From assembly GCF_963853765.1 (NCBI RefSeq), contig NC_088858.1:25296001-25360000 (forward strand): 64,000 nt of DNA, given 5' to 3'. Shown here one piece after another: positions 1-64,000 of the stretch. Below the pieces are notes generated by a model. It was not told where the DNA came from. It did not search any database and saw only the letters and a program-made list of their open reading frames with translations. The first letter of the stretch is position 1, and each line of letters opens with the position of its first letter. The stretch comes from Magallana gigas (lineage: Eukaryota). The translations under genes were made by a program, and so were the position numbers.

Positions 1-369
1 CGTTCGTCGCGGAGCGCACCGTGGCTTTGAACATGCACACGCCGTAGAAGCGTAGTGAGGTCGCAGTGACAACGTCTTAAGGTCTCCAACAGCGCCACGA
101 CAGCTCCGTTCGCGCGCTCAAGGAACGCAGCTAATCGCAGTGTAGACGCAGTGCTAAGTCAATTGCGCTTGCACGGAGACCTTTCGGAGTCCGTTGGGAT
201 CTCACTGCGTCTCTATCGCGCTCTCACTATGCATCCACAGCGTTTTAACAAGTTGTTTTTCATTGGGCTGCGTTCACAAAGCGACCCCAAAGAGCTGTTG
301 CTGCGTTCATCGCGCTCTCATCACGTTTCTTCTGCGTTTATTAGCGTTTGTACCGCGCTCTCACGGCGT

Positions 370-1020
370 GAATTTAACTTGTTTTTACAATCAATATATC
401 AATTCGATAAAAGAAAGATGTAAATATAAACAATAAAATGATTTGGTGATTCATGCGGGATATGAAGGTAGCGATCATTGCAGAAAAAAATTTACATTAC
501 ACACTAACGCGGGTTCTTTTCAGGTCGTTTGCCATAGAAAACGTCAGTTGACATTTTTTTTAGTTGTGTATTGCAACTTTAAGGCAAAATTAGAAGACAT
601 TTCTAACCAGAAAAATTGGACTTTTCATCATTGTAGTGAATGAATGTATATGTATATATAATTTTTGCACAAAGGTGTCTATGATTATTGAAATATTGAG
701 AACCTTGGGACAGGGTTTAAATTATACACGTATGTACGGATTAACACTATAGTACACATAAAACTTTCAACGAAATTACTACTGCTAGTTATACGCGCAT
801 ATTAGGTCTTCGGTATAAAACCTGTTAAATGATGTGTACATGTCATCATTTAAATTGAATTGAGAAATATTGCGTCGAACGCATCGCCTTACCATGTATG
901 TAATATGACGTCATGATATTAGCGTCAGCGATGTGGAAAAGTGGGAATGTGAGTATGTTTGTTAAACAGACGAGTGTACGTTTCTTCGTATGATTAATTC
1001 AGAATCATGACTAGGCTATT
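370..1020 (+). repeat. Dispersed ~600-bp block, copy 1 (copy 2 at ~12020-12592)
   Basis: Shares long runs with 12020-12592, e.g. TATTGCGTCGAACGCATCGCCTTACCATGTATGTAATATGACGTCATG and GGTGATTCATGCGGG. Confidence 0.85.
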
Positions 1021-1490
1021 AAACAAGAGATCCAGGGGCCACATCGCTCACCTGAGCAACAATTGCCTTAATTCTGGTCAAATTAGCATTACAGTATCAA
1101 AATATCTTGACAACAAAGTACAGTAGATCTTGCCAACAAAATTTGAAAATCTGCCAATTTTTATCCACCTCTTTTTTGTTTGGTAAATACCAAGCCCCTT
1201 TTGTTGTTGTACCTGTAAGAAGATTTTTCTCTATTCCTATATACCCCCCATTTCGTGGCCCCAACTTTTCTTTAGGGAATCATGGTTTCATCAAACTTAA
1301 ATCTGCATAACCTGTGCTTTCACACCCAGTACTGAGTTTTGGACTGAAAACTTTCCCAGAATATTTTTAAAGATTTTCTTTATATATTCCTATGTAAAAA
1401 TTCAAACCGCCATCATGGCCCCGCCCTACCACTAGGGACTGTGATTTTGCAGACTGGAATTTACACTACCTGAGGATGTATCCTCTATAT
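1021..1490 (-). mobile_element. Truncated Helentron-type non-autonomous element carrying Cg170-like satellite monomers
   Basis: Terminus AACAAGAG...GGGCCACATCGCTCACCTGAG, plus about 1.5 monomers with AAGATTTTCTTTATATATTCCTATGTAAAAATT...GGCCCCGCCCTACC...TACACTACCTGAGGATG. Resemblance to the oyster Cg170 repeat is from memory. Confidence 0.7.
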
Positions 1491-1869
1491 TCTCCAAGAG
1501 CTCTCTTCCAGGAGAGATAGTTTCTGGCTTGTCTTTTGGAATCTTCATTTTTAGAGTCAAAGCAGAATCTTGTGGTCATCACTGGATCAACGTCGATGTG
1601 AGGTTTTGGGGGAACTTCATCTTGATCTTTTTTCTATGAGTCCTACTCATAGTTTGACAAGTATATACATGTATGTAAGGAAAGTGGAGATAAGTTTAAA
1701 AGCCTTTTTTAGAATTTTTTACTTAAACGTATAGAAATGTCTTAAGTTTGTAGTTCCGGTGTCATATAATATTTTGAATTCCGTGAAAAGTATTTATATT
1801 GTGTCTCGGGTTCAATATTTTATGGTCGTGACATATAAAACAATCATCCTCTGATTTTATTTTTTATTG

Positions 1870-2190
1870 GAGAAAGAGTTAAAAATTGTATGGCAATGTA
1901 ATTAATGAAGATATCGTATCAATCTGGTCAGTATTTTTATCTTCAATGTATAACAATTTTTTAAATGCTATGTTAGATACTGGCATTGTTTCAGTTAAAT
2001 TTTTACTGGGTATTGTTAAACCCTTATACAAAAACAAAGATGATCCTACATCAGCAGAGAATTACCGCCCAATACATTGTTAAGTTGCCTTAGAGATTGG
2101 AAATGTATGCCAATGAAGTTGATTTGATTACCGAAATTCATGCTGGTTTTAGAAAAAAGTTATTCTACAATAAATCACGTTCTTTCGGGC
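1870..2190 (+). mobile_element. Decayed LINE (CR1/L2-group) reverse transcriptase fragment
   Basis: GIVKPLYKNKDDPTSAENYRPI, followed by a degenerate AGFRK-x-YST motif typical of the N-terminal part of non-LTR RT. Confidence 0.8.
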
Positions 2191-2405
2191 TCTTTTTATA
2201 AAGCCTATCATCTTTGTGAACATGCACACATGTGTATGTATGTATGTATGGTGCTATATACAAATACTGTATCAGACCAAATGATTTCAAATTTCAAGAA
2301 ATTATGTCCTTAAGAAACATAGAAACACTCAAGAACTCTGTATTTTCATTTAAAAAATCAATGAAACTGTCTGCCCTCCATGATTCTTTGTTTCATGTTT
2401 GTATA

Positions 2406-3644
2406 GGTGTCTTCCCACTTAGCCAACATTTTGAAAAAATACAGGTAAAATACAGATAGATTTGTGTTGGCCAAGTGGGAATGGGGTGTAGGTGGAGAAC
2501 AAAAGAATTTAATTACAGGTAAGTTATAGTCTGTTTTCAGATGAAATTCAAGTAGGAGAAATAATAATGCTTCTGTCCCAGTACTTTATTTTATTTAATT
2601 AATTCAGACGAAAATGTTAATTTTTAAAAATGAATTGTTACATATTACCCTATAATTCATGCCCTTAATTTGGATACAAATATCATGGTTTGTCTATTTT
2701 CATCATAAATTGAGATACTAGTAATTATATAAGCTAACTTTGCTTAAACTTTGCATTGTAAAAATTTTGTAAATATAAGAATCACGTTTGAAATTTTAAT
2801 TTTAAATAATTAATATTAATTAATATTTAAATTAATTCCAATCTACAGAATATGAAATTAACAAAACACAAAAACGCTAGAGTAAAGTGCTTATATTTTT
2901 AATGGTGTATATTTCATATTTAATAAGATTCATTGTATGATGATCAACACATCATTAGTTATGAAGATAAAATCTTCCGGTGTCATTTTCTATAAAGTTG
3001 ACCTGCAACTGAATATTGGGCATTTTGATTTTTTTAGTCTTTCAACTAATAGTCCATAAACAATTAAGAACTCATAATTTTCAGGCTTTTGATTCTGTAA
3101 ATTAATGGCCATAATAATGCTTCTCAATTTCAATGTGTTTATTCTCTCAAACCATTAAAATACACATGAACATGAGATACAAAATTGTGTTATTTGCGTT
3201 AAATTGTAATGGGGTCTTATTAAATATGATATTATATTACAACATAGTAAAACGTGTTTCTAGTCTATTCTTTAAAAACTGCTGATCAGTCTTATTTATG
3301 TATATATATTATATACATCCAATTTCAACAGTTTAAAATTACTTACATAAACGTTTTAATCATGCAAGTGCCCGTATTGGTTTAAACATACAAAATGTTT
3401 AGGGCAGTGATCTTGCAGAAAATTGCTAATCTATATTTTTAAAAAAAATTGGTTATTTTTATTTATTAATTCTGATTATCATCTAAATGCTATTTTTTTC
3501 AACAAACTATTCTCAGGTGATTGATTACAAATACATAACATGTGAGAACAGACTATAGCCTCCTGATCACTCAGGTGTGAAAATCAAAATGTTGGCCAGG
3601 TGGAAATTGAGAATTTCAGAATGTTGGCTAAGTGGGAATAAACC
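2406..3644. mobile_element. 1.24-kb non-autonomous TIR DNA transposon with 8-bp TSD
   Basis: About 30-bp imperfect TIRs (GGTGTCTTCCCACTTAGCCAACATTTTGAAA / TTTCAGAATGTTGGCTAAGTGGGAATAAACC), flanked by TTTGTATA at 2398-2405 and 3645-3652. Confidence 0.75.
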
Positions 3645-4180
3645 TTTGTATATATGTATATATTGATGTTATCTACACTCTTTTACCTTTTTGTCTTCTT
3701 TTTTCCCTTTTTTTTTGTGTACACATCCTCATCTGATCGTTATTTTATTTGTTTGGGACAATTATGTTGTGTACCTTGTGTACCATCTTTGTGTGGTTTG
3801 AGAAAATAAATAAACTTAAAACTTGATTTTGATGTTGTAAAAAAAATTATGTTACAACACCATTTATGAAGCATTTACCAAAACAAAGGCAGTTTTTCTC
3901 TCTTATAATTTTTTAGACAGTGTTCATTAGTTGAATTTAAGTATCAGATTGATTACATGTACTTGATCCTATCTGAATTGTTTTACAGTTTGTTCAGTTT
4001 TGCTTCTTTTAAAATTCTTCATCTAAAAACAAAACTTTTTATATGCCTCAGCAATTCGTAAAACTTCATATACTAGTATTTACAAAAGTCTAATACACGT
4101 ATATTTTTACATTTCATCAACGCTGAATAATAAATAATAGAATTAGATACTAGTATATGACTATTTTCGTCAACAATTAA

Positions 4181-4493
4181 GGTGGTATGAGACAACTCGA
4201 TACAGTGACGTACATCCCATCGAAAAAATCTAGTACAATTTTATATAATTGTTTACCTCTAAAAGTGTCACCTAACAGCGTAGCGTAATGAGTGTGGGCG
4301 TTAGCTATGGAACATCTGTAAGTTATAACTTCGTATCCCGCTTGGCCTTTTGTAATTTTTTCCGTTTTCCAAAAATTTTTGAACCTATATTCGGGTCAAA
4401 TATTGTTGAATTGTAAAATTTTAAAACGGTGAAAGTCTTTTGATTATAATGATCTTTTATCCACATCAATATCGACAATTGTCTTGTACCACC
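4181..4493. mobile_element. Kolobok-like non-autonomous element
   Basis: TTAA|GGTGGTATGAGACAA ... TTGTCTTGTACCACC|GTAA: a 13/15 TIR match, GG..CC ends, and one intact plus one mutated TTAA. Confidence 0.55.
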
Positions 4494-4845
4494 GTAAGCT
4501 GTCGATCACTTGCATAACCACTGTATCAATCAACGTACGAGCATGCACAGAAATCCAAAAATCCAAAAGAAAAAAATTAGAGCGTTCGATTACTTGTATT
4601 GATTGATGGTTTGGTGGCTCTAGTACAAATATAAAGCTCGTATTTTTCAAAAGGAGAGAAAAAACCATACATACATAAATTCTGCTACATTACTTCAATT
4701 TAAACAATGCAGAATTTAGTTGTGTGGTTTTTAAGTGTTATTTAGGTATTTTTTCACGTTAAAAAACTTTTAAGCATATGTATGTTTTCTTAATCATAAC
4801 GTTAGAATATTTTAAATAAACAGCAGTTTACCGTAACTTTCACAA

Positions 4846-5410
4846 GTTGTTGAAATTAGTAGATCAGTTACAAATTACCTATCTAACCCTTGGAAGTAGT
4901 ACACCATCCTATATGGTTAACGGGGAAACAGGTTGTTTCTCTGTACGTATCAATGTATATACCAGAATGATTTCCTACTGGTCAAAGTTATTTACAAACA
5001 AAAAGCAAAATTGTATCTGTTTTATATAAGTTTTGGTCTTGCAATATCAAAGGGGAAATCTGTCAAACTCTTGGATTGCAGGTGTTAAAAATATTTTAGA
5101 TATGTGTGGTTTTTCAAATATTTGGTCTTAACAAAATATAGTGAATGTAAAGTGGATTTCTACAATTGAAAAACAAAGGTTACAAGACCAATATATCCAA
5201 AAATGGTCTAGTGAAATTAATGACTCGTCAAAAGGGCAAATTTTCAAGATATTTAAGAAAAATTTTAGTTATGAAAATTACATTAATATATTGCCACATA
5301 AGCTCAGAAAGGTTTTTATGAAATTTAGAACCTCAAATCACCATCATTCTCCCAGTGGAGACTGGGAGATGGTCAAATACTCCTTTAAACCAAAGAGTAT
5401 GTAAACAGTG
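4846..5410 (+). mobile_element. Decayed LINE ORF2 C-terminal fragment (L2/CR1-group)
   Basis: STPSYMVNGETG...RMISYWSKL and LQDQYIQKW...FSYENY...FMKFRTSNHH match the C-terminal region of invertebrate non-LTR ORF2. Frameshifted. Confidence 0.75.
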
Positions 5411-5412
5411 TA

Positions 5413-5604
5413 CACAGCAACCACTTCGAGTTATCAAGAGTGAAAAACTATGAAAATAATATGTATAACGGGACCAAGGTTTTACTTCGAGAGATCAAGA
5501 GTAAATTTGCTTAGTTATGTAGAGAAAAAAATCGGGACCGTGAGCTCCATTCGAGAGATCAAGAACTTCGAGAGATCGAAGTTCGAGCCATCGAGTGTCA
5601 CCTG
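5413..5604. mobile_element. Degenerate TA-flanked MITE with repeated TTCGAGA motifs
   Basis: Ends in TCGAGTGTCACCTG|TA and carries multiple TTCGAG(A) subterminal repeats. The left end is degenerate. Confidence 0.45.
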
Positions 5605-8234
5605 TATTACAAAAATATTAGTGGAAAATTAATTGACGGAAAGGTTGGGGGGGGGGGGGGGATACTACTGCACTTGTTTCTACAGGTTTAGCCAACTAGG
5701 ACCAACATTTTAATATTTACAATGCAGTTTTAACTATTATATACTTTTTAGTGACTGTAAGACTTTGTCTATTAATTTATATATTTAGATAAACTTTGTT
5801 GTTGGTAGATAGTTTTGTTTGTTTGTTTTGTTTTTTTTTGCTTGTTTTGTTTTTTGTTATGTTTTGTTCTTTGTTTTTTTATGTTTTTTGGTAACAAAAT
5901 ATATTTCTCAATACTAAGTAAAGGTTTAAAATAAATATTATGTAAAATGTATTTTTTTTATTTAAGAAATTTCAAAAACCCAAATTTTGGGTATTTTTGG
6001 ATATTTACCGTTGAAAATCAATAAGAATTTTACATTTAATGACTAACTCTACGAACCAGGAAAATTAAGGCTACTCAAGAATATTGACCCCCACGAATAA
6101 TAATGATTCCACAATATTGCAAGGATATGTATGCCAATCTCATTGGTTGTATTATCGTCCAATAAAAAGAAAGAGATTTCATTCATAGTTGACCAGTTCC
6201 TTGTGAATATAACAGCTGTTATGGCACGGACATGTAGCATTCTTAAGATATTAAGTAGAAAAACCTCACACGAAAAAAGAAATAGATGAATTACATGTAG
6301 TCTGAAAAAAGGATCCGTAAATTAAAAAAAATATATATGTACTGTATGTATATATGTATCACGCGTGTGTCACAACTATCAATCCCCTTTACTATTATAT
6401 TATGGGTTATTTTCTCCATATAAATGTATAATTATGAATTTTGGCATTTCACTGTTTTTTTATTCAATATGTATACCCGAGAGAGTTCCAAATTAAATTC
6501 ACTATATCTTATCTACCCTCATCACCTACCTCCTATGGGGTAAAAAAGTAACATTTACCCTCTCGAATGTACTCGCTGAACGAAAACTTCGTAGCGTGTA
6601 TAAGTTCAAATGCGGGCAGTCTAATCTACAGGTAACATTTTTGGAGCTCGCTATCCACAAACCGGCGTGCAAAAGATTGTTTAAATTCAATTCTTAGTTT
6701 TAACAATCTTACACAGACATAGCTGACCATAGTAAACAATAAATATTTAGTATTCTCTAATTTTGTATTTCTTTATTTTAACAAAAGTACTATAATATAC
6801 TACCTAAAAATTATTTACTATAAAATATAATTCGGAGGAAAATGTGAAAAGAAAGTTAATTCAGTGGAACATATATATAAATGGTTCGAGAAGGTGTTAA
6901 GTTTGTGGGTAATGGGTATACATCTTTAATAATTTGTTATATTATGATAATGATAAAATGTTTATTTTTTATCAGTTTTAATATTATTGTATAAAGTCCT
7001 GATATCTAACAGTGTGACGAACTTTTCTGCATGATCACTTGTTGTCCGACGATTGTCATGCTGCCCATCTGTTAATTTTTTATTTATATATTTTTACAAT
7101 ATCTACATCTCCTCTATAGAACCACTGAGCCAATTTCAACTGAACTCGGCACAATGAATGGCAAAATAGGCTGTCAAGTTAGTAAAATAAAATTCTTCCC
7201 CGGAATGAAACAGTAATATGGCGATAGCCAACTATTTTGAACATTTATCATATAATTTTATTTATGTTTATTGAAAATAGTAATAAACGCATCTACGTGT
7301 AATGGAAAAGAATATTATTAGTTTTAAAACAAATTCCATCGATTTGTATAACTATTTAATTCCTTCCTTTGTCCTGCCACAATGAAGGAATTAATGAGTA
7401 TTAAAGATACGAACTTATGTCGCCGAGTTCAACGCTCATGACCAAAATCATCCATGTAGATTTTCAAACAGTGATGGTTTTCACTTGGGAGGTGGTAAAC
7501 GAAAAACTGCAAGCAAAGCCAGTCTTAATAAAAACCCTACAGGCGGGTTTGTTGTTAACCACTGCTAATACCGCTCCTGTTTTGTGTATCGTGGAGGAGC
7601 GAAGATTAAGTAACAAAAGTTCATTGACACATCAAAAATTAATTAAACGCCTGCTAGTGTTCCACGGGAACTGAATAAATTGCACAATACTAATAGTTGA
7701 AAGAAGAACAAGCGTTTTGGGGGAAAAAAAATTAAATTTAAGAAAACAAAAAATAACCTTGATACTTTCACTTTTCAGAAAAACAGTGGCGATTCCCATT
7801 GGTCGCCAATTCTTCTCGCATAATGATATCAAACAAAACCGATCTATCAAAGAAAGGTGTGAATAACATGTAAGAGAGGAGAATGGAATTGTTTTTGCTG
7901 ACCAAAGTCCAATTCATCTTGAGCTCTGATAACTTTCCTCTACAAGTTGACTACAGCCACCCCCCCCCCACTTCATCTTCGCAAGCCAGTTGTGGACAGT
8001 TAACCCTTGGCTGGCAGAAAGCCCAATGCTAGCTATGCAACAGTGGGTTCTCAAACTTCTCAGACTTTTTCTACATGTATACATATCAGTGGTGTCAGAA
8101 GCAAATGAAAAGAGGGGGGCAAGACTTAATTAAGAGAAATCATCTTGACAAGCAAAAAAACGACCCCTCTAGCTCCCCGGTTCCGACACCTATGCATATA
8201 CGACGTCAGGACAGATAAGAAAAGATAACATATA

Positions 8235-8265
<31 letters not shown>

Positions 8266-8531
8266 AACACAAATATACGTGATTAAAATTGACAGTGTCT
8301 TCTGAAGAACACCAAAGATTTTTTCCTCATGGATTTGACGACTTTTGGATCTTTTATAATTTTTACCACATTAATAAATTTATTTATTGGTAAGTAGAAT
8401 TTATTTCGGAAAAAAATTATATAGATTTTTATTTGAATAAAACATTTTTGAAATTTGTTTTGCACTCTACGAGGCTGAAAACTTGGTTTCTTTTAGTATG
8501 ATATACATATTGCTTTTATGACTTGATGCAG

Positions 8532-10155
8532 ATTCACCAGTTCATGGCCTTTGGTTTAATTGCGGTCCAGGTGAACATCTTGTAGGAACCGGAAGCTATC
8601 CTGTAGCAAAATGTGAAAAATGTTCTGGTTTGTTTATTTCTATTTTCTTAATCACTTGGTTGAACGCCGCAGTAGCTATGTAGAAACGCCTCGGTCGCCG
8701 TGCGGACGCTTTGGCATAGTCACTTGTAAAAATTTTAAATAAAATTGTACAATTTTTTTCTGCGATCCTACGGCGATTCCAGGAATTTTAAATCGCCGTT
8801 ATCACTGTGTGCTAACTCAACTTTGTGTGACAGGGCCTAAAACTTTTTATCTTTGATACAGACTAAATATAAAGGTTAACAGTTAATGACGTTTGTGCTT
8901 CGTTAGTCGGTTTTAAATTTCATTTACATGTATCATTCAGGCTCCAGTAGTTATAGTGTTGGGGAATGGAGCCCCTGTAGCGCGTCTTGTGGGAACGGCT
9001 CACAATCCAGATCAATACATTCCGTATACGCATGCGGCGGCTCAAGTCATCGTACTGAATCGAGACCATGTAACACACACACGTGTCCAGGTAAAGCGAA
9101 CAATTAAAATTTTACAGACCAAAAAATAAATAAATATGAAATTCATTTCAAACTGAATTAATTAAAATACTACATGTATAACCAGCATGTAAAATTGATT
9201 GATAAATGATTAATTGTAAATATTTTATTTTGGCCTGGTCGCTTTTTGTTCATGAAAAGTAAATGGCGGTTGGAGTACCTGGGGTCAGTTCACGCCCTGT
9301 GACAAATCCTGTGGGGCTGGGATTCATGTTCGACTCAGGTCATGTGACCAACCTTCCCCATCGAGTGGTGGACTGCCGTGTTATGGAAATTCCCTAGAGA
9401 CTGCCTCATGTAACAGTCAACAATGTCCAAGTAAACAAAACTTATTCTTCAAAAATGAATTTTAAAGATGGATAAATAGATACATGTATGAGTAATGGAT
9501 ACTTACAAAATCAGTAAAAAGTCAGTAAAATATAATTATATAAAACGACGATGTTATGATATTTTAATTATTTTCTGTCTTCTGGTAAAATATACAAGTT
9601 TACAAGATGCACCCTCAGAATATGCCTCTTTTTAAGGAAAGGAACTATATATATAGTTAGCTACATTAAGGAATCAACTAATAATAAACTAATAAAAAAA
9701 TCAGCTAATCTTAGTGTTACATGTATCTTGCACAGTTAGTACTTGTTGAGCGAAAAAAAAGGGTAAATTAAAAAGATACGAATGTCAATGCTTCATATAT
9801 GTGATATGTGTAGAAACGTCTCATAGATTGTTTATGTATGCGTACAAGAAGTTGACAATATTTGACTCCTATATGCTGAGAAGTTTCGAAGTCGACAGAT
9901 GCGCAAAGCCGTAATGCAATATTTAATATAAATTTTTTTTTTCGCTGTGGGAAGCGGTGCGGATCACAAAACCTTGGCTAGAGAAGATGCTGTTGTTGTA
10001 TGATAGAAGACAGGTCAATCTTTTTGTTTAATTTATGGTTTTGTTTTTATGTAGTATTGGTAACAATCACTAACCCAACTGTATCTGTGACGTCAACCAG
10101 TTCTCCGTCAAGAAAGCACATTGGTACCAGATTAACTCCCAAAACACATGCATAA
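8532..10155 (+). CDS. Partial gene for a small Cys-rich protein with two thrombospondin type-1 (TSP1) repeats and an S/T-rich tail; 5' exon(s) not found
   Basis: Phase-1 exons: 8532-8627 (DSPVHGLWFNCGPGEHLVGTGSYPVAKCEKCS), 8941-9090 (YSVGEWSPCSASCGNGSQSRSI...ESRPCNTHTCP), 9260-9430 (VNGGWSTWGQFTPCDKSCGAGIHVRLRSCDQPSPSSGGLPCYGNSLETASCNSQQCP) and 10055-10155 (ILVTITNPTVSVTSTSSPSRKHIGTRLTPKTHA*), with AATAAA at 10167. The TSP1 calls are strong; the terminal exon is tentative. Confidence 0.75.
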
Positions 10156-10240
10156 TTCCAAAAGGTAATAAACTCTTCGACATCATCAAAATAATATAAA
10201 ACCTAAGCAAATATCATAATCAAACCCCGAATTTATATTT

Positions 10241-10390
10241 AAGGAATATGGAATCGTTCTATGAGTATTATGAGGTGATAATTTCGGTCGGGGCGTGCTT
10301 GATCAATAAAGCCCTAAGGGCTTTAGATAGATTTGACCACGCTCGGATCGAAACTATTATCTCATAATATTCAAAGAATGATTCCTTATT
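10241..10390. repeat. Palindromic (foldback) repeat, family also at 46365-46570
   Basis: Arms GGAATCGTTCTATGAGTATTATGAGGTGATAATTTCGGTCGGGGCGTG / CACGCTCGGATCGAAACTATTATCTCATAATATTCAAAGAATGATTCC; apex AAAGCCCTAAGGGCTTT. Confidence 0.8.
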
Positions 10391-11334
10391 ACTTATATTT
10401 ATATTATTTCCAATTTGTACACTTTAAAACAACATTATTTTAAAACTACTATTTTTTAATGTACCACGTGCTATGTATTACTACGCAGCGCAGCCAATAC
10501 CGTTTTCGGTTACACTATGAGACACGCCCATTAAATGTGTCACTCATGTTTTGTGAAGTTATTGGGCTTGGTTCGAATTTAAAAAGTTAGTAATGACGAA
10601 ATCTCGTGATGACTTCATGAATTGCATTTTTCGCATTATTTTGTAGATTGAATTGGCTTCCTCTGCTTTCAGACTCCAAAGATTATTGAACTATTTGAAG
10701 AATACCTCTTGAGAGCATTGTTTTAAATGCAAAATACACAGTGTTCTTTATGAGACGTACAATTATGTACAAATAAAATGTTAACAAATCTTATTTTGTT
10801 ACTCACTGACTGAGACAAAGGTTTAAAAATTTGTACTAATATTACACAAATTTTGTAAAACAAAATTATAACAGAAGCAACGACTGAGTAAATCATTTTT
10901 AACCGGGCTCTGCTGAAAGCAGAGTCTTGGCTGTAGGCAAGCAAGTCGCCAATGTAACTATGAATAGCACAACTTTAAAAGTAAACAAAAAAACAAACAG
11001 CGTCAAAGTAAAAGCTTCCGCTATACCAAATAGTTACAGAAAGAGCCACGATTTGTCAAAAGTGTTGGCTTTCTGTTTCTTTTTTTTTTATTTCGAGAGA
11101 ATTGTCTATCTTTTTTAGTTTTCTTATTAATTACGTGTTCTAAAAACAAGACTGCATTTTGGACACATTTAAAGCGCATGAATTTCCATGAACTACTTTG
11201 CTGCGCGTGGAAGAAATGGGGATTGAATATATAACGCTTGTTGCAAAATTCAAGGCAGCAACTGCTGAACATTTTTCTACTAGACAGACATATTTTTGTT
11301 TATAGCCGCTTATAAAATTTGAAATTAAATGCAT

Positions 11335-11335
<1 letters not shown>

Positions 11336-11396
<61 letters not shown>

Positions 11397-11398
11397 GA
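11336..11398. repeat. (GA)n microsatellite
   Basis: About 30 GA units with few interruptions. Confidence 0.95.
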
Positions 11399-11534
11399 GT
11401 TTCAGTCTTTACTACACATTATGCATAAAGACACACCAAAAGAGCCCGGCTTTCAGTACTTCAGTACTTTGATAATAAGGTTGTACCCATACAACAAAAC
11501 ATTGTTTATAAAGCGCAGTTTTTTCAGTTGACAA

Positions 11535-11720
11535 TGCACTCGCTACTCGCCACTGCAACCCGAGTTCGATCTCCGTGATCGACTGTGGTTGTTCACATGT
11601 ATGTGATAGGGTATGACGGTCTTATGTATTTTCTCCGGGTAATCCGGCTTCTATCCACATCAATGACCTGCCAACGAGAGATATTTATATAAGTTGTGAA
11701 TTTTTTTTATCAATCGTTGT
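11535..11720 (+). mobile_element. tRNA-derived SINE remnant (second copy at ~58345-58445)
   Basis: B-box-like GAGTTCGATC, then the TTTTCTCCGGGTAATCCGGCTTC core seen in mollusc SINEs, ending AAATAAA. Confidence 0.65.
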
Positions 11721-12019
11721 AAAATAAATGATATTCATTCCATTGCTCTGTGATTTATATTACTAATATTAAATTATATTTTCATCTTCTGTAGCGAGTA
11801 TGTTTCCCTCTATTTCTTACGGAAAAGTATAGTCAATCCCTAGCTCTATAGAAACAATCTACACGCCCCTTTTATCATTTGCATGGTCGAAACCTACAGC
11901 GATCTAAGAAAAATAACAGACTGCAGGAAATAATCATACTGATATTAGACTCAAAGTCCATTTGGCTGTTTCTTGAGCTGGCGTATAATATGTACCGATG
12001 TACAATAACAGTGATTTAG

Positions 12020-12592
12020 TAAATTTTACTTATTTTTACAATCAATTTATCAATTTTATAAAAGAAAAATGTAAATTAATATAAACAATAAAATGCTTTC
12101 TTTGGTGATTCATGCGGGTTATGAAGGTAATAGCGATCATTGCAGGAAAAAATTTACATAACCCGCTAACGCAGGTTCTTTTCATGCCGTTTGCCATAGA
12201 AAACCCCGGTTGACATTTTCATTTTTATGTTGTGTATTCAACTTAGAGCAAAGAAGGAGAAATTTCTAACCAGAAAAATTGGACTTCTTTTTTCATTGTA
12301 GTGAATGAACGTACATGTATATAATTTTGGCACAAAGGTGTCTATGATTATTGAAATATAACTAAAATTGGGGAATTGATAACCTTTGGACAGAGTTTCA
12401 TGTGATCATTAAAATTGAATTTTAAAAGAAATATTGCGTCGAACGCATCGCCTTACCATGTATGTAATATGACGTCATGGTATTAGCGTCAGCGATGCGG
12501 AAAAGTGGGAATGTGTCAATGTGAGTATGTTTGTTATACAGACGAGTGTATGTTTCTTTGTATGATGATTAATTCAGAATCATGACTATTAA
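12020..12592 (+). repeat. Dispersed ~600-bp block, copy 2
   Basis: Colinear with 370-1020. The GATTCATGCG arm also occurs at ~15130-15195 (reverse) and ~25545-25700. Confidence 0.85.
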
Positions 12593-13849
12593 AAACCCCT
12601 TTCTCTAATGAGAGTCATCGTTTTCCGACGACAGTTGTTAGATAAAAGTAGGTCTATATTTTCATTCTTGTAAAGGTAAAAAGTTGCAAATAAAGATTAG
12701 ACATAAGAAGGTCTACTATATAGTATTGATAAACATTAAATTTTTTAAAAACAAAAGTGGGCATGCTGTTCTGTTATAATCAATATTAAAACATATAGCC
12801 GACGGTGTTGCAAAGCATATGCATGCTCTTGAATAAAAAAGTTTGGAACGCCATTCAAGTCAGAATTAAAGTAATAACTTTTAATGAAGAAACCTTTTAT
12901 AGATTGGAATTTTTAATCTGCATTATTATCTAACGTTACGTGTGTTTTAAAATAAACCCTTTACAGATTTGATTTAGTAATTACATTATTAGTCGCTTTT
13001 AATTTCTCATAATTTCTAACAGACACTAGATATAGCCTTCTGGTAAGAATATATTCTTTCATGATGACCGATGTTAATCACAACATTCGTGCTTTTGATT
13101 GACAAATGGAACCGGTAAATCATTGTAGGATACCGTGCCTTGAAATTTTTATTTCAACCTTTTTTTATCTACTAATAAATAATAATCTGAACTATGTTGC
13201 TAGGTTCCTTGATAATGTGCAAATATCGTTTATTCAAACCATGACTCAACAATGGGGGGGGGGGGGGGGGGGGTTATTATGGTGATCATGTTATATCATG
13301 TGTTACATAAAACCATTAATATTCTAACCCATGTTCTCATCTCCGTCACGTTTTCTTTGAAATTTCCATTATCATAAATATATCATTGTCCAAACTACTA
13401 GATTCCAAGGAAAGTCCAAGATTTTTCAGTGTTTTACAACGCCCGCCCTTCTATCCCATCTAGTGGCTTGTAAATATGTCCACAGGGATTCTGCTTTTAA
13501 TGCAAACAATATGAAAGTATCCAAATGATAAATAAATTTTGATGAAAAAATTCCAAATCATTCCGAAAAGTTCCCATTGTTGAGGATACAGTAACTACTA
13601 GAATAATATTACGACCTACTTTTGATGTATTTTGGTAGACTTACGTGGCTTTAACCATGGATTGGAATGACTTGTTGGCTGATCTACCCAGGTATGTTCA
13701 AGGTTCCCTAAAAACAAAGTGTAATATTGCGAACTGCTTTAGACAAATTTTCAATAATTCAGAGGAAAGTATAACGAGCACTGAAGTGTATGCATCTCAA
13801 GTTTTTTCCATAGATTCTCTCTTAAACAAGATACATCTAATTTCACTTA

Positions 13850-13995
13850 NNNNNNNNNNNNNNNNNNNNNNNNNNNNNNNNNNNNNNNNNNNNNNNNNNN
13901 NNNNNNNNNNNNNNNNNNNNNNNNNNNNNNNNNNNNNNNNNNNNNNNNNNNNNNNNNNNNNNNNNNNNNNNNNNNNNNNNNNNNNNNNNNNNNNN
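13850..13995. other. Assembly gap (146 N)
   Basis: Run of N characters. Confidence 1.
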
Positions 13996-14513
13996 CTGAA
14001 TTATTTTCTTTGCATGGTAAGTGTATTAAATAATGAGAATAGAAGTTCCTAACTACATAGCACATTTTTTTGGAAGAAACTTCGTAATTCTAAGATAAGA
14101 GGCGTGTTTGCTACTACATGTACATCTACTTTATTTATGAAGTTCATGTAAGTCATGTGGGTCAATAATGAGAATACACACTGAACTTTCTAGTATTAAC
14201 AGTATATTTTGGGGAGCTGTTCAATTATTTATAAAATCCAATAGGATCTAAGGGGAGTATTCTTTAATTGATGTACACTACCTATACATGTAAACATGAC
14301 TATAATACATATTAAGTATATGTGCACTATTGATGCAGAGCAAGAACTTCGTACATGTATTTATAAAACCCGCTGTCTACTTACAAACAATGTATGCATT
14401 CACGTACATGTATATATATAAATATCATAATGTATGAATTTATGACCGCCGCTGTATCAGGACATGAACTAAACAGGTTGAGGATGCAGCGGTTACTTAA
14501 TGGTTGCTGAAAC

Positions 14514-14714
14514 ACTTCCGGTTAGCGTCTTAAGGATGACATGCCTCTGTCTTGGTCGTTCAGCCTCTGTAATACGCTGTAATTTCATTGTCATTTGTCA
14601 TTACAATAGAATAAGGCGTGGAAGTTATAAAGATTACATGAATCCCATGCGTTCGTTTTTACGACTTTAAATAAAGGGAGAAGTGTGATAATACTCCGTT
14701 TTGCGGACCTGCAG
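14514..14714 (+). promoter_or_regulatory. Putative promoter and non-coding first exon of the PKHD1L1-like gene
   Basis: ETS/GABP-type ACTTCCGG at 14514-14521, followed by CpG-containing sequence that ends in a strong donor CAG|GTAAGA at 14714/14715. The next plausible acceptor is TTTTTGGCAG at 16420, just ahead of the ATG. No transcript evidence. Confidence 0.45.
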
Positions 14715-15683
14715 GTAAGATACATTTCATATAGGGAAGTATTTTATTTTAAATGTCATTTTTTTTTTTTTACATTATTGAATTGTGAAACAATGCACAA
14801 AAATGCAATTGGTTTTATTGGGTATAGCATTCCTTTGAATTAAGAGGGAAACAATTCAAAGCCCTAACCATAATGTGGTTGGGGGCGGGGTGGGGGGGGG
14901 GTATAAAAATTATATTCTGGTATCCTCTTTTTCTCTCATTTAGCTTTCTCAAGTTCAGTATGGTTCTTGTGAGATTACTTTGTTCTATTAATGTTACTTA
15001 ATTCTAAATTAATAATAATCTGCTCAAAAGGTTAATTCTGCTTACATTTGAGTGTTTTATGATAAAAGGAAGTTGCCAATTATTTTTGGGGGAAGTGGGT
15101 TTTTGTATGCACGCCATGTGTTAAAAGAAAAGTATTTTTTCTGCAATGTCGCAACCTCATATACCGCATGAATCACCAAAGAAAGCATTTTATTGTATAA
15201 ATATACATGTAGCTCGCTTCATTTACTTGTGAAATAATGAATACCAAATTTATGTGTATTTTGATGGAACATGTAGCAATTGCCTTTGAATTCAGAAGGA
15301 AAAAAGCAAAGCCATAACGATGAGGTTAGGGGGCAGGTTTTAATTTAAAAAAAAAGGTTTACCCTGTGTATAGGAAGTTGAAGTTGTCCATTTTTTGGGG
15401 GAAATGCATAATTATCATCTTTAAATTGAAAAACGTGAGATTAAGCTTAGTTCTTCACTGTATCATTTGTTTTCCCACATCCTTAATCACAAAAATTCAG
15501 AAGAAGAAGAAAAACAACAACAATAACAAAAATAACAAACAAAAGCCTGAAAACGTACATGTGTAACTATAATACTGATGTGCAAAACAAAAGCTGCACG
15601 TCACTGCATTTGAGGGTGATATTTATATAATAGAGAAGTAAAAAAACCTCGAGTATAAGTTTCTTACAACCAGTTAGAAAGAG

Positions 15684-15699
15684 ACTCTCTCTCTCTCTC

Positions 15700-15745
<46 letters not shown>
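15684..15745. repeat. (CT)n microsatellite
   Basis: About 28 CT units. A second (CT)n lies at 18089-18126, right after the kringle exon. Confidence 0.95.
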
Positions 15746-15749
<4 letters not shown>

Positions 15750-16471
15750 ATACATGACTGTCAGTTAAGTTTAAGTTTATTTAATGTTTAAGGTGATCAT
15801 CGAAAACGTTCACTGGTAATCATAATCATATCTGGCGGTCATCATTGCCTTCCTTAATCACGTTCCTTTTAAATAAATGAAAGTATCAATTTTACTCTAT
15901 AAACCAGCCATTTCGTGCAATTCAAATCTGGCAGTCTAACTGACGCTTAATGTTGTGGATAATTTGTAACATGAAACCAGAGGCTCCATGCATATAGCAC
16001 TTACTTGTAAGGGGAGTGTCATTTTAATTTGATAAAAGAGTGAAGGGGGGAAATTCCTCCCATTTAGGAATGAAGACGTTACCCACCTGTAATTTGCAAT
16101 TCTAAAATAAGAGTTATGATTTTGTAATGTTCTTCTAAAGAAAAACTACGAGACTGTGCCGGACATCTTCGAGCCGATTAAATGGCAATTAGTTTGCGGG
16201 GCCAAATGCTTATTGATCGCCCTTAATAGCTCCGAGAATTTTACCTGCCTGCTTCCTCATCAATAATGCAATTTTCTTCTTAACAACGTAGTACTTTGTA
16301 GGATGATTACCGCAATATACCTGTATATAGTACATTTTTAAGTGCATGTATGGTACTGCATTTCATGGAAAAGTGTTTTGTGTACATGTACCTGTTTTTG
16401 GATGGGGGTTTTTTTGGCAGTGGCCGCGGGAGGTTTTGAAAAACTTTTTCTGAAGTCCAGAAGACGACGAC

Positions 16472-16541
16472 ATGGATACTTCTGTCTCCCGATGGATAAT
16501 CTGGGTCTCTTTCCTGTGTCTCGTGGTTCACTCTACTTCAG
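16472..16541 (+). CDS. PKHD1L1: PKHD1L1 coding exon 1: signal peptide MDTSVSRWIIWVSFLCLVVHSTS
   Basis: ATG in GACATGG context, a hydrophobic core, small residues at the cleavage region, and a phase-1 donor at 16542. Confidence 0.8.
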
Positions 16542-18091
16542 GTAGATTTTTTTTACAGATTATTTTTTTTGTTTTATTTGATTGTTCGCAACTTTTATAA
16601 ATATTGCTATTCTTCATCTAATATCACGTGGTAAAAAGATCATGCGTGTGGAATATCGCCTTAATTTGTTTAATTATCAGACCGAGACTGATATAGGTTA
16701 CCGAGCACACACGACTCTGAAAACCCACACCCCACCCACTCTCAAAGAGGAAGGGGGTCCTTAGTCTTTGTGATAAAAGTTTTACTTTCAACTTTTTCCA
16801 CTGGATAATTGATTATTTAAACTTTCAATTGTGTGTAGTTTTTACTGAAATAAAAAGACGTATATGTTTCCAATTTTTGAGGTCCGCCAAAAATTTCATC
16901 AACTGCAACATCATTTAAGGTTTAAATGATGTTGCCATTGATTTTAAACATTCTTCAAGATATTGGTAGCTGTACACCGGATTGAACACGGATCGAGTTC
17001 TTTTCTTTGATCATTCTCAAAACGTTAGGTGGTCAACAGATCTGCCTTAAACTTTAAAATAAGATAATTTTGGCCATTAACTATTTTTTCGCAAAGAAAA
17101 AAATACAAACACAATTTAATATTAGCATTTTCCTATACTTTTTACAGAGCTCTTCATGCAAATGAGGTAAATATAGCCTTAAAATGGCAACGACCATCTA
17201 GCATCCACGTTTCATTTACTATTGGCCAAAATTATCTTATTTTAAAGTTTAAGGCAGATCTCGTGGTTAATTTGTTGACCACCCATGACTACAAAAACCA
17301 TCTATGTTACAAATGCTGATTAGTCCGAAATATCTTACGTTTTCTTGAGAAACGTCAGATTTTTCGGACAAAAATACTGATATGTTCAGCTAATATACTC
17401 ATTCAAGTAATACAACTTTAAACATGCAATAAACAACAGTTACACACTGGAAAAGTAAATCACTTCGTTTTCCGCATGAATGCGCACAGTACACAACGAT
17501 TAGTACCAGCGGATATTGATGTACGTACTATACATAGGCCTAAATACCCAAAATCTAATTTGTATCTATAGAAAAAATATCGAACCTTCATTCATGTGTA
17601 TACTCACCATACATATAACTTAAAGTATTTCATAGCAAATTGTGTTTCAGTTAGTAACAAACTGATAAACAATCAAAGTGCGGCAGGTTATCATATTCCT
17701 CCAGGTGGTCTTCATGCATCCATATATGGACCCAGTGACGTAACTATATATACGTCTCTGATGGATATCGTTTATTTACTTAACAGCTTTTTTTCTACCG
17801 TATTTCAGGTGAGGAAGACTGCAAAAAGACGATAAAAGGACTAGATTATCGGGGTAAAATTTCTACCACTCCTTCCGGTCGAACTTGTCAACGGTGGGAT
17901 TCACAGTCACCCCACAGACATTCTGGGTACGCCGAAAATCTACCGGGAGGGGCCAGCGCCCACGAAAATTACTGCAGAAACCCTAAAGATCATTGGGAAA
18001 CTAAGCCTTGGTGCTACACAACGGATCCAAGGAGACGATGGGAGTACTGCGATATTCCATTTTGTGGTAAATACCGTATAAATCATGAGTC

Positions 18092-18126
<35 letters not shown>

Positions 18127-21100
18127 AACCAGACAACTTTCATGTTGTTTGTAATGCAAACCTCTATGTACTTTGAATCCTTTAGTTTTTAGCTTCGGCC
18201 TTTGTAACTAACATAAAACTGGTGGTTGTTTGGGGGAAGGGGGTGTCACAAGAGAAGTCTTAGTTTATTTTCATTTCCGTAAATGATGCAATTTTTGCTT
18301 AGATTATCAAATTATCAAACTTATATTAAGCATAACATATGATGCAAAAAACATCATGAGACAGAACAAATTGAAAATGTTTTCCATTCGATCACAGGAA
18401 GCTTGGTCCAGTCAATGACCCCCAACCAGGGCAGTCTGTGTGGGGAGACGAGAATTCTGATCAGGGGGGAGGGGTTCTCCAAGGACAACATCAACGAGGG
18501 AAACAAAGTTCGCCTGGTGTCCTCCTCCATGTCGTACGACTGTCCGGTCAACAAAGATGGAACCACCGAGGAAGACATTCTCTGCTTTACCAAGTACGAT
18601 TTATAAATCCAGTATCTTGGTACATATGTATCTTGAAAAAGGGAGGGGTTTTTCACATTTTTTGCTGACCATTTGGAAAAGAGAAAATTAAAATGATAGG
18701 ACATATTTTAAAAAAAAATTTTGATTATGAAAAAATTGGATACTTTGATATTGGTTTATATGTATATTGTGTTAAAGTGGCATGATCACGATTTTGGTAA
18801 AATATATTTTATTATTTAAATGTTAAAATGTTTACAATTGTAAGGCAATTTTAATAGGCAACCAAACTTTGAAAATCATTTGAGTTTTAAGTGAGTTACA
18901 AAGCTTAAAATTCTTTGACATGCAAACAATTGAAAGCTAATGTTTATATTTTGAATGTTGGAGTAAAAATTCAAGTTTTAGACCTAAATAAATGTGTTAA
19001 ACATTAGGAACTGGTTTTTTTATGCTTATTAAAAAGAATATGAAGATAGACAAATCAGCTTCAAAAAAGCGCTTTTGTTTTTACCGGTACATAATAAACG
19101 TAGTTAACAAAAACAGAGCATGAACCTTGTTTACATATAATTGACAAAGAATGATGAGCCCTGTAACTCTATTTGGTAATGCCTGGCTCTCAAATTTCAC
19201 TTGATCATTCCTACAGCATTGTAAATAGATTTAACCAAAATCATTACCATGCCTCTTTGTTACATGTTACATGTAAGTGTCTGCATAAAAATGAACTCAA
19301 GTGTAAAACTGTCGATATTAATGTGTAGATTGATTAAAAAAAGATCGGAAAAAATATTACTAAAACCATATTCATTGATTTGAGAATTTATACTCAAAAT
19401 TATATATATACCTCTCTATTTCTAAAATTGTAGGCCTGGGATGAGAGCTGATTACTATTATGTGAGATTGAATGTGGATGGAGAGGATGTCCCCATAGTG
19501 AATCATTGTAGATACGCAACTGATCCTAGATGTAGATTTCAGGTCAGAAAGGGCGGAAAAAGTATTCCTTTTATTTTTTCATTCATTTCAATATTTATAC
19601 AAAGCGAGTAAAAGATCTTTAAAACTGTATTAGTGATAAGAACATAACCGTACATAATTTGAAGTAAATTAAAGGGCCATTTCACATCTTTAATACTTCT
19701 TCTATATGAGGAAGTTGTGCATCATATTGAAGTCAGCTGAAGTCAATTCTGTGCAGGATTCCCATTTATTAATTTCATAAGATTGCTCGCCTATTATCAT
19801 GTAACTTTCTCTTTATAAATTTCTCTTCTGTAGGTGAGAGCTTACAATACTCCAACAATTACCTCTGTCGAGCCAAGCTCTGGTCCCCCTCAGAGTATCC
19901 TCAAAATCAGCGGAAGAATCGTCACCGACCTTTTTGACACAAACGAGGTAGTGGCCAAAAATGGAAGAACGGAAAAAATCACCAGGGTTTATGCGGGACC
20001 TCAACTTTGCAGTCTGAAGGGTGCCAACGATGTATTGTGAGTATATATTGATTTTGATGATTGAAAATATAAGTTGAGAAAGAGATACTACAATATCATT
20101 GAATTTCAGCTTGTAACGAGCTTTTCTGAATAAAGACTTCTATAAATACTTTATTTATTGAAAATATTTTGCTAATGTCACAATTTAAATGGCTTGTACA
20201 AAGAAATGTACAAATCTGCATGGTATGTGCTATGTTTAAATTTTTTGCAGTTTAATATATTTTCATCTTTTGTTTTGGAGGACAATTTTCTTAACTTCTG
20301 AACTTAATGATAGAGAATTTATTCATCAGGTGTAATAAAAAATTAGATTTACTCGTGACAGAATATATACTCATAAAATGAGTTGGAATAGTTTCTTTGT
20401 TTGTTTTTGTTTTTTGCAGACTTTATAAAGTGTTAACAGCCCAACCAAATATGTATAATTAAGAAAAAAATTTGTCGCTATTGAGGAGACTCTAAAGAAA
20501 TAATGTACCGGCATGCAATGAATTAATTAATAACAACATAAATTCTTGAGATTAAGCACCCCTGGCATATTAAATATTGCAATCATTTTTTGACAGTTTT
20601 GAATTATATGAAATCATTACATGCTCAAAATTTGGTGCTTGCAATTTTACATTCTCCTGATTTGATGCAAAACAGAATATTTAAAGTACTCCTCAAAATA
20701 AAAAAATCTACAAGACTAACAAAATCTGACTGTGTTTTAAGAGCCTGTGGATTGAGTTATTTTAACAAATACAGTAAAACACGGTTATAGCGAACACGCT
20801 TATAATGAATTGACGCTTACAGCGAAGTGACTTTCATTCCCCGTGACTATATTACATGTTGTAAGCTTGACGGATATAACGAATTACGCTTATAACGAAG
20901 CAAAATCGCATGTCCCTGGTGCTTCGTTATAACCGTGTTTTACTGTAAATGAAGTGATTTACTTTACTGGTCAACCAATTGATAATAGATATATATTTTA
21001 AAACTGAGAATGTTAACTCGTATATTGAACTGTTTAACTTTTACAGCTTTGGATTTTCTCTGAATCATGAATCAACTTGGAATGGTCATATGAAATGTAA

Positions 21101-24100
21101 AATGAATGGACAGTTTGTTGGTAAGAAACATTCATTTCTCAGTCTTTGCTGAACTGTATATCAACAGAAATATATGACTGTGTTAAGGTGGAATAACACA
21201 CCTAGAAAAATCACTCATATTTACAGTAATTTTTTTTATTATGAAAGATATAATGACAAATAAACTATACATATGTCAAATAAGCAAACAAATTGCAGTT
21301 TGGGATAAAAAATGATTAAAAAAATTAATTCAGTAAGTAACAACAAAAAGCCCCTGCAGGATTTGAACTCAGGATGTATGGATCACAAGACCCAGGTCCT
21401 AATCCACTCGGCTATGGAGTAAGTTACATGTTGCCATCAAAAAAATTCTTTTAATGAAACGAAATATCGTTTCAATGAGAGGTCAGCCATTTGTTATTCC
21501 ACCTTAATATCTATCATCAAATCATTTAGAAAATTATTCATTTGATTAAATTTTAAATGATGTGTGTTATTTATGAGGGATCTAGGTTAATTGATTTGAT
21601 GTATATAATCAAATGGAAATTGTACTTAAAAGGAATTTTTTTTTTCATTCCCTGACTTTTTGTTTTAAGGTCAGTGAAAATATTAGTAATACATGTATTG
21701 ATAATCAGAAGATGTTCCTCAATTTTGTATCGTCAAACATATAAATGTGCTTCCAACAGCCTTGTTTTGTGTGAAATTGGATTTGAATATTGAATGAGCA
21801 AGCATTTTTTTTTGGATAATATTTTTTTTCATTTTGAATTTTATCGATCATCTAAATTTGATCATTGTAGGTAATCAAAATGTCAGTTATATTGTGAGTG
21901 GAGCATTTGGAAGGTAAGACCGGGATACCTCATCAAAGCTATATTTTATATTAGTATTTTGAAAATATATGGACAATAGCTTTCCTGCGTCATATTGTAA
22001 TGTATAGTAACACTTATAAAAATGGTTTAAATAAATGATCAAATAAATCTATAAAAACCACAAAAATCCAATGTGGTGTATATGATACACACCCCTTTCT
22101 CCCAAATAAATATTCTTGAAAAAAAAGTGTGAATTAATATATTCGGCTATTAAATATATGGTAATGTATGTAATTTATTTAATAAGTGGATAAATGTTAG
22201 AAGTGTTAAAGAATATTTTTGTTTGATGACATTGTTCAGGGCCTGCAGACCACATTCACTGTACCTGAGCAGGACCAAACAGCTGTATCTGTTCCAGTCG
22301 TTCGCGGAGATAATGTCCGTCCATCCGTCTGTGGGCAGTGTTCGTGGGGGCACCATGGTCACAATCACTGGAAAGAACTTTGACCAGACAAGATTGCCTG
22401 CCAAAGTGAAAATAGCAGGTCTGTTTACCTTAATTGATTAATAACTTTTTGATTTTGCTTAGATTTGATCATTTAATTCTGTAGAGCTCTTCTTCTGAAG
22501 AAGGTTAGTATAAAGTCCAAAAATTGCCTTCACCATCCAGCTCTCTTAATGTTCCAATACACACTTGTACATGTATTAATTATCATAATGCATCATGAAA
22601 ACATGGAATGCACCTTTGATTATCAATTATGTATACATGTTAAGTATGACTCTTCGGTTGAAATTTAGAATGTTTACAAAATGAGTCTTTTTTACTTACA
22701 TAAAACTTTATGTATGTTTTTTTTTATTTTATAGGTCAAAACTGTAAGGTCCAATCCCTTACAGACACTAAGATTGTTTGCAAGACTCCATCCAAACCTG
22801 ATGTGATCTACAGCAAATTTCCAGGTACATGTATTCCTTACTTAATATTGCTTACTCCCAGGTAATTTAGCTCAGGTACAGTAGGCCTTTGTTTAACATG
22901 GAGCATATGGTTTAGTGATCCTATGTTTGATAATTACGGTAGTAAACAAAAGGTTGATGGTTCAGATTCTGCTAGTTGCATGTTGTGTCCAGTTTAGACA
23001 AAACACTTTATCTGCATTGTGTTGAACATTTACCTTGCTGACAAAGGGTACTTCCTAATATGCTGAGAGTGACTGACTGATGTCCCATACAGGGGGTGTC
23101 AATACACTGCATGTATCTCAGTCTCATCTGCTTAGTTAGCTTTAGCCTTATAAACATAACATGGCTTGGACAGGAGTTAAAACCCTTACCCCCAGTTCAG
23201 TTATAATTGAAGCTTCCAATTCAGGTTATTCTTAAATACTTCAGTTCAGGTATAATTGAAGCCTCCAATTCAGATTATTCTTACTTCAGTCCAGTTATAA
23301 TTGAAGCTTCCAATTCAGGTTATTCCTAAATACTTCAGTTCAGGTATAATTGAAGCCTCCAATTCAGGTTATTCTTTAATGTTTTTGCAAATTCTTTAAA
23401 AAATTATAATGCTTGTTGCATTAAACTTTTATCGATAATCTGTGAATCATTTGCCTAAAAAAATCATTTGCCTTTGTTGATTTTGCATTTAAGGAAATCG
23501 TGGATTATTGTTGGAGATTTGGAATAAGACTGGTCGACATCTTGATCGTCTTCATGAAGTTCTAGACTTCCATGAGAACATGACTGACTACATCAAATCT
23601 CACACAGATAGGACAAAATACTATGATAACACGTATCAAAATTTTGTCACCAGACACAGTGGGTTCTTTGTACCTCCTTGGACGGGAGATTACTCTTTTG
23701 CCATGAAGGCTGATGACATTGGGTTATTTTACTTCAGTAATACTACAAACCCGAATGATACAGTAAGTCGTCGTTGAGTTTTACCACTTTGAGATTGCAG
23801 ATCAAATCACTGGGTTTTTTTTATCCATCCATCTTTCTTTCACCTTCTCTTGAAAATTCTGACCTTGACCTATTGAATATCATAGTCAAGTAAAATTTCA
23901 AGGTCAGAGGTTAAAAGGAAAGCTGGGTCAATGGTCACTGTTAGAACTGTAAGGACTTATGATAAGGAGACTGGATGATTTACAAATAACCATTGGTTGA
24001 CTTATAATTTATTAATAAGCTATAAACTATTCATAAGTGTAAAGAAAAAGTCCATGTATTTTACCTTAAAAATTTGGGTATTTTCATATATTTTTATATA

Positions 24101-27100
24101 GAGCTCTTCTTGGAAAGGAGATCAATACAGTTTAAAAATGGCCATGTACCATCAAGCCCTCTTAAACAATAAGGAGATTAATTTACAAAGTGACATAAAA
24201 CACATAATGTTTATTTTGCGTATATTTGACATGAAGTGGTAATTAAATGAAGATATGTTGGTTGTTCAGTATATTTTGTTGGTGGTTGTTCTTTATATGA
24301 CGTAGTTATCTTAAAGGTCAAGGTCAGTGGAATAATTACAGTTTTTGATATGTATGGATATCAAATTTGAGAAAGTTTAATTCATTTCAAATTTTTATCA
24401 AATTTTTTTTCTTTTCTTTAACAATATTTCTTGGTTTTTTTTTTCTTTTCTAAAAAAATGTTTAGAAATGCTTGCTAACTGCTGATCCTAGCTGAGTTGT
24501 ATATTAGTAGTGTATTGCTATTATGAAGCTTAAAAATGCATAATGTAAACTTTGTTCACAGATACAACTTCTGAAGGTCAGAAAGTACCTTAACACTTAT
24601 TTCAAATATCCAGATGAACAGATATCACAGAAATTCAGACTAACGGCCGGAGATGCGTAAGTATTTTCATGGAAAGCCTATTTCAAAGAAACAATTCTTG
24701 CACGGAAAGAATTAATACCCCCAAAGAAATTCATTCGAAACAAAGTGTGATTTGAAGATAACGAAGCTTCAATAATGCAGAGTTTATTTTTAATGAAGAA
24801 TTTTTTTCCAGACATTACATGGTGATATTGCAGAGAGACTACGGGGGACCAGGGAGTGTAGACGTCGCTGCCCGATTCCATCAGACAGAACTGACCAATC
24901 AGAGCACATCGTTTGCAGACCAAGAACATCAAATAATAGCAGTTAGATCGACAATTGTGAGAGAAGTCCAGAGTATCTCACTGGTCACCGAAAATGTTCG
25001 TCCTGGGGTCTATGAAGTTCAGAAAGTTCAAATATGCGATCCACTGCAGAGTGGTGCCCCTTTGATGTTTAGGCTTGGATTATATAATGTGTATACAGGT
25101 AGACCATGATTTTTAATCTACAAAATGTTCTTTAATCTGTGTGTAACAGTGTGTTACAAGGTTAACACGTGTTTAACTTTCAGTCAATAAATTGGGTCTC
25201 GGTAGCTCAGGTTGGTGTGCTGGTTCAGTAAGTCAGACACCCCCAGGGTTTTAGTCCTGATTTAGTTTTGCCGACTTGATTTTTTAACCTGTGTTACATG
25301 TGTATAGATGATCTCTGAGTACTCATTAATTTCATCTTTGTGTACAAGTAGTTTTTTAGAATATTTATTGTTCTCCAATCCTCAGCCTCAAAGTATTTTT
25401 ATCATCATAAACATATATGTTATTTATCCTTCAAACTAAATAGATGAAATTACATTTGTATTAGAATAAAATTTTTTTTATGTTATCCATGCATTTTACG
25501 AGGTTATTGCAATTTGCATGGCCATTTTGATTTTAAAAATAAAATGCTTTCTTTGGTCTGATTCATGCGGAATATGAAGGTGGTGGCATTGCAGAAAAAA
25601 TACATAACCCAAGTTAGTGTGCTATGTGTTAGTGTGCTATGTCAATATTTTTTGTAAAGATCGCATAAGTCATCAAAGAAAGCATTTTACTGTTTATATC
25701 TACATCATTCAAATTGTCTCATAATGGAATTTGAGTGTGACGTCCTCAGTTTTATTTTGTGCATGGAAGTCTGTGATTTTTCTAAGGTCTCTGTGGGTTT
25801 TGACCAATTGATAAACGGGGTGTGTAGATTTCAGTCCTGTCAATTTCCTGTCTGTTTCAGTCAATGTAAATTTTGACCAATCAATGAACAGGGCATGTAG
25901 ATTTTAGTGCAAAAAGTTTCCTGTAATTTATAATCATCGATCAATTTGTTCACATGAAGCCGTTTTGACAAGAGCTAATTTGGACCCTGGACAAAATCTT
26001 TTTATACAGGATCTAATCTACTACATTGTCTAGATATAATTTTGTACCTATATATGACTCCATAAAGCTGATTTTTTGACTATTATAGTTTGTTTTTTGT
26101 TTGATTGTAGATGTTTTAACACCTCAGAGCACAACAAGTGGTATCAAAAATGCATTGAAGTCTCTGCCAGTGTTTGATTCGAAGGAACAAGTGAATGTCA
26201 TCAATAAGACTCTGAGTAATGGATGCTTTACAACTTTTATAGAGTTCATCTCAAATCGAGGTAAAGGGAAACTCCAAAAATATATACGCAAGTAGAACCG
26301 AATTTGAGTCAATATACATGTAATGTGTCAATTTTTGTTGGCATTTGATTCTGTAGTAATGAAAGTTCTGCATATGTCTATGTATTCATTTACATTATAA
26401 ATATTGGTTAATGAATGTGAATATAAGCTGATGCGCATTCTGCCAAATAAACAAATGGCTAAATTGAATATACTGTCAATTATACATGTAGTCCGATGTA
26501 TCAATCATACAGTATAATCTTTTTTATACACCCCCGCAAACGAAGTTTGGGGGGGTATATAGGAATCACCTTGTCCATCTGTCCGTCCGTCTGTCCGTCT
26601 GTCTGTGCAATCGTGTCCGGTCCATATCTTTCTTATGGAGAAACATTGGAAGTTCTTACTTCACACAAAGATTGCTGATGACCTAAGGGTGTGTCATGAC
26701 CTTGACTCAAGGTCATTCAGGCAAGGTCAAGGTCACTGGGAAAAAAAATAATAAAACACAAAATTCGTGTCCGGTCCATATCTTTCTTATGGAGAATTAT
26801 TGGAAGTTCTTACTTCACACAAAGAATGCTTATGACCTCAGGGTGTGTCATGACCTTGACCCAAGGTCATTTGGGCAAGGTCAAGGTCACTGGCAGAAAA
26901 AGTGCAAAATTCGTGTCCAGTCATTATCTTTCTTATGGAGAAGCATTGAATGTTCTTACTTCACACAAATATTGCTTATGACCAACAGTTTTAAAAAAAT
27001 AGAACAGTTGTTATTTATAGAAAATGGACGGTGAAATAGATTCATCCAATATTTTCTATAATTGGAAAAATACTCGCATTATAATTTTTATCTTAGCGGG

Positions 27101-30100
27101 GGGTATCAATTGTGAGCTTGCTCACAGTACCGAGTTTATTTCATCAACACAAGCATGCATTACGTTGAATTATTTTGGTTTTGTGCATTTCTGCATCAAA
27201 GAAGAAATCAGTAAGGTGAAGAAATGAATCTTTTTTACAGGTGACTTTGAAGATTTGAAGGTGATCATGAGAAGCACAGAGCTGAAAGTGAATATCACTG
27301 TTGAAGAAGTTCTTGCAGGGGAAGCAACTGGTGAACACTTCACCTTACAGATGGCAGGAGTTATCTCACCCTTATTGACTGGAAAGCCAACTCAATTACA
27401 GGTCTCCAATTATAAAATATTGATTCTTATAACAATTATAAGTTACATGTAAATGTTTTGATAAAAATAAAGTGATTGAACTGGATTTAATATGTTTTTC
27501 TTTGTGTCTTTATTGATTGCATGAAGGTAAATTTTTCCAGCTGTAATGATTATCATTGTGTTTTTGTCTTCATAGATGGAAGAAAAACTTGGTAAGATGT
27601 TTGAAAGCAGGTGCCCCAAGGCCCTGGGAGACCCGGTCAGTAAGCTCCACTACAGTTTTGAGACGGGAAGTCGGCCTGGTCCTATGCATAAAGGAACTAT
27701 TACCTCGGAGGTTGAGGCTTTCTGTGGGAAGAAAAGTATCCTGAATCCCAGTTATATTTACTATGACAGGAGCAATCGAATCACTCTTGGACAAGATGCA
27801 AAAGTGGTAGGTTTAAATTAAGGATTGTTTCATTTATATAATCCCTGCAACAAAGTTTGGGGAGGAGTATAGAAATCACCTTGACCGTCTGTCTGTTTGT
27901 TTGTATGTCAGCTGTGCAATCATGTCTGGTCCATAATTAAAGATATTGAAATGCAGAAGTTCTCTTTAAATGTAGAATTTAATCATTTTATATATATCGA
28001 ATAAGAAATATGTTGTAGTTTAAAACACACTGATGAAAAGCTGATTATTGCAATCATTAACAACCAATTGAAACTAATTCAATTTAGAAAACTGATCTGA
28101 ACACGAAGACACACTCATGCATACAAGAAATAGATAAAAATAACTCCATAAGCTACGTACTGAAAATTACACTATTCCAATGCATTGTTTACATCATTGG
28201 CCATGATTAGGTCTGTGTGACATCATAGGTCTGTGTGACATCATAGGTCTGTGTGACATCATAGAATCACGCATAGGAGTGGAGAGAAATTTTTTTTTCA
28301 GGTGTTGAGCTCTCATGTTGATATCCTAGCTGGTAAATAGTAATGCATTATGGCCAAATTCTACTATACACATAGTTTAACATTTTTTTTATATCAAGCA
28401 TTTACAATAATTATGAAAGAAAATCATAATGTTGAAAATCGTGACCTTTAACAAAAAATGGAAGCTAGTCAGTAATGCTTTTACTTGACTTACTAGTTAT
28501 TTTTCCATTGCAGGTCTGCTTTGCGTATCGCGGGAAGCTGCAGAACTTCTTCAAGTTGGGATTTTCATACAAGAACAACAAAGGAGCGACAGTGGACAAC
28601 CAATATGCCTACCCATCAGTCACATTTAAACAATCTCCTGGGTATAGAACTCAATTAGCTTTTGGTTTTAAAAAAAAAAATCTTTTAAAATTTATCGTGA
28701 AATTAGTTTGTTAGAAAAAAAATCCTTTATCTAAAGGACAAAATAATATGAATATGACCCTGTATAATTACATTGTCATTGTCACAAAATTAAAGATGTC
28801 AAAAATTACCCCAAAAATTGAAATTACAGATAAAATATTGTAAAGGTAATATAATAAATAAATAAATGCAAGTTATGGTTTATTGATAGAAATTAATCAA
28901 TTATACATGTATTTAAGTGACAAAGATATTTTATGTATTTTTTGTTAATATTTGCAGTTGGAACTACAAATGCGTGGACATAGAAACTGAAGCGAAAAAA
29001 GGAATAATTGGAACAGTGTTTAAAGTGTTTCTGATTGAAGTCAGGAAAGACACGTCTGAGGATTTCCTCTATCTGGACGAGGTCTACATCGGCAAAAACC
29101 CAACCAGTGTGGAAGAAGGTACTGTACAAGGAAGGAAAATTCATGTTTTTTCTTCTATCATAGAAGTGGGGAGGAGATTACTGTACACAGGAAAATATTC
29201 GCCCCGTTTTATTTTCACCCCTTTCAACCTTGTTGTCTGCAGGCAAATTTATGACTGGGCGAATTCTTATGTATCAAATTATCTCTCTTTAAACACAACT
29301 ACTTCTGGGCGAATTCAAGATGGGGCAAAACCGTTTGTAAGTAAAGAGGGGGGGGGGGGCACAGGCAAAAATAGCCCTGTGTACAGTATCATATGTTTGT
29401 TTGGGTGGTAGGAGTAAAATGTAATTTAATATGCATTCATGGCTTACATCAAATGTGTATCATTTCCTTGTCCTGTAGAGAATGTGAACCTGATGAGACT
29501 GAGGCCGGTGATGCCCAGTGGACAGCTGGTAGATAGAGTCAATGTAAACAAAACCGAGGAGAATGGGACCACAGTCTATCATGTGGAGTTCATACCACAG
29601 GCCTGCTCCTACAACTTTGCTTTGTTAGCGGTGGTGCCAGGGCAGGTAGGAAAGCATAGTTTGATTTTTGTCGTTGTTGATTTTATCTGTAGGCCAAAAT
29701 TCATGAGAAGTAGCACAATATCAATGCAATATGAATTCTGTGAACTACCCTTTGCCTGTTACTTGAAATTTCAGATTTTTTTTTTTTTTTTATATCGTCT
29801 TCCATTTATTTCATAACATACAAAAGAGATTTTGAGGCAAAACCTCCACAGAGGCCCTCTAACTATTCCTCACCTGGGGTGCCAGGGGCCCCCTGGATCG
29901 GAAGTTTGTTATATACAAAACATTTTTAAATATAATCAGAGATTGAAAAAGTTTACATTCTTATATTGATATATGAAACATAAATGACATAAGTTGATAA
30001 CATAACATACAAAAGAGATTTTGAGGCAAAACCTCCACAGAGGCCCTCTATAACTATTTCTCACCTGGGGTGCCAGGGGCCCCCTGGATCGGAAGTTTGT

Positions 30101-33100
30101 TATATACAAAACATTTTTTAAATGTAATCATAAATTGATAAAGTTTACATTCTTATATTGGTATCTGGGTCATAAATGACAAAAGTAGATAAAACTGAGA
30201 AATAAGAATATACGTGTCTATAAATCTATGCATATAATGCCTTTTTAAGCATACGTATGCGTAGTTATATAAATATTCTGATATATAATTATGTTATATA
30301 GTTCAAAATATAAATATGCAGTATAGTAAGGTATAACAAAGCAAGTGCAAAGTAGCAAAATATAAAATTTCAGATTTGACTGATGTGAAATAATTGGAGA
30401 GATTATATTTGATTACAGATTTCCAATGGGACGGTTCTTAGTGTATCCCGGCTGTCCTCTGCCTCTCCCCCTGTGAGGGGAAACTTTTCTGTCACCTTCC
30501 GCAACAAAACCATGGACGGTATGTATTGGTACATGTATTTATATATCTAAACAAAGATGTGATTTCTCATCTATTGCTTGATCATGCAGGTTCAAAGTCC
30601 ATCCTTTCCTGAATTTATTAGGAATTGTTGGCTAGTTGAAATTTTTCTCTAATGTAATGTTCAGAAGCAGATTGAAAGTTTGGGTGGGGGTGGCTGCATG
30701 GACTTTCTTTTCAGAAATCTTGACAAGCAAAGAAAAAATAAAAAAATGGTTTTGGTTATGTTATGTCTAACTTTGCAAAAAAGTTCCAACACCTATGTAC
30801 TTAGCACATTATACATTGTACATTAGACATGCCATATGCCATGCATTATAAAGCACCCACACTTTTTATCAAATGCCTCAACTACAGCTGTGGGAAATTG
30901 CAGGTATATTCAGAAAGCATACTTTAAAAGTTTATCAAGGGCTATTGTTTTAATATACATGTATGTTTTGAATTGTATAGTTGAACTCTGGTTTTCACCA
31001 TTACAGGGACATGGTCACGATTTTGGTCAAATTCTATATTTATGTTTTGCTTTAGAAATGCATTTTTAATGATCAAATAAATTTAGTTTGAGAGTCATTC
31101 CTAGAGTTATAAGCAAGATAAAGGGCTCACAATTCTTTGTCATGTAAACAAGGCTCGTGCCCTGTTTTTCTTTACATATGTTCAATATACCAGTGAAAAA
31201 TCTTTTTCGGTCTTTTTATTTATCTTAAGCATATATAAACAGTTCCTAACATTTAACATGTTCGATTTAGGTTTACAACTGAAATTTTTACTCCAGCGTT
31301 CAAAATGTCTGAAACAAACGCTTTGTTTCCACAGCGAAAATTTTCAAGCTCTGCAACTGGCTTATAACTTAACAATTGAAACTCAAATTTCCATTGCCTA
31401 TTGAGAATGCCTCTCTAAAGCATAGTAAATATTAAAATCGGAAAAATAATTTTTGACCAAAATCGTGACCATCCCCCTTTAAAGTCACCTTCACTATGTT
31501 TTTTTTTTTCAATTGATCATTAAGGCATTCCATTCACTGTGGATGGGGCGAGGCTGGCAAGCCTCCTACAGTCGGGGTTACCAGAAATGGGCAATCTAAA
31601 CACCTACAAACACGGAAAATGTGCAGAGTTTGACCTACATGTTGGATTCCATTCCAATGCCGGGGACCAGGAAACCTTACAGGTATTGCTCAGGTGTCAT
31701 AGAAATTTTGTCCACTCTCAGATCTGTTTGTGACAAGTATCTTAGTTAGATTTTTTTTATAACAATTTTTGCTTCCAATCTATTTGCTTTTCACTTGAAA
31801 GATTTCCGCTAATTACCATAAGTTAGCATTGTTGGTAGCTACAGTATTCAATCATCTCATGAGCTTAGATTAAGACATATCTTTACATGTTGCTATTGAA
31901 TAGTATTTAAAACTTCATTCATCTAAATAAGTGAAAGAAAATGAAAGAATATAAATTCTCATTTGAAGATATGCTCTATACAGCCCCAGATCTCTTGCTA
32001 TTTTTCAAAAAGATAGTAATATTTAATAGAATGCCTCATATGTATAAATTGTAGATTACAAGTTACGCTGAGGGTGAAAACGTGACAGTAGATGTTAAGA
32101 CGGTCACTGACGGCAAAGTGTGGCTGAACCCCATCCCAGGGGACTTTTTGGTCACCCCCCATGACACCCCTCAGGTTATGGCCTATATCAATGACATTCC
32201 CACCAAGTGCTCCGGGGACTGTTCCTGGGATTGGTCAAGATCGGCCACGCCCACCATCCTCTCAGTGTCACCTGACACAGGTGAGTGATTAAGATACAGT
32301 TGTCCAAAGTTCTTTTGAACAGAAGATGTAACATCAACATATATATATTATTTAAAGTGTACACTTTAAGTTGAAATATTCAATGCACTGCATGTATTTG
32401 CCATGTAAAAATAAACTTTAATGATTATAGAAATGATGTTGTAACCATTAGGCTGGAAGCCAGATATGGGGGATTTCTGATTTTTTACTTTTTTACTCTG
32501 GATGTACATGTAATTAGTTTGCAGCAGTTCTTCCTTTAAACAGAATGGTCAAATCACAAAATCGTTTTCAATGGTGATCCGTACATTCTCATCCATATTG
32601 ATCTTCAAATCATATAGATATTTGAAAACTCATTAGTCAAATTTCTTTTTAGGTTTTCCAACATCCACAGAGATTACAATTACGGGCACAGGTTTCCATG
32701 GTAACCACACCCTCAACCGTGTCATGATAGGAGGGGTAGCCTGTGTGACCAGTTCGTCCAATGATACCCACATTGTGTGTAGAGTAGGGGACGGAGAAAC
32801 AGGGACCTTCCCAGTGATGGTCAACGTGGAGGGACTCGGGAACGCGGATAACACCAACAACAGTGTCATGTTTACCTACCAGTTCAGCATCCAGTCCATG
32901 GCTCCCAGCTCTGTCTCTCTTGGTGGTAAGGACATTTTGATGGAGTGTGGTCAGAGTTGTTTTCTAAACTGGAAAATTTGGCCAACAATATTTAACCAGG
33001 TTTTCTAACAGAAAAATCCGGTTATTGAAATGATGAAAATGGCGGGCTGGCAACTGCCAAAAGAGTACCTTTATTGTACAGATCACTCCTCCTACAGTTT

Positions 33101-36100
33101 TCAAGATAGGAAGTTTGTTCTTTTGCAGTTCAATAGTACATATATCAGAGGTGTGCATATTGCTAGGATTTTGATATCTGATAATTTATGAAAAATATAC
33201 TAGCTTTTGAACTTACCAGTAGTCATTTTTTGACAAAATATTGCATTTCTCTGGATATGTTAGGTAGAGTTTATCAATTCAGGGTTGACATGGATTATGG
33301 ATGCAGTTCACATATAAGAAAATCCGGTTTGCTGTCACATTGACAGCTTTTCACTTGTTTCTTAAAATTCTTTAAAAATGAGGAAAAAATTTCTGGGATT
33401 AAAGTTTTATACATATAATTATACAGTCATTTGTACCAGTTCATTTTATTGACTTTGTGCTACATTATCTTCTGGTCTTTATTTTAGGTGGACTGAATTT
33501 GACCTTGGGAGGATTTGGATTCTCCAAGAAGGATGAGGTTTACGTGGGGGGTAAGGCTTGCCGTACCCTGTCAAGTTCCACCACCCAGACTGTGTGTCTC
33601 ATCCCCCCTTCTGTGAGTACAACTCAAGTTCTATCAGTTAGACAGATGAATTGCTCTAAATGGAGATTTCTCAGTCTTCCTGTGCTGAATTGAAAAAGCC
33701 TAAACAATATATAGCTATTCTCAATTAACACATCTTACTGTGTATTAAAAATTGAGAACCATTTTTTCACTGTTGGTCAGAATTTATATTTAATATTTAT
33801 TTTTCATCTTTTTAGTCGGAGAGCAAAAATGAAAGTGTTCTTGTCAAACAAGGAAATACTGGGACGAATGTTACCCATACTAAATCTCTGGAGTATTCTA
33901 GTGAGGGCATGATTGTGATTTCCTCTATCGAGCCCAATGCAACTTATGTAGCAGGTAAACCACATCAGTTAATACGATATTAATTTCACATGAATGGAAA
34001 TCGAAACATCTCTACAGTGTAATTCAAATGCATGTACATGTAGCTTACAACTGAGTTTTTTTCCCGTACCCACAGGAGGGACAGAGATCACGATACAGGG
34101 GTCTGGTCTGAGCAGTATGGAGTCTGTAAGGATAGGGGATGTCCCGGTCACCTACACAAACTCCTCGGACAAAGAGATTAAAGTGGTCCTACCCCCCAGA
34201 CCGGCTGGGGCGTACTCTGTGCAGCTCCTAGGGCCAAGTGGAGTGGGGGTAAACAGGTGGGTCCAAGAAGTTGTTATGCAGTGCTATCATTTAAAATGTC
34301 TGTTACGAAGAGTGTTGCCATCTATATACTGTAAACCTACATGTATTTGTTGTGATGAACTGGTTTGTGGTGACTAATTTTCACTATTAGAGTAGATTTT
34401 CAAGAAAATAAAAGACGTTAAAGGACTTGTTTGCAACAAGAAATGTTCATGATAATGAGGCTCTCGTGAACCTCGCAGTCTGTATGAATTTGCATTGTCT
34501 TATAGAACAATACTTAATTTGAGTCAAACATGAAACATTTACTTTTAATGTAAACATTTTAATAAGAAAAAAACAAACCCCAAAAAGACTTTTATTAAAG
34601 TGATTCTTACTCTTTTTTTTATAATGAATGTTTTTTTCCCCATGTTTATTCAACTTTGAAATTTGAGGGAAATACACAGTTGTTACAGCTGTAAATTTGT
34701 TTGATTTCAATCGTTCTTATATATGGTCAAGTTATACTGTAATTGCATTGTTTTAATGTAGTGCCAATGAGGTTCCCTCTGTGGAATGGAGATTGACTGT
34801 GACTGACATCAGCCCCCTCCGCGGATCACTGAGAGGGGGGGCCATGCTGACCATTCGGGGGGACGGGTTCTCTCTGAACAAGACCAGGAACTCTGTAATG
34901 GTAGGTCGACACCGGTGTGAGGTGGAGACAGCCAAGGTCACAGAACTGACCTGTCGGGTCAAGGACACAGCACAAGTCCATCGTGTGGATAACTCAGGGA
35001 TCCATCCACGTATGTCATCATTATAACAAACTTCTGTTTAATATCTATAACCATTTATTTGATGCAGTTTAAGAATTGACAACATTTTAGAAAAAATAAA
35101 ACAACTGATTTTCCATAGGGTGTATGGAGCATGGATTACTAGTACATCGGAGCAAAAGCATGAATAAAATTTTGAAGTGTTTTCCTCCATTTTATCCTAA
35201 AACTTCATTTAAATGAGTTGATCATTTTCATTACAGAGTTTAAACTGAGTGGATATGCCTGGAATCCCCAGTACCTGATTATCAAGGTGGGTGACATAGT
35301 GGAGTGGAAGTGGAGCTTCGCCTCTTACATCACAGGGATGAAGCCTAGGGTCGTGGAGGTCAAGGATGAACTTTCAGTGGAGGAGATGGAAGGAGGGTTC
35401 AACAGTGGACCAGGGAGGGAATCAGGTACATGGAGTTGAATTGTACTTTAACTTAACGCCCCTTTTACAATAAATTGGCGCACGAGCAGAAGCGACAAAA
35501 TATTCGTGAAACTGAAAAAATCAGATATGGTTTGTAAACTTGTAAATAATCACAATCTCATGATTGCACAACACACGCATAAACAGCTGTGAATAATGTT
35601 ATGATCTTTAAAATTATGCATTGCTCTTGTGGGTATACAAAATGTTGTCATTGCATTGAACTATTTGGAGCACATTTGTCGGAATAGTGTGCATGTCCAC
35701 TATTTTGAGAAGACTTGATGTGACCACAAAAACTCATGCAACAAATGCGAGAGCTCATGCAAAGTATGTGATAGGAGCAAAAAAATTTGATTGCAAAAAC
35801 TCATGCAACAAATGCGAAAGCTCATGCAACGTATGTGATAGGAGCCAAAAAATTCTGATTGCAAAGTGTTATAAAGTGCTTGTGCACCAATTGTGAATGA
35901 GGTTGAAGAAATGTAGCTCTTCAACAAATAAAATGGGGAGAAGGTGATGGATTTTAAATTAACTTTTACACTGAGATTATGTGCAGGTTTCTCTGTGCTC
36001 TTGTGCAAGATTTTGCCTTTGTCAAAAGCTCATAGAAAATTATTGCAATGCCTTTAATTTCAGTTGGACCAAAGTTAACCATTTATGTATTATTCATAAT

Positions 36101-39100
36101 CTTGAAATTCATATAATACTATAATGATTATATATTCTAATATTATTTATTTTGCTGAGAGGTATCTATTTGTTAAAATCTAACCTAGATTCTATCCTAA
36201 GATCTATTGAAATAGAATAAGTCATAGGGGAAGAGGGAGTTACAAATCCTATATTACAACTTTAACAAATTTTTTTTTTGTCCAGGGGTGTTCCGTCATC
36301 AGTTCACTGCGGTTGGCAGGTACTGTTATTGGAGTGACTTTGTGGACCAGTACAAGACCACGTGGTTCCGGGGGTGTGTCACGGTGGAGGATCTCAGTTC
36401 TTATGTGGCGGAGATCAGTGTCAAGGTCAATGGATTTGAAGCAGTCTATGACAGAGTGGCACCACAGTGTAAGAATTGAAGTCATGTTTTCTTAATATTG
36501 TCTGTATCCAGTTTATTGAGTATTATCCCTTTAATTTCACAAATTTTGAAAAGTGTAGAATTAATGGGTAATACGTTTTTACAAAATTTCATTTCAGTTC
36601 TGTATGTCGCTAATAGTACTTGATCATGAGCCTTCGTTTCATTCATTGCAGCACCCTCTTCATCAGCAGTTAATGCTCCTGGAGCAGGATGTAGCCAAGA
36701 CCTGACACCATTGTCAAACTGTTCTGTTCCAGAACCAACTGGAGGGAACCCCAGCAAGTTCAACTTTAAATTCTGGACATGTGCCACTCCCATAGTTACA
36801 GGGGTGTCCGAAAGTAATGGCACAGTTAATACCAACATCACAGTACAAGGTACAGGCTTGTCCAATAATGACTGTCAGAACGAGATCAGTTTCGGAGATG
36901 GGAAATGTGTTGGTGACGGAGACAGTGGACCAGATGTCGTGTGTAACATTGATAACTCAAATTCTCCCTCAGTTGGACTTCTTCAGCCAATCAAAGTGAG
37001 GCACAATAACCTTGGGTACGCTTTGGTGGCCATTAACAGTGTTATGAAAAGGTCATTTGCCCTGAAGCCCTCTGTGACAGAGGTCATGCCCTCTAAAGGT
37101 TCAGAAGTTGGGGGATCAGTGATTCACATCATGGGGTCTGGTTTTTCCATGGATAAAGATTTTGTGTCTGTCACCATTGGAGGGTATTCTTGTGGTTTAA
37201 TGAATGTCACCTACAGTAAAATTGTGTGTCGTACAAGTCAAGGTCAAGGTGAAAAAGATGTCCAGGTCGTAATCAGGTCCTCACAAGGTCAACAGATTCC
37301 AGCAGTGTGTGAAGGGACATGTAAATTTACCTATGATGCAGGTTTCACTCCTCAAATGACCTCAGTATCTCCCATGACGGTGAATGGAACAACTGATACA
37401 ACTCTAGAAATTGAAGGCAGTGGTTTTGGGAATGAAACAGCTGACATTACAATTAAGATAGGAGGAGAAAGGTGTGAAGTGACAGTTGTATCAAATTCCT
37501 CAGTTCAGTGTACAGTAGGCAATCTCCCTGCAGGTTCGAATAACCAGGTGGTTATGGAAGTGGCTGGGAAAGGTCTAGCCAGGGGAAGCATCAGGGTGAC
37601 AGGAAACCCAGTGATCACAGAAATCTCTCCCGCCGAGGGAAGCATCCATGGTGGAACTCTGATTTCCATATCTGGAAACGGTTTTGTGAAGGATCAAACC
37701 ACTGTCTCTATAAAAGGCAAGCCATGCAGGATTGTCAGTACAAGTTTGTCCATGGTGAGCTGTATCACACCTTTGAATGGAATAGAAGAGAGTGTGAATG
37801 TTGGAATTATCTCCAATACAATATCATACCCAATGGTGGCCTTTAACTACAGTAACCAATCCTCCCCTAATATTTCCTCCATCAGTCCCACCAATGGCTC
37901 AGCAGGCACAGAGATTACCATCACCGGCACTGGGTTTGTCAGTCAGAAGGAAAACATAACCGTCAGTATCGACAAAGCCGATTGTACTGTGAGCTCTTCA
38001 TCGGAGACAGAAATCGTCTGCACTGCCGGAGCCAACCTTGTAGGATCCTTTCCTGTACTAGTCAAAGTGGACGGGAAAGGAAACTCAGACAATCGCTCTG
38101 AGTTTGAATACCAACTGCTTGTTACCTCTATTTCTCCAAGTACAGGTCAGTTTTAATGTCAGTTAGGGACATTTGAAAATAAGGCAACTTGAATTTACTT
38201 TGAAAGAAAATAGTTTTGGTATTACTATGATAAAAGTTTGCATTCTGCGAAAACTAGAATTTAAGGAAAGCATTTTTAACCCAACAACTATCACTTTGAA
38301 GATAAATTTACTTTTAGGTTTTCTTGAGATCAGTAGTAGAAATATGTTTATAATTTGATGGATAAATTAAATGAAATGCATTGAAACTTTGTCTTTGAAT
38401 TTTAGGTGGTATTGCTGGTGACCAGTTAGTGACTATTTCTGGATCTGGATTTGATAGTTCCACATCCGTCTGGATTTGTGACAGAAAGTGTGAGCGTGAT
38501 CTCTCCGCCAACCAGTCAACCTCGGAGTTCCGATGTCGAACGCCAAAAGCTGCAGGTAAAGCTAAAATCTTACTTGATTGTTATAAATTCTTTTAGTATT
38601 TTCAGAGATGCACAATTAATGCATCCTTTAAAAAATACTTAAAGGGAGGGAATTTGCTCATGCATTCACCTGTATGAATCAAATTTTAGAATTTAGTTTA
38701 AATTTTAGTTATAAAGTATTAACTTACGGGTAGCTGTTAACAATAAAATTGTAATCAAAAACAAATTAAAATTAGTGTGTTCTACTATAGATTCCTAATT
38801 AAACATGAGGAATTAATATCCGCATAAAATGCATGAAAGACATCTTGCAACTTTTAAAATCTTTCTTTTTTTTTTTGGACAGATGTAAACTAAATGAAAA
38901 TATGATAAAACTTAGGTGTTAGCGATTTTATATTCCTATTTGATGCAAAATGTTTAATGTTTGAATTGCGGAATTAAGTACTCCCATAAAATATGGAATC
39001 TTAACAGTATTAAACTTTGAATTAATTCCATCAATTTAATTTTAACTGATTATCTTATTTTTAAAAATTTTAAAAATTATCTTTTCTTAAAACCTTGCAA

Positions 39101-42100
39101 ATCATAATTCATAAACACATATTTCACGGAAGGAAACCTGACTTGTACGGTGAATTTGACCAGTAATGGAGTATCCAGGACTCTAGTAGATGCTTACACC
39201 TACAACCCCGCCATTACTCCAAACATCACCATGGTAACCCCAGCCAGGGGAGGTACAGCAGGGGGAACTACATTAACTATTCAGGGAACAGGCTTTGGGT
39301 AAGAAAAGAAGAAATTTCTGAAAAGTATTTATTAATATTAATTTTCAATTTTATTTTGTACAGTTATATATAGAAAAATTTTGATTGAGCAAAATCTTTG
39401 TTACAAATGAAATGAATGCAATATACTCTGGAATTGAAAAATGATGGCTGTTGATTTTTGGGGTTGTTTCAGATCTGTGAAGGGTGATGTGTCGGTGACC
39501 ATTGCTGGGACAGTGTGTGATGTAAACAGTGTGTCTCCCACACAGATCACATGTGTGACAAACCAACACAAGAAGTCGGAGAAAGCTAATGTCAGGGTAG
39601 AGGTTTCTGGCAATGGGAAAGCCATGCAGGTGGGTGATTTCTGATGCTAAATGCACACACCCTGTTCCTGTTTATTATATACTTTATTCTTACAGTATTA
39701 AATATGTCTAGTTGTATATTCTATAAAAGCTTGAAAGATGTTTACTGTGTCATGTGAATCAATATGATTTAAAACTAAATCTTTTAAAAAATGTAGCATA
39801 TTGCAATTTTTTTAAGCATACAGTAAAACACGATTATTATAAGCAAACATGCTTATAATGAATTGCTGTTTGCAGCGAAGTGATTTTCATTCTCCATGAT
39901 CGACTTTATAACATGCTGTATACTTGACGGGTAAAACAAATTATGTTTATAGCACTGTAAAATCGCCCATCCCTGGCACTTCATTATTAGCCTGTTTTAC
40001 TGTATCTTTATTTAGAACGGTAAAATAATGAACATATGATGCGAACCTTTTTTTTTCAGAGCTCTGCTGAGTTTTTCTACATAGATGTGTGGTCCTCTCC
40101 GTTCACCTGGGGAGGTGGTCCTTTACCAAAGGAGGGTGATTTGGTTGTCATCACCCCGGGACAGACCATTCTGTTGGACGTCAGTACCCCGAAGCTCACC
40201 CTGCTACTCATTCAAGGTATTAATTAGAAATATTGAGGTCCTGATCGACTCACAAATAATTCACCAGCTTATTCATTCATAGATGCTCTATTGTGGCAAT
40301 ATACATGTATATATACACCCAAATTTTTATACATGTACATATGTAAGCAGAGTTCAGGCAGAATACTTTAAATGCAGCATCAAATTGGTTCTGGTGTATT
40401 CACAATGTATAGTGTTTACTATCTTTGACTTTTTTGAGATGTGTAAGTTTCAAAAGTGACTATTCTTTAGTTTGAATCGAAAAGCTAGGAATTAATTTTC
40501 AGTTAGTACACAACATGAAACCCTCACCACCCCTGTTGTAAGATATATCCAGGTTCTGGTATTTCACATTTGAACACCATTTTTACGTGCTTAAAAATCC
40601 ATTGCAGGTGGTGCCCTTATCTTTGATGAAAAAGACCTTGAGCTGAAAGCAGTGAATATCCTAATAGTTAAAAATGGCCTACTGCAAGTAAGCACATATA
40701 GTGGAATGTATTTATATATGTCATGATTGTCACTATTTATGCTTTTCTTGATATAAGCATGTACATGTAATGACTTGACCGTTTTATTTTAGGAAATTTG
40801 GTGATTGAAACTTTTGTGCAGTATTTGTGGGTTCAGACATTCATATAAAAATACTTGTCAAGAGAATTACAAAAAACTATATCTTATATCTGCTACCAAC
40901 TGTTTTTGTGAAAATTATTTAGCAGTTATTAGATACATGTACTTGAATATTTACAGATGACAGTCAACTACATACTGCTACTTCTGTGGAATCATTAGAT
41001 TTCGTGGTGGCTCAATTTTCAATTTTGGAATTTGTGGGTGCCTCTAATCCAAGAATTAACATCCTCCACAAATTAATAAATTTGATTTATAAAGTCATAT
41101 TTCCTTTTTATGTATAAGATATAACACAAAATTACGTCCCCATGAACCTGTAAAATTTAAGCAATCCACAAAAATTGACCCCCTTGAATTTTAATGGTTC
41201 CATAGTATGTCTCAAAACTTCAGACTAATATTTAAAATATCGTACAGGTGGGTACAGAGAAAGAACCTTTCCAGCACAAAGCTGAGATAACTCTGTATGG
41301 GAACCACCGCACCAAGGAGTACCCTATCTATGGCACCAAGTCCTTGGCTGTCAGAGAGGGCAACCTAGAACTACATGGTGGGTTCAGAACATGGCAGTCA
41401 CTCTTGTACTTGTGTATATTATCAAAATACTAGAACTATTATTTTAAAAAACCCAGTTCAAATACAGTCCAACCAGCCATAGAGAGATATAGTTAATTAT
41501 TGTTTAGTAATGTAATTGATCAATTGATCTTTTTTGTATATTTTGTTGTGCATGTTCTTTTAAACTTGCCAAAAAATTCTTGTTTTAGGCAAACCTGTTC
41601 CAGTGACCTGGACAACACTGGATGCCACAGCATATGTAGGGAACTCCACCATTGTTCTGAGAGAGGCTGTCACATGGAAAGCTGGAGACAAAGTTGTCAT
41701 AGCAACCACCAGTCACAGGCACTCCCAGAAGGAGACGGAGCTCATGGTCATCCAGTCGGTCGCCAGTGACAACAGGACCGTGACCTTGACACAGCCACTG
41801 AAGTATGAACATCTTGGGGTCACAGAGACCTTTGATGGCACTGACGTGGAGTTCAGAGCAGAAGTGGGGATGGTTTCACGGAACATAATTGTTCGAGGGG
41901 ATAGTAATCCAGATTTTGTGGAGAAAATTGAAGCTTGTCCAGATGGTTTTGATACAGGTACAGTATATTTAGCTTTGGAAGTCTTAGGTTTTGATCTGTA
42001 GGTACTTAATTGATAAAATTGTTTTTTTTTATATTAACATACATTCATTTCTTGTTTGAAATCTAGGTGAATTTGCCACACAGACCTGTTTTCAAGGTCG

Positions 42101-45100
42101 TTTTGGAGAAGAGATGGGAAGCGATCAGTTTGGAGCTCAAATCATGATCCACTCTCCCAAAAATTCTGGAAGTATGTCACACGCTCGTCTGGAATATGTG
42201 GAAGTGACCCATGCTGGTCAAGCTTTCCGACTGGGAAGATATCCCATTCATTTCCATCTGAATGGAGATACAAATGGATCCTATGTCAGAGGCTGTGGAA
42301 TCTATAACACATTCAACAGAGCTATCAATATTCATGGATCACGTAATCTTCTCATAGAACACAATGTGGCCTATAACGTGATGGGCGGAGCCTTCTTTTT
42401 TGAGGATGGAATCGAGACTGGTACAACAGTGCAATACAATCTGCTGATGTTTGTGCGAGAATCCAGCAGCCTTCAGAATGATGATATAACCCCTGCTGCC
42501 TACTGGGTCACTAATCCAGACAACACCATCCAGCATAACCGGGCAGTGGGTGGCACTCATTTTGGATTCTGGTACAGAATGCATGTACATCCAGACGGCC
42601 CATCCTTTGATAACAGTATTTGTCCTCAACATATTCCTGTACGTGTGTTCAGAAACAACACGGCTCACTCCAACGGCTGGTTTGGTCTGTGGATTTTCAC
42701 CACCATCAAGACCAGGGAGGGAGGAGGATGTGGGTCAAGCACTCCTGCTATGTCTTTGTTTGAATCCCTCACCGCCTGGAACAATGAGAAAGGAGCAGAG
42801 ATTGTGAACGGGGGAGCATTGGAATGCAGGGACTTTGTGCTGGTAAACAACCAGAAGGCAGGTTATGAAGGGAAACTGCTCATTGAGGGCGACCAGCTTT
42901 TTAAGGATTTGCTTATTGTTGGTCATGCTCCAAGTCTAACTCGAGAAGAACAGGGCTGTACAAGAGCTGGCTTCATTCTGCCCTATGGAAATGGGCTAAC
43001 ATTAGATGGTATCCGCTTTGTGAATTTTGATGAGAGCAATTGTGTAGGGGTTGATTTTGCAAGGATTGATGGAACTTGCAGCGTGAATTGTGGAGGATTT
43101 TACTATGAGACAAAAAATCTCAAGTGGGTGTCAGCTCCGAATAAAGGAACATACCCATGGCCATGGGCTGGAGTCCTGAAAGATTTGGATGGAACTCTGA
43201 TAGGTGAAACTGGAGATTCAGCCTCCATTGCAGCAAATGTAGGAAAAAGTGTCATTTCAGCTTCAGACACATTGCCTCCTACCTGTGTGTCATTTCCCAA
43301 GTTCAGTAATTTCAGTGGGAGCACTCCAGCTAGAGTTTGCCCACCAGGGGTCAAATACCATCGGTTCTCCTTCAATGGCATTAGTCCATCCTCTTTAGAT
43401 TACAAAGATTTTGTGTTTAAGAATCGCTATGGTAATGACTCTGCTCCATGGAGGAAGAAGGCTGTAACACACAAACTTGGCTGGATGATGGTGTTTGTGG
43501 ATGGAGAGGAATACTCCTATTATTTTAAGGATGCAGATCAGATAACAAACATCAGCTACACTGGAAGATTTGACAGGTTTCCTAAAGTAAATACAGTTTG
43601 TTTTCCCTTTCTTTAATAAATTTACTGATCTAAGTTTATTCTTCATTTCTTTCCCTTTCCCTGTCTAAGTTTTCACCAAAAGGACTGTATAGAACAGGAA
43701 ATGCATTTGAATTTTATCTGCCTATCTATAAAATCTTTGATGTAAATTTTTCTGTAAAAACAGAACAACACTGGAGGATACGAGTACGTCATCCTGAGAC
43801 AGAAAGTCTCCGTACGACCCGACCGATTCTTCCTAGACGGGAGCACCAACATCGAGCCCACTCGCAACATTGATGGCAACACTGTACATGGACAATGGGA
43901 ATATCTCAAAAATGAAAATGAAATCAAGTACATAAGTAAGTAGACGCTGTCTTTTCTCTTAAATATTATAAGTGTCTTTCCCAGTAATTTTTTTCTTAAG
44001 TCTGTGTAGTCTGTTAAAGAATTGCAATCTTTATTTTTAAGCCTCTTAATATTATAAGTGTCTTTCCCAGTCATTCTATTCTTTAGTCTATTTAATCTGT
44101 TTAAGACTTGCAACCTTTACTTTTTAATCAGCAGTCAAAAAGAATGTCTGCATTATGAATTTCAAAGTCATGTTTCAAGGTCATTGTTGAAAAGTTTGTG
44201 ACATTTTTATGAGTCCATGTTGGAGTTAGTGAAAATTAGAAGGAACATTGAATATCATATATCGTATCAAACATCAACCAAACATTGTATCCTGTTTGAT
44301 GAATTTGAGTTGACATAAGCGCACTAGTTTTAGGTGATAAACAGCTAATTTCCAAACAATTATGATGTGATACTTAATAATTGTTTGAAATTCTTCCAAT
44401 CCTCTTGACTTCCAGTTTCCTCAAAGAAACCTGCCTCCAGACGAAGGCGCAGTGTCGCAGACTTCAATGATTACAGTGTGAGTTTCCGTGCCTACAAGTG
44501 CTACTACGTGGACTGTAAGCCTCCTGTTGACCCCAACACTGTACCCCCCGTCACAAGCAGACCCTACGACTTCCAGTCCTGGTCAGAATCTGATACATGG
44601 GCCAATGCCAGCAGAGTTCCTCAAGACGGTGATGATGTCACAATCAGTAAAGGTTTGGATATTATGTTAAATTCAGTTTTTATCCCCTTTGAATAGTACC
44701 AGGATTGTTCATGTATCAGACTATCAAACATTTCTCTCAATGTGTTGATATATCATTTTTACAACAGTTACCGCTGTTTAGTTGGACTTAAATTTAATGA
44801 TGGTTGGTCACAATTATGGTTTATTTAATTGATCATTTCTGTACTCAGGCCAGACGAAAATTGATTAATTTTGCATTTTTCTTTATTGCGCTTAATTTAG
44901 GTGGAATGTAATGCAAAGTTTAATCTATGAAATATGCAAATTAATATTTTCATTAAAAAAAATTATTTTGAAAAACCATTAGATCAGTGGGTAGTAGCAG
45001 ACACAGCATTACCAAGAATGGGTAAACTGGTTCTCTATGGAGTACTAGAACTGGACGATGCAAACGGCACCAGGAACTTTGAGCTGAACTGTACCTACAT

Positions 45101-48100
45101 TGTAATCTTGGGAGGACGTCTGATCATTGGATGGCCAGATAAACCGTTCCTTGGTCGGGCCCTGATTCTGCTTGAGGGGGAGCACTCTACACGACCCTAC
45201 CCCACCACCTCCGGCCCACCGGTCGGATCAAAGGCAATAGGTAGGGAGGCTCAGTCAGTGATTCATTACATATTATTAAACTTATCATTAAAAAAACTTG
45301 TCGTCGTCAATAAATCAATTAACCAATATTGCCTTTTGATCAGATAAATTGTTTATTTTCCTCCATATACCACTAGTATTTCCAATAGAATATCTTTCAG
45401 TTTAAGTTCTTGAGCAAGTTCATTAAAAGGAAATCGGATTCAAGCAAGATTTTTGACTTTCTTAATTATTATCTTCACAGGCGTGTTTGGTGGCCTTGAC
45501 CTTCATGGCAAAGATGTCGGAACTTCCTGGACATTGCTGGCCCAAACAGCCAATCCTGGCGACAGACAGATCACATTGGCAACAGATGTCACATGGAAAG
45601 TTGGGGAGGAGATTGTAATTGCTCCAACGGATTTCTCCATTTGGGAAAAAGAAACATTTGCGATAACTGCAGTGACAAATGGTGGAAAAACACTTAGTCT
45701 GAATAGCACAATAAAGTTTAAGCATATTGGTAAGTTCTTTGCAGAATTGTAAGTTCTCCACACAGAATGAAAAAAATTAAGTTTGTAATTGACAAATTGT
45801 TTCCTTGATAGATTATTTCCATATGCAAAGGATTAATTTTTAATTTTAATGTCTTAAATGTAACACAAATTGTGATCTCTGAAAAAAATAGATGTTGCGA
45901 AGGTTTGAAATAAGAAAGATCAAATGCAATAATAAATATTTGTTATCATCGCAGTTCTATAGCTATGTGGCAAGGTGGGTTTACCAGTAAAATGTTTATA
46001 TTTTCATCGTTGACACTCTGATTTAGCCCACACAGAGACTGCAGGCAACGAGTCAATGACAATGGCGGCTGAGGTTGGTCTGTTGACCAGAAATATTCGT
46101 GTGGAGGGGGCCAGCTACAACAAACTGTACAGCCAGTCTTTTGGGGCCAGAATTCTGGTCAGCCAAACCCAGGACCCCAGTAATAGCAAACTTCTATACA
46201 TAGGTGAGAAGTTAAAGATTACCTTTAAGACAAACATCTTTAACGTTACAGGAATTCGTAACTCCTATAAATATGGAGAAGTTTATTCAGCAATCACTTC
46301 ATTAAAATTGTTTACTTTTTTCATTATTTTCTTCAACAAACCTGAAAAACTTTAAAATTAAATAAGGAATAAGGAATCATTCTTTGAGTATTATGAGGTG
46401 ATAATTTCGGTCGGGGCGTGATCAAATCCAATAGAGTCCGATTAAATATTTAAATATAAATAAGCAAACCCAGCTGGCGCCTCAATTTGGCGTCATTTGT
46501 ATTATGAGCTATATAGTACAAAATCAATACGTAGTGTTATCAAAGGCAAAGACACTGGAAAATGTAAATATAATGATTTTTATTGATGATTTTTTAACCA
46601 TCTTTCTGTTTAATGATCTCCGATCCTAGTAGTGTTAATATTTCCCACATATATTCAACAAACTGTTTAGCTTAGTGGGTCCAGGGAGAACTACTACATT
46701 AAGGTAAAGCAGTTCAACCCTCGAAGCACCGGGGTTCGAGCCACTGATGCATGAGATAACCACTTTTTATTTTCTTTATTTGATCTCAGCTTGTGTAATT
46801 ATTCCATTTTCTTTATTGTGGCCAAAACTACAATTATTTCATAAAATGCGTGGATACCATTAGAAATTTTTTTTTTTTATTTCATTTATAATGTTTGAAG
46901 GATAGATAACATATTAATGATGAAAAAATACTTTGGGGCTGAGGATTGAAAAACCATAATTTATTTATTAAGGTTTTTGAAAATTAAATTATTAATAAAT
47001 TAGCTAATTTTTTTTTAATATTAATTCTAATTTTACTAAAAATATCAGAATTTGCAAATCATTTTGAATGGCATCTGTTTTGAATATTTTAAGTAATTTA
47101 AATTAAAACTCTATCTGCATTTTCAGGCTATGCTCGCATCTCCAATGTGGAGTTTTACCACTCTGGACAAGAAGGCTGGGTGGCACCCTTTGATGGCCAC
47201 GGCTCCATAGCTTACATCGACGCTGGTACTGTGTCCAACATAAAACCATCCTATGTAAAGAAATGTGCCTTCCATAAGGGCTTCTCACCGGCAATCATGG
47301 CCTATGCTACCAACAAACTTCCAATTGAAGACAATGTCATAACAGACACAGTGTGGTATGGTAAGTATTCAGTAAACATACTTTCATAAACATTTCCCTT
47401 TAATCTTTGACTCATTATTAGATATGGATTGATTTTCTGTGTCATTTGACTATTAAAATCTTTTGCTTACCTATTTCTTTAGCTGTTGAAGCAATAGGAG
47501 ATGGATCCATCATCAGAAACAACTTTGTGACCAAGGTTCAATGGGAGGGATCTTATCAAGGTCGCAGGGAGAGCTCAAACTTCCGATATAACGGGGCATT
47601 CAATTTGGATAAAGCCACCAATCTGGTTTTACAAAACAACCATGTCGGAGGAGCAGAGAGGCTGGGATTCCGGACCACTGGGGAACCCTGTGGTGTCTCG
47701 TCCGCAGACTCTTGGACGGGCAACGTCGCCCATACTGCTCTGGTCGGGGTCGGCTTGCTTACTATCAATCCACTGCCAGGTTGGTTGGAAGTCAGATAAT
47801 TTGTATATTTATATTATCTGTTACATACTGCTTTAAGAAATATTACCCCTTTCTTTTTTTTACTTTCCAGGTTATCTTAAACAATGCACAATGTACGCTA
47901 ATTTCACTGTATGGAAGAATTTCGATTACGGGATTTTCTACCAGGGCACTGCCAGCTCCTCTGTAAGAAATCTAAAGGCGGCTGACAATGGAGTCAGCGT
48001 GTTCCAATTTGTTGAGGGTCCACCATCCCTATCACACAGATTCCAAGACAAGTATGCCAATGTGATTGACTCTCTGATTATCGGTACATCAGACGAACTG

Positions 48101-51100
48101 AATTGCTCTACTGCTAGGGGTGACAGGTCCGATTTCAACTTTATCAAAAGCCGAGAGAAAATAAAGAGTCACAGTTTTCCTTTACGTGTAGGCGTAACCA
48201 TGCCAACATTTACCTCAGGGGGCAATGCTTGCCCCAACATGCCTTGTTCTGGAATAATGTCCTACCAAACCATCAAAGGAATATTTCGCTTGCAAGGTAG
48301 GGGCTTTGGTAATTTCTAAATATTGTATATATCCATCATAATTAACATTACCATTTCTATATAGTTATGTGTACAGTTCCATTATGTAAAATGCTATAAA
48401 TCTTTGTATAAAATAAATAGGCATTTCTCGCACAACTTTCAGATGTGACTTTCTCCAAGTTCTCCAACAAATGTAACAGTCGAGGGGATCGGGCGGTGGC
48501 TCCTAATAAAGCAAATGATGATGGAAACCACCCATTTATAACAGAGAGAATTCAGTTCCACAATATGGCAGAGGAAAATAAGATTCTGTACTGGAGATCT
48601 GATATAGGGTAAAATCTTTCTAGTGACTAATAGAGTTGACCTTGCACTCACAATTTTTTTTTTTCCGCAATGGTATTTTACTTGTAAAATTCATATATAC
48701 ATGGTGTGTATAAATGCTTGTTTGCTTTGAAACATCAAGTGCTCTTTCACATTTTAGTCCTATTACTGAATATTATGTTAATCATAGTAATTAACAGAAG
48801 ATTTTTAAGGCAATTTTTTTATCATGAAGTTTTTACTCTTGAGAGTTTCAAAACTACATGTAATTTGTTATTTTCATCAATTTTGCAGGAAGATTGACTC
48901 GTCCAACTGTGTAGACATGGCCTGTGACGCTAAGGTCAAGTGTCTCCTGCAGGATCTAGACGGGACGTTCCTCAGCTCCCCGGGATTTGTCATCCCACAA
49001 TCAGAGCATGAATGGAATGGAAATCCCAAGATGGGATTAGGGGATTACAGAATCCCAAAAGAGATGCTTGTTAGATCCAATGGGAGCAGAATTCCTGTTG
49101 CAGAGATAGCTCCTCACAAAGGTACACATATCATGTAAAACCCCTACATTTTATGCTTGTCTTTAGAGAATTATTTCACACAGTTGTTTTGAGAATGTGC
49201 ACTGGTATACACATGTATACAGTAAAACACGCTTATAACGAAGCGCTCGGGACTTGCAATTTTACTTCGCTATAAACATACTTCGTTATATCGTTTATAA
49301 CGAAGTATCTTCAAACTAACATCTAAATTCGCTATAAGCAAAAAAAAAAACAATCAACTCTAAACATGTTTTATTGACAGGAAATGTTTAGTATTCAATG
49401 CAGAATTTAATTTTGAACAAAATTCTTGAATTTTTGATTGTTTTTAGCCTAGAATTTGCTGCTTTTTCAAGTGTTATCAGAGAATGCTTTAAACACAGAG
49501 TCGGGAACATTGTCGGATCGCTCTAGCAAGCCTGCACCATCTTCATGTAGACTTGCGCTTGTTTTGTGGATATTGAAACATCTGCTGATGGTTCATGGTC
49601 AACAGGTTCGCTGTCATCGTCGCTAGATTCGTCGTTGTTAGTAACTGCATCGATAATTTGATCATCAGTCAGACTTTGGACGGAAACAATTTCTTTGTCG
49701 ATGTCTACGTAATCTTTCGTACTTATTTCATATGCGCATGTTCTCATGAGGTCTGCTAAGGGAACATCGTCGTTTAGAAGGAGGCGAAGAATCAAACTGT
49801 TTCAAAATAGTATCTACGATTTTTAAGAATTGTACTGAGAGAGTTTGGTAAAATGCCGAATTCTCTTGCAATGTCTTTTTTGCTTTTTTCCCTTCATCCA
49901 CCGCCAAAATTATTTGATATTTTGTTTCAAGAGAAATAGCTTTCCGTTTTCTGGATGGCGAATCCATGTCTCATGAATGAACAGGATAAAATTTACCCGA
50001 AAACCCAGATCATCATATGAAAAAAGTTCATTTAAAACTACCCATATCGTTGATAGTTTAAGCGACGAGAAAACAGTTCACTTAATGTCAAAATTATCCC
50101 GCTTCGGGCCTCTATCAGAGATATTTAAAACTAGTGGGAAATGACAAATTCTATTTATAGTACACATTTGATGTTTTATAAACGTTGTTTATTATTGTTA
50201 ATTGGCATTTTCAAAAAACAAATCGTGCAACAATCTCACTTTTATCTTTATTGATAATGAATTATTCATTTGCTAATACAACACAAGCGGACACCTGTAC
50301 TAGCTGCTGCATGCGTCCATGTGGACCTGTGTGAAACCAATCTTCGTTCGCGTCCAGGTGAAAATGTGTGAAAACACAACTCACGATATTCGCTATATAC
50401 AATGGGAAATCTGTGTTGTTTTAGCTAGAGTGCATTAAAAACTACTTCGTTATATCCGTGAATTCGCTATATTCAACTTCGCAATAAACGTAAAAATTAT
50501 AAATGAATTGATAGAATTTTGGCCGGGGAATTACGAGTGATTCGCCATAAGCGTCAATTCGTTATAAGCGTGATCGTTATAAGTGTGTTTTACTGTATTC
50601 AAAATATTTTTTTTTAAATTTAAGAAATTATGTATTGTGTTTTATAAAGGTAGAGCATGAATTTCTTGAGTTCTATGCTTTTAGATTATTTTCATGTCGT
50701 AATACTTGTTTTGGAAGAGTGTGCTAAGGTGCATATGTACAATCCATAAGAGGCATCACTTTATTCCTCTGTTTTAAACTTTCAATCATTCAAAGTTTCT
50801 ACCCATATACTACACAAATACAGATATAAAGATAGATCATAGATCAGAATCATATTACACAGGTTAGCATTTAGGACCATGAACCTCTTTTCAAAGAAAT
50901 GCAGTGATATGTTTTGATCTACATTTAACAAATATTAATTTGAGACTGAAAACTTTAGATATTTTTGTTACAAAATTATATCATTTTTCTACAATGCTGC
51001 TCAGGCTACACTTTTGAATACTGTAAACATATTCCGTTTTCCTCTGTAATCTTTTTAGTGTTTTTGGCCGAAAACTGCTTCCACTAAATCAAGAGCTTGG

Positions 51101-54100
51101 CTAAATACCAATGATATAATACATACATGTATAAAAATAGGCACATTCAGAAATATACAAATTCAGATCCATGCTAACTTGTTGAAAAATCATTTTCTGC
51201 CAAATTAAATATCATACAGGCTAAAAATACTATATTTACAGTAGGGCTTCTTAGGGGCCTTTTATATTAACGAGGAATAAAAATCTTGATCTCCTTGTTC
51301 TTTTAATAGGAATCGTCAGATCCTCTTGTCAGTACAAGAGCGCCTGGCAGGCTTACGAGTGCCACGAACTGAACTACAAGACACTGGTCATTGAGAGCTT
51401 GGACGCTGACACAGAGACCCGCCGTCTGTCCCCGGTCGCCATTCTGGGCGATGGATACCTGGACCTGATCAACGGACCCCAGGACCACGGCTGGTGCAGT
51501 GGCTACACCTGTAGGAAGAGACTGTCCACCTTCCAAGCCATCGTAGCTACAGGTTTGTTCGGAAATGGATAAAAATTGCTTAATTTAAGCAACCCCCAAG
51601 GCTTATTATCATATTTTAAATTATACTCTGGTCTGTAAAGCAGATGAATGGAAGATTTTAGTTTTGATTTTCACCTTTCTCTTTTCTGGGAATTCAAATA
51701 AAGTCATGAAAATATTATTCTAGTGACCAGTGTATGCTCAAGATTTCTGCTTTCATAATGATTATAGAAATATAAGTTGCTTTTAATTAACATTGTTGAA
51801 GGCTAAATCTGTGCTTTGAATTAAACTCATTCAATATTTCAGGAAAGGAATTCTTGTTGCATTACACAAGTGTTTCACCTCAGAAATCTCGCTTTTTCTT
51901 CTTGGATGCCAAACCAAACGACTGTATTGTCCTGTCTGTATGGTACTCGCAGCCCTGGAGATTGGACGTCTACCATGATGGCAATTTCATCCTGCCTCCA
52001 AATGCTCGATTTGAAGGGGCCAAAAAAAAATACATTGTTGATCCTCCTCCTGTTGGACAGCCAGACTACTACAAGCCTAACGTCACAGGGTGCGCACTCA
52101 AATCTGGGACCAGCTATTTCAACAGAGATACTGGTATCATTACTTTGATGATCAAAGGGCCAGCTCCAGTGGAGATTATAACAGTGAAGACAGTTATAGT
52201 GTCCTTCCAACTACCAGCGATGCCAGAGAACGAGTTTTATGGGGAGAATATCATCATGAATCTAGCCTCCTTCCTTAACATTGATGCCAGTCGCGTGCGC
52301 ATCACAAAGATTGTGAGGGAGACATCATCAGTCAGTGGTCGCAGGAAGAGAGCCACCGGTAAAATCACAGGGGTGGAAATCGAGATCAGCAATCCCCCTT
52401 CTCAAGGTATGGATAAACTAGCATGTGCATATATTAAATGGTATCATTTTATAGATGGACTTTAAAGAAGCATTTTTCAGATGGATTTTATAGTAGTATA
52501 ATTTATCACCAAGAGAGGAAAAAAATGCAATAATGAGAAAAGTTTGTAGTACATGTACTAGTAAACATGTATGATATATTAAGTTTTCTGTGTCTAGAGC
52601 TCAACGCAACAGCAAGTGCAGGTGATCTGTCCACGGACCAGCTACAGAACATAACCACAACCATTGTTAATGATGTCCAGCTTGGTTCAACCTTAAAGAC
52701 CCTCCTCAACACCACAGGGGTAGCCATTTCTGAGCCGCCCCCAGATCCTGAGGACCCCAACTGGCAGACCGTGGCGAAGGAAAACAAAAATGAGGGCTAT
52801 GAAAAACTGGTTCAGCCAAGCCAAATGAGGTTGCATAGCCCCATTGTACCACTGCATGAAGGTGCTCCATTCTCCACGCCTGCACGATTTCAAATATATG
52901 ATGTTGATGTGAGTTTCAAATATAAAAAAAAAATCCAGCTTTTATACTATAAACCAGCTTTTATTTGCGAGGACTTCATTTCGCAAATTACTGGTGATAA
53001 ACTGACTGCACGAAAATTTCCCACACGCCAGTAAAAATTGGTTTACAGTACCATTAGACGAAATAGGTGTTTTCTAACATTAAAGTTGTTCTCGTCGTGC
53101 AGATGTTACACTTGCAGACCTGTTTACTTGTAAGATTTGAAGTATATAATATGTTTTTTATATTGAAATACATCTGACGATGCTTATTATGTAAATGCAG
53201 GAAAGCATTAAATTGCATTAAAAAATTACAGTGTGTTCATATGGAGATCATTTAACTTATAATTGTATCGGTGAATTTCTTTTTATTTATTGATAACCAT
53301 TTTGAAGTATCTGTAAGGGAAATTTTGAGATTCAATTTCATTTTGATAAAAAAACAAGATCAATTTTCACATTACGCAAGTGAACAAATTACTGTATTAC
53401 ATTATTGATGTAAAATATTCTTAATTCTAGAAATGTTAATTCAATGAATTTTAGTTTTGTACATTTATATATTTTGATGAAATTTGAACTATTATTTCTC
53501 TTTATAATTAAAACAGGGAAATGTCGTTAATAAGCTGGGAACCCTGGCAAATCCATGGCTGATTACAGCAACCATTAAAGCTGGCACCGGTAATGCAGCT
53601 GCTAAACTAGTTGGAACTACCACTGTCAAATACAACAATGGTTGGGCAAACTTCACAGACTTGGCCATCAGTCATTTTGGCACAGATTTTGTCCTGGATT
53701 TTGCAGTGACATATCCAGCCGCTGCCAGCTTCTCTTTGACGTCATCCAAATTTTCACTGACAAGACGTCCTCTTAAGGTCAATATCCGTAACATTACAAC
53801 CACCATATTGCAAAATTCTGATGTAGCTATTGAACTAGAGCTGCAAGACGGAGTTACTTCCCAGGTTGTAGAGAAAATCAACTGGCGGGTATGTGAATAA
53901 TTTAAATAATACGAATAATATGCAATATACAGAGCAGTTTGACTGGGATGTGACTAGTATCTCCTGATACCCCTCTCCCCCCCCCCCCCTCCAAAAAAAA
54001 TACTGTAAATATTGATGAGTTACTGTAAGTTACGGTGAACTATTTCTATTGATTGAATTTTGTTTTAATATTAATCCTGAATTATATAACTATCGCAGTA

Positions 54101-55322
54101 AATTTTTTTAGGTCTTTCAATAAAAACCAAACCCAATTGCTTGTTTTCAGCATGTTGAATTTTCTTGCATTACGTCTTTTAACAGAATCACAGTTGGGCT
54201 GTAAATGTTACATTGGATGGGATGGAATACTATCGTGGCCAAATGAGTGGAGATCGTTCTACAGAGTTCAATGACGCCACGGGCCTTGCTTCTCTGTCGG
54301 GCATCAGATTCACTGAACCAGGCATGGTGATCCTAAAGATAGGAGTGACCTCTGATCCTGCTGAATATTCATTAGAAAAACAAACGCTGATTAATATTCG
54401 TAAACGAAATGTTATATCATCCTCCAATAATGCCTCTCAGAGAATAGGGTTGTTGTTTGATGCTGACTATGACACAGTTATTGGATCTAGATACCAGCTG
54501 CAGTTCCAGGCCATGATGGGCAACTATTTGTCCCAGCTTTATCCGGACATCATTCTGAACTCAGTCAAAATTGAAAAAGGTCAGTTTAGTTCTATGACTC
54601 CTTATATTGACATTGTACTTACAAGTTGCAAAAATTTAAATCTGTAAGTCTTAGTGATACCAGTATATTGTAAATGTATGATACAGTGAAGAATTACACA
54701 TACTTTTTTATCAACTACCTGTAAAATTAAAGTTATTTTATAATTTACTGAAGTAAAGATCTCCAAGTTTAGTTTTCAGTGTAAATTTGTTAGTTTGGAT
54801 AACTATGTACATACAGCCTATATGGTTCTTTTATCAGTGGTCTCTTGATGTCAAAATGGACTGTCTTCTTGCCTTTTTGTAGGAAGCATCTTTGTGACCT
54901 TTGAGGTCTCTGGAGGTTCCAGCCTGATGAACTCCACAGTGGACAGTTTATGTGGCGCCGTGGAGAACAGAACAGTATTCAACTTCCGTGGAACTGCTCT
55001 GCAGCTGTCCAAGTACTTGACTGTGGATGGAGTGGATTACCATGGGACCAAGTGTGGAGCTCAGGTAAAAAGCAGTCTCAAGAGCAGGTTTAGGCCAGAA
55101 CATCAACCCTTTCCCTTATAATAATGATTTTTTTCCAATTTGCCTTTTGGGCTGAAAAATGTTACATTATAACATTATATAACATACTGTGGTTTCATTA
55201 ATATTCAAGGATATCAATTTTCGTGGAAAAAGTGAAAATCACAGTTTCAAGGATACGTAAATTCGTGGCCAATGCATGACCCTATCAATACTATTACTTA
55301 TTAGGTTAGTTACTGACTCACT

Positions 55323-55359
<37 letters not shown>

Positions 55360-57428
55360 GAGGCGAAGCCGAGCCGTCGATGAGATTGATCAACCCAATA
55401 TATTTCCGTAGTGAGTCAGTAACTAACCTAATAAGTGTTTTGTTTTCCCGAGGACTATCAAGCGACATATTCATTCACAAATAGCGGTGATCTACGCAAA
55501 GCCATGTACAAGATGCCTTACATCTCGTCCAATTAAACTCATTTAAACTCTTCAAAATTATCAATACCACCTTTCAAATACGCTTAAAAAATCTTTGCTT
55601 CAGCCATATTACTTACAATGTTTTGTTGCTATTCAATTTTAAACTTCTGCAGAGATTTGAGCAAATTTAGACGCTGCCATTTTGTTCTGCTCCAGACACA
55701 ACAATGTGACGTCAATATTCAAAGGGCAACTACTCTAATTTAAAAAATAATTCCAAAGGGCCACTACTCTAAATATTTTAATGACTTACTAAACACGATT
55801 TCTGTGTTAAATAATATGAAATATCGAGATAAATAGGTGAGGCGGCGGCCAATGACGGCCATATTGCCTAATATTAATCCTCACAGAACCTACATAGAGA
55901 TATATGAGGCAATCACGTGCCATGTTTAATCCAATGAAAATGTGACATTTCAGTGCGAGGGAAAACAAAAAATGATAGTAGAAATTCCACTATAATGAAC
56001 ATTTAATTTCATGGATAAACTTAACAACGAAATCCACAAAAATTGGTATTCAGCGAATATTGATGAAACCACAGTACCAGTAATTTGAATTACATGTATA
56101 AGCATGTACCCAATATTTATCCTTAAGGTAGTCCATCCATAACTATCATATGTCATATCTAATAGACTGCAAGTTTGATCATGAAAATCTTAGTGTGTTT
56201 TTAAGGGTTTTATTAAATAATAAAGATTCACCTTTGAAATTTTAAAAGGAAATTGAATATTTACAAATTTATTATATGCTTAAGTTAACATTGAAGTCTA
56301 TGGGGAAAATGCATTTTTAGATACATTTCTTTAGTACAAGTAATTTTCTCACATTTTTCTTGGTTAAAAGTTGCAAACAATTTTCCTTTCTTCGAATATG
56401 CTAAAATAATCCATAATTTACCATACATATTTTCAGAAAATGATTTTTAAAAAAAATTCCTAAAGGGCAGACAACTCTTTTAAAAAGTTCTAACTGCAAA
56501 AAATTCATTTGATTGACTACATACATACTCCAGAGTTTGGTTTGTGTAAGCCTCATAATAACTTTAAATTACGAATTTGATGTAGTTTTGATCAATTAAA
56601 AGTGTTAAATTCGCCTTAGTTATGGATGGAATACCTTAAATATATACATTTGCAAATACGCTTCCTTATATGATTCTATAGAATAGTGAAAACTGTCAAT
56701 TTTGTGTGAACATTTCCGTGATGTCACAATGATAACCGCACACGCTTATCGCTTTGCGGTTGTAATATTGTAAACATAAAAACACCATTACATTAATGAT
56801 TTGTCTTCTTCAAGCGTAAATATAAGTAATAAACAGCAATGTTAAAAAGTTCACCATGATATGAACTTGGTTTGTACATGATCAAATCTTCTGAGAAGCC
56901 CTTCGTGACCAACCAAGTTCATATATCCCGGTGAACTTTTTAACATCGCTGTTTGTTTCTTAATTGAATATTAGTACTCATGATAGTTCATGAATATGCA
57001 TGTTCAAAGGTGAAGATTAACAGTAGATGTTTGAATTTTGCTTTAAAACTCTAATTAATTAATTACATTGTATTATTCAGGTGCCAGTAATAGTCAAGGA
57101 GAAAGAGACATTGTCAACCGGTATAATAGTAGCTGTGGCCATCGTTGGTGTGGCACTGTTGATCATGGTCGTGGCTGTCGTCTATTGGAGGTTGAAAATA
57201 GTTCCGAAGACGCAAACGTATGATTTAAGTTCTCCAGAATATCAAAACAGAGCTGGGAGCTCCAAAGGGAGTGTAAAGGGCGATGACAAAGTGGATTCTA
57301 ATGTCAATAGCTTTGTGAACGAAACTTACAGTTCCGTAGCTCCAGCAGATACCGCTTTTAGTACGTTTAGAAAAAGTGGAGAATCCACATCAACCAGGGA
57401 ATCAAAGCATGAAAAAGCGGAGAAGTGA
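16472..57428 (+). CDS. PKHD1L1: Fibrocystin-L / PKHD1-like 1 homologue, about 4,592 aa type I membrane protein with an extra N-terminal kringle; 54 coding exons
   Basis: Hand-spliced exons (all GT-AG, phases compatible, total 13,779 nt, divisible by 3): 16472-16541, 17809-18066, 18398-18593, 19434-19542, 19834-20036, 21047-21120, 21871-21913, 22240-22418, 22735-22824, 23494-23762, 24562-24656, 24812-25098, 26111-26260, 27241-27401, 27576-27806, 28514-28641, 28958-29118, 29479-29645, 30419-30518, 31525-31682, 32055-32280, 32653-32925, 33488-33612, 33816-33954, 34076-34256, 34762-35009, 35237-35425, 36286-36468, 36652-38145, 38406-38555, 39133-39298, 39473-39629, 40060-40216, 40608-40687, 41248-41377, 41589-41957, 42067-43586, 43764-43935, 44416-44652, 44983-45240, 45481-45729, 46027-46203, 47127-47360, 47483-47779, 47871-48296, 48443-48608, 48889-49121, 51310-51552, 51843-52406, 52598-52908, 53517-53888, 54186-54579, 54883-55064, 57081-57428. 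Recognisable fibrocystin-L motifs: ILIRGEGFS, GNRGLLLEIW (PA14), WSSPFTWGG (G8), QAFRLGRYPIHFH, AAYWVTNP, AEVGLLTRNI, LDADTETRRLSP, GPQDHGWCSGYTC. Confidence 0.93.
17038..17261. repeat. Perfect 39-bp inverted repeat
   Basis: AGATCTGCCTTAAACTTTAAAATAAGATAATTTTGGCCA (17038-17076) and its exact reverse complement (17223-17261). Confidence 0.9.
17809..18066 (+). CDS. Kringle domain exon (phase 1-1), in frame with signal peptide and TIG1
   Basis: TTTCAG|GT GAG...TGT G|GTAAAT, 258 nt. Translates GEEDCKKTIKGLDYRGKISTTPSGRTCQRWDSQSPHRHSGYAENLPGGASAHENYCRNPKDHWETKPWCYTTDPRRRWEYCDIPFC, with six Cys and the kringle hallmarks YRG, CQRW, NYCRNP, PWCYT and WEYC. Confidence 0.93.
18398..22824 (+). CDS. PKHD1L1: PKHD1L1 exons 3-9: IPT/TIG domains 1-3
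   Basis: SMTPNQGSLCGETRILIRGEGFS; TPTITSVEPSSGPP; SVHPSVGSVRGGTMVTITGKNFD, followed by the C-x-V...C-x-T pattern. Confidence 0.9.
18776..19257. mobile_element. Kolobok-like non-autonomous element, family copy A
   Basis: TTAA|AGTGGCATGATCACGATTTTGG ... CCAAAATCATTACCATGCCTCT. The interior matches 31005-31478 in reverse orientation. Confidence 0.65.
20772..20945. mobile_element. Tigger/pogo-derived MITE (174 bp)
   Basis: TA|CAGTAAAACACGGTTATA...TATAACCGTGTTTTACTG|TA, an 18-bp perfect TIR with the same termini as the element at 49220-50595. Confidence 0.9.
21187..21503. mobile_element. Kolobok-like non-autonomous element containing a tRNA-derived segment
   Basis: TTAA|GGTGGAATAACA...TGTTATTCCACC|TTAA. 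The minus strand of 21350-21419 has A-box TAGCCGAGTGG and B-box GAGTTCAAATCC. Confidence 0.85.
22900..23140 (+). mobile_element. Old SINE remnant (tRNA head plus Deu/Nin-like central domain)
   Basis: GGTTCAGATTC, then GTTGTGTCC..GACAAAACACTTTATCTGCATTG and GTCCCATACAGGGGGTG. These resemble conserved-domain SINE cores, from memory. Confidence 0.4.
23193..23376. repeat. Minisatellite with A-B-A-B higher-order structure (49+45 bp)
   Basis: Units start at 23193, 23242, 23287 and 23336; core TATAATTGAAGC(T/C)TCCAATTCAG. Confidence 0.9.
23494..25098 (+). CDS. PKHD1L1: PKHD1L1 exons 10-12: PA14 domain
   Basis: GNRGLLLEIW...GFFVPPWTGDYSFAMKADD...HYMVILQRDYGGPG matches the PA14 consensus (G-F-x-P-P-x-x-G-x-Y-x-F...S/A-D-D). 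Confidence 0.85.
26521..27138 (+). mobile_element. pearl/HINE-type (Helentron-associated) non-autonomous element with ~2.5 internal ~150-bp repeats
   Basis: 5' TTTTATACACCCCCGCAAAC..GTTTGGGGGGGTATA hairpin, GTCY microsatellite, repeat units at 26611/26765/26911, 3' subTIR GCGGGGGGTAT (27096-27106) and hairpin TGTGAGC-TT-GCTCACA (27111-27126). A degenerate left-end copy lies at ~27840-27940. Confidence 0.85.
28208..28264. repeat. Three perfect tandem 18-mers TAGGTCTGTGTGACATCA
   Basis: Read directly from the sequence; no spacers. Confidence 0.95.
29181..29386. mobile_element. TA-flanked MITE (Tc1/mariner-type)
   Basis: TA|CTGTACACAGG ... CCTGTGTACAG|TA. Confidence 0.8.
29779..30364 (-). mobile_element. 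5'-truncated retroposed insertion with poly(A), AATAAA, 13-bp TSD and an internal 189-bp tandem duplication
   Basis: TSD AAATTTCAGATTT at 29766-29778 and 30365-30377. The minus strand ends AATAAATGGAAGACGATAT-A(n). Duplicated units start at 29813 and 30002. Confidence 0.8.
31005..31478. mobile_element. Kolobok-like non-autonomous element, family copy B
   Basis: TTAC|AGGGACATGGTCACGATTTTGGTCAAA ... TTTGACCAAAATCGTGACCATCCCCCT|TTAA. Confidence 0.75.
32055..35009 (+). CDS. PKHD1L1: PKHD1L1 exons 21-26: IPT/TIG domains 4-7
   Basis: TPTILSVSP, SIQSMAPSSVSLGG, ISSIEPNATYVAGGTEITIQGSG, VTDISPLRGSLRGGAMLTIRGDGF. Confidence 0.9.
35237..36468 (+). CDS. PKHD1L1: PKHD1L1 exons 27-28: cupredoxin/plastocyanin-like domain
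   Basis: AWNPQYLIIKVGDIVEWKW...GFNSG...FRHQFTAVGRYCYWS resembles the cupredoxin-fold insert of fibrocystin-L. No complete copper-ligand set is evident. Confidence 0.7.
35725..35865. repeat. Two ~68-bp tandem copies inside a probable TE remnant
   Basis: AAAAACTCATGCAACAAATGCGA(G/A)AGCTCATGCAA..TATGTGATAGGAGC repeated twice. Confidence 0.8.
36652..39629 (+). CDS. PKHD1L1: PKHD1L1 exons 29-32: IPT/TIG domains 8-14 (includes the 1,494-bp exon)
   Basis: ORF 36711-38156 plus exons 30-32, with repeated P-x-I/V-T-x-V/I-S-P-x-x-G...ITI-x-G-x-GF units. Confidence 0.93.
39821..40002. mobile_element. Older copy of the Tigger/pogo-derived MITE
   Basis: TA|CAGTAAAACACG ... TGTTTTACTG|TA. The interior is colinear with 20772-20945 but more diverged. 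Confidence 0.8.
40060..43935 (+). CDS. PKHD1L1: PKHD1L1 exons 33-38: first G8 domain and PbH1 beta-helix (TMEM2-like) region
   Basis: WSSPFTWGGGPLPKEGDLVVI (G8 start); ORF 42114-43616 with RLGRYPIHFH, FNRAINIHG, HNVAYN and GGTHFGFWY. Confidence 0.93.
40984..41205. mobile_element. Degenerate CTGTGG-type MITE
   Basis: CTGTGGAATCATTAGATTT ... AATTTTAATGGTTCCATAG|TA; related in style to 55187-56074. Confidence 0.55.
43964..44110. repeat. 86-bp tandem duplication in intron 38
   Basis: TATTATAAGTGTCTTTCCCAGT at 43964 and 44050, with colinear downstream sequence. Confidence 0.8.
44416..49121 (+). CDS. PKHD1L1: PKHD1L1 exons 39-47: second G8 domain and second PbH1 region
   Basis: WSESDTW...VPQDGDDVTI (G8), AEVGLLTRNIRVEG, ARISNVEFYHSGQEG, WKNFDYGIFYQ, CVDMACDA. 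Confidence 0.9.
46365..46570. repeat. Half copy of the 10241 foldback family with its tail
   Basis: AAGGAATCATTCTTTGAGTATTATGAGGTGATAATTTCGGTCGGGGCGTGATCAAATCCAATA matches the 10250 arm. Confidence 0.8.
49220..50595 (-). mobile_element. Internally deleted Tigger/pogo (CENP-B-like transposase) element, 1,376 bp
   Basis: TA|CAGTAAAACACGCTTATAACG ... TATAAGTGTGTTTTACTG|TA. The minus strand encodes MDSPSRKRKAISLETKYQII..., then after a frameshift KDIAREFGILPNSLSTILKNR (CENP-B/psq HTH), joined directly to the acidic C-terminus DYVDIDKE...LTDDQIIDAV...DESSDDDSE. The DDE core is absent. Confidence 0.9.
51310..55064 (+). CDS. PKHD1L1: PKHD1L1 exons 48-53: C-terminal ectodomain with RRKR site, two Ig-like modules and an SEA-like module
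   Basis: GPQDHGWCSGYTC, YSQPWRLDVY, NLASFLNIDASRVRI...RRKR, GWANFTDL, then QRIGLLFDADY...EKG|SIFVTFEV. Confidence 0.85.
52947..53048. mobile_element. Short TA-flanked MITE
   Basis: TA|CTATAAACCA ... TTGGTTTACAG|TA. Confidence 0.6.
55187..56074. mobile_element. TA-flanked MITE split by a ~700-bp nested insertion
   Basis: TA|CTGTGGTTTCATTAATATTC ... GAATATTGATGAAACCACAG|TA. MITE-like sequence stops near 55290 and resumes near 55990. Confidence 0.8.
55296..55436. repeat. Perfect 57-bp-arm hairpin with GGCGAAGCC apex
   Basis: 55296-55352 is the exact reverse complement of 55380-55436; the 27-nt loop is AGATGGCGAGGCGAAGCCGAGCCGTCG. Confidence 0.95.
56127..56635. mobile_element. Kolobok-like non-autonomous element (509 bp)
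   Basis: TTAA|GGTAGTCCATCCATAACTA ... TAGTTATGGATGGAATACC|TTAA (18/19 TIR match). Confidence 0.85.
56830..56956. repeat. Imperfect foldback element with GAAGCC apex remnant
   Basis: AAACAGCAATGTTAAAAAGTTCACCATGATATGAACTTGGTT / AACCAAGTTCATATATCCCGGTGAACTTTTTAACATCGCTGTTT. Confidence 0.8.
57081..57428 (+). CDS. PKHD1L1: PKHD1L1 terminal exon: transmembrane helix and 79-aa cytoplasmic tail
   Basis: Acceptor TATTCAG at 57080; IIVAVAIVGVALLIMVVAVVYW followed by RLK; stop TGA at 57426-57428. Confidence 0.88.
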   Translation: MPVIVKEKETLSTGIIVAVAIVGVALLIMVVAVVYWRLKIVPKTQTYDLSSPEYQNRAGSSKGSVKGDDKVDSNVNSFVNETYSSVAPADTAFSTFRKSGESTSTRESKHEKAEK

Positions 57429-57893
57429 TTCAGGGACATGTAAATGACCAGTGATAAGTGCTGAATCCACATTAAGCTTTGTATCAAAACCTGATGTGGA
57501 ACATGATTCAGGAACATGTGAAAGACTTAAGACTATTGAAGCTGTGATCTGCCTTTGCAAATGCAAATCCAAAGTTTTATAAAATTTCTGAAGAATACAT
57601 GTATTAACAAGAATATTTCCTAATATGGGCAGTTTACTTGAATTTATAGACTCTTTAATTTCATTTATACATGTATTTTCACATTTATTTCTTTCCTTTT
57701 TATAAATGCAATTTCTGAGAAATGTTGAAGGAATATATTCATTTACATACTACTATTATTATTATATAAGCTTGCTTTTATATTGGTGCATTGATGTTTT
57801 AAAAGCTCTGATCTTCATTAAAACTTGATACACGTGAAATCTCAGGGATAATTTCACTTGAAATGTAAGGAATAGTTGACTTGCAATATAACA

Positions 57894-57899
57894 AATAAA
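57894..57899 (+). terminator. Probable polyadenylation signal of the PKHD1L1-like gene
   Basis: AATAAA about 470 nt after the stop codon, followed by a T/GT-rich tract (AGTGTGTTTACTTTT). Confidence 0.5.
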
Positions 57900-58344
57900 A
57901 TATTATATTATCTTGCAATCAGTGTGTTTACTTTTGATGCTACATAGCCTTCTTTAAGAAAATTATTCAGGAGGAAGGGTGCTGGCACATACACTACGGC
58001 CAACGCGGTTTGCGTATTTAGCGCGAGTCCTCGTGGTGTGAAATTGATCGCGGTTTATTATAAGTAACTCGGGTAAAACCGCGCATCCTCGCGGTACAGC
58101 GTCTCACCTTGTCCATGTGAAAAACTGTTCTTGTTTTCAACGCGAGTTACCTCCCCCAATTTCTTCTCATGGGAAATATGATTGGGGAATTGATGAATAT
58201 TACTTCATATTCCTTTATTTTATAAATGGAGTTGATGGCTACAATTTATTAATTTTTTTTGGTCATTTCTCTTAAATATGTTTTAAGAATTCGTTTAATG
58301 AATAACAAAGTACATGTAGATATGAAGTTTTTTTTAAAAATTTA

Positions 58345-58445
58345 ATGCACTCGCTTATAACCGCTGCGACCCGATTCGATCCCCGTGATCGACAGTGATT
58401 GTAAGTGACAGGGTATGGTAGACGCCCGCTTATAAACGTGGGTTT
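58345..58445 (+). mobile_element. tRNA-derived SINE remnant
   Basis: CGACCCGATTCGATCCCCGTGATCGAC...GGTTTTCTCCGGGCACTTCGGCTT; same family as 11535-11720. Confidence 0.6.
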
Positions 58446-58999
58446 TCTCCGGGCACTTCGGCTTAATGTAGTGATCCAGTTCTATGTAAAAGAAATTATT
58501 TTATATGACAATCTTCCCAAGTCAAGGGTTTCTGATCTCTGAGATGTGTGGAAAAGAAACTCATGTCATGGAAAGATGTTATCTGGTCAGTATATTGAAG
58601 AGTTGTTCAGGTTTTGAAATTCTTGAAATTTTTGTTGATGGCCGCAGAAAGTCCTGAATTTTCAAAGTATTCAAAGTTGCATTAGACTTAATTTTTTCGA
58701 AGATTTTTATATTTTTACTAAAGTTAATTGATGCGTGTCATTCATTATCAATTTGAACTTCATACATGGTTAATTGTCGCTTGGCAATATTGGATTAAAT
58801 ATGTATTTTAAGAATTTAACTTTAATATCCTGTGCATTGTAAACTTGTAGAAACGAGCTGTATGCTTTTTGCGTGCTTATACAATGAAGCTGTGAATATT
58901 ATTAAAGATTGACCGTTAAAAACCAACAGGTTTCTTATCACCAAAAGTCTACTGCATGTACAATTTTTGGCCCCTGGAGCTAGAAGGTATAGATAATCC

Positions 59000-59205
59000 G
59001 AGATTCCTCCGACCCTGACTCATGAGTGAATGTTTTTGAAATATCATATACATATAATAAAAGCGTGGTAACAATCAGAAGAGTCTCAGATTAGGGTTTT
59101 GACTTCAATATGAAGCTTAAAATGCAAATATGAGACTCTTTGACATGTCAATCTAAGGGTAATGGTACTCAGGTGACCGTCAAGGCCTGTGGGCCTCCTT
59201 TTTTG
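59000..59205 (+). mobile_element. 3' end remnant of a Helentron-type element
   Basis: subTIR-like ACTCAGGTGACCG followed by hairpin AGGCCTGTGGGCCT. Confidence 0.5.
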
Positions 59206-59937
59206 CGTTGATCGCCACCTTCTTATGAAGTCCCCTCTTGGTACTTATTGTGATAACAGCTAATCCAATAAAAAATATCACCAATTCAAAATTAAAAGAA
59301 AAATCTCAACTTTTCAGAAAGGTGAAATCACATAGTTATACAGATTATAACACCTTTTCAAAACGAGCACAATTGAGTGGCACTTATTTCATAAAAAAAG
59401 AGGAAGCAGTTTCGTTCTATTAGTTTTATTTTCAAGTAAAGAAAAAAAGGAAGTATGTCTAACAATAAAGTATTTTGTAACACGATTTGTGATGTATGAT
59501 CTAATGTCTGAGATACTGTGTTTGTAAAGTTGAATTAGTATATGAACTCGGTTGTGTAAACAGAAATACTTCATTGCATTTTTACTGGCACGTAACGCGG
59601 AAAGGATTTATTTAACTAACCACGCGGGGGGGGGGGGGTAATTTCGGGATCCGCGTTGCCTGAACTGTATATAAATAAATTTGAAACAATCAACTAAGAG
59701 AGAACTTTCAATTTTCTATCCAAGTTTATGACTGTGATTTAAAAATGCATTAAATTTTTATAAAAATATTAAACGTTAGATCTGCATGATTTCAATTATT
59801 AATTTAAGTTTCCATTCCTTATTGTCATTAATAATGTTTTGTTGATTGAGAATGACACTCAAGAAATAAAGCTCTATGGCTTCACATCCTTTCCGGAGTC
59901 CGAATGACCGATCAACATTTGAATGTTATTTTGAGGT

Positions 59938-60187
59938 AACGTCATGACGAGTATGACGCAACAAAACAAGTGACGTAACAATCGTTGCTACAAACAGGAA
60001 TCTAGGTAGAGGGAGGAATAGTGATTGCAAGGTATGGTTAGCAATTCTTGTTGGAATTTCAAGTGATTATCAAACATCTTTTCAAAAATAATACTTTATC
60101 TATATATATATACGACGAGTTTTACATTTCCAGAATTTCAAAATGGAGAAGTTGTTTTATTTTGGAGATGACGATTTGGGCCAAGCG
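59938..60187 (+). other. Possible 5' end of a further gene (TGACG cluster, non-coding exon, first coding exon MEKLFYFGDDDLGQA)
   Basis: TGACG motifs at 59938-59978, donor AAG|GTATGG at 60031, acceptor TTTTACATTTCCAG at 60133, ATG at 60143 and donor GCG|GTTAGT at 60187. No downstream exon was found in the window. Confidence 0.3.
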
Positions 60188-60488
60188 GTTAGTGATATTT
60201 TATACCGACCTCACTTTATGATTTTACGTAGATTCAGAAATAAACCGTTAAAACTTAGAGATTTATAACTTTATTAATTAAAATTTGGCGTGCATACATG
60301 GTAATAAATAAATACACTGAAAAATTAAACCGCTACATAATAAACTATGTCTACATGTAACAATCTAGCTAGTATTAATAGTGTATAAGTTGTTTCTTAT
60401 TATTATGATAGATGAAATATACTGTACAAAAATATCTTAAAATTTCATACACAATGTAGCTGTTCTATGGAATTACAAACAGTATATT

Positions 60489-63400
60489 AACTAGAGCAGA
60501 GCTCGTGGCAAAGCCACGAGTAGGTCTTCCGTTGTTGCTGCAGGTTGAAAATATATGTGATATGGTGTCAAACGATTATAATGACTAAACTTTCAGTTCT
60601 GCTTTTGTTATAAAAACGTGTTATGATTGAAAGCCTGTATATAAAACGTGTTTTGAAAAAGAAAGGAAGAAAATGTTTAAGAAAAACTATTTGTCGAACA
60701 CAGTTTGTGTAATCGTTTCAAAAATTCTTTAAAAAATGAGATGTTTAATGGCGAGTTAAATTTTCAAAGGGTAGCAAGAATTGTTATAAACAGTATGTAC
60801 TCATGATTCATATGCGTAAATTGGAATTCTGGGAAGGAATTAGACAGTCCGTGTTAGAGAAATTCGAAGAAGTTATGAAACTGGTCAGTTTCTAGATCAA
60901 ACTGCGCATTGATATATTAAAGGACTATCATGGGTATCGTCTGTACCCACGGTCCGGAATCCGTATGTGCAGTCATACATTGTATGTACATCGATACACC
61001 TTTACCTCCCCACCTACAGCCATACAAATCAGGGTGCAACCTTTATATACACATGCATAGTATTATAGTTCTGGAATCTATTTATCTTGTATTTTAATAT
61101 ATTGGGTATTCATTGTTCAGCTAAATTTAGTATTCCAGTGGCTGTAGCTAACCTTGTAAGTAAATTAAGTTACATTACAACCTCATAATACACAACTTCA
61201 ATTAAAAGTTGTTTTTTTAAATTAATTTTCATACAATTATCAATAAATAAAATCCCCAATAACGCACATCTATCTCACTTAAGTGTAACTTTGAGAAGCG
61301 CATATATTTTTGGGAGGCAGATATGTCGCTATATTATAGTCTGCAAGTTAAGTGAATTATCATGGTCTTTCAAAGAAATAAGAAATCTGTCGACACTTGC
61401 AGTACTTTGATGATTTCTATGGCGATCGACTGCATTGCATAATGTAGTCGTATTTCCCAAGGATAAAATTTCCTTTGACTTCAAACTTTTAATTATAATA
61501 CATTATGAATTATTATGTTCATAACTATAGAAGTTTAGCGTGTTTAACAGGTTAATTTATTAGCCACATTCTCAGGTTACGATTTCACATCTTCAATGTG
61601 AAGATGATTGACTTCGTATAATAGTCTTATTGTTTATAAAAGCACCCTTCCAACTGTTACTCAATTACATATGTTCTGAGAAGCGACACAAGATTTTCGG
61701 TCGGACGTGGCGATTGAATTAACACAGACTGACCGAATAAACAAACGGGTGGGAAAACGATACACGTTGAGGAGAAAATGTTACACATAAGGAGAAGTCA
61801 CCAAAAATGATTTTCGACAGATCTAGATATCTTTTCGCCAACTTAAAAAAAATCCAGCGCGAGCACTTGTCAGCGGGGCGGGAGGATGGGGGGGGGGGGG
61901 GGCAGCAATGCGTTCGTTCCACATTGAAACGAACAACCATGTAGAAAAAACTACAGAGTGATTAATATGTGGCCGATAGAACCTAATCTTAAGTTGTTTA
62001 AAACTTAATGTGAATATTCTTTAAAATAATCACCAAATGCCTCAATTCAGGACAATTCAGGACATTCTTTTATCGTGCTAGCACCTACCGCAAACATGTA
62101 ACATGGAACTTTGATTATAATTTGATTTGATTTTTAAACTACTTAATCAACTGTACAAGTAAAATAAATTTATCTTTTCATCTTAAACCTATAATAGTTG
62201 AAAACATAATAAAATATAGTTCTGTCCGTGCAAAATATGAAACATGAACGCGTGATAAGGTACATGTAGAAGAACACGAGCCGACCGCGGATCACTTGTC
62301 CACTCGCGCTGGATCTCCTCGGCGAGGGATGATCATCATTTAATATTTGGGGGGGGGGGGGGGGGGTTAAATTTTTTTAGATATACAAACCAACCATTAA
62401 TTCATGTCTGACGATGTTTCCGATTTGGAGTAAATCGTTCATTAATAGTCACTTACACTCAATTTTTTTAATAATTTAAAACAGTTCTTGTATTTACGAC
62501 TATATAAACTCAAACACGTTTATATTCATCTAAGTGTACGTCGCGGTATGCGAAACTTGTGTATTAGATAACCGCTTACCGCTAGTTAGTGCAGCCGTTG
62601 CTGATCTCCTCGGCCGTGGACGAAGGATAGATTACGTAAAGGTACAACGCACAGCTTAGAACCCAGGAAGAATTGAAAAGTTTGCAGTATAATGACCATA
62701 TTCTATCAAATAGAAGTTCTTTATTTTAAACTTGAAACCCACAATTGATCTATGTCTGATATTGCTTTAGATTGAGAATGACATTGCTTTTATTAATTAA
62801 CTGAACGATTTCTTAATAGACACCTAATCGTTTAGTCCATAAACTTTTATGTGTAATCAAAACTAAAACAATTCTTGAGTTTGCGGCTAAATAAAATCAT
62901 ATTTGAGAGAAGCAAAGCTTGTGTATTAGATAACCGCTGACCGCTAGGTAGCCCATCCGCGACCATGGTGACCGATTTTCTCGGCCGCGGGCAAGGGAGA
63001 GTTTCGTTTACTTGGCAAAATTGCCGCGAGAACTGGTCAACACGTATTACTTTTTACCCTCATTATGCAATACCTGAACACAAAAACAGTTTTATGAGAT
63101 CAATAAAGTCACAAACAACATTTTTTGCAGCGACGCCCATATCGAAAAATTTACCGTTTTAGAGTTATGAGGCAAAGAATTTTAAGGGATCTAGACCCCT
63201 CATTTTAGGGGCTAGCCCCTTTTTTATGGTATCAAATGAAAGCTCTTAATATTCTGCACAGCTTTTGTTCTATATGTGACTAGAAAAAATTTACAACTAA
63301 AAAGTTATTGAGCAAATATATAAGCAAAATTTAACATTTTTTGAAACATAAATTTCTATGTAATTTTTTAAGAAGTAAACGTGGGTTAATCAAACATGTA

Positions 63401-63712
63401 AAACTAGGAGGACAACGTTCAAGATGTCTACATTTAAGATTTGTAAATTAAAAGTACTTGCTACGGATCAACTCGGAGCCTTTGCAGGTACACGAGACCC
63501 ACTAAAAAAATATTCAAAGGGGAATAACTCAAAACCGGAAGTACCAATTTCACAACATTTTGTGCTATAGTAAGCTATTGTCATTTCCAATAAACCCTGA
63601 AAATTTAAATGAAATCTAATGACAAACAAGCGAGATATTACAGTTTAAAGAAACGTCTAGAAGAAAAAGAAGAAGAAAAATAATAATGAAGAATTTCCAA
63701 CAGAATCAGTAC

Positions 63713-63746
<34 letters not shown>

Positions 63747-63748
63747 TT
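60489..63748 (-). mobile_element. ~3.26-kb Helentron/Helitron2-type non-autonomous element with both termini
   Basis: One end: AAGGTCTTCCGT-TGGAA-ACGGAAGACCTT hairpin (63713-63741) plus an AAG/AAT microsatellite. Other end: matching subTIR AGGTCTTCCGTT (60522-60533), hairpin CTCGTGGC-AAA-GCCACGAG (60502-60520) and terminal CTAG (60491-60494). Confidence 0.7.
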
Positions 63749-64000
63749 GACGTTTCACCTCGCTTGAATTCTTTTAGATGGAAAGAATGGATCAACTTTC
63801 GGAGTTAAAATTGAAGTTGACAGCAGCACAATATCTCGTACGTTGATACATAGATGTGCATGGTTTCTGCCAAATATCATGCAGATAATGAGATATATAT
63901 TATATATATAATTTGTTTTTGTTTATGGTGTAGAAATTGTGGGTTTTTTTTTTCTATGGCCTGATTATGTGATTCTGTTCAATTTTAAGGAGGACCTTCG

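What the first reader, a model, noticed from the sequence alone, without database searches (positions are those of the whole stretch)
17809..18066. Kringle domain exon shuffled onto the N-terminus of fibrocystin-L
Seen: a complete six-Cys kringle sits on one symmetrical phase 1-1 exon with good splice sites, exactly between the signal-peptide exon (phase 1) and TIG1 (phase 1). It has no in-frame ATG-initiated ORF, so the ORF track misses it. Established: kringles spread by phase-1 exon shuffling (plasminogen, HGF, ROR, Kremen), and vertebrate PKHD1/PKHD1L1 begin directly with IPT/TIG domains. Inference: this is a lineage-specific chimeric receptor with a new distal ligand-binding tip. Because the exon is 1-1, it could also be a cassette that switches kringle+ and kringle- isoforms. 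The aromatic/cationic part of the lysine-binding site is retained (PWCYT, RRRWEY), but the D-x-D anionic pair is replaced (RNPKDHWE), which suggests altered specificity.
Basis: partly seen in the sequence, partly recalled or inferred. Interest (0 to 1): 0.78.

Follow-up and report, generated by a model that had tools for sequence, protein, structure and literature searches.

The report
Kringle exon added to oyster fibrocystin-L
One Pacific-oyster copy of the giant membrane protein fibrocystin-L has gained an expressed kringle domain at its outer tip by insertion of a single exon, which its closest relative in rock oysters lacks: a clean but modest example of exon shuffling whose function is untested.

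Summary
Window 17809-18066 (+) is a 258-nt phase 1-1 exon encoding a complete six-cysteine kringle (Pfam E 2.5e-25; model TM about 0.8 to plasminogen kringles).

RNA contigs splice it to the signal-peptide exon (16541>17809, one run) and to the TIG1 exon (18066>18398, three runs from three studies). No skipping junction was seen.

The host gene (16472 to about 57428) is a fibrocystin-L-like type I membrane protein, collinear with the Saccostrea echinata orthologue.

In Saccostrea the signal exon joins TIG1 directly:
- the S. cucullata protein shows this;
- the gap-free 8.3-kb first intron of S. echinata holds no kringle.

None of 164 other fibrocystin-like proteins whose TIG1 region could be located has an N-terminal kringle. 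The most economical reading is a gain on the Crassostrea/Magallana branch by insertion into a phase-1 intron.

The nearest kringles (64-66%) are single exons of tandem multi-kringle genes and share the unusually long loop. Against a close relative's genomic contig the exon differs at 0.8% and its flanking introns at 6-10%, so it is constrained.

A cassette role is unsupported and ligand binding is inference. I could not see whether public oyster gene models already include the exon.

The parts
16472..16541 (+). Exon 1: ATG plus a 23-aa signal peptide (MDTSVSRWIIWVSFLCLVVHSTS) and the first base of a Gly codon (phase 1). Donor GT at 16542.
   Evidence: Sequence. Joint 16541>17809 in RNA contig X1 record 2. 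Upstream region 16212-16296 aligns to L001:1956-2040, upstream of the Saccostrea echinata first exon.
16542..17808 (+). Intron 1a (1267 nt). Contains a MITE-like element at 17028-17283 with 42-nt inverted termini.
   Evidence: Joint described as 'skips 1267, GT..AG'. Inverted repeat I1.
17809..18066 (+). Kringle exon: 258 nt, phase 1-1, 85-aa six-Cys kringle.
   Evidence: It differs at 2/258 nt from the close relative's genomic contig L006, against 17/267 and 32/331 aligned positions (gaps counted) in the flanking introns.
18067..18397 (+). Intron 1b (331 nt). A (CT)n microsatellite lies at 18090-18131.
   Evidence: Joint 18066>18398 in X1, X2 and X6. Repeat D1.
18398..18593 (+). TIG1 exon (first IPT/TIG domain), acceptor in phase 1.
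   Evidence: Sequence. 83% identical to P0167 residues 5-68. Joints 18066>18398 and 18593>19434.
19434..21119 (+). The next three coding exons, confirmed by RNA: 19434-19540, 19832-20036, 21047-21119.
   Evidence: X2 record 7 and X6 record 11, with GT..AG joints.
16472..57428 (+). Whole fibrocystin-L-like gene: about 43 tblastn blocks collinear with residues 5-4489 of P0167. Domains: TIG repeats, a CEMIP-type beta-helix and a G8 domain (Pfam) and a single C-terminal transmembrane helix. The stretch 41588-41959 aligns to the first-G8 region of P0167, although Pfam gave no hit for the ORF 41603-42001.
   Evidence: Transmembrane segment TGIIVAVAIVGVALLIMVVAVVYW in the last exon, 57096-57398. The 3' end is taken from ORF 57081-57428.

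Best explanation
The window holds one of the fibrocystin-L (PKHD1L1-like) paralogues of an oyster. An earlier scan note names it the Pacific oyster, and the RNA runs that hold the sequence are labelled oyster. The gene encodes a protein of about 4,450 aa with a signal peptide, a huge TIG/PA14/G8/beta-helix ectodomain, one transmembrane helix and a short tail. In this lineage a single symmetrical phase 1-1 exon carrying a complete kringle was inserted into the ancestral phase-1 intron between the signal-peptide exon and the TIG1 exon. The mature protein therefore starts with a kringle as its membrane-distal tip. Shown: the exon is included in every spliced transcript contig that covers it; it is absent from the orthologous Saccostrea intron; it is under purifying constraint. 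Inferred: the donor was a tandem multi-kringle gene whose kringles each sit on their own exon. The nearest relatives, 64-66% identical, are the second kringle exon of such genes and share the extended NPK..E..PWC loop. Also inferred, with roughly 40% confidence: the kringle adds a protein-binding site to the tip of the ectodomain. Its specificity probably differs from classical lysine binding, because the Asp55/Asp57 pair and Lys35 are replaced while the aromatic groove and Arg71 remain.
For: Kringle identity. Splicing: one contig carries the signal exon, the kringle and TIG1; two more carry the kringle, TIG1 and three further exons; the three come from three studies. Host gene. Orthology: the window groups with Saccostrea echinata and S. 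cucullata 'A' proteins at 100% SH-aLRT with 73% identity; the next clades out are the Saccostrea 'B' paralogues, then Pinctada. Absence in the orthologue: S. cucullata P0277 reads signal peptide then TIG1. The S. echinata locus L001 has exon 1 at 2130-2195 with a phase-1 GT donor and TIG1 at 10531-10728, with no N and no kringle match at E<=10 anywhere in the 104-kb locus. Rarity: of 220 fibrocystin-like proteins of 2,500 aa or more, 164 have a locatable TIG1. None of these has a kringle before it, and 120 start TIG1 16-45 residues from the N-terminus. No listed protein carries PF00051 in the precomputed Pfam column. Constraint: exon 2/258 differences against 49/598 in the flanking introns versus L006, Fisher p 2e-6. 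Donor type: L034 has five tandem kringle exons and L003 two, and in both the second one is closest to the window's kringle.
Against: The exon 1 to kringle joint rests on one contig in one run whose library type is only guessed to be RNA, although removal of both introns shows it is RNA. X2's contig starts 114 nt inside intron 1a, so some transcripts are unspliced there. Only Saccostrea could be examined as a sister lineage. No Crassostrea virginica, Ostrea or other Crassostrea sequence was reachable, so the age of the gain is unknown and loss in Saccostrea is not strictly excluded. The donor genes come from unidentified organisms at only 64-66% identity. No binding, localisation or expression data exist for this particular paralogue.
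Confidence: 0.8

Rival explanations
1. The kringle exon is older. It was present in the common ancestor of the oyster 'A' paralogue, or earlier, and was lost in Saccostrea.
For: Only one sister lineage was examined. The 8.3-kb Saccostrea intron is much longer than the window's 1.27 + 0.33 kb and has clearly been remodelled.
Against: The B paralogues, Pinctada, Mytilus, scallops, clams, gastropods and deuterostomes all lack it. This scenario therefore needs one gain plus one loss, against a single gain. No kringle remnant is detectable in L001 at E<=10.
Confidence: 0.12
2. The exon is a regulated cassette. Kringle-plus and kringle-minus isoforms coexist, and the minus form reproduces the ancestral protein.
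For: Skipping keeps the frame: G+GA gives Gly, exactly the Saccostrea arrangement. Symmetrical exons are the usual substrate of cassette splicing.
Against: No 16541>18398 joint appeared in four runs, while the inclusion joints were found. Both splice sites look strong. However, contigs drop minor isoforms and the raw-read run laid only about two reads on these exons.
Confidence: 0.15
3. The exon is a neutral passenger: recently exonised, tolerated, and without a function of its own.
For: No functional data exist. The canonical lysine-binding acidic pair is not intact.
Against: All six Cys and the nearly invariant kringle core residues are intact. The exon is about ten times less diverged than its flanking introns against L006. 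The three RNA runs show no variant in the exon, although several appear in the neighbouring TIG exons.
Confidence: 0.07
4. Assembly or annotation artefact: a kringle exon from another gene was misplaced in this intron.
For: None found.
Against: An independent genomic contig (L006, from Logan run SRR13616521) carries the kringle exon followed by the TIG1 exon at the same spacing. Spliced RNA contigs from three studies join them.
Confidence: 0.01

Closest known systems
Fibrocystin-L / PKHD1L1 (and PKHD1 fibrocystin)
   Same: Signal peptide; about 13 IPT/TIG repeats; a PA14-like region; two G8 regions, each followed by a right-handed beta-helix (CEMIP-type); one C-terminal transmembrane helix and a short tail. 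Collinear with Saccostrea fibrocystin-L-like P0167 over 4,485 residues.
   Different: Vertebrate and all other sampled family members go from the signal peptide straight into TIG1. This one has a kringle in between. It is one of about three mollusc/oyster paralogues, not a 1:1 orthologue of the vertebrate gene.
Kringle domains of plasminogen, apolipoprotein(a), HGF and ROR1/2
   Same: Six-Cys triple-loop fold, 45-55% identity, TM 0.75-0.80. Carried on a phase 1-1 exon, as is classical for kringle modules (my own knowledge of the exon-shuffling literature).
   Different: It is a single kringle at the N-terminus of a TIG/G8 receptor, with no protease, PAN, Frizzled or WSC partner. The Asp55/Asp57 positions read Lys and Glu with a 2-residue insertion, and Lys35 is Gly, so classical lysine binding is doubtful.
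Tandem multi-kringle genes on contigs L034 (ENA ERZ1756083) and L003 (Logan SRR31435204), organisms unknown
   Same: Their second kringle exon is the nearest relative (64-66%) and shares the long NPKxxxExxPWC loop. In L034 that exon ends in Cys followed by G|GTAAG, as the window's exon does.
   Different: They are multi-kringle arrays without TIG or G8 parts. The identity is too low, and the species too uncertain, to name them as the actual donor.
P0077: an intronless 4,643-aa Kringle-TIG-Kringle-TIG-G8-beta-helix protein on a 1-Mb metagenome contig (ENA ERZ25072740)
   Same: It combines kringles with TIG, G8 and CEMIP beta-helix domains.
   Different: It is a very distant, long-branch relative (35% identity in the beta-helix exon). 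Its kringles sit at residues 182-255 and about 1092-1160, behind an N-terminal segment in which Pfam found no domain, not directly after the signal peptide. It is evidently an independent fusion.

Membership tests
Kringle domain (Pfam PF00051) | Profile score above the curated cut-off | tested here: met
   89.1 bits against a cut-off of 34.3, E 2.5e-25, profile positions 4-79 of 79.
Kringle domain (Pfam PF00051) | Six cysteines in the 1-6, 2-4, 3-5 pattern and the conserved core (NYCRNP, PWCYT, RWEYC) | tested here: met
   Cys at residues 4, 26, 55, 68, 80 and 85. The invariant and nearly invariant columns of a 60-sequence alignment are all present. The disulfide pairing itself was not tested.
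Kringle domain (Pfam PF00051) | Kringle fold | tested here: met
   Model pLDDT 80.6. Foldseek probability 1.00 and TM 0.75-0.80 to plasminogen K1/K2/K4/K5, apo(a) KIV, HGF and ROR1 kringles.
Lysine-binding kringles (plasminogen K1/K4 type) | Anionic Asp55/Asp57 pair plus cationic Lys/Arg35 and Arg71 around an aromatic groove | tested here: not met
   In the HMMER alignment to K4, position 55 is Lys, position 57 is Glu after a 2-residue insertion, and position 35 is Gly. Arg71, Trp62, Tyr64, Trp72 and Tyr74 are present. Binding itself cannot be tested with these tools.
Fibrocystin-L / PKHD1L1 family | Many IPT/TIG repeats, G8 domains and right-handed beta-helix (PbH1/CEMIP) regions in the family's order | tested here: met
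   In the window: five TIG repeats (36711-38156), one more TIG (33994-34377), a CEMIP beta-helix (42114-43616) and G8 (44934-45347). The gene is collinear with P0167, which has 13 TIG, PA14, two G8 and two beta-helix regions.
Fibrocystin-L / PKHD1L1 family | Type I membrane topology: N-terminal signal peptide and a single C-terminal transmembrane helix | tested here: met
   Hydrophobic N-terminus in exon 1. The only real hydrophobic 19-mer besides it lies near the C-terminus, at residue 4350 of the pseudo-protein; a second hit, at residue 677, lies in a stretch of the tblastn-built pseudo-protein that contains X placeholders for stop codons. No dedicated signal-peptide or transmembrane predictor was available.
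Fibrocystin-L / PKHD1L1 family | Phylogenetic placement inside the family | tested here: met
   The window nests in the bivalve fibrocystin-L-like clade, sister to Saccostrea 'A' at 100% SH-aLRT (quick IQ-TREE, LG+G4).
Exon shuffling by insertion of a symmetrical module into an intron | Module exon in phase 1-1, inserted in an intron of the same phase | tested here: met
   Phases read from the sequence and confirmed by the RNA joints. The Saccostrea exon 1 donor and TIG1 acceptor are also phase 1.
Exon shuffling by insertion of a symmetrical module into an intron | An orthologous 'empty' intron in a related lineage | tested here: met
   L001:2196-10530 has no kringle and no gaps. The S. cucullata protein goes from the signal peptide to TIG1.
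Exon shuffling by insertion of a symmetrical module into an intron | An identifiable donor gene | tested here: inconclusive
   The nearest kringles, at 64-66%, lie in tandem multi-kringle genes of unknown organisms. The other kringle genes of the same genome could not be fetched.
Cassette (alternatively skipped) exon | A skipping junction 16541>18398 in transcripts | tested here: not met
   Not seen in X1, X2, X6 (contigs) or X19 (raw reads, about 1% of the run, about two reads on these exons). Power is low.

The most novel reading that the evidence does not exclude
A recently gained kringle, now under purifying selection, has given one oyster fibrocystin-L paralogue a new ligand or partner at its distal tip, for example an extracellular-matrix, mucus, food-particle or microbial surface protein in digestive-gland or ciliated epithelia. 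Its specificity would differ from lysine binding. With Saccostrea as the 'empty' state, this would be a natural before/after pair for studying how a module insertion re-tunes a giant ciliary or coat receptor whose ligands are unknown even in vertebrates.
Probability: 0.3. Interest if true: 0.5.

Novelty: new variant of a known kind. Interest (0 to 1): 0.35.

Why it matters
Fibrocystin-family proteins are huge and medically relevant: PKHD1 is the polycystic kidney disease gene, and PKHD1L1 is, to my own knowledge, a hair-cell stereocilia coat protein. Their extracellular ligands are unknown. Here a module was added cleanly to the very tip, with both the filled state (this oyster) and the empty orthologous intron (Saccostrea) available. 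That makes a tidy, datable textbook case of phase-1 exon shuffling outside vertebrates. It also gives a handle for asking what the tip of such an ectodomain touches. A 2026 single-nucleus atlas preprint lists three fibrocystin-L genes as hepatopancreas-cell markers in the Pacific oyster, which suggests where to look. Otherwise this is an ordinary gene with an unusual but unsurprising domain gain.

Tried and rejected
1. I searched for the window's own or other Crassostrea/Ostrea full-length proteins. Two word-index searches (P0002 region 3595-3935 and P0167 region 1-500) and the representatives search returned Saccostrea, Pinctada and scallop proteins but no Crassostrea, Magallana or Ostrea fibrocystin-L. 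I therefore could not see whether public gene models already include the kringle, nor date the gain inside Crassostrea.

2. The kringle-only word search, limited to 47-149 aa, gave one near-identical genomic read-through ORF (P0314, contig L006). It also gave 60-68% kringles on contigs L002-L012 and L034. None of these had TIG1 nearby.

3. A JGI metagenome scan with the kringle gave 20 loci at 59% identity or less (one 25-residue partial match, L033, reached 64%), and none carried fibrocystin parts.

4. Look-ups of P0316, P0437 and P0439 contigs returned nothing on record.

5. I looked for a transposon signature flanking the exon. Only an internal MITE-like element in intron 1a and a (CT)n run after the exon were found, with no repeats bracketing the exon.

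6. I checked for an alternative in-frame start inside intron 1a, prompted by X2's contig starting at 17695. It is rejected because an in-frame TAA lies at 17781-83 (read directly).

7. Rfam gave no match in the window.

8. Literature searches for kringle with PKHD1L1 or fibrocystin returned two incidental papers (one per search) that were not opened; I found no description of the architecture.

9. The scan's own index has nothing at this place or by sequence.

Full report
**Observation**

Window 17809-18066 (+) reads, from 17811, as an uninterrupted 85-aa peptide, EEDCKKT...WEYCDIPFC, with six cysteines. It scores 89.1 bits (E 2.5e-25; cut-off 34.3) against Pfam Kringle over profile positions 4-79 of 79. 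It matches all five kringles of human plasminogen in the PDB. An AlphaFold2 model built on 60 kringle sequences has mean pLDDT 80.6. It superposes on plasminogen, apo(a), HGF and ROR1 kringles at TM 0.75-0.80 with Foldseek probability 1.00.

The exon is preceded by a pyrimidine tract and AG (17807-08) and followed by GTAAAT. It is 258 nt long, with two bases completing a codon at its 5' end and one base starting a codon at its 3' end, so it is phase 1-1. Upstream, an ATG at 16472 opens a 23-aa hydrophobic leader that ends with one extra G before a GT donor at 16542. Downstream, the exon starting at 18398 begins with two bases that complete a Gly codon and then encodes an IPT/TIG domain.

**Expression and splicing**

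Public oyster RNA runs hold about the exonic fifth of the 2.3-kb stretch. I laid four runs on 16200-22100.

- A 450-nt contig in X1 joins 16541>17809 and 18066>18398, so it carries signal exon, kringle and TIG1 together.
- A 1,016-nt contig in X2 and an 893-nt contig in X6 (a second organism label) join 18066>18398>18593/19434-19540/19832-20036/21047-21119.
- All joints are GT..AG.
- No 16541>18398 joint appeared.

There are caveats. The exon 1 to kringle joint rests on one contig. X2's contig begins 114 nt inside intron 1a, which I read as unspliced RNA because an in-frame TAA at 17781-83 blocks any alternative start. Contigs drop minor isoforms, and the raw-read run contributed only about two reads here.

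**The host gene**

Large + strand ORFs downstream carry five TIG repeats (36711-38156), a CEMIP-type beta-helix (42114-43616), G8 (44934-45347) and another TIG. A tblastn chain of about 43 blocks from 18400 to 57398 is collinear with residues 5-4489 of P0167, Saccostrea echinata 'fibrocystin-L-like' (4,494 aa). Identity over 4,145 aligned columns is 73%. P0167 has 13 TIG repeats, a PA14-like stretch, two G8 domains and two beta-helix regions. The last exon encodes a single transmembrane helix and a short tail. The gene is therefore a complete fibrocystin-L-like type I receptor, CDS about 16472-57428.

**How restricted is the kringle?**

An exhaustive HMMER search with the beta-helix exon returned 150 representatives. 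Two word-index searches added about 160 named fibrocystin-L proteins from bivalves, gastropods, a brachiopod, echinoderms, hemichordates, amphioxus and vertebrates. phmmer with the window's kringle against all 313 hits only P0077 and its duplicate P0276. No listed protein carries PF00051 in the precomputed Pfam column.

Of 220 proteins of 2,500 aa or more, 164 have a locatable TIG1. In 120 of them it starts 16-45 residues from the N-terminus, meaning a signal peptide only. In the window it starts at residue 111.

A maximum-likelihood tree places the window with the Saccostrea echinata and S. cucullata 'A' proteins at 100% SH-aLRT. Next come the Saccostrea 'B' paralogues, then Pinctada, Mytilus and the scallops.

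The S. cucullata A protein, P0277, reads MDPALVQRTVGIFVIFLVTAG-G-VKVNRVTPNHGSL: a signal peptide followed directly by TIG1. The S. echinata model lacks a signal peptide, so I fetched its locus, L001. The true first exon is at L001:2130-2195 (MDSVFLPRILWIFIICLVKAR plus G, donor GT). It lies just downstream of an 85-nt block that is 74% identical to window 16212-16296. TIG1 is at L001:10531-10728. The 8.3 kb between them contains no N, and tblastn finds no kringle at E<=10 there or anywhere else in the 104-kb locus.

The orthologous intron is thus 'empty' in Saccostrea and 'filled' here. With every outgroup also empty, a single gain on the Crassostrea/Magallana branch is the most economical reading. 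Loss in Saccostrea remains possible, and I put it at about 0.12.

**Constraint**

An independent genomic contig from another run (L006, Logan SRR13616521) carries the kringle exon followed by TIG1. Against it the window differs at 2/258 exon positions, both conservative replacements (R>K, E>D). The flanking introns differ at 17/267 and 32/331 aligned positions, gaps counted, and TIG1 at 0/83. Fisher p is 2e-6. No variant in the kringle exon appeared in the three RNA runs, while the neighbouring TIG exons show several.

**Possible source**

In the word-index search, which is limited to proteins of 47-149 aa, the closest non-self kringles are genomic read-through ORFs with Cys-Gly-Lys at their ends, reported at 60-68% identity (64-66% by tblastn over the whole exon). 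That ending is what a G|GTAAG-type donor produces.

- L034 (ENA ERZ1756083) carries five tandem kringle exons.
- L003 (Logan SRR31435204) carries two.
- In both, the second kringle is nearest to the window's (66% and 64%).
- That second kringle shares the window's long NPKxxxExxPWC loop, which is two residues longer than in its sister kringles and in plasminogen K4.

This points to a multi-kringle gene of that type as the donor. The organisms are unknown and the identity is modest, so this is inference. Earlier scan notes list several kringle genes in this same genome, two of them on the same piece. I could not fetch them.

**Lysine-binding site**

In the HMMER alignment to plasminogen K4, the window reads NP-K-D-HW-E-T-K-PWC against NP-D-A- - -D-K-G-PWC. 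Asp55 is Lys, and Asp57 is Glu after a two-residue insertion. The position of Lys35 is Gly (HRHSG against HRHQK). Arg71, Trp62, Tyr64, Trp72 and Tyr74 are conserved. Classical omega-amino-acid binding is doubtful, and a different ligand is likelier than none, given the constraint on the exon.

**Other architectures noticed**

P0077 is a 4,643-aa protein encoded without introns on a 1-Mb metagenome contig. Its order is Kringle, TIG, Kringle, TIG, G8, beta-helix. It sits on a very long branch and is an independent fusion. The combination of domains is therefore not unique in nature, although the N-terminal placement in a metazoan fibrocystin-L is. P0310 (JGI) has a fibronectin type II domain before TIG1, which shows that the N-terminus of this family accepts added modules.

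**Mechanism, known versus inferred**

Shown:
- the domain and the exon structure;
- inclusion of the exon in mRNA;
- the orthologous empty intron;
- sequence constraint;
- type I topology.

Inferred:
- the direction of change (gain);
- the donor type;
- that the kringle acts as a distal binding module with non-classical specificity.

A 2026 preprint reports three fibrocystin-L genes as markers of hepatopancreas cells in the Pacific oyster. I cannot say whether this paralogue is one of them.

**Novelty and score**

I found no paper pairing kringle with fibrocystin or PKHD1L1 in this sense. I could not see the public oyster gene models, so the architecture may already sit unremarked in databases. 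It is a new variant of a known kind: a well-documented, lineage-specific domain gain of the classical exon-shuffling type. It is neat and testable, but not surprising to a specialist. Interest 0.35.

Noticed in passing
window 20769-20947: A MITE-like element with terminal inverted repeats (TACAGTAAAACACGGTTATA...TATAACCGTGTTTTACTGTA) inside an intron. RNA contigs pile up on it to summed depths of 5,000-14,500 in three runs, so it belongs to a very abundant, transcribed repeat family.
   Followed up: partly
window 17028-17283: A second MITE-like element in intron 1a with 42-nt, 98% complementary termini (17038-17079 and 17220-17261). It does not bracket the kringle exon.
   Followed up: no
window 18090-18131: A (CT)n microsatellite starting 24 nt after the kringle exon's donor site. 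The read-laying tool skipped 18084-18136 as a repeat; where the indels that raise intron 1b divergence against L006 lie was not examined.
   Followed up: no
L001:2130-2195 (Saccostrea echinata, GCA_033153115.1 JAVQLB010000002.1): The public model P0167 starts at a surrogate ATG (gene called from L001:10001, about 530 nt upstream of the TIG1 exon) and has no signal peptide. The real first exon (MDSVFLPRILWIFIICLVKAR, phase-1 donor) lies 8.3 kb upstream, so the annotation misses exon 1.
   Followed up: yes
L013:1001-14932 (ENA ERZ25072740, contig ctg126399): An intronless 4,643-aa gene with Kringle-TIG-Kringle-TIG-G8-beta-helix-G8-beta-helix order, probably from a microbial eukaryote. It is an independent kringle/fibrocystin-like fusion.
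   Followed up: partly
P0310 residues 48-92 (JGI, 4,667 aa): A fibrocystin-like protein with a fibronectin type II domain between the signal peptide and TIG1. This is another N-terminal module addition in the family.
   Followed up: no
window 17695-17808: RNA contig X2 record 7 starts 114 nt inside intron 1a and runs unspliced into the kringle exon. This is probably nascent or intron-retaining RNA, and an in-frame TAA at 17781-83 rules out a coding extension.
   Followed up: partly
L034:210-2841 and L003:56-935: Tandem multi-kringle genes (five and two kringle exons on the contigs held) from unidentified organisms. Their second kringle is the closest relative of the window's kringle.
   Followed up: partly
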